A stretch of DNA of 62,536 nt, the filler included, from Dirinaria sp. TL-2023a (taxonomy: Eukaryota), in the NCBI GenBank assembly GCA_051941275.1. It is 3 parts of 3 records of this genome, joined end to end, with 100 filler letters (N's around TTAATTAATTAA, not from the genome) between each part and the next. Parts side by side here need not be neighbours in the genome. Positions count along the whole stretch, not along the records: positions 20,932 to 41,757 come from JAVEBF010000276.1; 2 more parts are not named here. One strand, written 5' to 3'. The notes under the pieces were generated by a model. That model saw only the letters and a program-made list of their open reading frames with translations. It had not been told where the DNA came from and ran no database searches. Below, one piece after another: positions 1 through 62,536 of this stretch. Position 1 is the stretch's first letter; the number at the start of each line of letters is the position of its first letter. Both the position numbers and the translations under genes were made by a program.

Positions 1-500
1 CTCTTGCTAATTTTTTGCTGAATCCCAGAAGTTTTTTCTCCTAATAGGAAAGTGACCTCCAAAAGCCCCCACTGTTTTTACTTTGCTGGAAACGACTCAT
101 TGTTCCCCTAATTGGACGTGGAAGTAGGAAAATATGACGAAGGCGACAGATAGAGTGTATGAGTCTTACTCATACGCAGAATGAAACCAGATTCAGATAG
201 CGTTACATTCTGAAAATGAAGTGAAGCGGAAAAAGAGCAATGGAATCTCTCTTTTTTTTTTTTTTTTTCTTGATAAAGGGAAGAAGACAGGTACTCCTCA
301 CGGCTTTTGCCTACCAGAGCAGGTAAGGTAGAATGATGAAATAGCATTGGAGGTGCGCTCGAAGGGGAAAATTTTAAGTATGCCTGAAGTTGGTATATTC
401 TACGAACTCTGCTGCCACACGATTCTTGATGTAAGTTACTCTGCTAATACTTCGCTTTCGCTGGTCCTGGTTGCTTCTTTTCCCCCTTCAATGCCTTCGA

Positions 501-531
<31 letters not shown>

Positions 532-1009
532 GTGGACGCATCCGAGTCAAATATACGTCTTCATCTCTTCACTCTGGCAGAGTGTACCATTCAAGGGAAA
601 TAGGTTATCCGGAGAAGGTGTATCTGTCACGAAAACTGTATCTGTTTGTCAAGACGCTTTTGCTACGGTGGATAGAAGATTATTTTGAAGAGAAGAGGGA
701 GGTTTGGTATGTGTCCATCCCGATCGCGTGGCATGCTTTAGGGCTACGCTAGGGTGGGGAGGCTTTTTTTACCTACCTCACATTTTATAGGATTTCTTCT
801 GCACACAGAAATGATGTGAAGAGACCAGCAGATTGGATCTACTTTGCTGTCAAAAGCTAATTAAAGCAAGATACATAGAAAGTCATGCATGCCTGACATC
901 CTCACACGCAATAATTGCTCCGCCGCTTCCACCAAGCACCAATCATCAAACTGCACGTGAGCGCTACCGAAGCAGATCACCTTCCCATAGGATCTATTAA
1001 TGCATGCCG

Positions 1010-4000
1010 TCATTGCCTGACGGTCGCTACCTTGCCGCCTTTCCTCAACTCAACATGCCTTCCTTTCCCAGCCTTCTTATCCGTCTGATTGCGCGTCAAC
1101 TTCCGGACCCACCCAGGCCCATTCGGCAAGCTCGAATCACCTTCATACGCACTGTCGGACGGCTCCACCAGATCGCTTGAGAGAGTTAAGTCTACGGCCT
1201 GCGAGCCTGGTGGGATCTGTGACGAGAATACGAAGCCGCGGGTGGGGTCTTCATCGTCATCATCCGAGAGAATCGGTAGTGGGCTGTTGATCGACGACGA
1301 TCCTGTGCGTTTCGAGGTGTGGGATTTTTCGCTCCTCTGCGAGGGCTTTTGGCTGGGTAGGTCATGGAGGTTGGACTGAGTCTCCTCGTCTTTGAAGGTT
1401 GGGTCTTGGGAGGAGGAGAATGATGGTCGTTGACGGGTTGAAATTTGCGACGCGAAGACTTTTTCGAGAGAGGGCAACTCGTCGTCCGAATTCGCGCCAT
1501 CTGACCCAGAATGCTGGTTGCCGTTGATATTGGGCTGAGGACCGCTTTTGCGGGCTTTGCTTCGAGTTTTCGATGATTCCGAGGGAGGATTGAGCCGACC
1601 GGCTGCAGTGCCATTTTTGCGAACCTTGGATTGGCGTTTTGAGACTTCCGGTGGTGATATGGGAGGAAAAGCTGAGGGCTCGCTGCTTGGCGGCTGAGGA
1701 TGTATTGGGGATACGCTGGGTGGCGACATCGAGTTGCCAGTTGGTCTTGGTGCAGTCTCTTGAGCATCTTGGGCATGCCATGACTGGCGGTCGGACTCGT
1801 ACCTCGGTGACTCGCCGTATAACGATGTGCCACCTTCGGAAGCACGTACCGAGTGATACCTTTCTGGAGTTGCGATTTGAGCAGATAGTTGTACACTATC
1901 ACCAATTTCGTTGGGCTGCTGGAGCGTTTCGGGAATTTCTGCCGGAAGGGTTTCCACTTGCTCGTCTTCTTGCGACTTTTCATTCTCGTTGCTTGTTTCT
2001 GAGGGAGGATCTGAGCTTCGTACATGGATTTCGATGGATTGGTTTTGCTCGGTTGGAATAGGTTGTGATGCTTTTGGCTCGTCGCTGGGAAAACCAATAC
2101 TGGACCGCCAACCAGCATCTTCGAGGAGATCTAGTATGTCTTGTCGAACGTCGTTAGCAGCAGAACTAGCTCCAGATGGCTTTGGAGAATCAAGTTTTCT
2201 CTCGGACAGGGCTGTATATGTTGCATCTGGACTTGGTCTCGCTGGGTGCGTTTGTTGGTTACCGGTGCTGTCCAAGTCTTGTAATCTATGATCTAGCTCG
2301 GGATACTTGATACTCGCCGAATCATGGTCCTCTGGTAGTACCTCGACATCGACGTCATCAGTACTCTCTACCGGTGCAACCAATCCGTTATCCTCGGAGC
2401 TTTTACTAGGCTCGCCACCCTCGGCTTCTTCTGGGCCCACGATCTTTCCCTTTGGAAGATTTGTAGCCGTTGAGACGCCTTGATATGGTAAGGCCTGGGC
2501 TGCCGACGGATCCGAGTTCCCCTCGAGCTCCATGGCCTTAACAGTTTGGATAGGCTCACCAGCTTGTATGATCTTTGGTTCTATGAGCTCCATGAAAGAT
2601 AGCTCGAGGCGACCGACATGCTCATGATCATTCTCGTCTTGGAAACCTGGCATCTCAAACTTGTGATAGAGTCTTTCTCCTGTCTCTTCATCATAGACTG
2701 TTCCACTTGTTGGCCGATCCCGAAGTGCCAGCGTCATGTGTAGTGTCCCGTCATCCAATGCTTCATCAATGATAGCAGTTCGATAGTCTGATATCTTGGG
2801 CTGCCATTTCGTCTCTACAGACATATCAAGCTTTTTGAACGCAATGACTGTTCCAGACCTCGCCGTCTCTTGTGTCAGAGTTGGACAAGTAGTGACATCT
2901 TCTGGAACTGACGGCAGATCTTTCTCGAGGATCGCTTGACTTTGAAGATTTACCGCAGCTTCATCTGACTCTCGTATGAGCTGCTCGTTAGCTGCGCCCT
3001 CGTACGCATCACTTGAGGTGGGCCGTGCGTCGTACATTTGCTGATCCTCCGGTGCCATTTCGTTCATCGCGAAGTTGTGCATGGAAGGGGCTAACTTGCC
3101 TTGCTTCGCGGCCCGCTCTATTCCTTGTTGTTCAGTACCATCGTCGTAGTACTGATCTTGATTGCGCTTCCGCTTCTTGTTTGTGCGCTCTTTCCGCCGT
3201 GCGATTCTGTAATTGTATCCGTTCCGCTGCTGCGGATCCCATCGTTGCACAAAAGGAAACGGAGGATTGCTAAGTTCAACGCCTTCATGACAGCATTCAA
3301 CAGCTTTCAGGACGATCCTATCTCTCCAACTCTCATCATCCTCTTCAGGTGCTGCGTCAACATTTTGCGTCGCAGCGCTATCGCTCTGAGGTTGCTTTAG
3401 GGGCTTGATATCTTTCATGAGCTTTTCTTGCAAGGCTTTCTCTTCCTCTTTAGATTTTGGGGTGCGTAAGCCTAAGGCACCGAAGAGTAGACGACGTGAG
3501 CTTGCCAGATCGATCTTAGCTCGGGGCTTCTCTGGTTTGGGGAAAGAATCGGTTTCAGGCCAATGTGCTGTTGTATCAGCAGATTCTGGCAAAAGCTGGT
3601 CGCTAGCAGCTCCATACGTATTTCCCTGTGGGCCGTGAGAATCTACGTCCTCGGATATTCGCTCTATATTCGATGTTTCCAACCCCTGTTGCTGGTTGGA
3701 CGGCGCATTATCTGGCTGACTAGGACCTGCCAAATCTTTTGTGGTGGGGATATTCTGGTCGATGTCGACACCGCCGGAGGCGATAGCTTCGAGCAAAACA
3801 TTCCTGCGCGCGTCAAGATCTGCCTTGACAGAGCGAGCAGCATCATCTGGCTTCGAAGTTAGCGTTTCCGATGCTGCATCCGACTTCGCCGACACCGCTG
3901 AGGCTGACGATTTAGGATGGATTTCATGTCTTGTTGATGACTTAAGTTTCTTCGCGTTCTTGCGACGTTCATTTCGCCTGCGTGTCTTTGTTTTGCCCTC

Positions 4001-6069
4001 TCCTGGTGGTGCCATCGCTTGTGGCGCCATCGCTTGTGGCTGTTCCACTGCGCCCTCTTTTGGTCGCGACTTACGAGGTCGCACCCCTTTGATGACGTAT
4101 TTTTTTTCAGGCGTTGTGACAACAGCTGTCTTCGCGCCTACGAACATGTCGCGTGTGTTTTGGATCAGCTGAGTTGCGGTCAGCAACTTATTGTCGTCCG
4201 TAGTCGAACCCAGAAATTGATTTTTATAAGCGTGCCACAATACAGCTTGTACCAGCTCGGCTTGAGAATCTGCCTTGAGAACACGCTTGAGCCATAATCG
4301 AGCGCGCTCAGGTTCTGTCTGTCTGAAGAGATCCGTAGACTTTCGACTGGACAGGGTCAGATCTTGCCATGTGTGCTGAGGCACTTGGCTCTCATCCATT
4401 CCAGGGGGCAAAGTCTGCTGCCCAGGTTGAGTGACATTCATTGCAGATTTTGCAGGAATCTTTCGGTCTTTTGAACTCGTACCAATACTCTGAGATGACT
4501 TTCCTGAAGAGGGATGATCTTTGGCTGTGAGTTTTGATTTCGGTGCGGCAGTCTTTGACTGGTCGATGTCCGTATCAGCTTCTGAGCTGCTCTTAGACGA
4601 GCGTGAAGCAATAGAGGGAGCCTTTCCATTTTCGGCATCGCTCTCGGAGGATGTTGAGCTGGTGTCTGAATCGCTTGACATGACCTAGAGCAGTGGCAGA
4701 TGTCAGCGAATGCAAAATTAGCCCCTTGCTGAGCATCACATCATCAGACTGGCGGATAGGTACGTGGAGAGATAAGAGTCCTATGTGTAGAGGTTGCTTA
4801 ATGCATTAACTGAGCGGGATTTGCAGATGCTGGCGTGTGTTCCAGCCTAACTCTCTGTAGACCTACCTCACTTGACACTTCTTCGCCATCCTTGGGCTCA
4901 GCGTTCTCTTTATCAGATTCATCCATCTGATCGTCTGTATCGGCTGGAGCCTCGAAGTCCTCGTCTTCGGTATCTTCGCTTTCTTCCGCATCGAGGAGAG
5001 TAGTTGGAGGGGTTGTCGACGTCTCATCTTCGAACCGCACGCTTTTGAGACTAGTGCTGGATTCCCGCCTGCCAATAGGTCTTCGTATGGCGCGCAGGTC
5101 TTTGTCGACGGCAGCTGAGTCCATGTGAGAAGCTGTGGAAGACTTCCTACCCTGCCGCTTTCGCTTCCCAAGACTGGTTTCAAGTGGCTCCTGGTCTTCC
5201 TGGCTATACAGTTCGAGTAAAGGATTATCGTAGCTTCCCGGGTATGGTCTTCCATTATCATCTGTCAATTCCAGTAATGCGGAGCCTGATAACCCTAGCC
5301 CCCGCTCTAAAACCGAAGTCCTTCGAGACCTTCTCCTTGGCGGATTTAGCGATGCGGCTACATCCTGAGGTGAAGATTGCCTATCTTCGGCAGCTAGGCC
5401 TTCGATATCATTCTGTATATTGGCAGATTCTTCAGTCAGATCCTTTGCCTCTTGACCAGGAATGCTGTAGTCCTCATCTCCTTGCTCGTCACTGCTTTCG
5501 GCATTGTCCGCATTATCAGGGTCATCAAGGAACACAAGCTGTCGCGCATTTTCGACAGTATCGTCATTCTCTTCTTCTGGCTCGTCAAACGTAATTCGTC
5601 TTCGCTTCCGCGGAGGAATTCTAACGGCAGGCCTCTCGGCTCGCCGCAGGAAAGGGCGGCCAAAAGCAACGCCATCAATGAGATGCCTACCGTCAGACGT
5701 GATCTGATGTCGTCCAGATATTCGTCGGAATCTAAGATCCGAAGTTTGTAGAGGTCGTATACTATCCAATTCTCAGCGGTTATGCGTATGCGGGGCACTC
5801 ATCTAGAAGACTCACCAAACCTCGTCGTCTTCCTTCAGCACTTGGCCGAGGTCTGAGAAATGCAAGCATTCAAAGCCTCCTACTTCCACAGCATAATCTT
5901 CTAAGCCCCAATCGTCCGACTCCAATGGTATTACTTCGTTGACTTGTTCTAGAAGCTGTGAGATTATCCCGCTGGCTCCCGTAGCTGCGTAAGGTGGAAA
6001 TGATCCTACTGTCCAAAGCACTCGTGTTGCAGGCAATGAGTGCCTTCGCACAGTTAGCTTGAGCCTCAT
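1010..6069 (-). CDS. Coilin-like protein (N-terminal DUF7357-type domain, coilin Tudor-like domain), 3 exons: 6069-5816, 5761-4867, 4684-1010
   Basis: N-term MRLKLTVRRHSLPATRVLW...IPLESDDWGLEDYAVEVGGFECLHF, central WRDRIVLKAVECC...PPFPFVQRWDPQQ and GTVIAFKKLDMS...WQPKISDYRTA motifs match this fungal family. GT-AG introns 5815-5762 and 4866-4685 join the three ORFs in frame. Confidence 0.8.
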
Positions 6070-6253
6070 TGTCGCGAGAGACTTGACCGGCAAAGTGCCA
6101 ATAGAACAAAAGAATGAATGGGATGCGGACACGCTAGAACCGAGAGAACGCGATGTTAAGCTTTTAGCTAGCTTAAGCGAAACCCTAGCAAGACCTAGCC
6201 GTAGACTCTGTCGGCTGTGGTGAAGCTGCTTTATCACCAACTTATGCGAGGAT

Positions 6254-7300
6254 TTAGTGAAGTTCCCTTTCTGTTATTCTCGAAATACTATTTAAATCCA
6301 TAGTGCCATCAAATGCTTCTAATACGGCTCCACTCATTGCATACTCTGGATCTCTTCTGCGACCCGGCCGTCGCGGCCCTGCTCCTTGCAAGCGTATAAA
6401 CTCTTGTTCTCGTAATTCCGTCTCCTCCGAGTCACTCAAGGTTGTACCTTCTATACTCAGAAATCCGTGTTCTCGATCGGCGCTTCGAGAAGTGTTCATG
6501 TCCTTCACTCGAAATCTGAAAAGGCCTTCCACCTTCTTTCCCCTCCTGTCAACGAAATGACCTTCGGCATCACCAGTACCATTAGCCTGCCGCATTCCTT
6601 CTTCATCTGCGTAGCTGCCGTTCGTAGACTCTAAGGGTGCTTTCAACTTCTCTATCCTCGGTCGATGCCCGCCTGCCGGTATCCACTTCCAGTCCTTCGG
6701 TAACCGCTTTCGCTCGATACTCGCATTGAAATAGTTCCAACACACTAATCCAATGATCCCTTCATTTTGCAAATTTATCCACCCGTCAATCAGACATCCT
6801 CGTAGTGGTCGGAACAAGAAGAAGTCCGCAGTAAGCCAAACGTAGCTGACCGCATACTCGTCGACGGATCTTGCGAGTACGGGACCCTCTTCCTGTAAGT
6901 CGCAGCGGGGAGGTTCCGTCGAGAGCTTTGCGTTTGTATAGGATAGTATTACACCATTCAATGGAGGGTAATAGGTCAGTAGCAGAGGCGAAATATGCTC
7001 GGCGCAAAGACCTTCAAGAGGATATCGCTGACATATTGGCGATAACGGTAGGTATAGCGAAGAGGTCTGTCGAACAAATGGAGACGCTTCTATAGAATCA
7101 AGCGATTGAAGTACTTGATCTGTTGTAGCGTTGTCATGCTTTGCAAGTTTTGAGCGATGCTTTTTGGTGGGTGGGCGTGGAGTAGTATCCTGGTGCTTGG
7201 ATCTTTTGCGTTTCTTCAGACTTGTGATATTGTCCTTCTCTTTCTTATCCTTCTTGCGTATCTTCGGGGAGCTGTCGTAGATGTCGAGTTCCGCAGACAT
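6254..7300 (-). CDS. RPA43: RNA polymerase I subunit A43
   Basis: Single ORF; SPF..QTSSLYLPLSPI, EHISPLLLTYYPPLNGVILSY, GWINLQNEGIIGLVCWNYFNASI are fungal Rpa43 motifs. Confidence 0.9.
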   Translation of the reverse strand: MSAELDIYDSSPKIRKKDKKEKDNITSLKKRKRSKHQDTTPRPPTKKHRSKLAKHDNATTDQVLQSLDSIEASPFVRQTSSLYLPLSPICQRYPLEGLCAEHISPLLLTYYPPLNGVILSYTNAKLSTEPPRCDLQEEGPVLARSVDEYAVSYVWLTADFFLFRPLRGCLIDGWINLQNEGIIGLVCWNYFNASIERKRLPKDWKWIPAGGHRPRIEKLKAPLESTNGSYADEEGMRQANGTGDAEGHFVDRRGKKVEGLFRFRVKDMNTSRSADREHGFLSIEGTTLSDSEETELREQEFIRLQGAGPRRPGRRRDPEYAMSGAVLEAFDGTMDLNSISRITERELH

Positions 7301-7339
7301 ACTTAAGACTTTGACGCTGTTATCAGAAATGCTTGACGG

Positions 7340-7349
7340 GAAATTTTTC
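7340..7349 (-). promoter_or_regulatory. RRPE-like motif (GAAAAATTTC) in the RPA43/DnaJ divergent promoter
   Basis: Lies 40 nt upstream of the RPA43 ATG; resembles the ribosome-biogenesis RRPE element. Confidence 0.45.
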
Positions 7350-7579
7350 GCGGCCTACAGTTTAGTGTTGTGGCTGCATCTCGGAAATAAGAGTCGGCTA
7401 ATCGCGTGTGGCTAATCCCTGTGCAGCCGCTATGGTTGCGACGTGCAAAGGACACATTTTTCCTGGCACATCATGTCGGATTTGATCAAACATATCACAG
7501 GAGGATGGTAGAGATGAAGGGAGTACGTGCTAAAATATGGTCACTCTGCTCTAATCAGATCTAAATGTAATCTCTCAAA

Positions 7580-8820
7580 ATGACCACCAATACAACGACT
7601 ACCAATTTCTCAGTCAACAGCCTACTCTCCTACGCCGGCTGGACATTTCTCCCTAACGTGAGCCTCCCTAAAATGTCCGACTTTCGGATTCTGACTCGTT
7701 TTGCAGCTAGTAACAGGATGGCTCCAAGCTATATACTACGGCATCATGATTCGCGCTGGCGATCCGAAGCCGCAACCGGGAACACCGGTGTATAATAAGC
7801 ACCGCCGACGCATCCATGTCGCTGTCGTACTCGTCTACCTCCTGTATACCATCTACGAAGCTGACTACTGGATGCGTCGTGAAGGAGATTTCTACCAACT
7901 ACTAGGCGTAACCCATTGGGCGGATGAGAAGATCATCAAATCCCGCTTCAGACGTTTGGCCGCGCTTCATCACCCCGACAAGATCGCGTCGGTGTTTGGA
8001 GGGAAGGATGACGGAGGTGCAGCAGATGCGTACTACGTGAGGCTGAAGAACGCGCAGGATATTTTGACAACGCCCGCTAAGCGATTCGCATACGAGCGAT
8101 TCGGGCCTGATGTGATGCACTGGCAGCATGTTACGACCATTAAAGAGTATCTGTGGACTGGCCTGGCTGGAAGTGCGATGTTGTATGTGGGGAGTTTTGT
8201 TTTTATGATTACGCTTGGTCTCTTGGGATACCTGAACTGGGGCCGATATGTAGGTCCACTCCCTTGCTAATCCATTCCTACCCTCTGTAGGATCTGGACT
8301 AATTGAAGACACAACGCTGCAGTGGCGCTATCTCTTTCTCACTATTCTCCTCACTCTCGAGATTCACACTCTCACTCGCACCTCGACTCCACCAGTTCTC
8401 ACCTACCTTAACCCCTTTATTACCACAGTCACAACCCACCCTCCTCTCCTCCCCTTCCAACTTCTGATCCTCGCTCGCAAAACATTCTTAACTCTCTGTA
8501 TCGCACTCTCCCAACTGCAATCATTCTTCGCTTCGCCTATGCCTCCAACCACCTCAACCGGTATCGATCCTCAACAATTAGCGAGACTAGAGCAGATGGC
8601 AAAAGGGAGTGACATCGAAGCTGCAAGACTATTGGCACTCGAAATGGCACCATTTGTAGGCGATGAGAGTGCGGTAAAGGAGCTCAGGGGGCGGATCAGG
8701 GATTGGCTAGTGCAAAATACCATCCGAGCAGATCCGCTCGTTCGAGATGCTGTGGGCAAGGCGTTGGGCCGCCGAAGGGTTGGTGCACCGCCTGGTGCAA
8801 GGAATTCGAGCCAGATGTGA
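7580..8820 (+). CDS. Membrane-associated DnaJ-domain protein, 3 exons: 7580-7657, 7707-8249, 8323-8820
   Basis: J-domain DFYQLLGV...IKSRFRRLAALHHPDK...KRFAYERFG, hydrophobic segments, conserved C-term IRDWLVQNTIRADP; canonical GT-AG introns keep frame. Confidence 0.88.
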
Positions 8821-10550
8821 AGCCGCTCCGAACGAATCCTGTGTACCGTACAATAGACCATAGATTAATCGGCATCGCGAGCTCACTAAATGTTGACTTT
8901 TGTGTAGGGAATGGACGAAATACTCCACTGATATGTGGCTGTGCTTTCAAAGCAATGCCGATTGTCCTGGGAGTTCTGCTCGTACTGAAACATCCAATTT
9001 GTCGAATCGGAAAAATCATTGATCTCAATCTCTCTGGCGCCGCGCATTCAAGGCAGGACCTGGAGACGTCAAAGTTCTCGATATTGTGTTCACGGAGAGA
9101 CACTTTTCCATGTCATTATGAAGGCGTCGAGGGTATAGAAAATTAGATAGTGATTGAGGAAGCATCCTCGGAATCGCGTCTAGTCGTCGTTCTAGAGAAT
9201 CCAGCAGCGCTGATCTTTACTTAAGCTATAGCTTGTTGTTGAAAAAAAAGTTGTTGTTATAGATGTGTGCCTACTTCCTCGATAAGTCATTGAGAGTCTC
9301 AGTCTCGGTGCACCTTGTATGTAACTTCTGCATGCAGGAGTTCGCATCCCAAATACCAGATGTTTGAAACTTTTTGGATTGTGTTGATAATGGCGGTTCA
9401 GAATGACCTCCTTCGTGTACAACTGCCGTATATAAAAGCAGCAGGCGTACGCTGATAGCCTGGGAAGGTCAACGCGAACCCCTGTCCTCGGTCGTGCGCG
9501 GGAGCTTGAAACGACGGGATCTATCAACCTTAAAGGAACAATCTCGTCCAGGATCACCGTGACATAGGTGGCTGCACGAACTCAGGGGCTCGCTAATGTA
9601 CGTGTTAAGGTTGAAGAATGCAGCTGTGAGGGCGGCGGTAAGGTAATGTACAGTGGCTAGGAGGCATTATTGGCCTACCGATGCGCCCGGAGGCCCCCAG
9701 GGCGATTACATAAAGGTACCGACAGTACGGAGCTACTCAGCTTTGCGGGACTCCTTTGCCGCCAAGCTATAATTGATAAAAAAAGCAAGCTCTGTACGAG
9801 TACGTATTATGGAAGATCCCTTAGGATACTTCTGGCGGCAAATAATCACCGCCCATAAGCGACGAGATGATATTCACCCCAAGTCGTAGGGAGACCACCA
9901 CCGGTCCACAGATATAGATTCTATTTCAATTGAACGGTGAAATTAGTAGTGGTTTTTGGACGAGCCGGACAAAATCGTCTTGGAGATGGGATCCTTTCCA
10001 TCGAGCATCCTCGGCTCGTAAGATTAAGGCAGCGGCCAAGGGGGTTGTCTGTTCCATAACTTCCATGATGAGCATATGATGATACGGTACCTTGGCTGCT
10101 TAACTCCTTAGCTCCCGCACTCCCTCGTCCCCTCTGTCCAGTCTGCCAAGCCATTCGCCTAATCCGTCTTGCACCTCCTTTCAGCGACAAGCACCGCTAC
10201 CATTATCAGCGACTTTGCTCGCCTCAAGCACAGGAGTCTATTGTCTTCTTCATTGCTGTTATTGTCAATTTACTGCTGCGGCCCCAGCGTTGTAGCTTTG
10301 CTCCCTCCCTGAATACGCCTTAAAGTCGTTCAGCCGCCAATACGGAGCCTGAGAAGGCATCTGGACTGACTCCTCAGCTGCCATGTCATTTCTGGCACTT
10401 GTAATCAGTCATTCGGCAGCATTGTCTTAACGATGTAGTGATCTGCAAACCAGCGTCACCAGCAACCAGATCCATCTACATTGGCTCCATCCCCGTACCT
10501 TATCTCCATCCACCGTCGGCGGGTCAGCTTATGTTAGCAGGGTTGTCAGA

Positions 10551-13500
10551 ATGGCAAAGCCTCAAGCTAACGATGTAGCTTTCTCTGCCGCCACGGATCT
10601 TGTTCGTGACCTCGCAAGAAGCTTCGTTCCTCCCTACGATGCGCCAGAATTCAACCTTACCGCTCGATCCCCCAACGTACCATATCGAGGCAAAGTGGTT
10701 TTGCCGGGGTCAGAAAGCACGGCAAAGCGAGCACTGGAGGTGGAACTCGCGTCTTTAGCGAACAGGATACAGTATTTGGAGACCAAGGCTAGCACAGTTC
10801 ACCACCAACCATTGCCTGATACACCAATGGAATGGGGCGGTCCGGCTTCACCGTTCAGTGTAAATGGCACAAATGGCCAGAACAAAGCGCCAAAGCGCCA
10901 GGACTCAGGCTCAGCGCGCCACGCTCGAGTATCAAATCTACTAGCCGTTCAAGAAAAGCCTAGAGTCTTCACAGAAGAGGAGTTTGGACAGCTCCGTGAG
11001 CATGTACAAAAGCAGGCACAGGAGATCAAAAGCCTAAAGGATACCATACTGAGCCTGGGAGAGCAGCTACATCAACAACAAGAGCGGACTCATCAGACGC
11101 TCGTAGAGGTGGAGAACGAAGATGTCGATAAGCTCCGGCGGGAATTGCAGAAACACCAGCAGGCCAACGAAGCATTCCAGAACGCTTTGAGAGAGATCGG
11201 CAGGGTCGTTACAAGCGTAGCAAAGGGAGATCTGAACCAGAAGTTGACGATCAACCCAAAGGAGATGGACCCCGAAATTGGAACGTTCAAAAACACCATA
11301 AACAACATGATGGATCAATTAGCACTGTTTGCCAGTGAGGTATCTAGAGTGGCTCGTGAGGTCGGCACCGATGGCATTCTTGGCGGTCAAGCTCAGATCT
11401 ACGGAGTGAGTGGAATATGGAAAGTTTTGACTGACAATGGTAAGTTCTACCCTAAATAAACTATCGTGGTGCGTACTGGTGCTAAAGATTTCGCAGTCAA
11501 TGTCATGGCTAGCAATCTTACATTCCAAGTCCGGGAGATCGCTTTCGTCACCACAGCTGTTGCCGAAGGGAAACTCGACAAGAAGATAACGGGAACAGGC
11601 AAGGGGGAAATTCTCAAACTGCAACAAACCATAAACACCATGGTCGACCAGTTAAAAACTTTCTCTTACGAAGTCACCCGCGTCGCTCAAGATGTGGGCA
11701 CTGAGGGAAAGCTAGGCGGACAAGCGCACATTGCTGGTGTCAAAGGGGAGTGGAAAGCCCTTACCGACAGCGTGAACGCAATGGCCGACAGACTTACCGG
11801 TCAGGTCCGAGACATCGCAGCAGTGACCAGGGGCGTGGCTAAAGGCGATCTATCGAAGAAGGTAGAAGCGGAGTGCAAGGGCGAGATCCTAGAGCTTAAA
11901 TCCACGATAAACTCGATGGTAGACCAGCTTCGTCAATTTGCTCAAGAAGTAACCAAGATCGCAACCGAAGTCGGTACCGAAGGAAAGCTTGGCGGGCAAG
12001 CCATTGTCCATGACGTGGAGGGAACCTGGAAGAACTTGCGGGACAGTGTCAATTATATGGCCAACAGCCTCACTCGACAGGTTCGAGAGATAGCCGACGT
12101 GACGACCGCTGTAGCCAGGGGTAATTTGGAGAAGAAAGTCACCGGCGAGGCGAAGGGCGAAATACTGACTCTGAAAATCACCATCAACTCCATGGTTGAC
12201 AGGTTGAACAATTTTGCCTCTGAGGTCATCAAGTTGGCTGAAGAAGTCGGCACAGACGGCAAGCTGGGCGGCCAAGCAAACGTGGAGAATGTCGAAGGCA
12301 AATGGATGGAGTTGACAGAGAATGTCAACTTTATGGCAACCAATTTGACTAACCAGGTTCGAGAGATCTCTGATGTCACTCAAGCCATCGCTCGCGGAGA
12401 TCTTAGCAAGAAGATCAATGTGAAAGCCGCAGGTGAAGTCCTCACTCTCAAGGATACCGTTAATAATATGGTTGAGCAATTGGATAGCTTTGCACGAGAG
12501 CTGAAGAGGGTAGCGAGAGACGTCGGTGTCGATGGTAAGATGGGAGGCCAGGCGAACGTCGACAACGTCAGTGGTCGCTGGAAGGAGATTACAACAGATG
12601 TCAATACTATGGCAGAGAATCTAACGTCGCAGGTACGCGCGTTCTCGGACATCACCGATGCAGCCATTGATGGGGACTTCTCACGCTTGATTATCGTTAA
12701 CGCTTCGGGGGAAATGGACGAATTAAAGCGGAAAATCAACAAGATGATTCTAAATCTCAAAGACACCATCCAGAAAAACACCGTTGCCAAGGAAGCCGCT
12801 GAACAGGCCAGCGCAACCAAATCAGAATTCCTCGCCAACATGAGTCACGAGATTAGAACTCCTATGAACGGCATCATAGGGATGTCGCAGCTGACTTTGG
12901 ATACTGAGATGACCCAGTATCAGCGGGAAATGCTGAATATTGTTCACAACCTCGCTAACAGTCTTTTGACCATAATCGATGATATTCTGGATATTTCCAA
13001 GATTGAGGCGAATCGTATGGTCTTGGAGACTACGGACTTCTCCATGCGCGGCACGGTATTCAGCGCCTTGAAAACCTTAGCTGTGAAAGCGAATGATAAG
13101 GGGATCAATCTGGCGTATCAGGTCGATCATTCGGTTCACGACTACATGAATGGGGACCCGTTTCGGCTTCGGCAAATTATACTTAACCTGATAGGGAACG
13201 CTCTTAAATTCACCGAAAATGGTGAGGTTAAACTCTCCATACGAGGAGCGCCTCACATGGAAGTTGCAGAAGACGAGTACGCTTTTGAGTTTGCGGTCTC
13301 GGACACGGGCATAGGAATCAAAGCCGACAAACTAGACTTGATATTCGATACATTCCAACAGGCCGACGGTTCTACAACCCGCAAATTCGGCGGCACAGGC
13401 TTGGGCTTATCGATTTCGAGAAAGCTAGTCAGTCTCATGCGCGGAGAATTGTGGGTCACATCAGTCTTCGAGCAAGGTAGTACCTTCTACTTCACCTGTA

Positions 13501-14647
13501 TCATCAAGAAGGCCGTTCAGGATCACGATAACACCAGGAAGCAGCTAGAGCAGTACAAGGGCCAGCGTGTACTTTTTATCGACAAAGGTCTCACTGGATT
13601 TGCCAATGAGATATCAGAAATGCTCAGCCAGCTTCAGCTTCAGCCTATCGTGGCTAGCCCTGAGCGCTTACTCCCACTCCTCCAAGCTCTCAAGTCGGCC
13701 CCCAAAACTGCATCGCAGCCACCTGACGGTTTGGCTTATGATGTGATTCTGGTGGACGATATGCACATTGCAGATGCGCTTCGTGGTGTCGACGAACTAC
13801 GGTACGTGCCTATCGTGCTGCTGGCACCTGTAGTCTCTGTAAGCATGAAATCGGCCCTGGACCTCGGGGTCGCGTCGTATATGACTACACCTTGTCGTCC
13901 TGTCGATCTTGGTAACGGCATGATTCCAGCCCTGGAAGGGCGCCAGTCGACCACGGCAGCCGATCACTCGAAGTCATTCGACATACTCCTCGCAGAAGAT
14001 AACGATGTAAACCAGCGACTTGCGGTGAAGATTCTGCAAAAGTACAATCATGGAGTGACAGTGGCGAACAATGGCCTCGAAGCTCTTGAAGCGGTCAAGA
14101 AGAAGCCTTACGAAGTCATCCTCATGGATGTGCAGATGCCTATCATGGGCGGCTTCGAGGCTACCGCAAAGATCAGAGAGTACGAGCGATCCCAAGGCCG
14201 GGTCCGCACGCCCATAATTGCTCTCACAGCTCATGCCATGATGGGAGATCGGGAGAAGTGTATCCAGGCGGATATGGACGAGTACCTCACAAAGCCGTTG
14301 AAGCAAAATGTGATGATGCAGACGATCCTCAAGTGCGCCACTCTGGGAGGGAAGTTGCTACAGCGTGGTACGGAAGCCAGACTTTCAGCGAGTGATGAGC
14401 CTCCCGCAGCCGCTCCGATCACCGCAACCAGAATCCCAGGTCATCAAAAGAAGGATTCGAAGAGTGGGAGGCCGCAACTCGAAGCACGTTCTGTAACGTC
14501 TAGTGTCGTCGACGGCAATGCCGAGAGTCCGTCGTTAATCTCGGCGGACCAGAGAGACCCGTTAGAACGAGTAAGTCACATTTTCCGGAATCGTGCACGT
14601 ATTCCGCTTACACGGCATAGGTCTTGCTGCGCTCTCACAGTGGATAG
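10551..14647 (+). CDS. NIK1: Group III hybrid histidine kinase (six HAMP repeats, HisKA, HATPase, receiver), exons 10551-11439, 11497-14570, 14621-14647
   Basis: Repeated [15 protein letters not shown] units, H-box [20 protein letters not shown]-box [11 protein letters not shown], receiver ILMDVQMP; introns GTAAGT..CAG and GTAAGT..TAG; last exon VLLRSHSG*. Confidence 0.96.
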
Positions 14648-15219
14648 CAGTGCGTTGTACGATGTGGGAGAAATCTGCATTAACGATCTGTCGCATTATT
14701 ATTGAGACGCTGTGCAATCGTCCGGCGTTCTAGATATGGGAGGCATGTTTCGGCAGCTGGACGTTGGACGCATCAGGGCAATCTGGCCGATGGATGAGAT
14801 GAGGAGAGGCAACAGCGTGGTACAACTGGCATGGGGCTACGTGATTCTGAGGGCGTCAGACTCCGACTGTCGACAACACCACGGATTCTTTGAGATTTGT
14901 GTCATTTTAGCGATGATTCCCATGAGTTTCTCTTCTGCGTTGAAGGTTTGTTGACTTGGGGAGCGCGATGCGCAGTGACGGATGCGAGGTCGGCATCTTT
15001 GATTTGTCGACTGGCTTGTAGCTGTAGAGGAGCAAGCAGCTTGCGCGAATCGATTACCATTTTTTTTTCCCAAGCTCATCCGCAACACTGACAGCACTGA
15101 CTCCGTTGAACCTGATCTTACTAAGGTAGTCAGTTGATCCTCTGTGGCGAGCGGCGTGATGATACGAGGGTTCCTCCTAAGGTACCTACCTTACCTGGTA
15201 GATCGGGAGGCGGCTATCG

Positions 15220-15255
15220 AAGGGATCGAAGGGATCCAAGGGATCGAAGGGATCC
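15220..15255 (+). repeat. Four imperfect copies of a 9-nt unit (GAAGGGATC)
   Basis: gaagggatcgaagggatccaagggatcgaagggatcc seen directly. Confidence 0.8.
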
Positions 15256-15722
15256 GATACTGGCCAATTAGCGAGAGGGTTTTCCCCGGGCTCAGCTTGA
15301 CGATGGAGAGACAAGGCTGAGGTGAAGCAAGAAGAAGCAAGAAGAAGCTCGTGCGACCTGTCACTTTATTGGGCTCAACATTTTATGACAAGGCGTCCGA
15401 CCAGGCCAGTCCTTGCGCCCAGAGAGCACAGACGCCTCCTCCCCTCCTGCTTTTCTTCTTACCTGTAACTTGCCATCGATGGACCTCTTCGACTTCCCAT
15501 CTTCATCACTACGGTACAGTACTGAACCAGTGCTGCTCCATCGAATGAATGATGACTGATGCGAGAGGTCTGCGATGTACTCTCCATTATTAGTCGTGAC
15601 TATACTTACCTTGCTCTACCTTACCTTAGCCTCTTCTCTCCGCCGCAACACGGTCAGGTGATCTGGTGATTACGTCACATCCTAGCGCACCCACACCGTC
15701 TAGCGTTTCGCGTCTTGAAAGC

Positions 15723-18700
15723 ATGTCTCGCAAACAGACGCTTAGCGACACATCTCCTTCTCCTTATGCCTCCTATTTCCCCCTCCCTTTCCCTGCTGCC
15801 TTAGATGCGGCAGGTTCACGCCTCCCCGATATACGAGCTCTGCAAAGACGCATACATAACAGCAGGGCGGTTTTGCAACGCTTGCCTCATAGCCCGGAGT
15901 ACACAGCAGAAAGATTAAAAATCGAGAACGAAGTGGGCATCATGCAGGGTAAGCTGCAAGCGCTGGAGCGGGAAGCAGATGCCCAACTACACGCCGACAA
16001 TATGAGGTTCCTGGAAGATAGTGGTGCAAAGGTGGGGAACGGGCAAGGCTCGCCCCAGGCTCTTACCTCTCCTGCCGGACCCCAGTCGAGCCGTCTGTCG
16101 ACACCTTGTCCAGATAGGTCCAGGAAGCGGGATAGAGGCAGCAGTAGCAGCAGCTCGAACGACCACATAACTAAGTCAATGCGCGCGACTCCAAGTCCTG
16201 CAGTCACCGGTCCTACAACTCCGGCATCGCCCGACTCTTTGGATTTTGAGGAGAGTGATGAGCTCATCCGTCTGCTGGGAGGTGATCCCAAACAGCATAT
16301 GCGCGAGATGCGCGAAGAACAGCGCAGAGAAGAGGAGGCTCTACAAGCCAGAAGGGAGCAAGAGCGAATGGATGAGGAAATGGCCAGACAAATGGAGGAA
16401 GCAGAAAATTCGCTCCTTGTGTCGTCACCAGAGCCGTCAGGCCCGGGAGCTAGATCTAGCCAACCACCTCGTGCTCATTCACAGACCTACTTCAGCCCCG
16501 GAGGTAGACTTCAAGCTCGCCAAGCGCAGACTCCTACCACTTTACCGTCCAGAAGCTCCCCTCATTCGTCCGCAAGAAACAACTACGACTCTCCTGGTAG
16601 GGCCAAGGTTGAGTATCCGTCCACGAAGCTAAGACCATTTCAACCGCAGAAGGCTCCGGATTTCATTGACCTTGGAGACGACGACGATTTCGTCGATCTG
16701 ACGGGAAACTCTAGTAGCCCTGTGGAAAATAACTCCCATCTTTGGCCCCCTGATGGATTCAATGTTTCAAGCGGACGTTCGCTACCGTGGGTAAAAAACG
16801 AGCGTCAGATTCCCACCGTCAACGCCGTCAACGGCTTCCTTGGTAATGAATCAGCCTACGCTCTACCGGGATCTTTTGCGAGCAATGGCATTCCCCAGCA
16901 AAGCTCTTCAGATTGGGGCACTACAGTAGGAAACTTTCTGCAGACAGGTCTGAATGCGGCTCAGAGCGTTTACAACGCTGGCTCCTCAATGCTAGATCCA
17001 TATTCTGCTTATGGCAGTGCAGGGTATGGGCCAGCAGGATCTTCAGACAATCCTATCCCATTCGGTGGCAACTATTCCCTTTCTAACAGGGATAATCTTG
17101 CGTACAGTGGCCTGAATGCCCATTCGATCGACATCAATGATCCACAAAATCAGGAGCTCATCAGTCGCTACCGAGACCGTGTTGACTACCTAACGCACGA
17201 TCCGACACGTACAACTGAGGAAATTAAATCCCTGTTAGAGAACATTCGGCCTGACGAGGATCTACCCAAGGAGAATCGCGAAGGCACGCCTGATGCCATG
17301 ACATACCCATTAATGGAACACCAGAAGCTTGGCCTTGCCTGGATGAGAAAGATGGAAGAAGGATCGAACAAAGGGGGGATCTTGGCAGATGATATGGGGT
17401 TGTAAGTTGGTATCTTTTCTTACTTTCTATACCTTGTTCAGACTTGATACGAGATTCGGAAATTTTTTGGTGTTTATGCACTCCACAATCAACCTTGCCG
17501 CTTGCAATCCCTCGGTGCAGAAGTACTAACTCTGAAACTATGTAGGGGCAAAACCATTCAAGCGCTTGCGCTCATGGTCTCGAGGCGATCGCAGGACCCT
17601 GGTCGTAAAACCACTTTGATCGTTGCACCGGTAGCATTGATGAAGCAATGGGAACGAGAAATTCGGCGGATGTTGAAACCAGACCGGCAGCACCGGCTGA
17701 GCACTTTCATCATGCATGGTCAAAATCGAAGTGCATCATGGGAAAAGCTACGAACGTTCGATGTGGTGCTGACGACATTTGGTACCTTGGCCACTGAGCT
17801 TAAACGCAAAGAAGGCATCGATATGGCCAAGAGGGCCAACCCGAACTGGAGGCCTATGGGCAAAGCCGACCAGCTACCACTCTTAGGCGACGGATGCAAG
17901 TGGTACCGGGTAATCATTGATGAAGCGCAATGCATCAAGAACAAAAACACCCGGGCTGCAGTTGCAGCCTCGTCTCTACAAACGCTCACAAGGTTTTGTA
18001 TGACAGGGACGCCAATGATGAACAATATCGGCGAGCTCTATTCCCTTATCCGTTTCCTGCGCATCAAACCTTACGATGTCTCGGAGGTATTTAATCGCGA
18101 TTTCGCCAACCCACTTAAGAGAGGCACAGGCGAGGGCGCCGAAAAGGCCATGCGAATGCTGCAAGCCCTTCTGAAGGCGATCCTACTTCGCCGAACCAAG
18201 AAATCGACAATCGATGGCAAGCCAATTTGCACTTTGCCAGAGCGGACCACGGAAGCGCAAGGTGCTGAATTCAGCAGCGACGAACGCGATTTCTATCGGG
18301 CTTTGGAAACACAGACGCAACTACAATTCAACAAGTATATCAAGGCTGGCACGGTGGGTAAAAATTACTCCAATGTGCTGGTTTTGTTACTGCGACTGCG
18401 CCAAGCCTGCTGTCATCCACACCTGATCAAGGACTTTGGGGTGGCATCTGGCAGTCCAGACCTGACTCTAGAGGAAATGCTAGAGGTTGCCAAAGAACTT
18501 GCTCCATCGGTCGTTGCTCAGATACGAGAAAGGACTGGCAGCGGAGATTTGGGTGGTCTCGAATGTCCGATATGCATGGACATGTCGGAAGATGCGTCTA
18601 TCATCATACCTTGCGGGCACAGCACTTGCTCTGAGTGCTTCGCTCGCATTACGGACCCTTCTCAGGCCATCGCCAATGGTGATGCTGAAGCTAACTCGAA

Positions 18701-19771
18701 CGGCATCAAGTGCCCAGAATGCCGCGGAAAGATCGACCTCCGGAAGGTCATAAACCATCAAGCCTTCAAAAAGGTACACATGCCTGGCTTCGCTGGGGAG
18801 GATTCGGGCTCCGGTACTGCAGCGCATGAGGATGAGGATGAGGACGACGATGACGAAGATGAAACAGAGGATGAGAGTGGAGAAAGCGATGTTGACTCGG
18901 ACGATTCGGGTAGTCTCAAGGATTTCGTCGTGGATGACGATGTCGTCGATGACGAAACGGGAGATGATTCCAACGATGATGCCGAAGGCTACCGCAAGGG
19001 CAAGACTCCTTTCGAGAAGTCGGCTACGCAGCAGAAGGAGAAGAGGAAGTCCAAGGGAAAGGGCAAAGGAAAAGCCGTTGAAAAACCGTCCAGAAAAACA
19101 CTTGCCCAACTCAAGAAAGAGGGTAACCGTAACGCTAAGGCACGGCAGAAATATCTAAACCGCCTTCGTAAAGAGTATGTGCCCAGCGCTAAGATTGAAA
19201 AGGTGATGGAAATCCTCCGCGCCATACAAGAAAGCAAGAGCGGCGAGAAGACTATCATTTTTAGTCAATTTACTTCGCTTCTCGACCTGCTTGAACTCCC
19301 GATCGCTGACGAGCACTGGAAATACAAACGCTACGATGGGAGCATGAATCCTAAAACACGTAATGAAGCAGTCCTTGAATTCACCGACAACGACGATTGC
19401 AAGATCATGCTCGTCTCTCTCAAAGCAGGCAATTCTGGCCTGAACCTGGTCGCAGCTTCTCAAGTCATCATCTTCGACCCCTTCTGGAATCCCTATATCG
19501 AAGAGCAGGCGATCGACCGTGCTCACCGTATTGGGCAATTGAGACCTGTCAAGGTCCACCGCATACTCGTACCGGACACGGTGGAAGATAGGATCCTGAA
19601 ACTACAAGAAGAGAAGAGATTGCTCATTGAGGGCGCGCTAGATGAGAAGGCCAGTCAAAACATCGGCAGATTGGGAATTAGGGAGCTGTCATACCTCTTT
19701 GTAAGTCGCTCCATTGCGATCTTCTTAACATGGCCTTTTGCTGATGTGTCTAGGGCGTGTCACACCGCTGA
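15723..19771 (+). CDS. ULS1: SNF2-family ATPase with RING finger, Uls1/Ris1 (Rrp1/2)-like SUMO-targeted ligase; exons 15723-17401, 17546-19700, 19754-19771
   Basis: GGILADDMGL|GKT Walker A, IIDEAQCIKN, CMTGTPMMN, RING CPIC..CGH..C..C..CPEC, QAIDRAHRIGQ; SIM-like DFIDL/FVDLT in N-term; GTAAGT donors at 17402 and 19701. Confidence 0.88.
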
Positions 19772-20831
19772 ATCACCAATAAAAATATCGCTAGTCTTCC
19801 GTTCCAGTTGTCTTCCTAATATCCACACTTGCCAATTCAGATCGACCGAAGTTCGTGCCTTCCCCAAGAACGTTGAATATTGCGCTAGTCAATCATTTGA
19901 CTACCTTACGGATTGATCATCACAGCTTAGCACCCGTATCCGTTCTCCCTTACTCTTCGAGCCTTCCTGCCTAGCCCACCATCAACCCAAATACCGCCCA
20001 CACCGACCAAATTCAGCACATTACAAATTCCGGTACCCCTTTCACTCATTGCACGAACCGAACCCCCAAAAAACCAAAAGAAAAAAAAAGTTTTCAAACA
20101 TTTAGAAGATACCCCTTCTGCTTGCGCAGACTTCGCCACAGGCATGGAGCAAGGGGCGGCGGAAAATGGAATGGAGGAAAAGTCTTATCTTTCTTGCTAT
20201 CGGAGGTCTTTGTTAAGCTTGTTTTAAGTACCTCAACTTTGAGGTAGTGACATGCCGCATGTCTTGCAAGCTACCTTGAGCTGCGCGCGCTATCTGCCTT
20301 TGTTAAATCACAGAATAGCATTGGAGAAGAAGGAGAAGAAGAAGAAGAAAGTGTATGGTACCTAAACTGTGCTGCTAGTCTAAAGTTACTTTACCTTATC
20401 ATTCTGCCCACTCCGTTTTTTACCTGGCTTTTCATTGCTCTTATCTTTTCACCTTGCGCTTATTCGAAGAATCAAACAAAAAAACAAAAACAAAAAGAGA
20501 TATCCACAAGTCATCATTCTGACATTATCGTCATCGTTGTTCAATTTTTTCTCTTTCGATCCTCTAATTAATCCTTCGCACCACTCAGATTTCATGCTCT
20601 AATATAAGGGGAATCTCACCACTACTACCAAAAAAAAGAGTCAATGGTATTTGACTTTGCCTAACTTTTCTTTCCTTCTTTTTTTACCCGCGACTTATGA
20701 TCCGTTTTATGGTGATACTTGATTTCTACTTCCCTCCTGACAGTCTCTTCAAAAAAAAAAAAAAAAAAAATTCCTTCCATCTCGCTCCCTACCCACCCAT
20801 CATCGAGAAAATCCCTACCAGAATACAATAT

Positions 20832-20931
20832 NNNNNNNNNNNNNNNNNNNNNNNNNNNNNNNNNNNNNNNNNNNNTTAATTAATTAANNNNNNNNNNNNN
20901 NNNNNNNNNNNNNNNNNNNNNNNNNNNNNNN
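20832..20931. other. Artificial contig linker (N44-TTAATTAATTAA-N44)
   Basis: Six-frame stop linker, identical to 41758-41857. Confidence 0.98.
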
Positions 20932-21774
20932 AGAGAGAGAGAATCTTGTATTGAGATTGAACTTTACTAGACCTCAATTCTGATTATCGAAGAGGTTTGA
21001 TAGGTTTTTTGCTGAGCGTACGCGCTCTGGTTCGCTGATGTAATTAGATTGGAACGTCCCTCTTAGTTCGTAGATAGAATGACGTCAAGCTGATGAGATT
21101 CGGTTTGTGTAGACGATAAAGTATCGTAGGAAAGGAGTTAGGTATGAGAGACTCTTTTTTCTAATTTTTCGTTAGGTTAGAAGTCTGTGATAAAAAATCT
21201 ATTGGGGCTTTTGCTGCCAAGGCCATGACTCTGGGGTTTTGTTTCGGTGGGGAAGGGACGCTGGTTAAGGTCGCGTTCTTCTTTTGTGGAGGTATGGTTG
21301 GCCATTGAACTAAGAAGATGCGGTGGTTCTAGGATAGCAGTGTCCACACCGTATGAGTAGTATTGATATAATTATCGACATCACTCATAAGGCGTAAATA
21401 ATATGGCTTTGCAGAAACCGCGCGTACCTAAAGGTACTTGGTTCAATCTTGGTTTAATGGTCTGGCAAACCTTCGCTTATATATGTAGGTAAGATTGCTT
21501 GGGGACTGATGCAAGGTTGGACTGGAAGATTACTTCCTGCTTCGACAGCGTGGCGCTTTTGGTCTTGCATATTAGCCATTTTCATGAACCCAGTGAGTTT
21601 TGTGAAAGGACACAGTCATTGTATGGTTGACAGTGTATGAATTATCATTGTCTAGCCTTCAGCACTAATCAAAGCACGGATCGGATAGGATCTGCGAGAT
21701 TTAGAGAGATGAAGCTAAAGCACTTGACCTGGATTCCGTGCTCGTCGTTCTGGGGCTCCTCAAAGCCTCACCGC

Positions 21775-22890
21775 CTAACCATTCAATGTGAAAAGGAGGT
21801 TGTAACTGAAGAAGGAAGTGAACATCGTTATGGACTCGATTTCGCGGCCTCCCAGGTCGTTTTGATGATTGATCAGGAGGTAAGCCATGCTCACAGCATG
21901 CGGCGTACCCATGAGAGCTTCGTACTGCGTGGATCCTCTCATGTACCTGACGCCAGGCCACTCGTCCTCAAACTCTTCCACCCCAACACCCACTGCCTGC
22001 TCCATGATGTACTTAGTATTTTCCGTTACAATCTGATGCTTGAAGATGTATTTCAACCTGGTCGGATCTTCGTGTTGCATCATGCATTCGTACGTCCATA
22101 GAACCCATGTGATATCCGACCATTTATGCGGTTGTGGTATGTACCTTGCCAAATCACTCCTGGGCGAGTTCGGATGACTAAGCTCGGCGTAATAGAGAGG
22201 GCTGAAGTTGTATACCCCGGCGATCATTCTGTCTTGGGCATTGTAGACTTGGTCGAATTGAGCGTCGGTTGGATCCTGATGGGTCTCGACGTCAGTGTTC
22301 CATCACTTATACAGATGTACTTGAACGCTCAGGATTGAAGTCGTAGAGCATGATCAGGAAAGATCAAAAGCGCTCACATTCTCGTCTTCATAGCAATTGG
22401 CAAAGCGCCTGTCTTGACGGCAATCTATTTTTCGATTCTCATCAAAGTCGATTCCCAGTTGCTCATATGGACCGCCAGGTTCATTGTAATCTTCGGTGTA
22501 CTGATCTGTGCTGATGACGTTGATCGTCCAGCCATTCGCCTAAAATTCGACGTCAAATTATACTTTCGTGAGAACTAAGCGCTAACGTACTCGAAGCTGG
22601 TCCACCGTTGTCCACGGACTTTCTTCTCCTCCCCGTTGTATCATGTCCACCATTCTTTGGCCCTTTGCCACAGCTTCGTCCCATGTTATCGTGACGTCGC
22701 GTCGCTTGAGTTGATGCTCTTTAGTAGCATTGGCGAGAACCAGATCAGTGGAAATGGAAAAGCTGGCTGGGATTGACCGGAAAGACCCTGGGATCTTGTT
22801 CGTGGCTGCAGGAGGCGTGCCAGTGAGGTGAAGCAGCGCCGTGAGACCGAGCAAGAGTAGAGCCGAAAGGATGCTAGCAGTCTGAGCCAT
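21775..22890 (-). CDS. Secreted, probably Kex2-processed protein of unknown function; exons 22890-22591, 22539-22378, 22275-21775
   Basis: Hydrophobic signal peptide, LKRR pro-site, introns GTACGT..TAG and GTGAGC..CAG splice in frame; W-SD-TW and ALMGTPHAVSMAYLLINHQNDLG resemble a widespread uncharacterised fungal family. Confidence 0.78.
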
Positions 22891-23203
22891 TTTGAATCCC
22901 GACGAAAGTGTGTTGCGCGAAACGAGTTTGGTTGGGGATTCCAGATGTTTGTCAAAGTAAGGATTTACGAGGTGGGAATAAAGCGCGTTCCGACGTGATA
23001 CGAAAGTGGGTCTTCAAGTGGACAACAACAAAGACCCAACGACGGGCAGTTGAATTTTACCTTCCCTTAGAATGTGAAAGTCTCGCGGAATAGGCGAGCG
23101 GTTCAAGCAACTTCAGATAAAGTCCACGGAAAGTAGAAATGTCACCAATTGCCTAGGACAATTAAGTCTACCCCAGGTTACGCTATGGAAGGTGAAAGCG
23201 GCT

Positions 23204-23630
23204 TCAACGACATGGCAAGGCTAAGCGTCGATAAATACTAAGGGACATGTACATGTATGTAGGAGACAAATTACGAGCAAACCGCAGTGTGTACAGCTTT
23301 ACGCAGAGGCCCGAAGTAACTGGGTTCAGACTGTCCGACGACTTTGTTCCCGTCCCCATCCCCTTCTCCAGCTTTGCAGCCTGCTGAGCATTGAGATCTG
23401 CACTCTTCCAGTATTGTAGCTCAGCTTGATCATCTTTTTCATAGACCACTTTGATGCTTTCACCCAGTGACTCCGGTAACTCCTTCTTGAACGTCAGCAG
23501 CTTCTTCTTCCATTCCGTGTGCATGGTGACAATTTCCATACCAGATCCTCGCTTAGTCGAAATTTCTCGATCTTCTTCGACTTGTTTCCGTTTCAGTGCG
23601 CGTTCGTGAATTACTGGATCTGTACGTCAT
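23204..23630 (-). CDS. Possible gene fragment, hypothetical protein
   Basis: Open frame DPVIHERALKRKQ...LQYWKSADLNAQQAAKLEKG looks protein-like; no complete gene model found. Confidence 0.3.
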
Positions 23631-24242
23631 TTGCGTTGACTTTGCCCCAGAACTGTCTGGAACCTCAAAATACAAAGGCTGCATTGTTGTTTCATGGCTG
23701 CCCTCACAGTCGTCTGGCAGTCGATGCTCTCCATGGGTCAGAGGGAAAAAATCCTATTCCATCCTGTTCCTCCGCGTCACTCTCTCAGCAAATTATCCTA
23801 ATTGAAGAAAACGCTCTGGTTCCATGGCACCAATGGGCATATCAACAGCTGAAGTAGTGGACGGCCGATACTTGGAAAAATCACCTTATGGTGGCTTGGA
23901 TTGTTGATGTCTAGCTTCTTGGCAGCAGATCATAGGGCTGACACCGCGGCTACTCGAGCATCCTCGATCCGAGATATGATAAGGTACTTTATGCAGAGCG
24001 ATCATAAGTATGTCGGGTTCTTGGCACTTCAATATCAATCCACGTACGCCCTACCAAATGCGCAAATCAAAACTATTCGTGAGACAAGGATTGACAAATT
24101 AAACGTGAATCAGAAGACCGTAGACTTGAATCTGTTGTAAGCAATTCTGCATACAACCCAGCACACTCGCTATCGTAACTTTAAGTAAACCATCGATCTA
24201 TTCGGCTTCTCCCACAGCAGACTCTTCCCTATCCAATCCACC

Positions 24243-24765
24243 TTATGAAGGACTCGCAGTCAGAGTCTGGCTCGTCTGACTCCCAACCGTAACCTGGACC
24301 GAGAAATTCTTAAGGATAGGCTCGTACAGGGCGCCTACAAGAGAATACAGTACACCATTGAAAACCGCCTGCCCGCTCTGAACCTCCTCTGGAATATCCA
24401 CGCTCGTCGAAATATTATCCAGGATATTGGACTTAGCTATGCGCCTTAAGTCAGCGACCTTGCTTCCACAACTTCAAACTTATAACACCATGAGGTCTTT
24501 TTGTCTACTCACTTGGACCAAGATAAAGCGAGTTCAACAACGTCGAGCCCATGCTCTCATTGGCTAAGACATTGGGGCCGGCTGCCGTGAGTCCGAAAGC
24601 GATTGCAACGTCCTCGACTGACTGGATATAGTCGGCTGTAATGATCGTGACTGGGATTGTAGAGTTACGAGCGATGGTACTAGGAACCGCGATGCCCGTG
24701 ATGATTGCTGACGCGAAAAGGGGTAGGAATGCAATGCATGCATTGAGGTAGGGAAGGCAGTGCAT
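24243..24765 (-). CDS. NIS1: NIS1-family small secreted effector (148 aa); exons 24765-24513, 24436-24243
   Basis: Signal peptide; ITGIAVPSTI, ADYIQSVEDVAIAFG, YLGP|TKSNI, LYSLVGALYEP..F.VQVTVG match Nis1; 76-nt GTGAGT..TAG intron, 447 nt spliced. Confidence 0.88.
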
Positions 24766-25688
24766 TGTTGTGGTGGTGGTTGCTTAATAGTGGTCAATCG
24801 TAAATGCTCAATTTTGTGGGGATTGAATTGCTTGACTCAGTTAGGAGAGATGCGGTCGAGTCTGATGACATCTGGTACATGAATTAAATGTGAAGGTTAG
24901 CTTACTTTACAAGTGTTGATGGATGAACGGTAATCTTACGTGATTTGCTCTAAATATTTAGGAGCAAGGGCGTAAATGCGTCCACTTTCTACTTGAGGTT
25001 CCTCTACCAGCCCTACACTCCCTTGAAACTTAATGCTTTTCTCATGGAAGTACTGTCTTGAAGTTCTCCTGTAGCGCGAGAGAAGCTAAACCAGTAGTCC
25101 AGACACTCTTTCCGCATCTGTTGCCCTCATGTGAATCGTTACAAATAGTTTTACTCTATTCAGAAATTACTGAGAGCAATAGTAAATGTGTTATCATGGC
25201 CATGCAAATCTTCGGCCACATCTTACTCAATCCAAAATCCCGTTTTGATTGGCGCTTGACTCATGAATAATTTAGCTACATTGATAAAAATGAGTCGCCC
25301 GGAGTTTGACTCGACGTCCAGTGTCTAAACCTAGAATATTTATCCTGTCGGTCACTTATCAAAAAAGAAAAGCTTTAAATCAATGGCAAGAGAGTATCAA
25401 TGATCGGAGATCAATTGAGATCTGACAAGTCTAGAGACCTGAACTATCGACTCTAAGATAGTCTCCTACGCTCAAAGGCCGATGAAAATACACGACTGAA
25501 CTGAATAATTTGTTCAAGGGAGAGTATTCCGAGAGATCAAACCCGGTTGAAGATCTGTATCTACTAGTGTCTCCAGATAAGTACTGAGCGGCATTAGTTC
25601 GAAAGAGCGGTGTAGGGAGGAGCTCTTATCACGACGCAACATTAACGACGAATAAACGTCCTTCTCGATTTGGACTTTGAGAGGCCCG

Positions 25689-27194
25689 CTATTGGGTCTT
25701 CATTGATGCTTCGAACATTCTCTCAACTTCAGCAACGAGGTCATAATTTACGACCCACTGCGTGTAATTGTCAAGCGGCAATTTACCTAGAGTGCAGGTT
25801 AGTTGAGAATATGCGGAGACTTTTAGAAATAAAGTTAAAGAACAAACCCTTGATCCAAATGAAAAGATACATGATATACTCTGCTAGGATGCCCTTCTCA
25901 CGCTTCATGTCACCCATCTGCTTGGCATGGTCTGCTATTCGCTTGGCTCTGGGCATGCGTACTGTACAGTAAGACTTGAATGCCATTTGAAGCAGTTCAT
26001 CTTGCCGTCTGGGGTGGCTTTGCGCATGGCGAAGGTTTTCGGCCAAAAACATACTCAGTGCCTGGGCATCCTCAAGTGCCTGGCTGGTTCCTTGCCCGCT
26101 GCTCGTTTGTAATGCATGCGCTGCGTCACCAACCAGAACAAGGCCGGGTGCTTCCCACGTTGGCAAGTCTGGAGTGGTCCAGGTGGGGTAGATCGAGTCT
26201 ACCGTCACCCCGCTAACGATCCTTTGTATGGTAGGATCTTTCCAGCCTGCGTAGCGACTCTGCAAATCATTACAGATCGCGACTTTATCGAAGTTGTCGG
26301 AAGATGGAAGTGAGGGAAGGGAGTAAGTAGACCACCAGACTGCCTGGGAGCCTGAAGCACAGACGGAAACGGCATTAGACGTTGACAAAGCCGAGGCACT
26401 GCAAGCACCATAGCCAAAAAAACCGTTGTATCCGAAGGTCATTGTCGTCGTGTTGGGTGGCTCATCGGAGGAAAGATACGACGCTGGAATAAAGCCGCCA
26501 ACGCCTACAAGACCCCTAAGGTAAATTAGAGGATTACTCTAGGTGAGCTACTGCTCGAGGTCGAAAGCAAGACTCACTCATACACCGCAGGAAGAGCGTC
26601 ATCTTTTCCATCGCCTGTGATGGCATTTTTGACGACGCTCCTCACACCATCAGCGCCAACGATGAAATCAGCTTCCAAGTCCGGTGAACCTTCTGCGAAG
26701 CAAGCTCGTGGGCGCTGAGACCCATTGCCTGGAATTACTTGGATCACTGTCTTGCACACCACGTCCTCGTCTGGAACTCGATCGCGTAAGCAGTCCCAGA
26801 TACCCTGTCTACTTGTTAGAATCGTATGCAGTGGTGGTTCGCCTGCATCGGTCATAGGAAAATCGGCAAGAGACCAGCCTTGCCGACTCTGAAGTCTGAA
26901 CTTTGAGACCGAGTAGGCCTGATTGATCACATCATCAAAAAGATCTTGGTCCAGGGTCTTGAGTACACGGAGGCCATTAGGCGCAATCCCTAAGGCGCCT
27001 CCTACACCTTGCGCAAAGCTGGCTGGGGCAGTTACAGAGGATTTGGACCGATGCTGGCGCCTCGGAGCTTCGTGTGATTCGCAGACGCAGATTTGGAGCG
27101 AAGTATCATGGGGAAGGGCTGGAGGAAGCAGCTTCTTGAGGAAGATATAGGTGCTCAACCCACTTATCCCCCCACCAACGATGATAATTTTCAT
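25689..27194 (-). CDS. FAD-dependent monooxygenase; exons 27194-26578, 26515-25848, 25786-25689
   Basis: IIIVGGGISG, IVGADGVRS and LVGDAAHALQTSSGQGTSQALEDA motifs; two GT-AG introns restore frame. Confidence 0.9.
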
Positions 27195-27694
27195 TGGCAA
27201 CTCTGAATTCTCCGCTGAGCTCTATAATACCAGGCAACGCCTAGGCTAATATTCACGCCCAGGGTATAGCAGGTCATCAGCGGACTGAAGCTGTTCAGCA
27301 AGGAAATGATATTCTGTCGGCAAGCAAGTGACCGCAGAACAGAAGCTGTCCAGACAAAGAAACGCAACAGTCCAAAGATCAAAAGATGAGGTTCTTGGAA
27401 ATTGAAATAATCGAGGGTTTTCTGCGAGGGTGAAAAGTCGCAGCCTGTTGCAGCTCACGCCATATTTATGATCGGCTGATCCGCTTTTGCACTCTTGGCA
27501 TCGATCTCGACCCATTGGCCAGTGATGGTTAGCTTTTGCTTTAGTCTGATACTTGTAATCAGGGTCGATCTCGAGTACAGGAACCACGGCTGTGTCTCGA
27601 CTTAGTGCACATCCCAATGTAACACAGCATGGGGTCGACAGACCAGATCTATCTCATTGACAGATGAAATTTAGTGCACTCATCACGCAGGATT

Positions 27695-27732
27695 TAAGAA
27701 TCACGGATCACTGTAAGAACCACGGATCACTG
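27695..27732 (+). repeat. 19-bp tandem direct repeat (TAAGAAYCACGGATCACTG x2)
   Basis: Seen directly in the divergent intergenic region. Confidence 0.8.
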
Positions 27733-27943
27733 TTCGACGTGCATCATCTACGTCGCAACGCGATCGGTATTAAGAGATGAGTTCGCGATACTTAAATGGC
27801 GAAGTGGCGCCTCTACAAGAACGCTAGTCCTCAATCGGCATGGCAGCTAGCATGACGCGAAGACGATACGCGTCTACCTTACCCTTTACTTTCTCTCAAG
27901 ATTTGATTGAAAATACACACAGCCTACTCCAACGTCAAACACA

Positions 27944-28887
27944 ATGCCAGTCTCACCCAGCGAGGAACCCGCAAGGGTCTCGCATAAACGGTCTAGCCCT
28001 TGCTCGTGTGAAGCGGACGACAGGCCCAGCAAAGCAGCCTAAGTGGCAGATGACGATCCTCAGGCTGTGGCGGAAGCTCGCACTGCCGACCTAGAGAGCC
28101 AGGTGAAAGAGCTTCATGATTTTCTTGACATCAATGGGCTTGTAAATGGTTCGTTTGCACACTCTAGGCGTGAACGACCAAGCTGATGATGTGCATAGAA
28201 GCTCCAAAATCCATACAATACCACCTGCTCCGTCGTCCCGATGCTGTAAAGAGACATGCTGCGCAGATAGAGACAGCCGCCACCAACAAATTTTTTAAAT
28301 TATACGCTAAGAACGGGAACGCAAAGAAGACCATGGTGACTTCAGACGACCTAAGCAGAGCAATGGTACCTTTCCTAAGGAAAGCGGAACACCTGTTGGA
28401 TATCCCGAATACAGCCGGTCTCGTGTTCGACCTTGTCAAGATGCTGGGAGAACATTCCTATGGAGAACTTGACACTGAGTCCGACGAGGGTAGGCCGTCA
28501 GATTCCATTGTCGATGAGCTACTTGAGCGGCTCGCACCGGAAAAGCGACTCGCAGAGCCGAATTGGGATTTCATCAAGGACTTGGAGGAGCTGAAGCGGG
28601 TGGCTGAAAAGTTTGCTGACTACGAAATGGAAAATTATTGCCCCCAAACCATCAAACTGCTTTCAAAATGGAAAGCCGCATCGAGGCGCACAATTCCCAA
28701 AACAGACGAGCAATCAGATGTATCGTCAGAGAAATACACAGCAGTAAACAAGGAGATAGCTAGCTCCGAGAAGCCTGCAAGGGTTCAACGGCCCAAGGAA
28801 AAGACAAGAAAGCTTACTATCCCGAAAATCAGGAGAAGAGGAATATCTTTCCAAAGCACCAGGAGCAGATTACTACCATATTATTAG
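27944..28887 (+). pseudogene. Hypothetical protein gene with an in-frame TAA (28040-28042) in exon 1; intron 28149-28198
   Basis: MPVSPSEEP...SKAA*VADDDPQAVAEARTADLESQVKELHDFLD continues through the stop and splices (GTTCGT..TAG) into ORF 28186-28887. Confidence 0.6.
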
Positions 28888-31207
28888 CTCCTATATTCAA
28901 TATTAGGTTCGATTCCTGTGGCGCTGGTACAATGGTGTAATTGTTTTGGTTCTTACTAGGCGTGTGAAACACCTGACCGAGGGATGTGTTTGAAGGATCC
29001 AAATCTTCACCTTTTGTCCTTAGCACGCTGCTGGGAATACCTCGGAAGACCTGCTTTATGGATTTTTCACAGAATTTTTCGATACGCCAGGAAAATGACA
29101 TTGGAATCTCCAGGCACAAGATTTAAGAACCAAGTACTACAATATCCAGGAAGATTTGTATATCCCTTCATCGTTCCTTAGTCCAACAATCGTATGGTGT
29201 GATTACAGACAAGCTACACGGTCCTGAACTAATATCTTACAAAATGTGCTCCTCGACAAAGTCTTGAAATTCTGCAACGTATGACGCATTATACAAGGTT
29301 AATTAGATTTACTCCTACTCCAGCACTCTAAGCTGCGGTCCATCTTGGTTCTTTTGCCTCGACTCTTTTTATACTACATAGTACTTTCTCCGCATGTTTC
29401 TAGCCCAGCTCTTCACCTTCGACACGGCATACACCCCACAATAACAAATTGCAAGTGATGATCACTCTTCAATTTCCAAGGTGCATTAGATGTTCACAGC
29501 CGGGCTTGCTGTTCATATCTACAACTCATAATACTACTTATCTCAGACATTGCTGCCCTACTTCTCTATACCATATCATTCTTTAAATTTCCTAACAATC
29601 ATCCTCGCGTGGGCTTGGGTCACAAATTTCGTATGTTGGGATACTTCGCAGACCATGTCGAGTCCCCACAGGGCTATAGCATGTAACCCAGTGTGTTGAT
29701 CGAACTAATTTAACCAGAGAGTCTTCTCTGCAGCCCTGGAATTCCCCCGAATGACAATACGGAAAACACCAGATTGCCGTATCCTTCGTTCTACCCTACA
29801 CACTGACCTGAATGCGCAACGCGACCAATGAACGAAGAGCATCTATGTCGAGAAGATGTCAGCAAACTGATCAAATGCGTCATGTTTATCCATCTTAAAC
29901 TCAGACTCAGCACGTCAAAAAGCCAGACAGCATTTTCGCGAACCTAGAGTGGCTCTCTACCTTCTAACTTGATGGTTGTGGATTCAGTGACGAAGCATTG
30001 CTTTTGAATCGCGCGATTTCTTCCCGAGCTCTGAGTTGAGAGACATGTGAAACCTTCCCGTACCTTATTTCTATTGAAAGTCAAATCTGTGACTCTGCTT
30101 TCATTTCAATACCTCTTACATTAGCGATTGAATATCGCTCATCACGAAAGCAGCGGCTCGTTGAGCCAAGTCTCTCTGTTTTGATTCGATGCTCGAACCT
30201 GGGAGACTAGATGAAATGAATAAGGGCAAAATCTGTGTCCCTGCTTTCATTGCATTTACTCAATCTCTTTTGCCCTCCACGAATTTCAGCTCAGCAATCA
30301 AGTTCCATTTTACCATTCAGAAGTTCAGGTCAGCAGTCGAGCTTCTCATGACTCCGCACAAAGTGCGGCTCAGTATTCGAGCGCAATCTAGTTCTTCAAA
30401 TAATCCAGCCCAGCAAAAAAGTTTTGTTTGACTCTGCAAAGTAATCAGCTTCACAAGGGTTCTCTTACAAAAGAGCAAAATATTCTGCTATACGAAATTT
30501 TCTTCTGGCTCTGCAAAGAGTTCAGCTTCACACCAAGTTTCGCTCTATTATTCATGACAAGAGTGTTAAGTGTGAAGCTCAGCCGCTAGTCTGCTTCTAA
30601 TTAGAGAGACGAAGCGCTCGGTCGCATGAGTCATCTAGTTTCTAATCAGTCGGATCGACTGGGCTTGGTTTGATGTGATTCTGGGATATCTGACTGCTAA
30701 TTATTTGTGCCCAACAATCCGCTCAATTCCTACGATGGATCCTTTGGATTGGTACCTTGACCTTGCCAACAGAAACGAAGATAGACCCTCCAATATGCGG
30801 CAGTTTCATTTAAACGTGAGTTGAATTCTGGACTTTTGAATGATTGATGAACGATTATCAATACATTGCCAGGGAAACAACATAGTCATGGTGTATACTT
30901 CTGAACGCTTCTGCTGATTCAACTATAGCATATTTGACTCAGATGAAGAAGCCCCGTTAAGGCTATATTCAAGGCTGCCAAGAACTGATGAATCAACTCA
31001 CAAGTAATCGCTAATCAGTCAGAAACCGTGTCGTCTCGTGAAGTGGATCAAAGATGTGGGTTGCTAAGAGACTATTGAAAATGATTTACGAACACTGAGA
31101 TTTCTAACCACATCTTGAAAGCTACGGCTATCGATTGCTAATCGCGATTTGACGCAAGAATTGCCACACTGATGTCAAATACGATAATGCCGCCAAAAAG
31201 CCAAATT

Positions 31208-31603
31208 CTAATTTGGCTCTACTCTGAGAAAATTTGTTCGCTTGACTCTTACCTTCTTGGTAGTCGCGAAAAGAACGAAGAAGACTGTATTACCACATCA
31301 TCAAAAGTTTTTACTCAACACCATCTCACCAATTGCTTTTAAATCACGATCCGAAGAATACTTCTCGATTGGTCAAAATTTAAATTCAATCATCGTAACA
31401 CATTTCTTCGCAACGATATTTTCTGCAATCTGTCTTCCTGAGGATTTCGTTTCTCGATATCAATTGCCACTTAGAAATCCTCTTATACAAGCTATATTCC
31501 ACGTTTGAAATTTTTCAGTAGTACAATTCTCCACAGGTTGCTCTTCAAAATCCCATTCTCAAAACACTGTTGCATCACGCGATCTTTTTGATTCGATCTG
31601 CAT
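31208..31603 (-). pseudogene. Possible decayed ORF with five internal TGA stops
   Basis: 132 codons, all internal stops TGA (VF*EW, GN*YR, KF*PI, NF**CG), consistent with TGG>TGA; family unrecognised. Confidence 0.35.
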
Positions 31604-31897
31604 TTGTTGATATTCTCAACTTTACACAAGTTGTGCTTCAGAAATCTATACTGTATGCCACGATCAGCGTTCAGAGGTCAACCTGGTTCTCTTATACATC
31701 CTTCTCCCTTTCACCGCTCATAAGCGTCACACTCTAAGAACAGACGTTTTATGTTACATGATGCCCAACTCGAAAAAGTTCTCTATCTTCAGCTAAGGAG
31801 TTAAGACTCACATCGCGCAGTGTTTTCCTTTGTCTCACAAACTTCGACCTCATAAAAGTCATAAGTGTTCGCGATCAAATCTTGAGTTAAGAGAGCA

Positions 31898-32560
31898 ATG
31901 TCGAATCGATTACCAAATGAGATTTTAATGAGATCTATACATTGAGACTTATGATCGTGAGTTGAATTTGAAATCGGACACACTGAAAGAGACTACTTAT
32001 GCGTCGAAGACATCACAGTTGACTTATTATGTTACGGGAACATTGGTAGCATCAACCAAGTCATTGATCTGTTTTGGACCCAGCACCAGGACTTTGCAGG
32101 CCCATACACCAGTACCTTTGGTACACCAGTCCTTCGTTGAGTGAGCCACGGGATTCCGTGCCAGCTTCACCGTTTTTTGGGCACCTTTTGGTCTGCAAGA
32201 ATTGCTCTCGCAACAGATTGTTCTTCTCATTCTTTCGGCATCAAACAAAAAAAGATCTCTCAAGCACAACTGAATCTTACACGTTCTTCGATCGTACATG
32301 CTATTTTGGTTCAGTCTCGAGACCGTGAAAGAATAATAAAATGTGGAAACTGTGCTCTTCAAAGAGCGAGAGAGATAAGATCATCATCTTATTTTGTTTG
32401 TATTCGCGAGAAAAGTTATTTCGAAGACGCATATGAAAATTGCAAATTCTCAAATCATAATATTTGATACTTATTATACGATCAAGATGAGATGTCTCAA
32501 ATGATGCTTTTTCCTCCCAGTCTTTTTCTTTTCTTTTTCTTTCTTTTTACTCGTCAGAGC
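31898..32560 (+). pseudogene. DUF3716-like Cys-rich protein relic, hypermutated
   Basis: RSSIVHAILVQSRDR..CGNC..SYFVCIREKSYFEDAYENCKFSNH fits the DUF3716 pattern RPS..AIL.QSRG..C..C..P(F/Y)..C...G.FGGAC.NCK with P>S, G>D/E/S, C>Y; internal stops all TGA. Confidence 0.65.
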
Positions 32561-32949
32561 ATTCAGCTCTCGTTGAAATGAGATGAATCAACAAACCCAA
32601 CTTCTAAGGCTTTTAGAAAGGTGGATAGGTTGACTACCAAAGTTCCGAATCTGCTCGCAGCCTGGCAGGAGAGAATCAGATATCTGAACCCCAGTGATTT
32701 TCTCCGCAGAAACGTCGCGCTCTCATGTGCCTCTCGAAATCACAGTGAAGATATAAATCGCGCGACGTGAAGCTCGAAAAATCGAAACGCTTCAATGCAC
32801 TCAATTTTCACGATTTCAGCACTCCTTGATCACCGCGTGAACTACCATGGCGTTAGAGCTAAGCTGTCTTTCTGGAACTGTTCAATGAAGCATATTTGTT
32901 TTATATCGCCCTCTTGTTTAATGATGGAGTGGAGCTGCGGTCTAGCGTT

Positions 32950-34780
32950 CTCAGCATGATACTGCTGCTCGTCGCTCTGCCATGGAACGTATCACCTAGG
33001 AACGGGTAGAGGAAGGAGCATCGACGTTACTTGAATGGCGAGAGACCAACTCAAGAACAAGATGTATTCTTCGAGAAAGCAGAATGGTACGACATAGACC
33101 ACAAAAGAGCTGGGGAGAAAAAGCCAGTATCGGTAGTCGCAAAGAAATAAGACGATGGATGAAACAATGGCTTCATTCTTGGAGAAAGAACGCGAGAGCA
33201 ATCTAAATCTCATCACCATCAATCTTTGTTCTGGCGGGTCAATCTTCAATCCTCAAAGATCCAGACCATCATCGCTTCCTTCTGGCTTTGGGAACGTGGA
33301 ATCAAAGTCACTCTACGCCGTTACAACCTGCCTCGATTTAGCTGAAGAGCAACGATGCTTTGATCGATACATCACCCGCTTCACGTCTTTTGAAACCTCA
33401 CTGCTGAAGCAAGAGCCAATCTCGGACCCCCTGCATTGCCTCGAAGAGACTTGCAAAAGTAGCCGAAGTTTCAGACGAATCAGTACTACTGATGGCGTTC
33501 TGCTAACAGCGTTATTCTGTCACAACAACATCATTATCGCTGTTTAAACGAACGGTGACTCTTGCGCAGGATAGAACTACTGATGGCAAGAGTCGTTATG
33601 GGAGATTTTAGATTTAGAACAAGAAAAATTACTGAGGAGCGGAAGGATGAAACGCACACCTTAGTAAGTGGTGTGGCTGAATATGGGCGATATTTGGAAA
33701 ACGGCAAGTGCAGAAACAACATTACTTCTCGCTTTCCATACCAACTAAAAACGCAGATATCAAGCCGCAAACAAAAACAAAGAAATAGCAGCTCAATCGC
33801 CGTCCTAGCGCTGTTGCACGACCTCATGATCATTCCCGATACTTTCTGAGACTCTTTCTGCGCGTGGTCCTCACCTTCTACACAACCTGGCAAACAAGGA
33901 CTATTTACTATCTCGGAGCTTACCTCTCGTGCCGCCCGATTTTAAAAAGTCGTTGATCAGGAAGACGATGATATCGAGCAAGCCGAAGAGAAAGAATGAG
34001 CTGGATGCCGATGAAGTGACTTGGACTCATTTCTATTGTGTTGAGAAGTTCTTTTGTGTTGTTTTTGATTTTTACCCTGTGCCACTGATGAAACCGAATC
34101 GATACTAGCGAAGATGAGGAGGTTTGTCCCTGACGCTTGCGAAATTGTATCCTTTCCATAAGCACATTGTGATCTGAATAAACCTCCGGTATCAGTTTCA
34201 TCATTTACTGCTGAAAAATGGTCACGATCAAGTTTTACTCCTGGATCATCAAGCGTAAAGAACAGATCTGCCTTCGAGACACCAGGGATAACTAATATTG
34301 AACATGGGTCGCGGCTCGAGAGGAGCGCCTTTCAACTGTTCTTCCACTGGACGTGGATGATCACAGAGCTAGTGGCTCGATTATATTTTCTAGAATCAAG
34401 TCTCAAAATGAACAAGTCTGACTTCCAAAGCAAGATTGACGTGTCTTCGAGTGCTCAGATCGCTCTGCAGACAATTGATCGAGTTTTTCGCATTGAGCAA
34501 ACTCGAATTTGTTTTATTTATGTATTGATCGTTGATCATTCTTATGATCAAATACTACAGACGACGACGACGAAAAAACAAATTGGCATTATCGCAAATC
34601 AAGAGAATTTAAAGCTCAAACAATTCAGTGTTCGCATTATTCAGCAAAAATGCGAGCAGTTGTATGTTCGACAGTTTGATCAACGATTCTCTCGAGTCGC
34701 ATGAGACAGTGTTCAGCATTTGAACATGAAAAATTCGTTCGAAAAAAAACAACGATTTCGCAGTCAACATCGATGACTCA
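32950..34780 (+). pseudogene. Decayed SNF2-family helicase
   Basis: AQIALQTIDRVFRIEQTRICFIYVL.VDHSYDQ (~34453-34550) reads as SNF2 motif VI QxxGRxxRIGQ with G>D and G>E; upstream ORF pieces are broken and the 5' boundary is approximate. Confidence 0.6.
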
Positions 34781-35126
34781 AAACGCGGAATCAGGCGAGC
34801 CGAAACGGTGGCTGGATACGCAGGATGCTGGTTTCAAAGAGCTATATTGTATATGTCTGCGACTTCGGCAATAATTTGAGATCGTACATGCATCATCGAT
34901 ATTTGGATAGATATTTCTCACCTAATCAAGCTAAACAGTATGCTATCATTGCAATAACATGTATTTTCGCTTCGCGCCTCGTGACTCGTGAATCTGATGT
35001 CCAGTCAAACCTTTTCTCCAGGCATTGAAGAACACCTTTGGCAGCTCCTGCGTAGCTCAGCCAGTAAGTATTGCCCGCATCTTACGAGGTAAATCATGGC
35101 ATACCGAGAGGAAGAAAACCGTCCAT

Positions 35127-36436
35127 CTACATTTGACCCCAATCCCGTTTCGCAGCACCATCAAGGTTATCAACACTCAGCATGCCCACCCCTTCGTGAA
35201 CCAGAACGTTCCATACGTGATCCCTCAAATTGATGGGCCAAGCCGGGGTATCCCAATACCTGGCCTTAAGGCCACGATTGTTCGCCTCACGTACTTGACC
35301 TCTAATGATCTCAATCTGGCTTGGTTTCAACATACCTAGCCAAGGAGAGCCAATAGCCTGAGCGAAAGATACGCTTGCGTAGTAGGAATTCTCTGATGTG
35401 TATAACGATGCATTCGCGGGCGGGTCCTCTTCGTTACCCCAGAGCTGGTCGAGAGGGGCATCGAAAAATATATCCCGATATGGGTTACTAATACTGGATG
35501 TTATAAGCTCAAGACGCGTGTTTCCCGTGCCCACAACGGTCACTTGACGATTAAGTAATGATGAGCCGTTGAGGTGCGTGAGGTAGCCTTGAGAGCGCAG
35601 TGGCGCAAGCTGATCAACTAGTAGAGGCAGCGTTACATCAGCATCGGACTTGATGTCGACCAACAGAGTCAGGGATGCGGTAGGATCAGTATCGAAGATG
35701 CCCCTTCTTTGTGAGTCCGGGCTGAAGGGCGAGTTGAGATTCTGACCATTTAGAATGTCCACGAGCGGGTTGACATAAAGCGAGCGGAGGCTCCGATTAG
35801 ACGACAGAGACGCTTTGGAATGGCCGACGAAGAGGTCACCGTTCTCCAGCCAGACGTCCGCTTCTATGCCGGTACATCCAGCCGCTAATGCGTTGTAGAG
35901 AGGCACCCGCCGCCAATAATCGTTGTGAGAGTGACAAGGTATGGGCACTATATCACGGCTGAAGTCGGTTGGCCATTCTGCCTCGTCCTCCGTTATTGTT
36001 CCCGCTTTACCCCAGGATGCTAATATTCTTTGGATATCGTTCCTTGGAATCTTCGAACTCAGGTGTATATCAACATAGATGAAGAGGGACAACAAGACAC
36101 TAATGGCTTATTAGTACTGAAATTGATTGCTCATTCGCGATGTAGCACTGACAAGTTTAGAACAATCGCTGTAATGGCAACTGCTTTAGCTGTGACGAAT
36201 TTTCTTGTCCGAGGCCTTATCCCTCGATGCATCACTGGCCTTGAAAAACCACGCCCGAAATTTCCGTCAGACGGGATTTTTCTAAGTTCTGGCTGCAAAT
36301 TTTGCAGACTTGTCTCGGGCAATGCGCTGTCGGGCGAGGTATCTCGTACCGACGTAGGATGGAAGACAATCGCAGGCTCCGCTGCAGTATATCTTGTAAG
36401 ATTGTGTTTGGACGACGGAACTCCCTTCAACGGCAT
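35127..36436 (-). CDS. AIM6: AIM6-family PLC-like phosphodiesterase with N-terminal membrane anchor; exons 36436-36153, 36099-35127
   Basis: DFSRDIVPIPCHSHNDYWRRVPLY.AL.AGCTGIEADVW, LTLLVDIK, ARYWDTP; 53-nt GTCAGT..TAG intron. Start codon uncertain. Confidence 0.82.
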
Positions 36437-39400
36437 GCTTGCAGTTGTAGCAAGCATCAGTGTATGATATAGCGCGTACATACAACGGTTTGAGAAGTAG
36501 ATAGTATATATAGAGGTAGCAAAACCGTGTAAAGTATGCATATAAAATGAGACTAGCAACGACGTCATGAAATTCTGATGGAACGTCAGCTTGTGATTGC
36601 AGACAATCACTGGCCGAAGCGCATGCTGGCACAGAATGCTCCTTTGATGAAAACGGTCGATGCAAACACGGAGCTGGGTAGGGAGGAACCGCCGATCGGT
36701 CTACCATCGTTTCACTCCAGCTTACTCTGTGAGCTGGAGTTTACATGATGTGGATAGTTAAAGTGAGACTCCAGTTTGTCGCTTACGCGACGCTGTGTCA
36801 AGCATGATCACGAGTCTCCTGGCTTTAGACTGACGCTTTGCCACGTCCTCATGTCGTTCTTGATCCCGATCCCAGAGCATGCAGGGAGTCAACTGAGTCA
36901 AGCTCCGCCTCCAGAAACAGATCTCGTGCTCTAGTTTCTAAAATCCAAGTTGCGGTGTTTGAAGAGCCAACAGATACGCCTCGCGGTACCGCTCATGCTG
37001 TTTTAACCTCAGATTTTCAAACGCGCAGGAATTGATCCAGGCTATACTCCATCTTCAGAGTCGAAGAACGAAATGTGCATTCCGAAGAGGAGTAAGAGCG
37101 TCTGAAGAGACCGAACGTATGTGTGCGTAAGAAGGTTCGAGGAGTCAACGTCTAAGCTTTGCCTCATGCCTCATGCCGCTTAGACCTTCGATCCCGGGAA
37201 TTGACTGGAGTTGTCTGGATTAGCTTCACCTGGAGGCTGGTGAGATAGAGAGCTTCCCCCTTGAAGGAAAGTACACAATGTCAAAGCACTGATACACAGG
37301 CAGAAACAAATAGGCAGCATTAACGTCTAGTGAAACAAGGAGGATGACACTACTATGGATTGCAGAAGGCGCATAGGAATGACGATGCTCAAATGTGATT
37401 TTGCTTTGAAGGAATGAGGCACAGAGTGCCAGAAGTCTGGATTTACGGCTCAGCGGCATGCTCCCAAACAGAAGAATATCGAGCATAGTCAAATGCGGCC
37501 GAGTAGCGTAGGGAATTGTATTGTGGAGAGTCGAAGGCTCTAGCATTGTTGCGATGCCGCGATATTCAGCTTACATGGCACAGACTCGCGAATCAGGCCT
37601 CATCAATCATTATTCGTTTTCGAGTCAGGGTTGAGGAATATGCGCAGTTCGTTGCCAAGCATTAGATCCGATCATCCGAGTCTCAGCCGCTCCCGCTAGA
37701 GGCCTCGGCGGCGCGTCTCGGAGCGGAAACGGAATCTAATCTTATCTTAACGCCTCCGCGCGCATAAGACCACCAGACTAAACAGATATCGCAGTAAAAC
37801 TGCACGACTTGCTATCGTTCCTTGGTGGCAGGTAATCCTCACACGTAAGATCTGACACCACTGCTGCACTTATGTGACAGTATAAAAGAATGCTTCGAAT
37901 CCCTTTCCAGCAGGTTGGCTGTCTATCATCTATCGCAGCATCACTGAAAGAATGACATGCCTATTCAAACAAGGGCGCTCAGACCACGGTTTCAACGAAG
38001 CACAGCTGACCGTGTTTGCCGCTGACCTCCCGCCATTTCCATCGCAGAACCTATTCGAAGTTGACAGAATTGATTCTATGACCATTGGCAGAGCTTGGTT
38101 CGTTGACCATGTACCAATTAACATTGACGCAGTCCCCCGCATTTGGATCGGTAGTAGTCTGGGTCGACGAATCAAATTGTGCAGTGATGACCCCCTGCAG
38201 ACAGTTAGACATCGAATACGTTTTGCGTTGAGCTCTGAAAACAGTCCATGGTACGTACCATACGAGAGTCACCGGCACAGTCTGTCGCGGCGAACGCTAC
38301 GAGGTTTTTATGGCCCCATTTACCAGTCCCGAGGGAGTAGGTGATACTATTTGTCGCCCCATCTATGCTCACGCACCCGAGATCGCTGTCTTTGTTCTGG
38401 TAGATATGCTTGTCTCCCGAGCTGAGAGCTGCTGTCAGGCCGCATTGTTTCAATGTAGCTACTTCGAATATCATGGCTTACCACGCCTGAACATCCCACT
38501 GAGTCACCCTCGGCTTGGTCCAACGAGCTTCCAATATATTTAGAAAAGCTGCGACCTCCGTTGCCAAAGTCGCTGCGAGCGTCAAAAGAGCGAAATGCAT
38601 GGTTCGAGAGGGTTTCTATAAAATTGGGTCTGTGGTCTCGGAGTGGAATTCTTTGAAAACTAGCTTCGTATGAGTGTCAAGATTTGGAGATTTTGCTTGT
38701 AATTCTGGCCTTGATGTTCTCTTGGGAGTTCTCTGTCTTATATGGACAGCTTAGAGCTTGCAGCAGTCTGGATTCATACGTCATGTTCAGGGGGGGCCAA
38801 CGTTAGCATTCCGTAACATGATTAATGGATCTTGTCACAGAGTAGTGATGTAAGTTAGTGGCGCATTCCACAATTCTGAGCCAGCACGTTGCCATCAGCT
38901 AGAGACTACTTGTGGAGGCCCGTGCAGAAAGACTTTGGAAAGGGATCATTGAATGGATCAAGCCAAACTCTCCCCTGCTGATCTACCCCTTTCTTATGCT
39001 CGATAGGTTTTAACAAGGGGATCAAACAAGCTTGCTGCGTGCGAAACGGAGAAATTCGACTCGGAGGACATGTTCCAGTGGGCTGGGAAGTTTTCTCCGT
39101 ATGTTGGCTAGTTTCGAATCGATCTCACTGTGTTGCAGAGTCATCACAGCTGGGTTAACACAAATGTTGAGTGGCAGACCGACCAGTGCAGCGCCCTTCG
39201 GAATGCGTCATTTGATATTCCTAGCTCTAGTCAGAGCTACATAGATGCCGCAGGCCTTGCTGCAATTACCAAGTCAGAAAGTTGTTTTGCTTTTGGAGGA
39301 CGACCGCGGTTATAGGTCGGCTTTGCTCCCTTGGTCATTCGCCGCGTTTGACGGGGCATGCCCTACAATACTGAAACAGATTCGCTCGCCGGGAAGACGT

Positions 39401-39755
39401 TACCGCATTGTAGGATCTTAGCCAGCCTTTCCAGTCTCATCATCGAAGATTTGCTTGTATGTTGCGTTTGACAAGTGTTCGTTAGGGCGAGAGCAAACGA
39501 ATTAGTTTGCGTCATAGCACTCATCAACGATTCGGTGGCTTCGAACACGTCGCAAAGACCTCTTATCACGCTTTTTGCAGCATGTACAGCCATGCTAAAG
39601 ATCTATAAGTATCGTCAAACATCCCCGGAAGCAGGTTCAAATATCAGTTGAAAGCATCGAGAACAACCGTGAATCATAAAACTCATATTTGAGACACCAT
39701 TTTGCACGCACAATCTTACGGAGAATCGAGCGGGGAGCAGAAGCTCTTTGTAAAG

Positions 39756-41101
39756 ATGAAAGCCACTTTTACAACAGCATCAATATCGTACCTTGCACTC
39801 AGTCATACCATTCGCGGAGTCACAGCGGTCAACGTCTTTGCATACTCGCAGCCTACTTGTCTTTCATCAAACGGTAATATCGTCCTTCGACGCTGTTACA
39901 ACCTCCCAGAAGGAAGTTGCTGTTCTTTCCCCGCCCATCTCTCGACTAAGGCCGTATACGTTGGAGGATTCCCGCTCCCTGGCGGCATCGGCATGTGGCA
40001 TTGGCAAAACAACGACAACCCGTGCAGCCGAGTCAGGACAGCGACGGTAATTCTGATTCTGTGTGCATGACAGACGAAAGCTCCGACATATTCCACATGG
40101 ACGAGGATCTAGGTGGCGGGGGTTCTTGGACAGGGATTCCGACCCTTGCCGCGGCAAAAAGCCGCACCGGGACGACTGTGCCTCAAATCGCTGCTCCTGC
40201 AGGCTTTAAAAACTTCGAAAACGTCGGCAGTGTCTTCAAACGCGACAATCCGGACATGGAAAACCAAGGAGCATCCAACGACTCAGAGCGGCCTATCTGG
40301 ACCATCGAAGATGTTCAACACCAACTGGACACGAATCCAGCATGGAAGATCACGTACCCCGAGAACATGGGTGAGTGTTACGGCTGGGACCTCGAAGGTG
40401 AAGGCGTCTGGGTCCTCGAAAACATGACACGAGCGCGGTTCGATAAGCTGCAGTCGTTTCCAAGAGCCAAGAATCAGACCATGTACAATGAGTATCTCGA
40501 AGCCGTGGGTGCTGTTCACTACGATAATTGGAGGGACAATGATGGACTGTGGGACCACTATATCAACGGTCCCGGTAAAGTCCTTGTCAAGCCCCGCTGT
40601 GTACTGCACTAACAAAGTTGTCCTAATCTAGGCGGCGTATCTTCGAAGAACGCCAAACATGCGACTACGCTGGAAGGTACGGAACCTCTATATACCCACC
40701 CGCTCTATCCGCTGCCTACCTTAGATTCAAACGTCTAATGATGCTCTACAACTCTCAGAATCCCGCAAATCGGAGAGCCACTCCTCAAAGACTAGTGGGA
40801 ATCTACCATCATCAACGACTGGGGTTAGTATGCCATACACAGAGAGAACAAGTGCAACAAAGCTAACTAATCAAATTTTCGGACCAGCCTACAGATAAGC
40901 CCGAGGGAAATCAGGAAAAGTCTTCATCGAAGCACCTGCCACCAAAAACCAGTGTTAGTAGCCCACCACCGCCACCACACAGATCCACGTAAATCTATCT
41001 GACAAACCCCGCAGGACAAGCCAAGAACCAAGACCGAAGAGGCCAAAGATAAGTCCACGCATAACAAGGCCAAGTCGACTCCGAAGCCGTTTGAGGCTTA
41101 A
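39756..41101 (+). pseudogene. Cys-rich secreted protein with one frameshift near 40045 and a four-intron low-complexity tail (introns 40575-40631, 40677-40758, 40824-40887, 40954-41014)
   Basis: TATA-like box ~39603, signal peptide, CYNLPEGSCC motif; one extra G gives RTAT-GNSDSVC into ORF 39995; all four GT-AG introns have branch sites and keep frame to TAA at 41099-41101. Confidence 0.68.
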
Positions 41102-41639
41102 ACGCTATCAGTACCAGACTTATCAAAGACTAGAAATTCGATGTTGGGGGTTGTAGGCACGCAATGGGGGTATAGGTAGTCGTAGGAAACCAGGGCTGCA
41201 AGCAGAGGACTCTGTTTGGATCATTGAAACTGTCGTACTTGGATTTTATCAGTGGGTTTTATATAGATCGTTGCTTTTTGTCCGTAACCGAACTCATGTC
41301 ACGCTCATTTTAAATCAAGCGGAGATTGTATCTTGAAACTTTCAAGTAGACATTGAATCTATATATAATATGTATGCTCCGGGTTAAAAGGATTCTATTA
41401 TCGTTCTTTTTTCTCCAGTTTTTTTTGCGAGAGAAAGTAAGATTTTCATTCGTCTGCCATTCAACTAAGCGCATGTATAACATACACACATGCAGGTCCA
41501 GGTATCTAGAATCAGGGAATCGAGAACCACAATCTTTCCAGAATACCAACTCAAGCTAAGACAAGAACATCCAAGCGTATCCATACCGAAAGAAAAAGTA
41601 ATAGGTACAATATACCCCGGCCTGTGTCATCGTACTTTT

Positions 41640-41688
41640 CTTCTTCTTCTTCTTCTTCTTCTTCTTCTTCTTCTTCTTTCTTCTTCTT
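41640..41688 (+). repeat. (CTT)n microsatellite near contig end
   Basis: Seen directly. Confidence 0.9.
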
Positions 41689-41757
41689 TTGTAGCCGTGA
41701 CATAACATCCTACAATCAAATCCTGAAATCAAAAAGATACATCCCTCCCCCCTCCCC

Positions 41758-41857
41758 NNNNNNNNNNNNNNNNNNNNNNNNNNNNNNNNNNNNNNNNNNN
41801 NTTAATTAATTAANNNNNNNNNNNNNNNNNNNNNNNNNNNNNNNNNNNNNNNNNNNN
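41758..41857. other. Artificial contig linker (N44-TTAATTAATTAA-N44)
   Basis: Identical to first linker. Confidence 0.98.
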
Positions 41858-42246
41858 GGGTTGGTGAGGGTGGAGAGACCCGCGGAAGTATTTCGGGGAG
41901 CGGTATTGGTATCTATAGGATGTTAGTTTGGTGTTGGGGGTCTTGGAGGGGGGTGGGGGAGAATAGCTCACCGGCTAGCCGGCAGAGGTTTCTTGCGCGT
42001 TTTACTCCGTGTCACTGGGTCGTAGGATTCGATTTGCGAGGGTGATGGCGTGGGTGCGGTGTGTGAGGATGTAGGTACGACGTCCTCGGACAGTTCGCCT
42101 ATGCTGGATGTCGTCGTCGTCGTCGTCGTCGTCGAGGCCGCTCTTGCATAGGGGTATAGTCGCCAGCGCGAGATGCTGGCTGATCGACCTGAAGGGATTA
42201 AAGAGCTTCTTGAGCGTATTGGAAGCCGATGAGTGGCCATGTTCAT
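41858..42246 (-). CDS. MRPL7: Mitochondrial ribosomal protein uL5m, 5' part cut by contig edge; intron 41971-41913
   Basis: Arg/Ser-rich presequence, then YDPV.R...R...LPASR|YQYRSPKYFRGSLHPHQP typical of filamentous-fungal MrpL7. Confidence 0.75.
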
Positions 42247-43618
42247 GTGTGGAATCGGAATGTTTTCTTCTGTTTTGGAAGCTTTTTTGAGAATTCGAGA
42301 TGTAGATTGGTGGTTACGTTCGTTAGTTCGATTGCGCGCTAGTTTCTCGGCAATTCTTTCTCTTCTAGGATGTGCTCCTTGCATCCAGAATGCGCTATTA
42401 AATAGTCAATTGAATGTGCAACTGCTTTATAAGGAGTCACATTATGAGGAATATCAAGTCTATCAACGACGAGCTGTCGTCGATCCAGCAAACCGTCAAA
42501 GCTGTTTCAGTCACAACAAGAGCATCGAAAGAAAGCAAATTTAGACCTGAACCAATATGTCGCTAGGTCAATCAGGAGAACCCTAAAATTACTGCATTTG
42601 TTATTAGGGAATATCGGTTTATAGAAGGCGATTGGTCTTGGAGTTCCAAATCCAAGGTCCACTCTAAGCTAACGCAAAAGCTCCTATCCATGCACTCCTC
42701 CCCTATAAGAATAAGTATACAGGGTAGACGCTTATCCCAAAGCAAAGAAAGCAAAAAGCCCTCATCCCTCCACCACCCTCACTACCTCCTACCACAATTC
42801 TCGAGTAATTGTTTGGCGGTGCACGGGTGCTGTGTCCCTCCATAGCGTGCTGACGGGCTACTACAGACCCGCGAGCTCTCTGTTGATCTCTTCCACTTGC
42901 ACCTTGATTCCCCTTAATTGCTCTTCCGACACTTCCTTCATTCGCTCTTCTATTCCCTTTCGTTTAACTAGGAACTCTTTATCCGACTCTTAAGTATACG
43001 ATTGTTGGTGCCGAGTTCGAAGGCTATCAAGGCTGGTGGATACACGTGCTTGAAAAAAAAAAAAAAAAAAAATTGACGGATAATTAACAGTGGCTAGGTA
43101 TCATCACTGTAGTAAGGACCTACATCTGCCATAGCAAGCCTTGGCCATTCTAGGAGGTTTGTTGCGTTTTGGTAGGGGCTCTGTACGCGTCAGTAAATGG
43201 TCTAAAATTATCAGAAGAGGATATGACATAGGTTTTGCTGATCCAGGGTAATGTGAGAAGTGAAGGTTTCGTATCAATAGTAGTTGTAGGCTTTGGGTGG
43301 CAGGCGGTATTATAGGTGGGAATGGGACGGAAAATTTTTTAAAGAGTAGGAGGAAGTTAAAGTACAGTAGGTAAGAGGGCCTTCTTCAGATGCAATGGAC
43401 GGCTAAAGGCGTGGACGAGAAATCACCTTTCATGGTGAATACTAAATGTACGAAGTACAACTTCAACAGGCAATTTGAACAGGGTATAATTCATGGTAAT
43501 CTTACTCAGAACAACGCCTGCGCTATGTACCATGGCCATGATATGAACATTTGTACCTACGTGATATGTGAACATGGCCCCCTAGACGCCGAGCTTGACC
43601 CAACTATGTACAAAAATT

Positions 43619-46317
43619 TTACATCAACGAGCATTCTCTTTCGGGTTTCTCGAGCCTTTGCTTGGAAAGCGTTCCAAGTCGATGGGACTGGGAAGTCTTC
43701 CGACTGTGCGTAACAGCTGCCTCGAAAGGCTTCGGGCCATCTGATGTCGTTGGCCGAGAAGTTTTCCCAGTCAACCCAGTGCTCGGATCTGAGGCGACAA
43801 GGGATGAGTTACTCCTTTCTTTGGATAGGCGTCCGGCCAGCCGAGACAAGGAAAGACTTGACCTCTTGTTCACAGCTCGGCCAACCTCACCTTCCGACGA
43901 ACTGACCTTGCTGGTTTTTGAGGCACGACGAGATGCGCCGCCAGTGTTGTGGTTAGCGTCTACCGAAAGGAAGGAAGTAGAGCTGGCGTTCGAATCTCCA
44001 GCAATAGCGCTTGAAAAGGCTATGCTCTGCCGACGGTCATCACCTGTTCTTCCCCGCCTATGGTCCGGTATTGCAGAATCGAGGCTATGACGGCTTGGGG
44101 CATCAGATAATCCAGCAATACCGGAATCCGTGCCGGTAGACTCGCTATACGGCGGGGGTTCAGAGTCGGTTGGGAGGCTTGGGTCAATCGGTTCCACTCG
44201 ATAGAAAAGAAGATATGGCTGCTCTTTATCCAAGAACTTTCGAATGTCGTCAATATACGATATTCTTTCCTTCGCGAGATCGTCCATAAGAAGCCACCGA
44301 TCTGAATCACTCCCTTCGCCTGGGCTACGTACAGCGCTGATGTAATGTCCAAAGTCACTTCTTTGGCCTTGATGGCAAAGCAAGCTCTGCAGCACGAGCA
44401 CGAAACAGCCATGAAGAGGATCAACATCCGAGACTGAGTCATCCTTTGCAAAATGCGGCATGTCATAGACGAGGGGTATGTCGATGAATGTCCCGCGTCG
44501 CACGCTTCGGCCGTTCTCCATCTGCGATCGTTTCAGAGCTATGGGCACCTAAAATGCATGTGTTCAGTATGTATGGGCCGCTGATGAAGTATTTTTGGAG
44601 GGACGAACAATTGGCCGGTTCTGCATAATACTGGCAACCTCAGCGTCCGTGCTCGGTAGACGACCTTGGCCTTCTGACGGATTGCTCCACGCTGTAATCC
44701 ATAAGCAGACGATGTGATAAACAACCTAGAATACTCACGAATCAAATTGAAGAACTGCCATGCGGACATTTTCACTTCCTTCTTCAAGCTACCCGCTCGT
44801 CGGCGGTTGTTCATGAGATCGGAATATCGTCTGGGCGAGGGTGATTTGCCCAACTCCACTTTCTCCGGATCGACGGTGGAAGCAAATATGCTCGGCATTC
44901 TTTCTCGGTCCCCTGCAGGCCTCACAAGCAGCGTTGGAGATGGCGTACTCTCTGGTTGAAGTGCTTGGGGTGTGGATGGCTGTGAGTCTTGAACACTTGC
45001 CACCTCGATGTGCAAGGTTTGGCCTTTCCCAGAGTCATCAGACATGGTTCGTTTCATGGAATTCAGGGTATTTCTCCTTCCCTGTTGATATCGGTAGACC
45101 TCCACTCGGTTATCGAAATATGTAGTCAAACAATCCTCCAGAGAAATGCTATGCCCATCTTCGGGCTGAGCTGGGACTGGTACTTCGATGACCCGCTCCT
45201 CTACCAGCCTGTGGTCGCTGCTCGTATCCTCTTTACCGCTGTGAAATAGATCCATCTTCAGTGTGAGCATGGGCAGCGCCAGCTGATCTGTTATGAAAGA
45301 ATATGCTTCCGACGCATCTTGTTGATGCGTCTCAGCAGCTTCTTTCCATCCGCACGCAGCAAGAGCAAGCTGCAACTGCCTTGTCTGCGAGCGATCAGTA
45401 TGACCGCAGTAATCGCTGAAGCAGAGTTCAAAACTCACAATGTCTGTGGTAATTAATCTTTCTGTTCTCAAGAGATTCACCCAGAGCCGTATCATCATTG
45501 CCAACCGTCGCTTTGGCTCATCGTCATGTTTGCGAGTAAGCATCGATTCGAAGTTATCAAGACGACCAAACATCGCGAAAAGAAGCGCATCAAGCCAGCA
45601 TGTGACGCCGTCCCTGTTGATCGCACCCAAGCCTTTTTGCCATGGCTTGGCTGGTACAATACTGCCATTCTCAGTAGACCTTAATAGCTGCAGTACTTCG
45701 TCGGCCTTCTTGCGATCACCTTTTGCGTATGGCTCTTTCAATATACGTGCTAAAGCCTGATCCGCGACTTCGGTCGGACGGTCGATACCAGCTAGACGTT
45801 GTGATAATGCTTTACCCTATAGCACATTAGCGCCCTATTACGCAGGTCCGTGAACATGCGTCTTCGGCAGATTGACGCTTGTCAGCTAAGCTGATTGTGA
45901 TAAATTTGGTCGGTGTTTGGTTTGATTCGAGTAAGAACACTGTTCGAAAATAGAACGCAGACTCCTGCGTGCAAAAGGCAGGAGCGCCTTCGATAGTTTA
46001 CAAATTTCCCGCACGCAACATACCTTTTGCTCTTCATCTTTCTTTGGTACGTCTCTCTCATGGTCAGTAAAAGCGTCGTGCAAGGGTCCAGACGTCTGTC
46101 TAGGCTGCAATAGCAGATCCTCATACGCGTTAGCTGTTGATGCTTGAATCTCGCTTTGAGTAGCTGATAGCCGCGGACTTCTTTTCGTTGCCGGAGGAGG
46201 GAAAGCGGAAGACAACAAATTCAGAGAAGAGGTGGAGGAATTCCTCGCATGAACTAGCGGCATCGATGGAGAGGAAGGATAGGAGGAAGAAGCTGTAGAA
46301 GTGGATGAAGTTTCCAT
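43619..46317 (-). CDS. Ubiquitin C-terminal hydrolase (USP family); exons 46317-46024, 45816-45439, 45384-44739, 44691-44609, 44548-43619
   Basis: Cys box NRDGVTCWLDALLFAMF, QQDASEA, His box CHQGQRSDFGHY..DD; four GT-AG introns restore one frame. Confidence 0.88.
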
Positions 46318-46846
46318 AGCTCAACAAGTATAGGCAGATACAACGACGAAAGCGGTATTACGTTTTCATGTCCAATCTTTGGACGGTGTTTGTCCCGCAA
46401 GCTTCGAAATTTTTTGAGTCCACTCATGCTCATCAATCCCTGAGGTGGAAAGTGGCTACCTCAACCGGTGAATTGTTGACATTTTAGAAGTGAAAAGCCG
46501 TGACTCAACGGACAGGGTACCAAAGGTGAAGATCTCGGTATGCAGGGCTAGGGCTATTTTGGATGCAAAACGCAATGCGGTTTCTAATTCTTGCGTGATC
46601 GATGCGAATGATATGAAAGTTGAAATCCAATAGCCGTGGCCGAAGCGGCCTGGATGTACTGTATTCGCGGACTTGTCTTCAAGTCTGTTAGTCAACGGAT
46701 ACTACCTTACTAAGTTTACACTATCTACCTTCGGGACCTATTCGAAACCAAGACCCTTTGGTAGTCTAGAATGTACCGTAGCAGCACCTGCATAAGGTTT
46801 TCCCCCATAACATTTAAAGCGATCAACCTTCCGAGGTATCTGAAGC

Positions 46847-46875
46847 TACCTACCTTACCTTAGGTAAGGTAGGTA
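46847..46875. repeat. Perfect 14-bp inverted repeat TACCTACCTTACCT-T-AGGTAAGGTAGGTA
   Basis: Arms 46847-46860 and 46862-46875 are exact reverse complements. Confidence 0.9.
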
Positions 46876-47460
46876 AGGTAGTACCCTAAGGTGATCTTTC
46901 ACGAGCCCTGAGTGGAAGTGAACAACCCTAGCCTCGGACCTGAGATAGGTCCTAAATAGTGATGCTTTGGAGCTTGAAACTTCCTCGACACGAATATAGG
47001 CCTATGGTGAAAATGGGTTGCAATTTTCAAGCTGTTACAATCCACGTATATTGTGGCAGGATTTTGTTGGGTTTAAGAATAGCTATTGTACGAAGAATGT
47101 GGTCTATTTGGCAGGCAAAGCCGATGTCTAGGGTTCTAGTTTTTGTGATTCTGTGAGCTGGTAAGAAATCGGATACTTTGGATCGAGTCGGATGAGGTTT
47201 GGGCCTTTGGCGCATTTAGTGTCCGATTTACCTTATTTTGCAACTCGCGAGGTACGATTCAGTAGTACTTCAGTATCTTAGCCAGCCATCACTTATTCCT
47301 ACCTTACAAATTTACAATGAAACAATCTTTCGCGCTTTTACACCTCTAAACTTTCAATAATAGAGTTCAAAACCCGCCAAGGTCTTGTTCAGTCAATCAA
47401 GAACAAGCCGAGCCGCGCTCGTCATAGTCCAAAACTGCATACTCAATTGAATTAGCGACT

Positions 47461-48098
47461 ATGTCGAATCCCGCAGTGGAAATAGCTTCTACAATACAGT
47501 CGGCCTCGATCAAACGCCATCCATCGCCAACACACGATGCAAACCCGTCCACAGCAGCCTCGACGAAAAAACCAGTTGAGCCTGTGTCCCCTACCTCTGT
47601 ATCCTCCGAGAACAGTATCCCCGAGTCCGCGCTGAAGCCCGCTCCTCGACGAGCCAACCTACCTCCCTTACCGGATTTGCGGTTTGAGCAGAGCTATCTG
47701 GCCAGCATCAAGGGCGCTGAGACATGGTGGGCTGTAGCATGGATCACCGGGAGAGATCACGTACGCCAATACAATACAGGATGCCGCCGGGGGAATGTGG
47801 CTGATCTGGATTGCAGGTGCTTTTACCGCTTGTACAAGGAACGGTGTGGACTCTGGCATTGTCGGGTTGGAAATACTGGAATCGAGGCGCTCAACTCCAA
47901 GGAGCTGGCTTGGGAAGCCGGCTGCGAAGATGGTGGTGGAGCGTCAACCACTGGGATATTCATTCGCGTGCGGAGGCCAAGGCAGAGCACATTAAAGAGG
48001 TCAGTGTTTACGGAGATGCAATCGCAATGTTGAGGCCGGGCTTCTAATCTGAAGTTCAGTACTACGTAGGTCAGCTAGGCACCGGACAGGGCGACTAA
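47461..48098 (+). CDS. DUF1770/ATG43-family protein; exons 47461-47760, 47817-47999, 48060-48098
   Basis: LPPLPDLRFEQSYLASI, ITGRDH|VLLPLVQG, GSRLRRWWW.VN.W motifs; canonical introns. Confidence 0.82.
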
Positions 48099-48692
48099 CC
48101 TCTCGGTATTTCTTATCAGCATCAACAACTGGAGTTCGACGGTCATTCGAAAAGGTAAAGCGGCTGTTGAGAGCATTGATCCGGCTTTGGGCCCGCTCTG
48201 AGGAGCTCACGGACTCGAATCAAATCAGATATTACTGAATCCGGAGTGATTCAGGGAACCAAGTGATAAACAGTATGATTACAAACGGGACAGTCATGAA
48301 GTATTAAAGAGCTGTGGCGAGTGCAAATAATTAGCAAATTCGACCTGGACCTCACAAGAGCAAACGAGCAGGTAGGCTTATAGGCTCCGCCGGTCAGAGG
48401 GTCAGGGCCATACCAGGCTTTGCAAAGGACTTCCAACCAAAAACAAAGCCAGTACTTGGCCATGTGTCTTTTCCGAGTGGCGTCTCTAAATCAGACACCA
48501 ACATCCAGCACATATTGACAACTTGATGCCGGGCAAACATTGGCCGTCCGCCGAAGAGCCCGCCAATCTCCAAGAGTGTCACATTTCAGAAGTTATTCTA
48601 ATGGATTTGCACGTCATGATCTGGAATGGAACATGGATGGTTAGGAAGATCCCTCTTACTGGAGCAGCAGATTTGGTTAGCATCTGCTTGTC

Positions 48693-48950
48693 CTAAATCG
48701 CAGCTGCGACCCATTTCAGAGTCGCAAGACTTTCTTCTTCAATATCCAGTGATTCAACTACACCGGCATCATCACTGCCCACTTGATTGTGGGCCGCTTG
48801 GAGACATATCATGACCACATCAGCATAAGCATTGCCCATTCTGTATCGAAGATCTGCGCCAATTGAAGCTGATCCTGTATCTTGCAACAACCTCTGCTTT
48901 TCACTTACCATAGCATAGTATTCCGCGTCGCTCTGAGGCGCGAGCGTTGA
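48693..48950 (-). pseudogene. Orphan C-terminal fragment of a HeLo/pseudokinase-type protein
   Basis: LRYRMGNAYADVVMICLQ...EEESLATLKWVAAAI* resembles the C-terminal helices of fungal HeLo + kinase-like proteins; no space for the N-terminus. Confidence 0.45.
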
Positions 48951-49004
48951 AGTCTGAATGACATCGTCTGCTGTGTTGGGAGATCTATCGGCGTTGCTTC
49001 GCAA

Positions 49005-52000
49005 GTGGCGCAACAGGATGGTCTGCAAGGGCGCCCAAAGCATGGACGCCTCGAAAACCTGTGTCGCTGTGCTGAGGCTGAGCCATCAATAATACCAGAA
49101 TCCCGATTTGAGGAGATATCGAGAGCACTAGAGGCAGTTGTCCAGAAAAAGGCATGGGCTTCGCGACCAAGGACGTATTTCATTCTATGGCAGGTCGGAC
49201 GTGTCGATGCTACGGAAGCTTTCATCGGACAGGGAATCAACGATACATCACTACCATACAAGAGCCGAAGTTCTTTGCCAGAAACTCTGCATTTTGGCGA
49301 GGCCCCTCAATTCCTGGAATGGCAAGATAGAGTTAGCAGTGATATCCCGCACTTGGAGCAAGGGAAGCACGTTCGCATCTCTAACGGTGATGCCCTCTTT
49401 GAAAGCGGCCGGAAGAGGTTGGGCGTTGGAAGCCAAGGGTAAGATTCATCTCATGAGATCAGTATGATGTCTATATGGCTGCTCACATATTCGTCGAACA
49501 TTGAGCATGAATCTATCGGGATCTTTTTAGGATTCTCTAATAAATGCTGACCGAAATTGCAGATCCACAGTCGTGGACAAAGTTACTAGCAAGGCCACAG
49601 TGAAAGTCTACGCCGCGGAAGCGGATAAATCGCACGAAAATTTTTGGTTACGACAAGCAGGCGCAGAAAGTCTACGAAAACGAGTTGAAGACCCTCAAAA
49701 AGGTGGCTGATCATGAACACTCATCAAAGTAAGAGGGACTTATACCGACAGAAAGTACATGGTGATGCTGTTAGATCCAGTCGCAGACGAGAACCTCAAG
49801 CAATATATGACTGGAGTATCTCAGCTCTCTGCCAAGGAGCAAGCTCGTTTCCGAACTTACTTTGGCTGCCTTGCTCACACTGTTCGATTTCTCCATGATC
49901 CGAATATCGAGGTCCCTCATAAAGACATCAAGCCTGAGAACGTGCTACTCAAGAATGGGCACCTTATCCTGACAGACTTTGGGACAGCTTTCGATTGGTC
50001 CAAGACTGGTCAGAGCATGACCCTAAGTAACGCTAAGGATTCCCGGACGCCACGATATCAAAGTCCGGAGTCTGCGCTGGGAGAGTTCCACCGCTCGTCA
50101 GACATCTGGTCACTCGGCGTGATGTTTCTTGAAATGGTCACCTCCCTTCGTGGCAAAACACTGGGAGAGATGGATTTCTTCCTCCAGGGACACGGCCAAT
50201 GCGCCACTAGTATACATCTCAACATTGAAGGTGCAATGAATTGGTTTGAACAATTGCAGGCTTACCACTTTGGCTCACCGATCGACAATGAGCCCTGACA
50301 TGGATAAAGGGAATGCTCAACCGCGTACGATCCAATCGACCGACGGCCGCACAGCTGTTCGATGATGTCGTGAGCTCTCAAGATGGGAGATTCTGCGGTG
50401 TGTGCTGTCAGGATGCAGAATCCAGCTGCAATGGCATTTCTGAAACCGAACGGGATGTGCTCTCTGACATTCTGGAACTTGATGAGCCCAACACTTTGAC
50501 ATATCCCAGCGGCCGACAATATGACGGTACTGTTTCAGACGATCGAACCTACGAGGGGTTAACGCCAAACTCGTCCTCCAACAACGAAGAAAGTGTAGAA
50601 TCTGCACGAATTGCGAGCCTGTTACATGCCTCAGTCCTAAAGTATCAGATTGCTTGTCAAAGCAACATAGACAACCCAGGGTATTCGCGCAGCTCATCTG
50701 CTAATTGTAAAATAAGTGATCAAGCCCTTAGGACACATTCAGCATCTCGACATGTCGTCCCGCAGATTGCATCCAGAGCATTCAAGTCCTCCATGGAGGC
50801 TTACTCGTCAACAGCTCAAAAGCTTGGGACTAATCCACAGTCAAAGAACTTTCACGAACGTGATTACTTCATACAATGGTTGTCTGGTGTTTTGGAATAG
50901 TTCGCCCACACGCCACCACAACACCGTTCATAGTTCTCAAAGTCAGCCAGTCATGAAAATTACGCTCCGAGTCTCGAAATACATAGGATCGAGCAATTCC
51001 TGCGCTCTTTACCAGAGGAGATCACAGGCTATGACGATTCCATGGGCGACTTTGAAGATTTTGGAATTACGCTGCCTTTTGAATCATCGAATCGAAGCCG
51101 AATAATGCCAGCCGTCTCTCGTCTCATGAAACGACCAAATAGTCAAGGGTACCTCCAACCTACGTCTCACTTGCTACATGAAGGAGATAATGAAGACCAA
51201 TTTGCTGATGACGAGAAGCCAAAATTGGTGCACTACGCCAGCAACGGAGATCTTCATTCGGCTTTAGCACTATCAAAGAAGCTTTGCATTTAATTAAGAG
51301 GGATGTCGAGGAGTTTGTAGCCATGATACAGCTTCCAAAAAGTAGACCGGAACCAGAGGCTGATGGTGCCATCGTACAGAATCAAACGCTGCTATTGGCT
51401 GGTTCTGCAAATGTAGAACATAGGCCTGCGGCTGGCGCAGATCTAAGATCACTCGTTGCAAAAGAGAGTGTTTTTGAAGATATCAGAGCTTGCACTGGCC
51501 ACACCGCTGATAAGGGGCCGGCAAATGCCGAAGCTCAACAGAAGCAAGAGGGAAGACGGCTAAAGAAAGTTGACCCTCGGACTCAAAGTGTGGTTCCGTC
51601 AAAAGCCGTGATAACTTTGGAAGCCCCTCCATCGAATGAAAAAGAGATTATTTTCAAAGATATCTCAATTCACACCGATCACACCGCTGATAAGAGTTCG
51701 GCAGGTGCCGAAGCTCAACATAAGCAGGAGGGTAGACAGCTGAACAAAAATGACCGTAGGACTCAAAGTGTGGCTTCATCAGAAGCCTTGATAACCTTGA
51801 AAAACCCTCGATCGACGGCATTCACTAGAAAGGACCCAGTGAGCCGCCGACGACACTTCGAACCTGCATCCGATATCATGAAGAGAATCCTGGACGATAA
51901 GTCCTCTGAGGTGCCAACATCAGTTATCGCTGCGAGGACGCGGGCTGCTGTATCAAGCGGCCGAATCGGTCTCCGTTGGAATGACAAAGCTTATGGGTAT

Positions 52001-52981
52001 CTGGCCAAATTTGTCGCGAAAGGAAAAGTCGGCGCGGTGAGGGAGTGCTTGAAGGCTGGCTGTAACCCAGGTACAGAAAAGAAGCCCCGTTGGTGGCCGA
52101 TATACAACGCAGTTAGAGGTGCAAGTGATGAGCACCTTAAATGTTTGAGGAAGTTGGTACTTTATGACGCGGACGTCAATGTAAGACAATCAAGGAATCG
52201 TAGGACGCCACTCCATTATGCGGTCGAGTCCAAGCGCTGGAAAAGCTATTCGTCTGTCATATATACTCTTCTGGCTCACGGTGCAGATCTAAACGCAAGA
52301 GACATGGCAAACGATCTGCCTCTCCTCATGCTCCTGGTTGGCAATGGCCGATTGCCGCAAGAAAAGCGTAATGCTCTCTTTCTGCTACTTGCGCCAAACT
52401 TTCAGACCAATCTAAACGTGACTCTTCCTGGTACTCTTGACAACCCGCTACACTTAGCCATACGCCGCAAGGATGCGTACACTGTAGACGCGATACTGGG
52501 GAAGATGAAGCAAATTGGCGGTTCGACACTGGACCTGATGATGTACGAATATAATGGTAGTGGCTTCACGCCACTACTCCTTGCATTAACTATCTTCCAG
52601 CTTGGTGAAGACTTGGATGAGGAGCTTCAGATCATTGAATACCTGCTCAAACATGGTGCCAGCGTTGATGACGCTGAAACAACACAAGGGAAAACTCCAC
52701 TACACCTAGTAATCGGTGTCAGCAAGAACACCATTGCCCTCGGACTGCTTTGCAGGCGCTCGGCCAATCCAGACCTACCTGACTTCGGGGGGCAGACGCC
52801 CAGAGCCTTGGTACGCAAACTACGATTTGATCATCCTCAAGACCAATGGTATCCATTTGCGCATAGTCGAATGACCAACAGATTGACAGCTAAGCACTAT
52901 CGGCCTCCTGAGTTTAACGCATTCCTTACTAAGGAACTAGAAACCCAGAGAGCCACTGATATACACGCGCCGCTCTTTTGA
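49005..52981 (+). pseudogene. Ser/Thr kinase + C-terminal ankyrin repeats, disrupted; intron 49439-49562
   Basis: LGVGSQG, YARKRI, HKDIKPEN, DFG, TPRYQSPE, SDIWSLG; ankyrin TPLH/NPLH/TPLL motifs. Frameshifts near 49615, 49720, 50296, 51285 and in-frame TAGs at 50898 and ~50931. Confidence 0.82.
51470..51800 (+). repeat. Diverged 180-bp (60-aa) tandem duplication
   Basis: ACACCGCTGATAAG...GCCGAAGCTCAACA...ACTCAAAGTGTGG recurs at a 180-nt offset (51501 vs 51681). Confidence 0.85.
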
Positions 52982-54010
52982 AAGCATAAATCTGTGCAGG
53001 AGAAAAAATCAAGGAGTCTTCGGTACACGAGGCTGTGCTCGCCATACTCGGCTTCGCAGCTAAGGCACAGAGTATGACCTACGGAAAGGCGTGGGCGCTG
53101 ATCAACTATTAGCCGATGCATGTACCTCTCATTTGATGCTCATTTCAGAAAACTAGGAGTTGCAGTTCCTAGATAGACGATACCCGGTGTAGATGAGAGG
53201 CTTGTAGAATGCACATGACTTATGACTACAATTTGTTGAACAAAATAATGTACAAAGACGCAGCCCCAAATTAGATGTACATGATGACGACCCTCTGGAC
53301 GGATTATGAGACCGGTCTGATCGAAAGGATTGGTAACTTAGGAGGAAGGCTGACTGTAAATACGTCCTGCATGCACCAAGCCCAAGGACTGTTGAAATCC
53401 TCCCAGATTTCAAACTCGGTTTCGGTTGATTTGTTGGAGAGATCCTCCACACTTATCTGTGCATCCTGTGCTCTGGCAGGGTGCTAATTGCAGTCACATC
53501 AGGACCTCATGACCCACGTAAAAAAGCATTTTCAACAATCTGATGGTGGATTGACCAACCAACAAAGGATCGTCGTCAATTCGACAAACCGTAGAACCTG
53601 TGTAAGCCACCGTAAGGGCATCGAAAGAGCGATCACGAACATGATATAACAGGCTGATAAGACCAGTCAAGGGATAATCCATTGGCATCCATTCTTGCTA
53701 GCAAATGGGATCGTCTGACGCAAAATCATGAAGTGCACAATTACCCTAAGGTATCTCTGTGTTTGGGGGAGAGGAAGTGACAGTGGCTAGCCTGTCACTT
53801 TAATCGTACTAGAGATTTTTTAGGGTTGATAGTTAGGGCTAGGTTTAGGGGTGTACTCGTACCTTAGGAGCTTAGGTAAGGTACCGTACATGACTCCCGT
53901 CGGGTACCTTAAAGTACCGTATCTGCTTTACGCACATCGTACTTTAGTAAGACGCGCCGACAATTGCTCGACATGCTCTATGCTCCCCACTTTCAACACC
54001 GCATTGTCCG

Positions 54011-55753
54011 ATGACTGGTAAGAGAAAGCGGCAAGAGCAGACAGAGGATGCATCTGCTTCCCCGAAAAGAGTGAGGACAGACTCAATATTTGACCAAGAT
54101 GGCGACCTTAGCGAGATCCGCCATGAGGAGACCCCTACAAAGCACCGGCGAGGCAGACCTCCTGGCAGTGGTAGGAAGAAACAATCATCCACCAAGGGTC
54201 ATGGTGTAGCGTTGGATCGGGTCCCGCCCATGTCCAATGGCGCGGGCAGGCTTCTATTCACGTCTCCTACGAAAGGCCAAGATGGCAAGGATGAAGACGA
54301 AGTCACGCCAAGACGAATTGTTCGAAGTGTGGACAGTTCCGCTCGGCGTAAGAGCATAAGAAACGCAATCGAGCGGACTATTGCCGACCAGTCGAGTGAT
54401 GAGTATGAGCTTGCAGAGAACGAAAACCTCGCTCAGAAGATCTGGCATGCCGAACTAGCTGAAGAAGAGGAAGAAGCTGCGTCTGCGTCTGAGGGAGACC
54501 ATGCAGCTGTCGAGGATGAGCTCAATGCGGAGCATACTACGCCTACAACTCCCTCCAAGGGAGGGCGTAAACGTGCACGCCGGAAGAAATCGCCGACGCC
54601 TCCCATGGATCTTGCTCCTCACGAACAATACTTCTTCCAAAACCGTCCCGGCCGAGTCAAGACGTCCAACAATTCTCTGTCATCGCTCTCATTACTTACA
54701 CACGAGGAATACCACAATCAGATCAGCAAATACAAAGACCCTCACACTTCTTCTCAGCGCTTTCTCCGTTCTCTGCACTCGCGCTCCTTTCCCCAATGGT
54801 ACTTCGAACTGCATGAGTCCTTCAACATCTGTCTATGCGGCTACGGGTCAAAGCGCGAACTCGTCAATTCATTTGCTGAATATCTCTACGCGCGCAATAC
54901 GTCCCATGCACCTAAAATCCTGATAGTGAATGGTTACACTCCGACGCTCACGCTGCGTCACATTCTTAACCTCCTCGCATCTCACATCTATGACCATCCA
55001 CCTCCGAAGCTCCCTAGCCAACCTATAGAAGCCGTCTCCAGTTTGCTCGCACAGCTCTCCACCCAGCCCCCTGAAACACCAATCCACCTCTTCATCAACT
55101 CCCTCGACGCCCCACCCTTGCGCCGTGCTCCTGCGCCAATGCTTCTCGCGCAGCTCGCAACATGCCCTCACATCCGCCTCCTCGCAACATGCGACCAGCC
55201 AAACTTCCCGCTCCTCTGGGACACCAATTTACTAGAGCAGTACAACTGGGTCTACCATGACACCACAACCTTTGTGCCCTACGCGGGCGTCGAAGTCCCC
55301 GCGGTGCTCGATGACGTGAACGAGCTTCTCGGCCGGAGCGGGCGCGCGGTCAAGGGCAAAGAGGGCGTCGGCTTCGTGCTGCGGAGTCTGCCCGAGAATG
55401 CCCGCAACCTGTACCGCGTGCTCGTGGCTGAGATCCTGGCCGCTGGGGCTGAAGCTGAGGATGCTGGGTTGGGGTCCGGTGGCTCGGACGAGGGAGATGG
55501 TGCCAAGGGTGTTACAGCAGGAGGAGGAGGAGGAGGGAAGGCGAGTGGTACAGGCGTCGAGTACAGGGTGCTCTATCAGAAGGTGGTGGAGGAGTTCATA
55601 TGCAGCAGTGAGATGGCCTTCAGGCAACTGTTGAAGGAATTCCATGACCATGATATGCTCGTTTCGAGACGAGACGGGGCCGGGACGGAAGTGCTGGGCG
55701 TGCCTTTTCGGAAGGAGGAGCTGGAAGCTATACTAGAAGATCTCATGGGATAG
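54011..55753 (+). CDS. ORC2: Origin recognition complex subunit 2
   Basis: AT-hook RRGRPP, SFPQWYFEL..SFNICLCGYGSKR.L, VNGY, HDTTTF.PY, VLRSLPENARNLY, LLKEFHDH. Confidence 0.95.
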   Translation: MTGKRKRQEQTEDASASPKRVRTDSIFDQDGDLSEIRHEETPTKHRRGRPPGSGRKKQSSTKGHGVALDRVPPMSNGAGRLLFTSPTKGQDGKDEDEVTPRRIVRSVDSSARRKSIRNAIERTIADQSSDEYELAENENLAQKIWHAELAEEEEEAASASEGDHAAVEDELNAEHTTPTTPSKGGRKRARRKKSPTPPMDLAPHEQYFFQNRPGRVKTSNNSLSSLSLLTHEEYHNQISKYKDPHTSSQRFLRSLHSRSFPQWYFELHESFNICLCGYGSKRELVNSFAEYLYARNTSHAPKILIVNGYTPTLTLRHILNLLASHIYDHPPPKLPSQPIEAVSSLLAQLSTQPPETPIHLFINSLDAPPLRRAPAPMLLAQLATCPHIRLLATCDQPNFPLLWDTNLLEQYNWVYHDTTTFVPYAGVEVPAVLDDVNELLGRSGRAVKGKEGVGFVLRSLPENARNLYRVLVAEILAAGAEAEDAGLGSGGSDEGDGAKGVTAGGGGGGKASGTGVEYRVLYQKVVEEFICSSEMAFRQLLKEFHDHDMLVSRRDGAGTEVLGVPFRKEELEAILEDLMG

Positions 55754-55941
55754 CGCTTGAGATTTTCCATGTCCCGTTCCGCGATATCCAAGGGAACTGT
55801 CTTCGTACATACTCTGAACGCATATATGACTTTAATGCAAGATACCCAATGCATACTACTTATTTGCAGCACGAAGCCGTTCGAATGTGCTCAACGACAG
55901 CAGCAGCAGCGATACAAAAAAATAGATTTTGCACACTAAAT

Positions 55942-58236
55942 CTAAATAGCTTTCGTCTCCCTCTGCAACCACTTCAAAGTCCTCTCGTCGCCTTCGAAGA
56001 ACGCCTTCGTCTTCTGCACAATCTCCCGGTGGTAGCTATTCACCCACTCCCTCTCCGCGTCCGTCAACAGCGCCGCATCGATCAGTTTCCGGCAATAGGG
56101 CACCATGGTGACGTGCTCGAAGCCGAAATACGGCTTATCGCCGAACCGGTGCGCGGTCTCGACCTCCTTGGCGATGATCATGTTCTCGATGCGGATGCCG
56201 AAGCTGCCGTCCTCGTAGTAGCCCGGTTCGTCGGATAGGACGTTGCCGGCCGAGAGCGGGACCTCGGAGAAGGCGATGCGGGTGCCGATGCCGATGGGGC
56301 CTTCGTGGACGTTGAGGTAGGAGCCGACGCCGTGGCCGGTCCCGTGGCGGTAATCGAGCCCTTCGCGCCAGAGGAACTGGCGCGCGAAGGAGTCGATCTG
56401 GAAGCCCGAGGTGCCTTTGGGGAAGACGGCGGTGTCGAGGGCGATGACCCCCTTCAGCACCAGCGTGTACGCCTTCCGCTCTAGTTGTGTCGGGGTGCCG
56501 AAGTGCATCGTCCGCGTCGTGTCCGTCGTCCCGTCCAGGTACTGCGCGCCCGAGTCGCAGAGGTAGATCGCCGCCGGGTCGATGCTGGAGCAGAGGCCTG
56601 GTTCGGGTTTGTAGTGGATCACGGCCGCGTTCGCGCCCGTGGAGGAGATGGTGTCGAAGGAGAGACCGACGAAGTGTTCGCCTTCGGAGCGGATCGATTC
56701 GAGTTTATCGGCTCCGTTCACCTCGTCCAGTTTCGTCCCCTTCACTAGGAGCTCTTCCTCTAGCCAAGCAAAGTACCTGCAGAGCGCGGCTCCGTCGCGC
56801 ACATGGCATGCTCGCATACCGTCTAGTTCGGTTTTGTTTTTGATGACCTTGGCATCGCCCACTGGACTTCGGATTTCCTCGACTTTCTCTTCACCGCCGA
56901 GGTTCAGACTCAAAGCCCAGGACGCTTTCGTCGAGATCATGAATTTTCTCTTGGGCGTGTTCGAGCCGTCTGTTTCGGCCTCGAGTGATTCGGCCATGGC
57001 TTTCGTATCCTCGAAAATTGCATTGTACGGCTTGATCTGGACTTTATCGCCTAGATGCTGCTCTACATCTCGGCTTAGCTTGCTGCGGTCGACATAAAGT
57101 GTAGCTGTTGTAGGCGTCACTGCAGCATAGGAGAAGAAAACTGGATTGTAAGGGATGCTGATGTATAATTTAGCGAAGATCAATCAATTAAATCATTTTC
57201 GGACATACTCATTGCCACGAAGATTGAACAGCCAAGCGATCTCGTCAAGCGCCGCTGTATGCGGAACGGATTAGTTTTGGGTGCGGTAGCTGAGATGAAC
57301 ACGCGAGGCATACAGATGATTAACCCGGCACCTTTTTTCTTCTCAAGTTCCTTCCTTAGCGCCTCAAGTTTGTCTTCAGAGCTTTGGCCTGCAAACTTGA
57401 TGTCGAGAGGCTTCACTTCCCCCTTAGGTGCTGGTGGCCGGTCGGATCCCCACACGACGTCAACGAGGTTGGAAGTGACTGCTGATAGTGCAGCACCGCC
57501 TTTCTTCTTGATCTTCTCCAATAGGCTTCGTGCTTCCGCTATTTTGTAAAATGCTTAGCATCCTTTTCTGAGACTATTTGAATACACTCACGAGCTGTTA
57601 TCACCGTCGGATCTACCCCAACGGTTCTGTTGCCTTCGGACTGCTCTGCTGTCCTATATCTCGTCAAAAGTTCGGTCCTGAATACGTGGGCTCATGATGC
57701 CGACCATTCTTGCCAAGTCGGAACATCGTCAATTCCTTGCTTTAGGAGCTCCCAATTATTGTCTAGCTGCTGCGATGCCTGATTGAAATACCGGCCATCT
57801 GTGGCCAAAGCTGCTTTATCTGCTGTGACGACGGCGGTACCTGCTGAGCCAGAGAATCCGCTAATGTGTGCTACGATTGTGAGTAGGTATCGGAGCCATT
57901 TTGACGTGTCAATCAAACCTCTACGAGCATCACACGCTGCAACATATTCGGATTGATGACTATCTTCGGATGGTACAACTTCACCGCCCAGTAAGAAAGT
58001 GTGCTGTATACCTATGGTAGACTTTGATTGTGCCTACTGTAAATATCGACCTTGTTTTCTTTCATCAAGCTCCGTAAATGCTTCAAGCGTTCGGTGGTGT
58101 TCACAGTCTCCATATCGAGTGATAATAATCTTGTATATTTTGAGAATCCTCTTGTGGCAGGTATGAATATATTGAAATCACCCAAACAGCTATTGAGACT
58201 TGAATGACAACGCCACGAGAGACGACTAAAGAACAT
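55942..58236 (-). CDS. ampp: Xaa-Pro aminopeptidase P (M24B, Fra1/AmpP); exons 58236-58038, 57978-57919, 57870-57705, 57653-57592, 57538-57314, 57254-57209, 57157-55942
   Basis: [67 protein letters not shown]; six introns keep frame. Confidence 0.93.
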
Positions 58237-58808
58237 TACCTTGAGGAGCTCAACACTCGGATCAAAATAGCACTCACTTACCTACATGTACTATGTACCT
58301 TTACCTCATCCACCAAATCGCCAAATGGCCGCCAACCCACTCTTGCTCTAACGTCTTGGCGTATGGTTAGTGAAGCTGTATTATACAGATAGCGGTAAAA
58401 TATCATCTTGGCTAAGGTACCTACTAAGGTGCTTTAAGGTACTTAGGTAAGCTGTTGAAGGTAGAGACGATGGACCAATTGAAGTGTTGTCGACTTCGAC
58501 GTCGTTAGTCGCATTTATGTTTGCTGAGTGATGCTGGTGATGAAAGACTTGCTCCAATGATGCTAGAATCGTTGGAACAAAGAATGGCTTTCAGAACAGC
58601 ATATATATGGGACAGGTCCGAATGTTTGTAGATGTTGACCGCATACTTATCAATGTGTACAATTATACCAATTAGAGACTGACGAACAGATGACTTCTCG
58701 TTTTGGCAACACTGTCTCCGGGTTCGGTGGAGGAAGGTGCGACCTATTTGAATTTTCTCTCTTTACTGCTGTCCTCCGCAACTTTCCACAGATGATCACC
58801 GCCTCAAG

Positions 58809-61800
58809 ATGTCCGACTCAAGATCTTCAAGAGTCACTGATGGTCCGGGACTCAACACCCTCCAGGATCACGAGAGGTTAGTGAAAGCGCTCTATGCGCC
58901 AGGCGGCTATGATGCACGGATAGAAGATGTGCTACAGAGATATCAGAGGTCCCCCCGTGGCTGGGCTTTCGCGGATGAGCTCCTCCAAAGCCAGGATTCT
59001 CAGGTCAGGTACTTTGGAGCCTTGACATTCATTGTCAAGATAAACAACGACTGGGATACCCTGAGCGAAGCAGACGCCGCTTCTCTTCTCGAAAGACTCC
59101 TCGATTGGCTACTCCGCCTTGTCAAAAACGGGGAAGGGCGTCTTGTTCTTCGCAAGCTTTGCTCAGCACTGGTTGCCTATTATATGCGACCTTCTGTACC
59201 TTGGGACCGCTATGTCAAGCGACTCATCCACTCTTTCAGCTTGGACGCTGTCGTGTCACCTGAGCAATCCCTAGATTCATACCAATCGACAGATGAAGCT
59301 CTAAATCCGCTTAAAAGTCCGCAGTCCCAGACCATTCTCTGGTTCTCGGCAACATTCGTTGAAGAAGTGTCTAGAGTGAAGGTTGTCGACCCCAAGACGT
59401 AAGTGCTTTAGTCTAGTCTAGTCCAACGCTTGATATTCTGGACCCTGTCGCTTCTGTGTATCCTAAGTACCAATAGAAGTCCTACACTGCAGAGACAAAA
59501 TTGCACTTTTCTTTGTCGGTGGCTCAGCAATGTCAATTTGTGGAGATTGTCTCTGCAATATTGTGACTGGAACTCTGGTCAATCGCTGCTGATTCTCTCT
59601 TGCAGGCTCTCCTTGTACAAGAAGGCTACTGCCAATATCGACGATACTATGGTGCTTATCCAGCGTATACTTCAATTACCTAGCAATGATATTGGGCTGT
59701 CTGAGGAAGCCATCCAATGCTTTCAGGTACAGTGCAGGCTTTCAAAGTCATCTTGGGACGGTTCAAACCGCTCAAACCCTCATTTCTTAGGAAGTACGTT
59801 ACTGACCACCTGCAGGAATGGGTGAACTACGCACATGGAGTTTACATAAACAAGGCGCATAAGGATACCGATTTTGTTGATTTTCTGGGTAAACTCAGAC
59901 CCCTTGTACCTGTGCTCATCACGAGCCTTACCGTTCGAGAACTGTTCGATGTGTCCGTTGAGTTTTTCACCGAGATTTTGACAAACTTCGCAGCCTTCTT
60001 CGAGACTAGGCACCTGGTCGCCTTGGCTGGTCTGCTCGCAAGCCCATGGTCGCAGGAATGGATGCTAGCGCTGAAAGCTGGTGATTTTGGTGGAGACGCG
60101 CAAGATTTTTCAAGATTACTCTTCGCTTATGGTGACGCTGCATTGCAAGATCTTGCACGGCACCCCCTTGATGGATCCTACGCTCTAGTCCTGGACCAAC
60201 TGCTTGTCTTATTGAACTGTGCAGGTTATGATGGAGCCGAGATGCAGATCTCTTCGCAAGCGGTGGAATTCTGGCAACTATACACGGAGCATGTCACCGG
60301 TACTTGCTTCACGCAGGAAGAAGAGCAGGTCGAACCAATATTGGAACTCGCAAGTGCTCGTGTTGCGAAGGCACTTGAGATTGGGCTGGCAAGAATTCGC
60401 TTTCCTTCCGAAGACATGACAGCGTCGTGGGACTCTGAAACGAGATCAGACTTTGGAAACTTGCGGCGGGATTTACAAGATCTCGTTCAAGCTTCTTTTC
60501 CACTGTTAGGCCAGGCGGTTTTCGCGACTTTTGCGAAGTCAGCACTCGATGCGCTTCGTGATGAAGCTTGGCCAGACGTGGAGGCTGCATTGTTTTGTCT
60601 CAATGGGCTCTCGGACTCATGCGCGGGAACGCCTTCAGAGGATGCAATCCTAGCAAGTGTCTTCGGGTCACCTCTGTTCTCTGAATCAGCGATTGGAAGG
60701 GAAAGTAGTATGCCTGAGCATACCCAGCAGACGGTCTTGGACACGATCACAAACTACACTGCTTTTTTCGGACGGCATGGCGAACACCTACCAAGCGTCT
60801 TCAGATATCTATTTGGCTGCTTGAATAATCGTACGCTCGCAGTTCCGGCGTCGAAAGCAATTGCCTCCACATGCTCTTTGTCTCGGCACTTGCTTGTAAA
60901 CCAGGTCAACGAGTTTCTGGGCATACGCGACTCTCTTCAAATGTGCAATGCGTATGTGAAGGAGAAAATAGTCGGAGCCATTGCAATGATTATACAAGCA
61001 CTTCCGAAAGAAGAGGACAAGATTGGACCTTTGTCAAATTTGCTGACATTCGTGGAGGCGGACGCAGCAGTAGTACATAAGGCGAACGAATGCGGTCGTC
61101 TCGGAGATGGGGTAGCGAGTGGCGTATGCGCGTTAGACTGCCTCGCCAGCATCGCGAGAGCAGTGCAGGTCCCGGATTCTGATATCGTCGATCTTGAAAG
61201 GGATCCGGGTTTACAGCAATATCAATGGGGGGTGTGGCAGACAGAAATGGCACTATTATTGCAAGCGAGAGTCATCCGGCTATTACTCGACTGCACGAGG
61301 CTGTTGAAGAACGATTCCAATGTCATCTCATCGGCTTGTCAAGTGCTTCGGGCAGGATATAAGGAGTCTAATGCCGGCCTGTTCGTCCTGCCCACATCGG
61401 TTTCCACGAAATTATTGGAGGAAGGGGTTGAGCAGGGATTTGATTCTCCGAGGCTCAATTATCTGCTTGATACTGTCGGCACAATGCTCAATTCTCGGCG
61501 TTATGCTCCAGCCGACATCATGCGCTCGTCAGCGTCCGAAACAATACGCACGGTGCTATTTATTATTCGACGTCTTGACAGTAAGTGCTGTCATTCCTAT
61601 GAGGTATCCGCAATACCAGCTATCATTGACTGACAAAACTGGTAGACACGCCTGAGCGCGATCCTGAGATCGCCGCCAGTTGTATCGACGTAGCCGCGAA
61701 AACGATCCCAGTTTATATAGAGTCGCTCTTTGATCTCAAAACTTTGTTCGACCTCCCGAACCTGTTCAGATTGACCCTGACCAGTCTGACCATGCGTGAG

Positions 61801-62306
61801 ATCATGCCCAAGCGAGCTGCAGCTTCTTTCTGGGTAAGCAACAGCCTCCGTCGTATCAAAGATTGATCTCTGTTTAACTTGGAGTTCAGGCGTTATTCAT
61901 TCTTCATCATACATTCGTGACTCAATCTTCGGAGACGATTCAGAGTTACCTTGCGGAGTTCGGTCCACGGCTGTGTCACGTCCTCATTCGCAATATCAGT
62001 GGCGAAGGGTTCCGCAGTGATATGGACATTCTTGCAGAACCCTTGAAGAGACTGGCGTATTGCCACCCAATGGCGAGGCAATGGCTGCAGGACGCTCTTT
62101 TCAGCCCTTCGTTCACTAGTCAGAAGGTCGGTGACCAGGAGAAAATTCAATGGCTCCAAAAGATCTTGCAGTAAGTGAATCTAGCCTCCTGAATGGCCAG
62201 CTACTCATCGTACATGAATAGTCTAAGAGGCGGTGCCGGAACCAATCAGGCCGTGAAGGATTTCTGGATGGCTTGTCGAGGAACGAACCACGCCTACGCC
62301 ACGTGA
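58809..62306 (+). CDS. Karyopherin-beta, importin-13/Kap122-like; exons 58809-59398, 59606-59726, 59816-61580, 61646-61833, 61890-62170, 62222-62306
   Basis: LQRYQRSPRGW..ADELL....VRYFGALTFIVKIN.DW, W..VEAALFCL, C-term VKDFWMACRG; five GT-AG introns in frame. Confidence 0.85.
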
Positions 62307-62536
62307 CGACGGAACCTCAATCACAGAGAGAAAAGCATGGCTTCCACATGGGTTGAGTGAGGCATACAGGAGTCTTGGAACGAGGAAAGAATACCCATCT
62401 GCATTCTGACAGGCTGTCGGCTCGTCTATAATAGTATTAATCAGACGCGTAGGAGTGCATAGTTTACTCGCAAACATTCCCGTAGCAAAATAGTTCAAAT
62501 TCTCCCTCTAATAATCAATTCACCCCTCTTCTGAAC

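What the first reader, a model, noticed from the sequence alone, without database searches (positions are those of the whole stretch)
29900..34800. RIP-like hypermutation aimed at CpC/GpG rather than CpA
By my count 34381-34780 has only 2 CC/GG dinucleotides in 400 nt, 32221-32510 has 4 in 290 and 31801-32030 has 4 in 230, while CG, CA and TG stay common. The protein relics show matching changes: G>D/E/S, P>S, W>TGA, and a T-rich run at 32505-32550 that looks like eroded poly-Pro. Classical Neurospora RIP is CpA>TpA. This points to a genome-defence C>T process with a different target, which standard RIP indices would miss. The patchiness may mark which parts were repeated.
Basis: partly seen in the sequence, partly recalled or inferred. 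Interest (0 to 1): 0.75.

Follow-up and report, generated by a model that had tools for sequence, protein, structure and literature searches.

The report
CpC-targeted repeat hypermutation in lichen fungus
Broken gene copies in this lichen-forming fungus were disabled by C-to-T changes aimed at a C that is followed by another C, a variant of the fungal repeat-mutating defence (RIP) that the usual RIP tests cannot see.

Summary
The counts are exact: 2 CC/GG in 34381-34780 against 26.7 expected, never under 9 in 20,000 shuffles. That patch is a relic of a multicopy SNF2-helicase gene end. Against a less mutated paralog it lost 16 of 27 CpC, 9 of 17 CpT, 2 of 22 CpA and 1 of 14 CpG. Eight polarised Ty3, Copia and DDE copy pairs give 311 C>T/G>A changes, 5 reverse changes and 11 transversions: CpC 254/461, CpT 38/493, CpA 15/506, CpG 4/356. 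Only the first C is hit, best in CCD (CC>TC, CCC>CTC, CCCC>TCTC). Ordinary DNA is spared (0 of 732 windows) and classical indices miss it. The genome is a Caliciales lichen fungus with RID and DNMT5; DIM-2 was not found. Best reading: RIP with a retargeted context. The enzyme and meiotic timing are inferred, not shown. Poly-Pro erosion is unproven, and one patch has no detected copy. Nine literature searches found no CpC-dominant RIP; Clutterbuck 2011 was not available. This scan has noted the same signature on many other pieces of this genome.

The parts
29800..34850 (.). Island of gene relics with CC/GG depletion, between two open reading frames of normal composition; lies in contig G000:C276
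   Evidence: CC o/e by segment 0.55, 0.98, 0.59, 1.13, 0.24, 0.66, 0.79, 0.07; flanks 0.92 and 0.90; contig placement
34357..34776 (+). Relic of the C-terminal end of a SNF2-type helicase gene (end of Helicase_C and downstream); the most mutated patch, with an internal TGA at a conserved Trp
   Evidence: 2 CC/GG vs 26.9 expected; 4 paralogous places in G000: C179 twice, C100, C1207; 54 homologs, the long ones with SNF2-rel_dom plus Helicase_C; residue changes; DNA comparison with L051
32234..32470 (+). Probable DUF3716-like (Cys-motif) gene relic; weak assignment
   Evidence: 4 CC/GG vs 16.5 expected in 32221-32510; no Pfam hit itself in six-frame scan; 26% identity, E 0.005 in a single comparison to the PF12511 match at C85, which is also CC-poor
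32505..32550 (+). T/C-rich run after the Cys-motif relic; origin from poly-Pro unproven
   Evidence: sequence read directly; no intact homolog; the C85 paralog has a Ser/Phe-rich stretch at the same place
31215..32201 (+). Long broken reading frame of unknown family (4 TGA, 2 TAA) covering the 31801-32030 patch
   Evidence: stops counted; no paralog in G000, no Pfam hit, no homolog at E<=0.1
30461..30545 (+). Piece of a repeated sequence that is contiguous in C1264 with the piece at 31188-31291
   Evidence: 72% over 85 bp to L002
31188..31291 (+). Second piece of the C1264-like sequence; about 640 bp between the two pieces is extra in the window
   Evidence: 73% over 104 bp to L002
33856..34068 (+). 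Repeated piece with a copy in C65; that copy is the more CC-depleted one
   Evidence: 66% over 214 bp to L004; CC o/e 0.2-0.4 there
30600..30850 (.). Undepleted island inside the region
   Evidence: 23 CC/GG vs 23.6 expected
32030..32220 (.). Undepleted island inside the region
   Evidence: 27 CC/GG vs 24.0 expected

Best explanation
This is repeat-induced point mutation (RIP) with a shifted target. Shown: repeated DNA of several classes in this genome has taken a burst of C>T transitions on both strands. The mutated base is the first C of CC, best in CCA, CCG and CCT, rarely when the base two along is an unchanged C. Weaker activity at CpT, then CpA, continues once CC is exhausted; CpG is spared. 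The window's region is a cluster of dispersed gene relics hit to different depths. Inferred: repeats are recognised by homology before meiosis, and the RID-type C5 cytosine methyltransferase, the only non-DNMT5 cytosine methyltransferase found here, modifies the first C of CCD, which is then fixed as T. The alternating pattern in C runs (CTC, TCTC, CTCTC) fits successive rounds, or an enzyme that reads an already modified C as 'not C'.
For: Window patch vs paralog L051: CpC 16/27, CpT 9/17, CpA 2/22, CpG 1/14; reverse direction 0/0, 0/13, 1/19, 1/20. Eight polarised pairs, chosen from 42 listed: 311 down, 5 up, 11 transversions in 3,818 columns; C>T 129, G>A 182; CpC 254/461, CpT 38/493, CpA 15/506, CpG 4/356; CCA 94/124, CCG 47/72, CCT 92/160, CCC 21/105. 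Isolated CC gave TC 186, CC 98, TT 6, CT 0 of 290. Runs: CCC>CTC 26 of 45, CCCC>TCTC 7 of 14, CCCCC>CTCTC 3 of 3. Ty3, Copia, DDE transposase and a host-type helicase relic are all hit. 34 of 50 stops in 32 RT matches are TGA (counted). 16 of 30 RT loci have CC o/e below 0.3, against 0 of 732 windows below 0.5 in 40 evenly spaced larger contigs. RID-type gene at C1379; DNMT5-type gene at C712. [quoted passage not shown]
Against: Nothing here shows premeiotic timing or ties the mutations to RID. In the clearest pairs one copy is untouched (5 reverse changes against 311), including a duplication within one contig (L136: 95 against 0), whereas RIP normally hits both partners (PMC2621366, passages); recent insertion or collapse of copies in a fragmented assembly could explain this but was not tested. 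The frame 31215-32201 is depleted yet has no detected copy, and DNA search found only three short copies for the whole 5.5 kb. The RID gene is cut by the contig end, so its C-terminal part could not be seen. The eight pairs are not fully independent: three reference loci are used twice. An earlier scan note (e1-7585225) reports canonical RIP on another contig, which would imply two processes; my samples did not show it (1 of 850 windows passed the classical thresholds, at 52% GC).
Confidence: 0.62

Rival explanations
1. Heterochromatin-guided, mitotic methylation and mutation by a DIM-2-type enzyme with CCD preference, acting on whole regions rather than on paired repeats.
For: Dim2 drives mitotic C>T at CpA in Zymoseptoria and methylates some CC sites (PMC8016269, passages). 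Intermediate depletion across the 5 kb island, a depleted stretch without a copy and one-sided pairs fit a regional process.
Against: No DIM-2 was found by PF00145, TIGR00675, BAH (three other genes) or a catalytic-motif pattern (its single hit is non-coding). The PF25423 search was uninformative. Sharp undepleted islands lie inside the region. The assembly has 3,105 contigs, so absence is not proven.
Confidence: 0.18
2. A different, undescribed repeat- or region-directed cytosine deaminase or methyltransferase, not RID, makes the changes.
For: The context is absent from the RIP papers read; one-sided pairs; the motif equals that of chlorovirus CCD methyltransferases.
Against: Only RID-type and DNMT5-type C5 methyltransferases were found. 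All other features are RIP-like, and context is known to vary among ascomycetes. No deaminase was searched for.
Confidence: 0.12
3. APOBEC-type editing of retroelement cDNA, or UV damage at dipyrimidines in a sun-exposed lichen.
For: Both involve CC contexts (recalled: APOBEC3G edits the 3' C of CC; UV gives CC>TT and favours a 5' pyrimidine). The secondary context CpT is also a dipyrimidine.
Against: Isolated CC never became CT (0 of 290) and became TT in 6 of 290; the 3' C of CC is hit less than other C (7/357 vs 50/998); there is no 5' pyrimidine effect (25/692 vs 32/663); both strands are interleaved; DDE transposons and a helicase relic are hit; ordinary DNA is spared.
Confidence: 0.03
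4. Composition, a changed genetic code (TGA=Trp) or a damage/assembly artefact.
For: The patches were picked after the fact; they are AT-rich; the assembly is fragmented and no reads were seen.
Against: Shuffle minimum 9 vs observed 2; low-GC windows of larger contigs are not CC-poor (0 of 14); changes are directional between copies; stop-free Ty3 pol frames of 1,313 and 1,315 aa exist beside the TGA-broken copies; none of 49 Ty3 alignments from other organisms is CpC-dominated.
Confidence: 0.03

Closest known systems
RIP of Neurospora crassa and most Pezizomycotina (RID-dependent, CpA>TpA)
   Same: Dense C:G>T:A transitions on both strands, in repeats of every class, ordinary DNA spared, RID-type gene present.
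   Different: Target is the first C of CCD; CpA is a minor context; TpA falls instead of rising; stops are mostly TGA; GC of the relics examined stays near 30-38%; DIM-2 not found; timing untested.
CpT/CpA RIP of Magnaporthe, Botrytis and Sclerotinia (PMC4352252, passages)
   Same: RID-associated shift towards a pyrimidine 3' neighbour; CpT is the second context here.
   Different: CpC is about 7 times the CpT rate here; that study lists only CpA, CpT and CpG signatures.
CpG/CpA RIP-like change in Aspergillus and Tuber; TpCpG hypermutation of Pucciniomycotina (PMC4352252, PMC3318451, passages)
   Same: Non-CpA, repeat-associated C>T with a three-base preference.
   Different: CpG is the least mutated context here (4/356).
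Dim2-dependent mitotic C>T of Zymoseptoria tritici (PMC8016269, passages)
   Same: C>T in transposon-rich DNA tied to a C5 methyltransferase.
   Different: Mutates CpA; needs DIM-2, which was not found in G000.
Chlorovirus methyltransferases M.CviPII / M.CviQIX (PMC9636781, passages)
   Same: Same motif: first C of CCD, weak at CCC.
   Different: Viral modification enzymes, not repeat-directed mutators; no such gene was found in G000. Biochemical precedent only.

Membership tests
RIP (broad sense) | Strong excess of C:G>T:A transitions between repeat copies | tested here: met
   311 down, 5 up, 11 transversions in 8 polarised pairs; saturated pair L016/L017 96 transitions vs 6 transversions
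RIP (broad sense) | Confined to repeated DNA, ordinary DNA spared | tested here: met
   16 of 30 RT loci with CC o/e <0.3; 0 of 732 windows <0.5 in larger contigs, 11 of 118 in small contigs. Caveat: 31215-32201 has no detected copy
RIP (broad sense) | Independent of element class | tested here: met
   Ty3, Copia, DDE_1 and SNF2 relic
RIP (broad sense) | Both strands mutated | tested here: met
   C>T 129 and G>A 182, interleaved along copies
RIP (broad sense) | Both partners of a duplication are mutated | tested here: inconclusive
   Many pairs are two-sided, but the clearest are one-sided, e.g. L136 95 vs 0; assembly collapse not excluded
RIP (broad sense) | Length (~400 bp) and identity (~80%) thresholds | not tested
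   Too few short repeats in hand; one search lists eight with small counts
RIP (broad sense) | Occurs between fertilisation and meiosis | not testable with these tools
   Needs crosses or parent-progeny sequencing
RIP (broad sense) | Depends on RID | not testable with these tools
   RID-type gene present with motifs I to VIII in one open frame; 3' part beyond the contig end
Canonical Neurospora-type RIP | CpA>TpA dominance, high TpA/ApT, positive composite index | tested here: not met
   CpA 15/506; composite index above 0 in 2 of 44 loci, negative in all 16 CC-poor RT loci
DIM-2-dependent mutation | DIM-2 gene present | tested here: inconclusive
   Not found in four searches; a fifth was uninformative; fragmented assembly
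CpG methylation-deamination (DNMT5 / Masc2 type) | CpG>TpG dominance | tested here: not met
   CpG 4/356 although a DNMT5-type gene is present
APOBEC3G-type editing | 3' C of CC edited, one strand, retroelements only (features recalled) | tested here: not met
   CC>CT 0 of 290; both strands; DDE elements hit
UV dipyrimidine signature | CC>TT tandems and 5' pyrimidine preference (features recalled) | tested here: not met
   CC>TT 6 of 290; 25/692 vs 32/663, p 0.28

The most novel reading that the evidence does not exclude
The CCD mutator is not homology-pairing RIP at all but a separate repeat- or region-directed C>T system that needs no DIM-2, can hit one copy of a duplication while leaving the other pristine, and has replaced CpA RIP in this lichen lineage. 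The milder novel reading, a RID naturally retargeted to CCD, is the best explanation (about 0.6, interest about 0.75).
Probability: 0.12. Interest if true: 0.9.

Novelty: new variant of a known kind. Interest (0 to 1): 0.68.

Why it matters
CpC is the one CpN context for which I found no dominant RIP report in the papers I could read. [quoted passage not shown] It also offers a clean test of an open question: whether RID itself sets the sequence target of RIP (that RID activity has not been shown in vitro is recalled, not checked). A RID whose native spectrum is CCD, moved into Neurospora, would either carry the spectrum with it or not. Seven core positions that differ in this RID and its two nearest homologs give candidate specificity residues.

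Tried and rejected
DNA search of G000 with 29500-35000 gave only three short copies; protein-level search found more. Six-frame Pfam scan of the region gave no real hit; no tRNA in the window, no Rfam match in 28000-37000. No homolog for 32234-32590 among longer proteins or for 31215-32201, so poly-Pro and the identity of that frame remain open. No sequencing run was listed for 27000-36900, so no reads were laid; this is not evidence either way. DIM-2 searches were negative or uninformative. A first DUF3716 comparison was in the wrong frame and was repeated. 80 Ty3 loci from metagenomes showed no 500-bp window with CC o/e below 0.5, while some showed CpA-type or CpG-type loss; that search favours intact copies and the hosts are unnamed, so it does not bound the spread of the trait. 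No look-alike stretch in other genomes of the scan. Rejected: UV, APOBEC-type editing, CpG decay, TGA recoding and plain AT-richness (see rivals). Gladyshev 2017 is not held; Clutterbuck 2011 was seen only in reference lists.
Full report
Observation. For the first patch 20,000 base shuffles gave mean 26.7 and minimum 9, and the 11 lowest 400-nt windows of the whole window lie in 29800-34950. TC/GA is enriched (o/e 1.55-1.67), CT/AG is near 1 and TpA is depleted, so the lost base is the first C of CC. The region is patchy: segment o/e values run from 0.07 to 0.79, with two undepleted islands and flanks at 0.90-0.92.

Setting. The window joins three pieces through two N-TTAATTAATTAA-N spacers; the finding lies in G000:C276, in a 27.7 Mb assembly of 3,105 contigs. 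The window's genes are those of a filamentous ascomycete. The genome's RID-type protein is identical over 663 residues to a protein labelled Dirinaria, with relatives labelled Heterodermia and Physcia; Dirinaria belongs to Caliciales, Lecanoromycetes.

What the relics are. 34357-34776 matches 54 proteins; the long ones are SNF2-type helicases, some labelled as lichen fungi. Against 12 of them the relic shows P>S, G>D, G>E, G>N, S>F and W>TGA at conserved positions. It has four paralogous places in G000. Against the paralog in C179, whose CC content is normal, C in the paralog is T in the window at 16 of 27 CpC, 9 of 17 CpT, 2 of 22 CpA and 1 of 14 CpG; the reverse direction gives 2 changes in 52 sites. 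32234-32470 weakly resembles a DUF3716 match in C85 (E 0.005, single comparison). 30461-30545 and 31188-31291 are contiguous in C1264, and 33856-34068 has a copy in C65; these older alignments are noisy and less clearly polarised. The broken frame 31215-32201 has no detected copy or homolog. The T-rich run could be eroded Pro/Ser codons, but no intact homolog was found.

Genome-wide test. Of 32 RT matches, 34 of 50 internal stops are TGA (counted). Of the 30 loci returned, 16 have CC o/e below 0.3 and all 16 have a negative composite RIP index; 2 of 44 loci are positive. All-against-all comparison listed 42 pairs. I pooled eight that are strongly one-directional and cover different mutated stretches; three reference loci recur. 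They give 311 C>T/G>A changes, 5 reverse changes and 11 transversions in 3,818 columns, on both strands (129 and 182). Rates: CpC 254/461, CpT 38/493, CpA 15/506, CpG 4/356. The 5' base hardly matters (0.48-0.60); the base after CC does: CCA 0.76, CCG 0.65, CCT 0.57, CCC 0.20. Isolated CC became TC 186 times, TT 6 times and CT never, of 290. In runs, CCC gave CTC 26, TCC 2, TTC 1 of 45; CCCC gave TCTC 7, CCTC 2 of 14; CCCCC gave CTCTC 3 of 3. Four pairs in which both copies have already lost their CC differ at CpT 143/742, CpA 85/841 and CpG 26/920, so the order is CCD, then CpT, CpA, CpG. Ty3, Copia and DDE_1 elements all show it.

Controls. In 40 evenly spaced larger contigs (369 kb), 0 of 732 windows of 500 bp have CC o/e below 0.5; in 40 small contigs 11 of 118 do. 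One of the 850 windows passes the classical RIP thresholds, at 52% GC. Among 80 Ty3 loci from metagenomes none has a window below 0.5, while the same measures pick up CpA-type and CpG-type loss in some; none of 49 alignments among them is CpC-dominated.

Enzymes. PF00145 and TIGR00675 find two C5 methyltransferase loci: a RID-type gene at C1379, cut by the contig end after motif VIII, and a gene at C712 with an N-terminal methyltransferase and a downstream SNF2 domain, the DNMT5 architecture (family names and motif numbering from my own knowledge). DIM-2 was not found (uninformative), which in this assembly is not proof of absence. Among 111 RID cores, this protein and its two nearest homologs differ from the other 108 at seven conserved positions, including D>P after the catalytic PC motif and RR>SG after motif VI. 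This is a lead only.

Mechanism. Shown: a directional, two-strand, class-independent C>T process at the first C of CCD, restricted to repeat-like DNA. Inferred: homology recognition before meiosis and RID as the enzyme (0.62). Against it stand the one-sided pairs, notably a 1,324-bp duplication within C1265 with 95 changes in one copy and none in the other, and depleted sequence without a known copy. A regional DIM-2-like process (0.18) or another enzyme (0.12) remain open. UV, APOBEC-type editing, CpG decay, recoding and artefact are contradicted by the counts above.

Literature. Nine searches found no report of CpC-dominant RIP. Passages read: PMC4352252 lists CpA, CpT and CpG signatures in 10 genomes (zero 'CpC' in the listing); PMC2621366 and PMC3017866 list CpC>TpC only as a formal category; PMC3318451 reports TpCpG and notes wide target variation in ascomycetes, citing Clutterbuck 2011; PMC7882544 has no occurrence of CpC or Lecanoromycetes; PMC4014442 is CpG; PMC8016269 is CpA via Dim2; the lichen genome papers PMC12542154, 10.1101/2025.11.25.690456, 10.1101/2024.08.16.608140 and PMC13535494 mention RIP with no occurrence of CpC; PMC5555474 finds CpA dominant; PMC5602860 was irrelevant, its 'CPC' being a strain prefix; PMC9636781 documents CCD methyltransferases of chloroviruses. 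I read no supplements, and those of the two preprints are closed; per-family context tables could bear on novelty. Clutterbuck 2011 and Gladyshev 2017 were not seen; I recall, unverified, that CpC appears as a secondary context in some Onygenales.

Earlier scan notes. The scan has recorded the same signature on many other pieces of this genome (45 notes hold the words searched) and no look-alike of this stretch elsewhere. These notes are not independent support. My reading was fixed before I saw them and rests on the calls above.

Verdict. Real feature; new variant of a known kind; interest 0.68.

Noticed in passing
window 20832-20931 and 41758-41857: Two N44-TTAATTAATTAA-N44 spacers: the window is a join of separate contigs (C275, C276 and a third piece), so neighbours across these points are not linked.
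   Followed up: yes
L149 (G000:C1379) 62-2662, minus strand: RID-type methyltransferase, cut by the contig end; seven core positions differ from 108 other RID homologs and are shared with its two nearest homologs P0003 and P0004.
   Followed up: partly
L237-L238 (G000:C712) from about 4900 to 12100, plus strand: DNMT5-type gene (methyltransferase plus SNF2), although CpG is the least mutated context.
   Followed up: partly
L136 (G000:C1265) 1-1324 vs 5886-7209: Stop-free Ty3 gag-pol preceded by a mutated duplicate of its own 3' end: 95 changes in one copy, none in the other. Real tandem or assembly join unknown.
   Followed up: partly
protein P0124 (unnamed source): Another SNF2-end homolog shows G>D and P>S changes at conserved sites, a hint that the same process acts in another organism; its DNA was not seen.
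   Followed up: no
L032 (G000:C2955) 1-1145: RT relic with four TGA stops but normal CC (1.10), low CpG (0.71) and a slightly positive composite index; does not fit the main pattern.
   Followed up: no
L047 (G000:C1492) 1351-2178: Small gene with a weak BAH match followed by a Cys-rich, PHD-like exon.
   Followed up: no
window 10431-14705 +: Hybrid histidine kinase with HAMP repeats.
   Followed up: no
window 15630-19916 +: SNF2 helicase with RING finger and open frames; a different gene from the relic at 34357-34776.
   Followed up: no
window 51212-52981 +: Ankyrin-repeat gene with a 180-bp internal repeat; slight CpC excess in one direction (6/23 vs 1/15), too few to judge.
   Followed up: partly
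window 45151-45650: Mild CC dip (o/e 0.49-0.61 in 400-nt windows) inside an open frame next to a UCH domain; probably coding bias.
   Followed up: no
L165, L169, L205, L224, L221: Ty3 loci from other organisms with CpA-type loss (CA o/e 0.31-0.69, TA 1.39-1.69) or, in L221, CpG loss (0.14); served as controls.
   Followed up: partly

Follow-up and report, generated by a model that had tools for sequence, protein, structure and literature searches.

One of the described systems closest to the locus reported here is REP9/Styx, an IS3EU-related class II transposon. As given in the part of the source available to us, REP9 of Zymoseptoria is 7.9 kb long, has DUF3716 in two of its four genes, and exists as RIP-killed pseudogenes in sister species (PMC8232023). 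IS3EU-type ends carry a TAYGG..CCRTA motif (PMC12730594). Elements of the IS3EU/REP9 kind are characterized by terminal inverted repeats longer than 30 bp, a 6-bp target-site duplication, and a DDD/E (RVE) transposase gene. DUF3716 is also found in Fusarium PSC58, which the accessible portion of one report says is orthologous to the Neurospora telomeric-sequence-binding protein NCU05718 (PMC10776026). With respect to mutational processes, C-to-T signatures of the CpT type are known in fungal transposons, according to the part of that paper at hand (PMC4352252), and a CpC context is a formal possibility in RIPCAL that is not reported as dominant in the sections available (PMC2621366).

The locus that we compared with these systems lies in Dirinaria sp. 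TL-2023a (GCA_051941275.1), at positions 31208-34780 of a joined 62,536-nt stretch of DNA (the window), within the part of the window that comes from JAVEBF010000276.1 (20,932-41,757). What we describe is one decayed copy on a draft contig, and it is a lead and not a result.

With moderate confidence, and somewhat in favor, we read the block at about 29.75-34.8 kb as dead DNA that carries the fossils of at least two plus-strand genes and that has a common odd dinucleotide composition. One fossil is that of a small cysteine-rich gene of the DUF3716 type, and the other is the tail of an SNF2-family ATPase located ~1.9 kb downstream of it on the same (+) strand. Each fossil shows homology to its family, each is disabled, and the two lie inside one compositionally odd stretch. 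The block resembles REP9/Styx in being a few-kb multi-gene block with one or more DUF3716-type genes, and also in that copies of REP9/Styx in related species, insofar as the accessible parts of the two reports describe them, have been made pseudogenes by C-to-T mutation (PMC8232023, PMC10853768). The block differs from REP9/Styx in that it is without an RVE/DDE transposase, 43-bp TIRs, and a 6-bp TSD, is present as a single copy in the window, and holds one DUF3716 relic only. In addition, an SNF2 gene is not reported for REP9/Styx in those portions of the literature that we searched.

The original prediction placed three relics at this locus. Two of them stand, the DUF3716-like gene through transitive homology and the SNF2 ATPase through its C-lobe. 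The third, a minus-strand ORF at 31208-32140, was not found: the longest minus-strand stop-to-stop frame inside this interval is 63 aa, the minus frames have 25, 15, and 20 stops/333 codons, and no Pfam family is matched. We treat the interval as unrecognizable DNA; on its plus strand, one frame has only 8 stops.

We found no working gene in the block (29751-34800), and no open gene was seen there. The ORFs that flank it are at 28174-28887 and 35127-36107. A Pfam search with six frames of 29001-35302 plus 45 + 31 ORFs produced matches at chance level only, Rfam and tRNA scans produced no match, and a word-index search with the minus-strand frame 33537-34331 likewise produced none. Codon-usage coding potential was uninformative, with real genes reaching only about 0.1-0.15 per codon. 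The top Atlas score, 0.75 for 33137-33544, was also uninformative, since the DUF3716 relic failed as a positive control. The frame that starts at 32141 and reads through both relics contains 28 stops in 880 codons, a stop deficit that is marginal (P about 0.05).

The DUF3716-like pseudogene, a Cys-rich domain followed by a T-rich tail, was located at 32222-32557 (+) by large-library search and tblastn. Searches with the read-through of 32141-34780 (+) matched three proteins in a library of 1.84 billion, each time through the same 113 residues (residues 27-139), with E values of 1.4e-8 for P0002, 1.5e-5 for P0003, and 5.8e-4 for P0004. The alignment of the relic shows 43% identity over 70 aa. 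When the homologues were used as tblastn queries, they matched 32222-32557 (+) with E values of 8e-17 to 3e-10 (2.5e-14 for P0003 and 2.6e-10 for P0004), and this is the sole such match in the window. Two of the three homologues pass the gathering score of 22 bits for Pfam DUF3716 (PF12511), P0003 with 28.8 bits and P0004 with 30.6 bits. The relic itself is below the Pfam threshold: there is no direct match for the frame 32141-32464 at E values up to 10, and none for the whole frame that carries the relic at E values up to 1. The predicted DUF3716-like identity is thus confirmed at the level of sequence by transitive homology only, and in this form the divergent DUF3716-like gene of the original prediction is upheld.

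The 108-codon frame 32141-32464 lacks Met and is followed by an in-frame TGA at 32465-32467, where the relatives have Arg. P0002-P0004 share a pattern of seven Cys residues, four of which are kept in the relic; the remaining three are replaced by Ala (32429-32431), Tyr (32432-32434), and Tyr (32468-32470). Loss of Cys combined with a stop at a conserved Arg would be as expected of a dead DUF3716 member. Directly after the domain there is a T-rich simple repeat at 32521-32548 (+), to which a poly-Phe run corresponds in the relatives P0003 and P0005. The alternative that these genes are alive, with splicing around the stops or with A-to-I editing of premature stops in the mRNA as known from some fungal 'pseudogenes', has an analogy in PSC58, a DUF3716 protein that needs restorative editing according to the part of the report available (PMC10776026). 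We regard living genes as extremely improbable, given the number of stops in the frame through both relics, the lack of Met and the loss of three of seven conserved Cys residues in the DUF3716 frame, and the absence of SNF2 motifs I-IV. Moreover, an edited TGA would give Trp and not the Arg of the relatives.

A profile search with the DUF3716 alignment returned the same three proteins and nothing further, and the relic belongs to a rare divergent DUF3716 subfamily, only three clusters of which were found in the large-library search. Fused or longer forms of the relic were not found, which is weak evidence. The AlphaFold model of the alignment has a pLDDT of 44, and a PDB profile search with the alignment gave COP9 subunit 3 at an E value of 0.18, which is chance. 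The probable function of the DUF3716 domain is to bind zinc or DNA. The host proteins PSC58 and NCU05718, as portrayed in the accessible part of the source, belong to the same domain family as the relic and hint at DNA binding; they differ from the relic in that it is of a rare divergent subfamily and scores below the Pfam threshold.

The second relic lies within 34162-34704 (+), a stop-free frame of 180 codons plus its stop codon and the longest such frame in the block, although its length is less surprising in DNA that contains very little TpA and CC/GG. Alignment, PDB matches, and a profile identify 34420-34611 (+) in this frame as a fossil of an SNF2 ATPase C-lobe that would run from the end of motif V through the 'DxxWNP' region and motif VI and include the next helix. 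Motif VI at 34468-34500 reads Q-T-I-D-R-V-F-R-I-E-Q, compared to Q-x-x-D-R-x-H-R-x-G-Q for the SNF2 type; the conserved His and Gly are replaced, as is WNP. A purpose-built SNF2 C-lobe profile gives this fossil 15.3 bits, compared to a maximum of 9.9 bits across 10,000 shuffles. The family-wise score is 15.6 bits, compared to a maximum of 10.2 bits across 400 six-frame shuffles of the whole region 28901-35100, a margin of about 5 bits. This profile was built from sequences chosen for an exact motif VI, and its signal rests largely on that motif. A profile that ends just past motif VI reaches only 4.6 bits, a score equalled by 17/10,320 shuffled windows.

In a PDB search, all seven matches were to ISWI-type remodellers at query aa 87-150, and in a second search all nine were of the ISWI/SNF2H type at the homologous motif (best E value 0.097); these E values, 0.1-1.5 for the fossil, are at chance level when taken alone, and unrelated pieces reached 0.28-0.65. 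ISWI-type remodellers (yeast ISW1, Myceliophthora ISWI, and human SNF2H) are the sole solved structures matched by the fossil, which aligns over 34420-34611 to their 'DSDWNPQxDLQAxDRAHRIGQ' and the helix that follows. The ISW1 alignment extends back into the 'DSDWNP' region, and motif V was read solely by eye. The fossil differs from ISWI-type proteins in that it is recognizable over only about 60 residues, is without an N-lobe, and has replacements at WNP and at the conserved motif VI His and Gly; the block, ending at about 34.8 kb, leaves no space for HAND-SANT-SLIDE domains. The putative SNF2 relic is confirmed, from sequence comparisons, for the C-terminal lobe only (about 34420-34611, +). 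It appears most like ISWI-type remodellers; given how short the fossil is, this subfamily assignment is a lead and no more.

Upstream of the fossil, no model that we used found SNF2 motifs I-IV in the block. Regular expressions for the N-lobe motifs I, Ia, II (DExH), and III had no match, an SNF2 N-lobe profile gave nothing above shuffles, and a mutation-aware alignment for the N-lobe motifs gave z values of -1.5 to 0.3. PDB searches with upstream pieces returned only PDP1 (E value 0.65), TEX10 (E value 0.28), or nothing, and no SNF2 protein. Neither PF00176 (SNF2-rel_dom) nor PF00271 (Helicase_C) was matched in six frames of 29001-35302 or in 45 ORFs. The unrecognizable stretch between the relics, 32600-34160 (+), is of a size that suits an SNF2 gene without its C-terminal third, yet the N-lobe is missing from it, although composition is least anomalous in the middle of the block. 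Candidates picked by eye for motifs I-IV (at about 32905, 33146, 33215, and 34040) were unsupported by the profile test, and a by-eye motif V candidate at 34235 was also unsupported. The C-lobe fossil escaped PDB searches in which whole frames of 880 residues were the query, presumably because a longer query costs a few bits.

These results bear on the alternative that the likeness to SNF2 arose by chance or from low complexity, with the DUF3716 pseudogene alone being real. The matching part covers only about 45-64 residues, the Pfam families Helicase_C and SNF2-rel_dom are both blank, the PDB E values are marginal and of a size that arises by chance, and no other SNF2 motif was found. Nor did SNF2 turn up when the frame at 32141 was searched against the large library, but the fossil sits in another frame. 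We nevertheless consider a chance likeness very unlikely, given that 0/10,000 and 0/400 calibrated shuffles reach the score, that the PDB matches of the second search fall in one family at the homologous motif, that the alignment to the window's own intact SNF2 falls exactly on motif VI, and that SNF2 had been named at this locus beforehand. The proposed SNF2 ATPase is retained as a C-lobe motif VI and next helix, co-oriented with the DUF3716 relic, and not as a gene with N-lobe motifs I-IV. Pfam matches neither of the two domains directly, and the purpose-built C-lobe profile beats all shuffles.

The intact gene used for this comparison is an SNF2/RING gene at 15630-19916 that is matched strongly by both PF00176 and PF00271. 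It was correctly predicted that the fossil is unlike this gene: tblastn with the intact SNF2 and motif regular expressions over the block gave nothing. The intact gene is on a different contig that is joined via an N linker, which makes its closeness to the relic an artifact. A viral scan with it matched the RING finger only.

We next consider the composition of the block (29751-34800, unstranded), which has a GC content of 0.35-0.47, is depleted in CC/GG and TpA, is enriched in TC/GA, and is not depleted in CpG or CpA. The CC/GG rho is below 0.7 in 17/245 500-bp windows, and 11 of these 17 are inside the block. The median (CC+GG)/(TC+GA) is 0.39 inside the block and 0.74 outside it (Mann-Whitney p 5.5e-13), whereas (CA+TG)/TA shows no difference (p 0.97). 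Segments were scored with a target versus background dinucleotide model, and the top maximal-scoring segment is 30803-32594 (40.9 bits), a left sub-block that includes the DUF3716-like relic. When the model was trained only on 31000-32600, the best segment elsewhere in the window was the strongest right sub-block, 34376-34782 (33.1 bits), with a CC/GG rho of 0.35-0.38 and a CpG rho of 1.4-1.76. This segment has a sharp right edge at 34782, in agreement with the boundary of 34780 predicted originally. Among tetranucleotides, TCGA and GATC are enriched in the block and CCGG and GGCC are down to 0.14.

For 31001-35000, TpA/ApT is 0.46-0.68 and (CpA+TpG)/(ApC+GpT) is 1.21-1.43, and the thresholds for canonical RIP are >= 0.89 and <= 1.03, respectively (PMC2621366). 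The canonical RIP indices clearly failed, and the scar is a non-canonical signature. Of the predicted mutational scar shared by the relics, then, the common dinucleotide signature at about 29.75-34.8 kb holds and the canonical RIP indices do not. The block resembles RIP and its CpT-type variants (Botrytis, Sclerotinia, and Magnaporthe) in having a regional AT shift that fits context-specific C-to-T change; it differs in having no CpA-to-TpA component, depleted TpA, negative indices, and its strongest depletion at CpC/GpG. Simulating C-to-T change at CpC+CpT on ordinary window sequence reduced the distance to the block from 0.061 to 0.020 and was the closest model, while CpA and CpG models (0.060 and 0.058) were barely better than the starting value. 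With one of two control sets, context-free C-to-T was almost as good (0.032 vs 0.027). Among single-step changes in the DUF3716 relic, G-to-A is the commonest (7/17), and the few disabling changes that can be deduced there have A[G], T[G], or CpG as their context, with 0 in G[G].

Heavy C:G-to-T:A change at cytosines that precede a pyrimidine (CpC and CpT) could have produced this composition. Such change may reflect a RIP-like process of a non-CpA kind, in which case the segment would once have been duplicated, or would have arrived within a repeat or mobile element. A simpler account is that two host genes or fragments died in place as ordinary single-copy pseudogenes in a long intergenic region under normal AT-biased drift, with neither a repeat-directed process nor a mobile element. 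This account is consistent with the negative RIP indices, the fairly good fit of context-free C-to-T, the absence of a second copy, element ends, and a transposase, and a similarly low (CC+GG)/(TC+GA) of 0.37-0.42 in the intergenic stretch 25001-25750. It is a possibility of real but limited weight, and we think it unlikely, since the signature is much stronger than in other non-coding parts of the window and ends in a sharp right edge, since TpA is depleted in the block but enriched at 28.8-29.4 kb, a spacer that is simply AT-rich, and since CpG levels are maintained or raised, which speaks against simple decay of methyl-C.

We also looked for signs that the favored block of two disabled fossils was once mobile. 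Neither tblastn nor self-similarity revealed a second copy of the block or its relics within the window. As predicted, no transposase, reverse transcriptase, or recombinase domain is visible to Pfam in six frames and 76 ORFs of the block, rve/DDE families included. Terminal inverted repeats and target-site duplications, by which element ends were expected to be recognized, were not found at the block: the best pair of TAYGG/CCRTA ends has 19/40 matches with 2/6 TSD matches, the best free 30-nt inverted arms have 20/30 matches with no 6-bp duplication, and an inverted-repeat search gave only short arms with 73-89% identity. Two metagenome scans for the loci of relatives each gave 263 pattern matches, 0 of which were confirmed. 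No sign of former mobility or of former repetition was seen.

The block could conceivably be the carcass of a DUF3716-carrying REP9/Styx (IS3EU-like) DNA transposon with a decayed transposase and ends, the SNF2 piece being either captured or neighboring DNA. Its size is similar to that of REP9, which, in the part of the source available, has DUF3716 in two of its four genes and RIP-killed copies in sister species (PMC8232023), and the relic's closest relatives read like products of very AT-rich DNA. We consider this origin quite unlikely, given the lack of any rve/DDE match in six frames, of TAYGG..CCRTA ends, of a 30-bp inverted repeat above 20/30, and of a 6-bp duplication, and given that we found no mention of SNF2 or a helicase in the available portions of the REP9/Styx papers.

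Both relics were missed by Pfam and whole-frame searches and were seen only with short queries or with purpose-built, shuffle-calibrated profiles. The CC/GG-depleted, TpA-poor scar that they share could have been left by a C-to-T process whose context has not been reported as dominant in fungi. In a speculative proposition, to which we assign a low probability, the block would be all that is left of a fungal mobile element not yet described, or of large-element cargo; the element would have combined a DUF3716 DNA-binding protein and an ISWI-like SNF2 remodeller of its own, and it would have been silenced by repeat-directed C-to-T change at CpC/CpT and not CpA. If intact relatives exist, a DUF3716 gene and a private SNF2 remodeller travelling together would form a pairing undescribed in the literature searched, and this would give a first functional hint for DUF3716.

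The N-run linkers at 20832-20931 and 41758-41857, with N's on either side of TTAATTAATTAA, a sequence that places a stop codon in each of the six frames, indicate that the window consists of three artificially joined contigs, and gene neighbourhoods across the linkers are therefore not real. The genes of the window are of fungal type, among them those for a HAMP-repeat hybrid histidine kinase, for ORC2, for a subunit of RNA polymerase I and for a SNF2/RING-finger helicase. The last of these, an intact gene at 15630-19916 (+), has two long frames (591 and 822 aa), and the frame break at approximately 17405-17448, within motif I, is presumably an intron. The compositionally odd block studied here, at approximately 29.75-34.8 kb, lies within the middle contig (20932-41757). 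Since the intact SNF2 gene is on another contig than the SNF2 relic of the block, their proximity is meaningless. Elsewhere in the window, a 1224-codon open frame at 1010-4684 (-) has no Pfam family at E ≤ 0.001, and an ankyrin-repeat gene at 51212-52981 contains a 179-180-nt unit twice in tandem at 51457-51815 (+; 78% identity). At 55000-57200, where several long frames overlap on both strands, GC content reaches 0.56-0.61 over an M24 peptidase gene (55942-57183, -).

Between approximately 28.9 and 35.1 kb, GC content is lower (0.38-0.45) and all six frames carry stops. The ORFs flanking the block, at 28174-28887 (+, 237 aa) and 35127-36107 (-, 326 aa), have no Pfam family. Pfam searches of the six read-through frames of 29001-35302, of 45 ORFs of at least 45 aa at 30.9-35.3 kb and of 31 ORFs at 28.8-30.9 kb revealed neither of the two predicted domains, DUF3716 and SNF2, and no family of helicases, transposases, reverse transcriptases or recombinases. 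Likewise, neither tblastn with the intact SNF2 gene nor regular expressions for SNF2 motifs matched the relic region. Direct Pfam support is thus absent for both predicted domains, but indirect support exists through Pfam-passing homologues for DUF3716 and through a custom C-lobe profile for SNF2. A minus-strand ORF, also predicted here, was not found: minus-strand frames inside 31208-32140 reach at most 63 aa and carry 15-25 stops per 333 codons. One plus frame of the same stretch has 8 stops and no Pfam match.

A translation of 32141-34780 (+) that ignores the 28 in-frame stops was searched against a library of 1.84 billion representative proteins. Exactly three of these matched, all at query residues 27-139: P0002 (E = 1.4e-8, 42% identity), P0003 (E = 1.5e-5) and P0004 (E = 5.8e-4). 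P0003 and P0004 score 28.8 and 30.6 bits against PF12511, above its gathering score of 22, while P0002 scores 17.2 bits, below it. These matches uphold the predicted DUF3716-like relic. When these homologues were compared with the whole window by tblastn, the sole match was 32222-32557 (+), with E-values of 8e-17 to 3e-10. The relic is a 108-codon frame with no Met, in which a TGA at 32465-32467 stands in place of a conserved Arg and 3 of the 7 cysteines conserved among relatives are replaced; homology extends beyond this stop into a T-rich tract. Judged by its sequence, the DUF3716 relic is genuine, and it is a dead gene because of the missing Met, the TGA for Arg and the replaced cysteines. 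A profile search of a 5.8-billion-protein index with its subfamily returned the same three clusters only, and a weak search for a longer, fused form found none; the subfamily is rare. P0003 and P0005, the latter a further relative of the relic, are encoded on contigs of approximately 52.5 kb, contain extended stretches of poly-Phe and poly-Lys and have a high overall content of F, I, N, K and Y. Both resemble genes predicted in strongly AT-rich sequence, which may consist of mutated repeats of another genome.

No SNF2 match was obtained when whole frames of the block were compared with solved structures, or in the 1.84-billion-protein search of the frame at 32141. Local alignment of the intact SNF2 gene to all six frames, with and without C-to-T/G-to-A reversion and calibrated by codon shuffles, yielded a single mild signal (plain, z = 2.85; z = 3.3, 1 of 200 shuffles). 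This alignment coincides with motif VI, pairing QAIDRAHRIGQ of the intact gene with QTIDRVFRIEQ at 34468-34500. Searched alone against solved structures, the 180-codon stop-free frame at 34162-34701 gave seven matches, all to ISWI-type remodellers and all aligned at the 'DSDWNPQxDLQAxDRAHRIGQ' region; a 90-residue piece gave nine, every one ISWI or SNF2H (best E = 0.097). Such E-values are weak alone, as unrelated pieces of the block reached 0.28-0.65 with unrelated proteins, so a purpose-built profile was made as the proper test. From 120 viral-contig stretches encoding motif VI, we aligned 73 ORFs of at least 400 aa together with the window's intact SNF2 gene. With the C-lobe part of this profile, the 180-codon frame reaches 15.3 bits. 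Shuffling the codons of the frame 5,000 times gave at most 9.7 bits, and 5,000 random draws of codons from the region at most 9.9 bits. In a family-wise test that took in all frames of 28901-35100 on both strands, the actual sequence scored at most 15.6 bits, at 34303-34842 (+), and 400 whole-region shuffles gave a maximum of 10.2 and a median of 1.8. Since profile members were chosen for an exact motif VI, the signal rests on motif VI and the helix that follows; truncated right after motif VI, the profile gives just 4.6 bits. The N-lobe gave no signal with an N-lobe profile, with upstream pieces against solved structures or in mutation-aware alignment, and by-eye candidates for motifs I-IV were withdrawn as not supported. 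The predicted SNF2 relic is thus genuine in its tail only, with the last 60 or so residues recognisable.

The relics had been said to share one mutational scar. The shared composition is evident: a dinucleotide model trained on 31000-32600 alone selected 34379-34782 as the top segment in the remaining window, and therefore both relic-bearing ends share one signature, in which CC/GG and TpA are depleted and TC/GA is enriched. Only 17 of 245 500-bp windows have a CC/GG odds ratio below 0.7, 11 of them inside 29751-34750, with the lowest values (0.35-0.38) at 34251-35000. The median (CC+GG)/(TC+GA) is 0.39 in the block versus 0.74 elsewhere (p = 5.5e-13, overlapping windows). Among tetranucleotides, TCGA, GATC and CGCG are enriched, and CCGG and GGCC fall to 0.14 of expectation. 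The scar has a sharp right edge that coincides with the predicted end of the element at 34780. Non-coding sequence at 25001-25750 also has a low (CC+GG)/(TC+GA), 0.37-0.42, and is the sole non-block member of the 16 lowest windows; this may reflect the same process or a general spacer property of the genome.

The canonical RIP indices do not fit this scar. Across 31-35 kb, TpA/ApT is 0.46-0.68 and (CpA+TpG)/(ApC+GpT) is 1.21-1.43, both on the wrong side of the classical thresholds of ≥ 0.89 and ≤ 1.03 (PMC2621366), which excludes classical RIP; (CA+TG)/TA inside the block is no different from its value elsewhere in the window (p = 0.97). When context-specific C-to-T change was simulated on ordinary window sequence, change at CpC and CpT gave the best fit, reducing the distance to the block from 0.061 to 0.020 and from 0.075 to 0.027 in two control sets. 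Context-free C-to-T came second (0.036 and 0.032), and CpA and CpG models brought hardly any gain. Direct evidence for context within the DUF3716 relic is thin: in 31 columns the relic departs from the residue that most of the three homologues carry, 17 are explicable by a single-base step, and 7 of these are G-to-A (after A 4, T 2, C 1, G 0). C-to-T signatures described in fungal transposons involve CpA, CpT and CpG; the CpT type is that of Botrytis, Sclerotinia and Magnaporthe (PMC4352252). In a limited, partial sample of the RIP literature, no fungal signature dominated by CpC is described.

The helicases of AcademH, KolobokH and Helitron are not known to be SNF2 enzymes. These are the helicase-bearing fungal DNA transposons named in the available part of PMC10799480. 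REP9 of Zymoseptoria is a 7.9-kb element of four genes, two with DUF3716, with an RVE transposase, 43-bp TIRs and 6-bp TSDs, whose copies are RIP-killed in sister species (PMC8232023); it is also named Styx (PMC10853768, in part). The portions of these descriptions available mention no SNF2 or helicase, whereas the block holds a SNF2 relic. Partial accounts in a limited sample of the Starship, SNF2 and transposon literature contain no description of a DUF3716-SNF2 pairing.

Neither a second copy of the block within the window nor convincing terminal repeats at it, be they inverted or direct, came to light, and there were no IS3EU-type ends (motif from PMC12730594); metagenome scans for loci of relatives confirmed none. 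Single-copy pseudogenes that decayed in place are a serious rival explanation, if a somewhat unlikely one. Beyond what standard tools show, the block holds two fossils in the same orientation and one compositional scar common to both. The best reading, modestly probable in our judgement, is that they would represent a defunct pair of genes in one block, which decayed through C-to-T change in contexts other than CpA; we infer that this block may have had a repeat or mobile origin.
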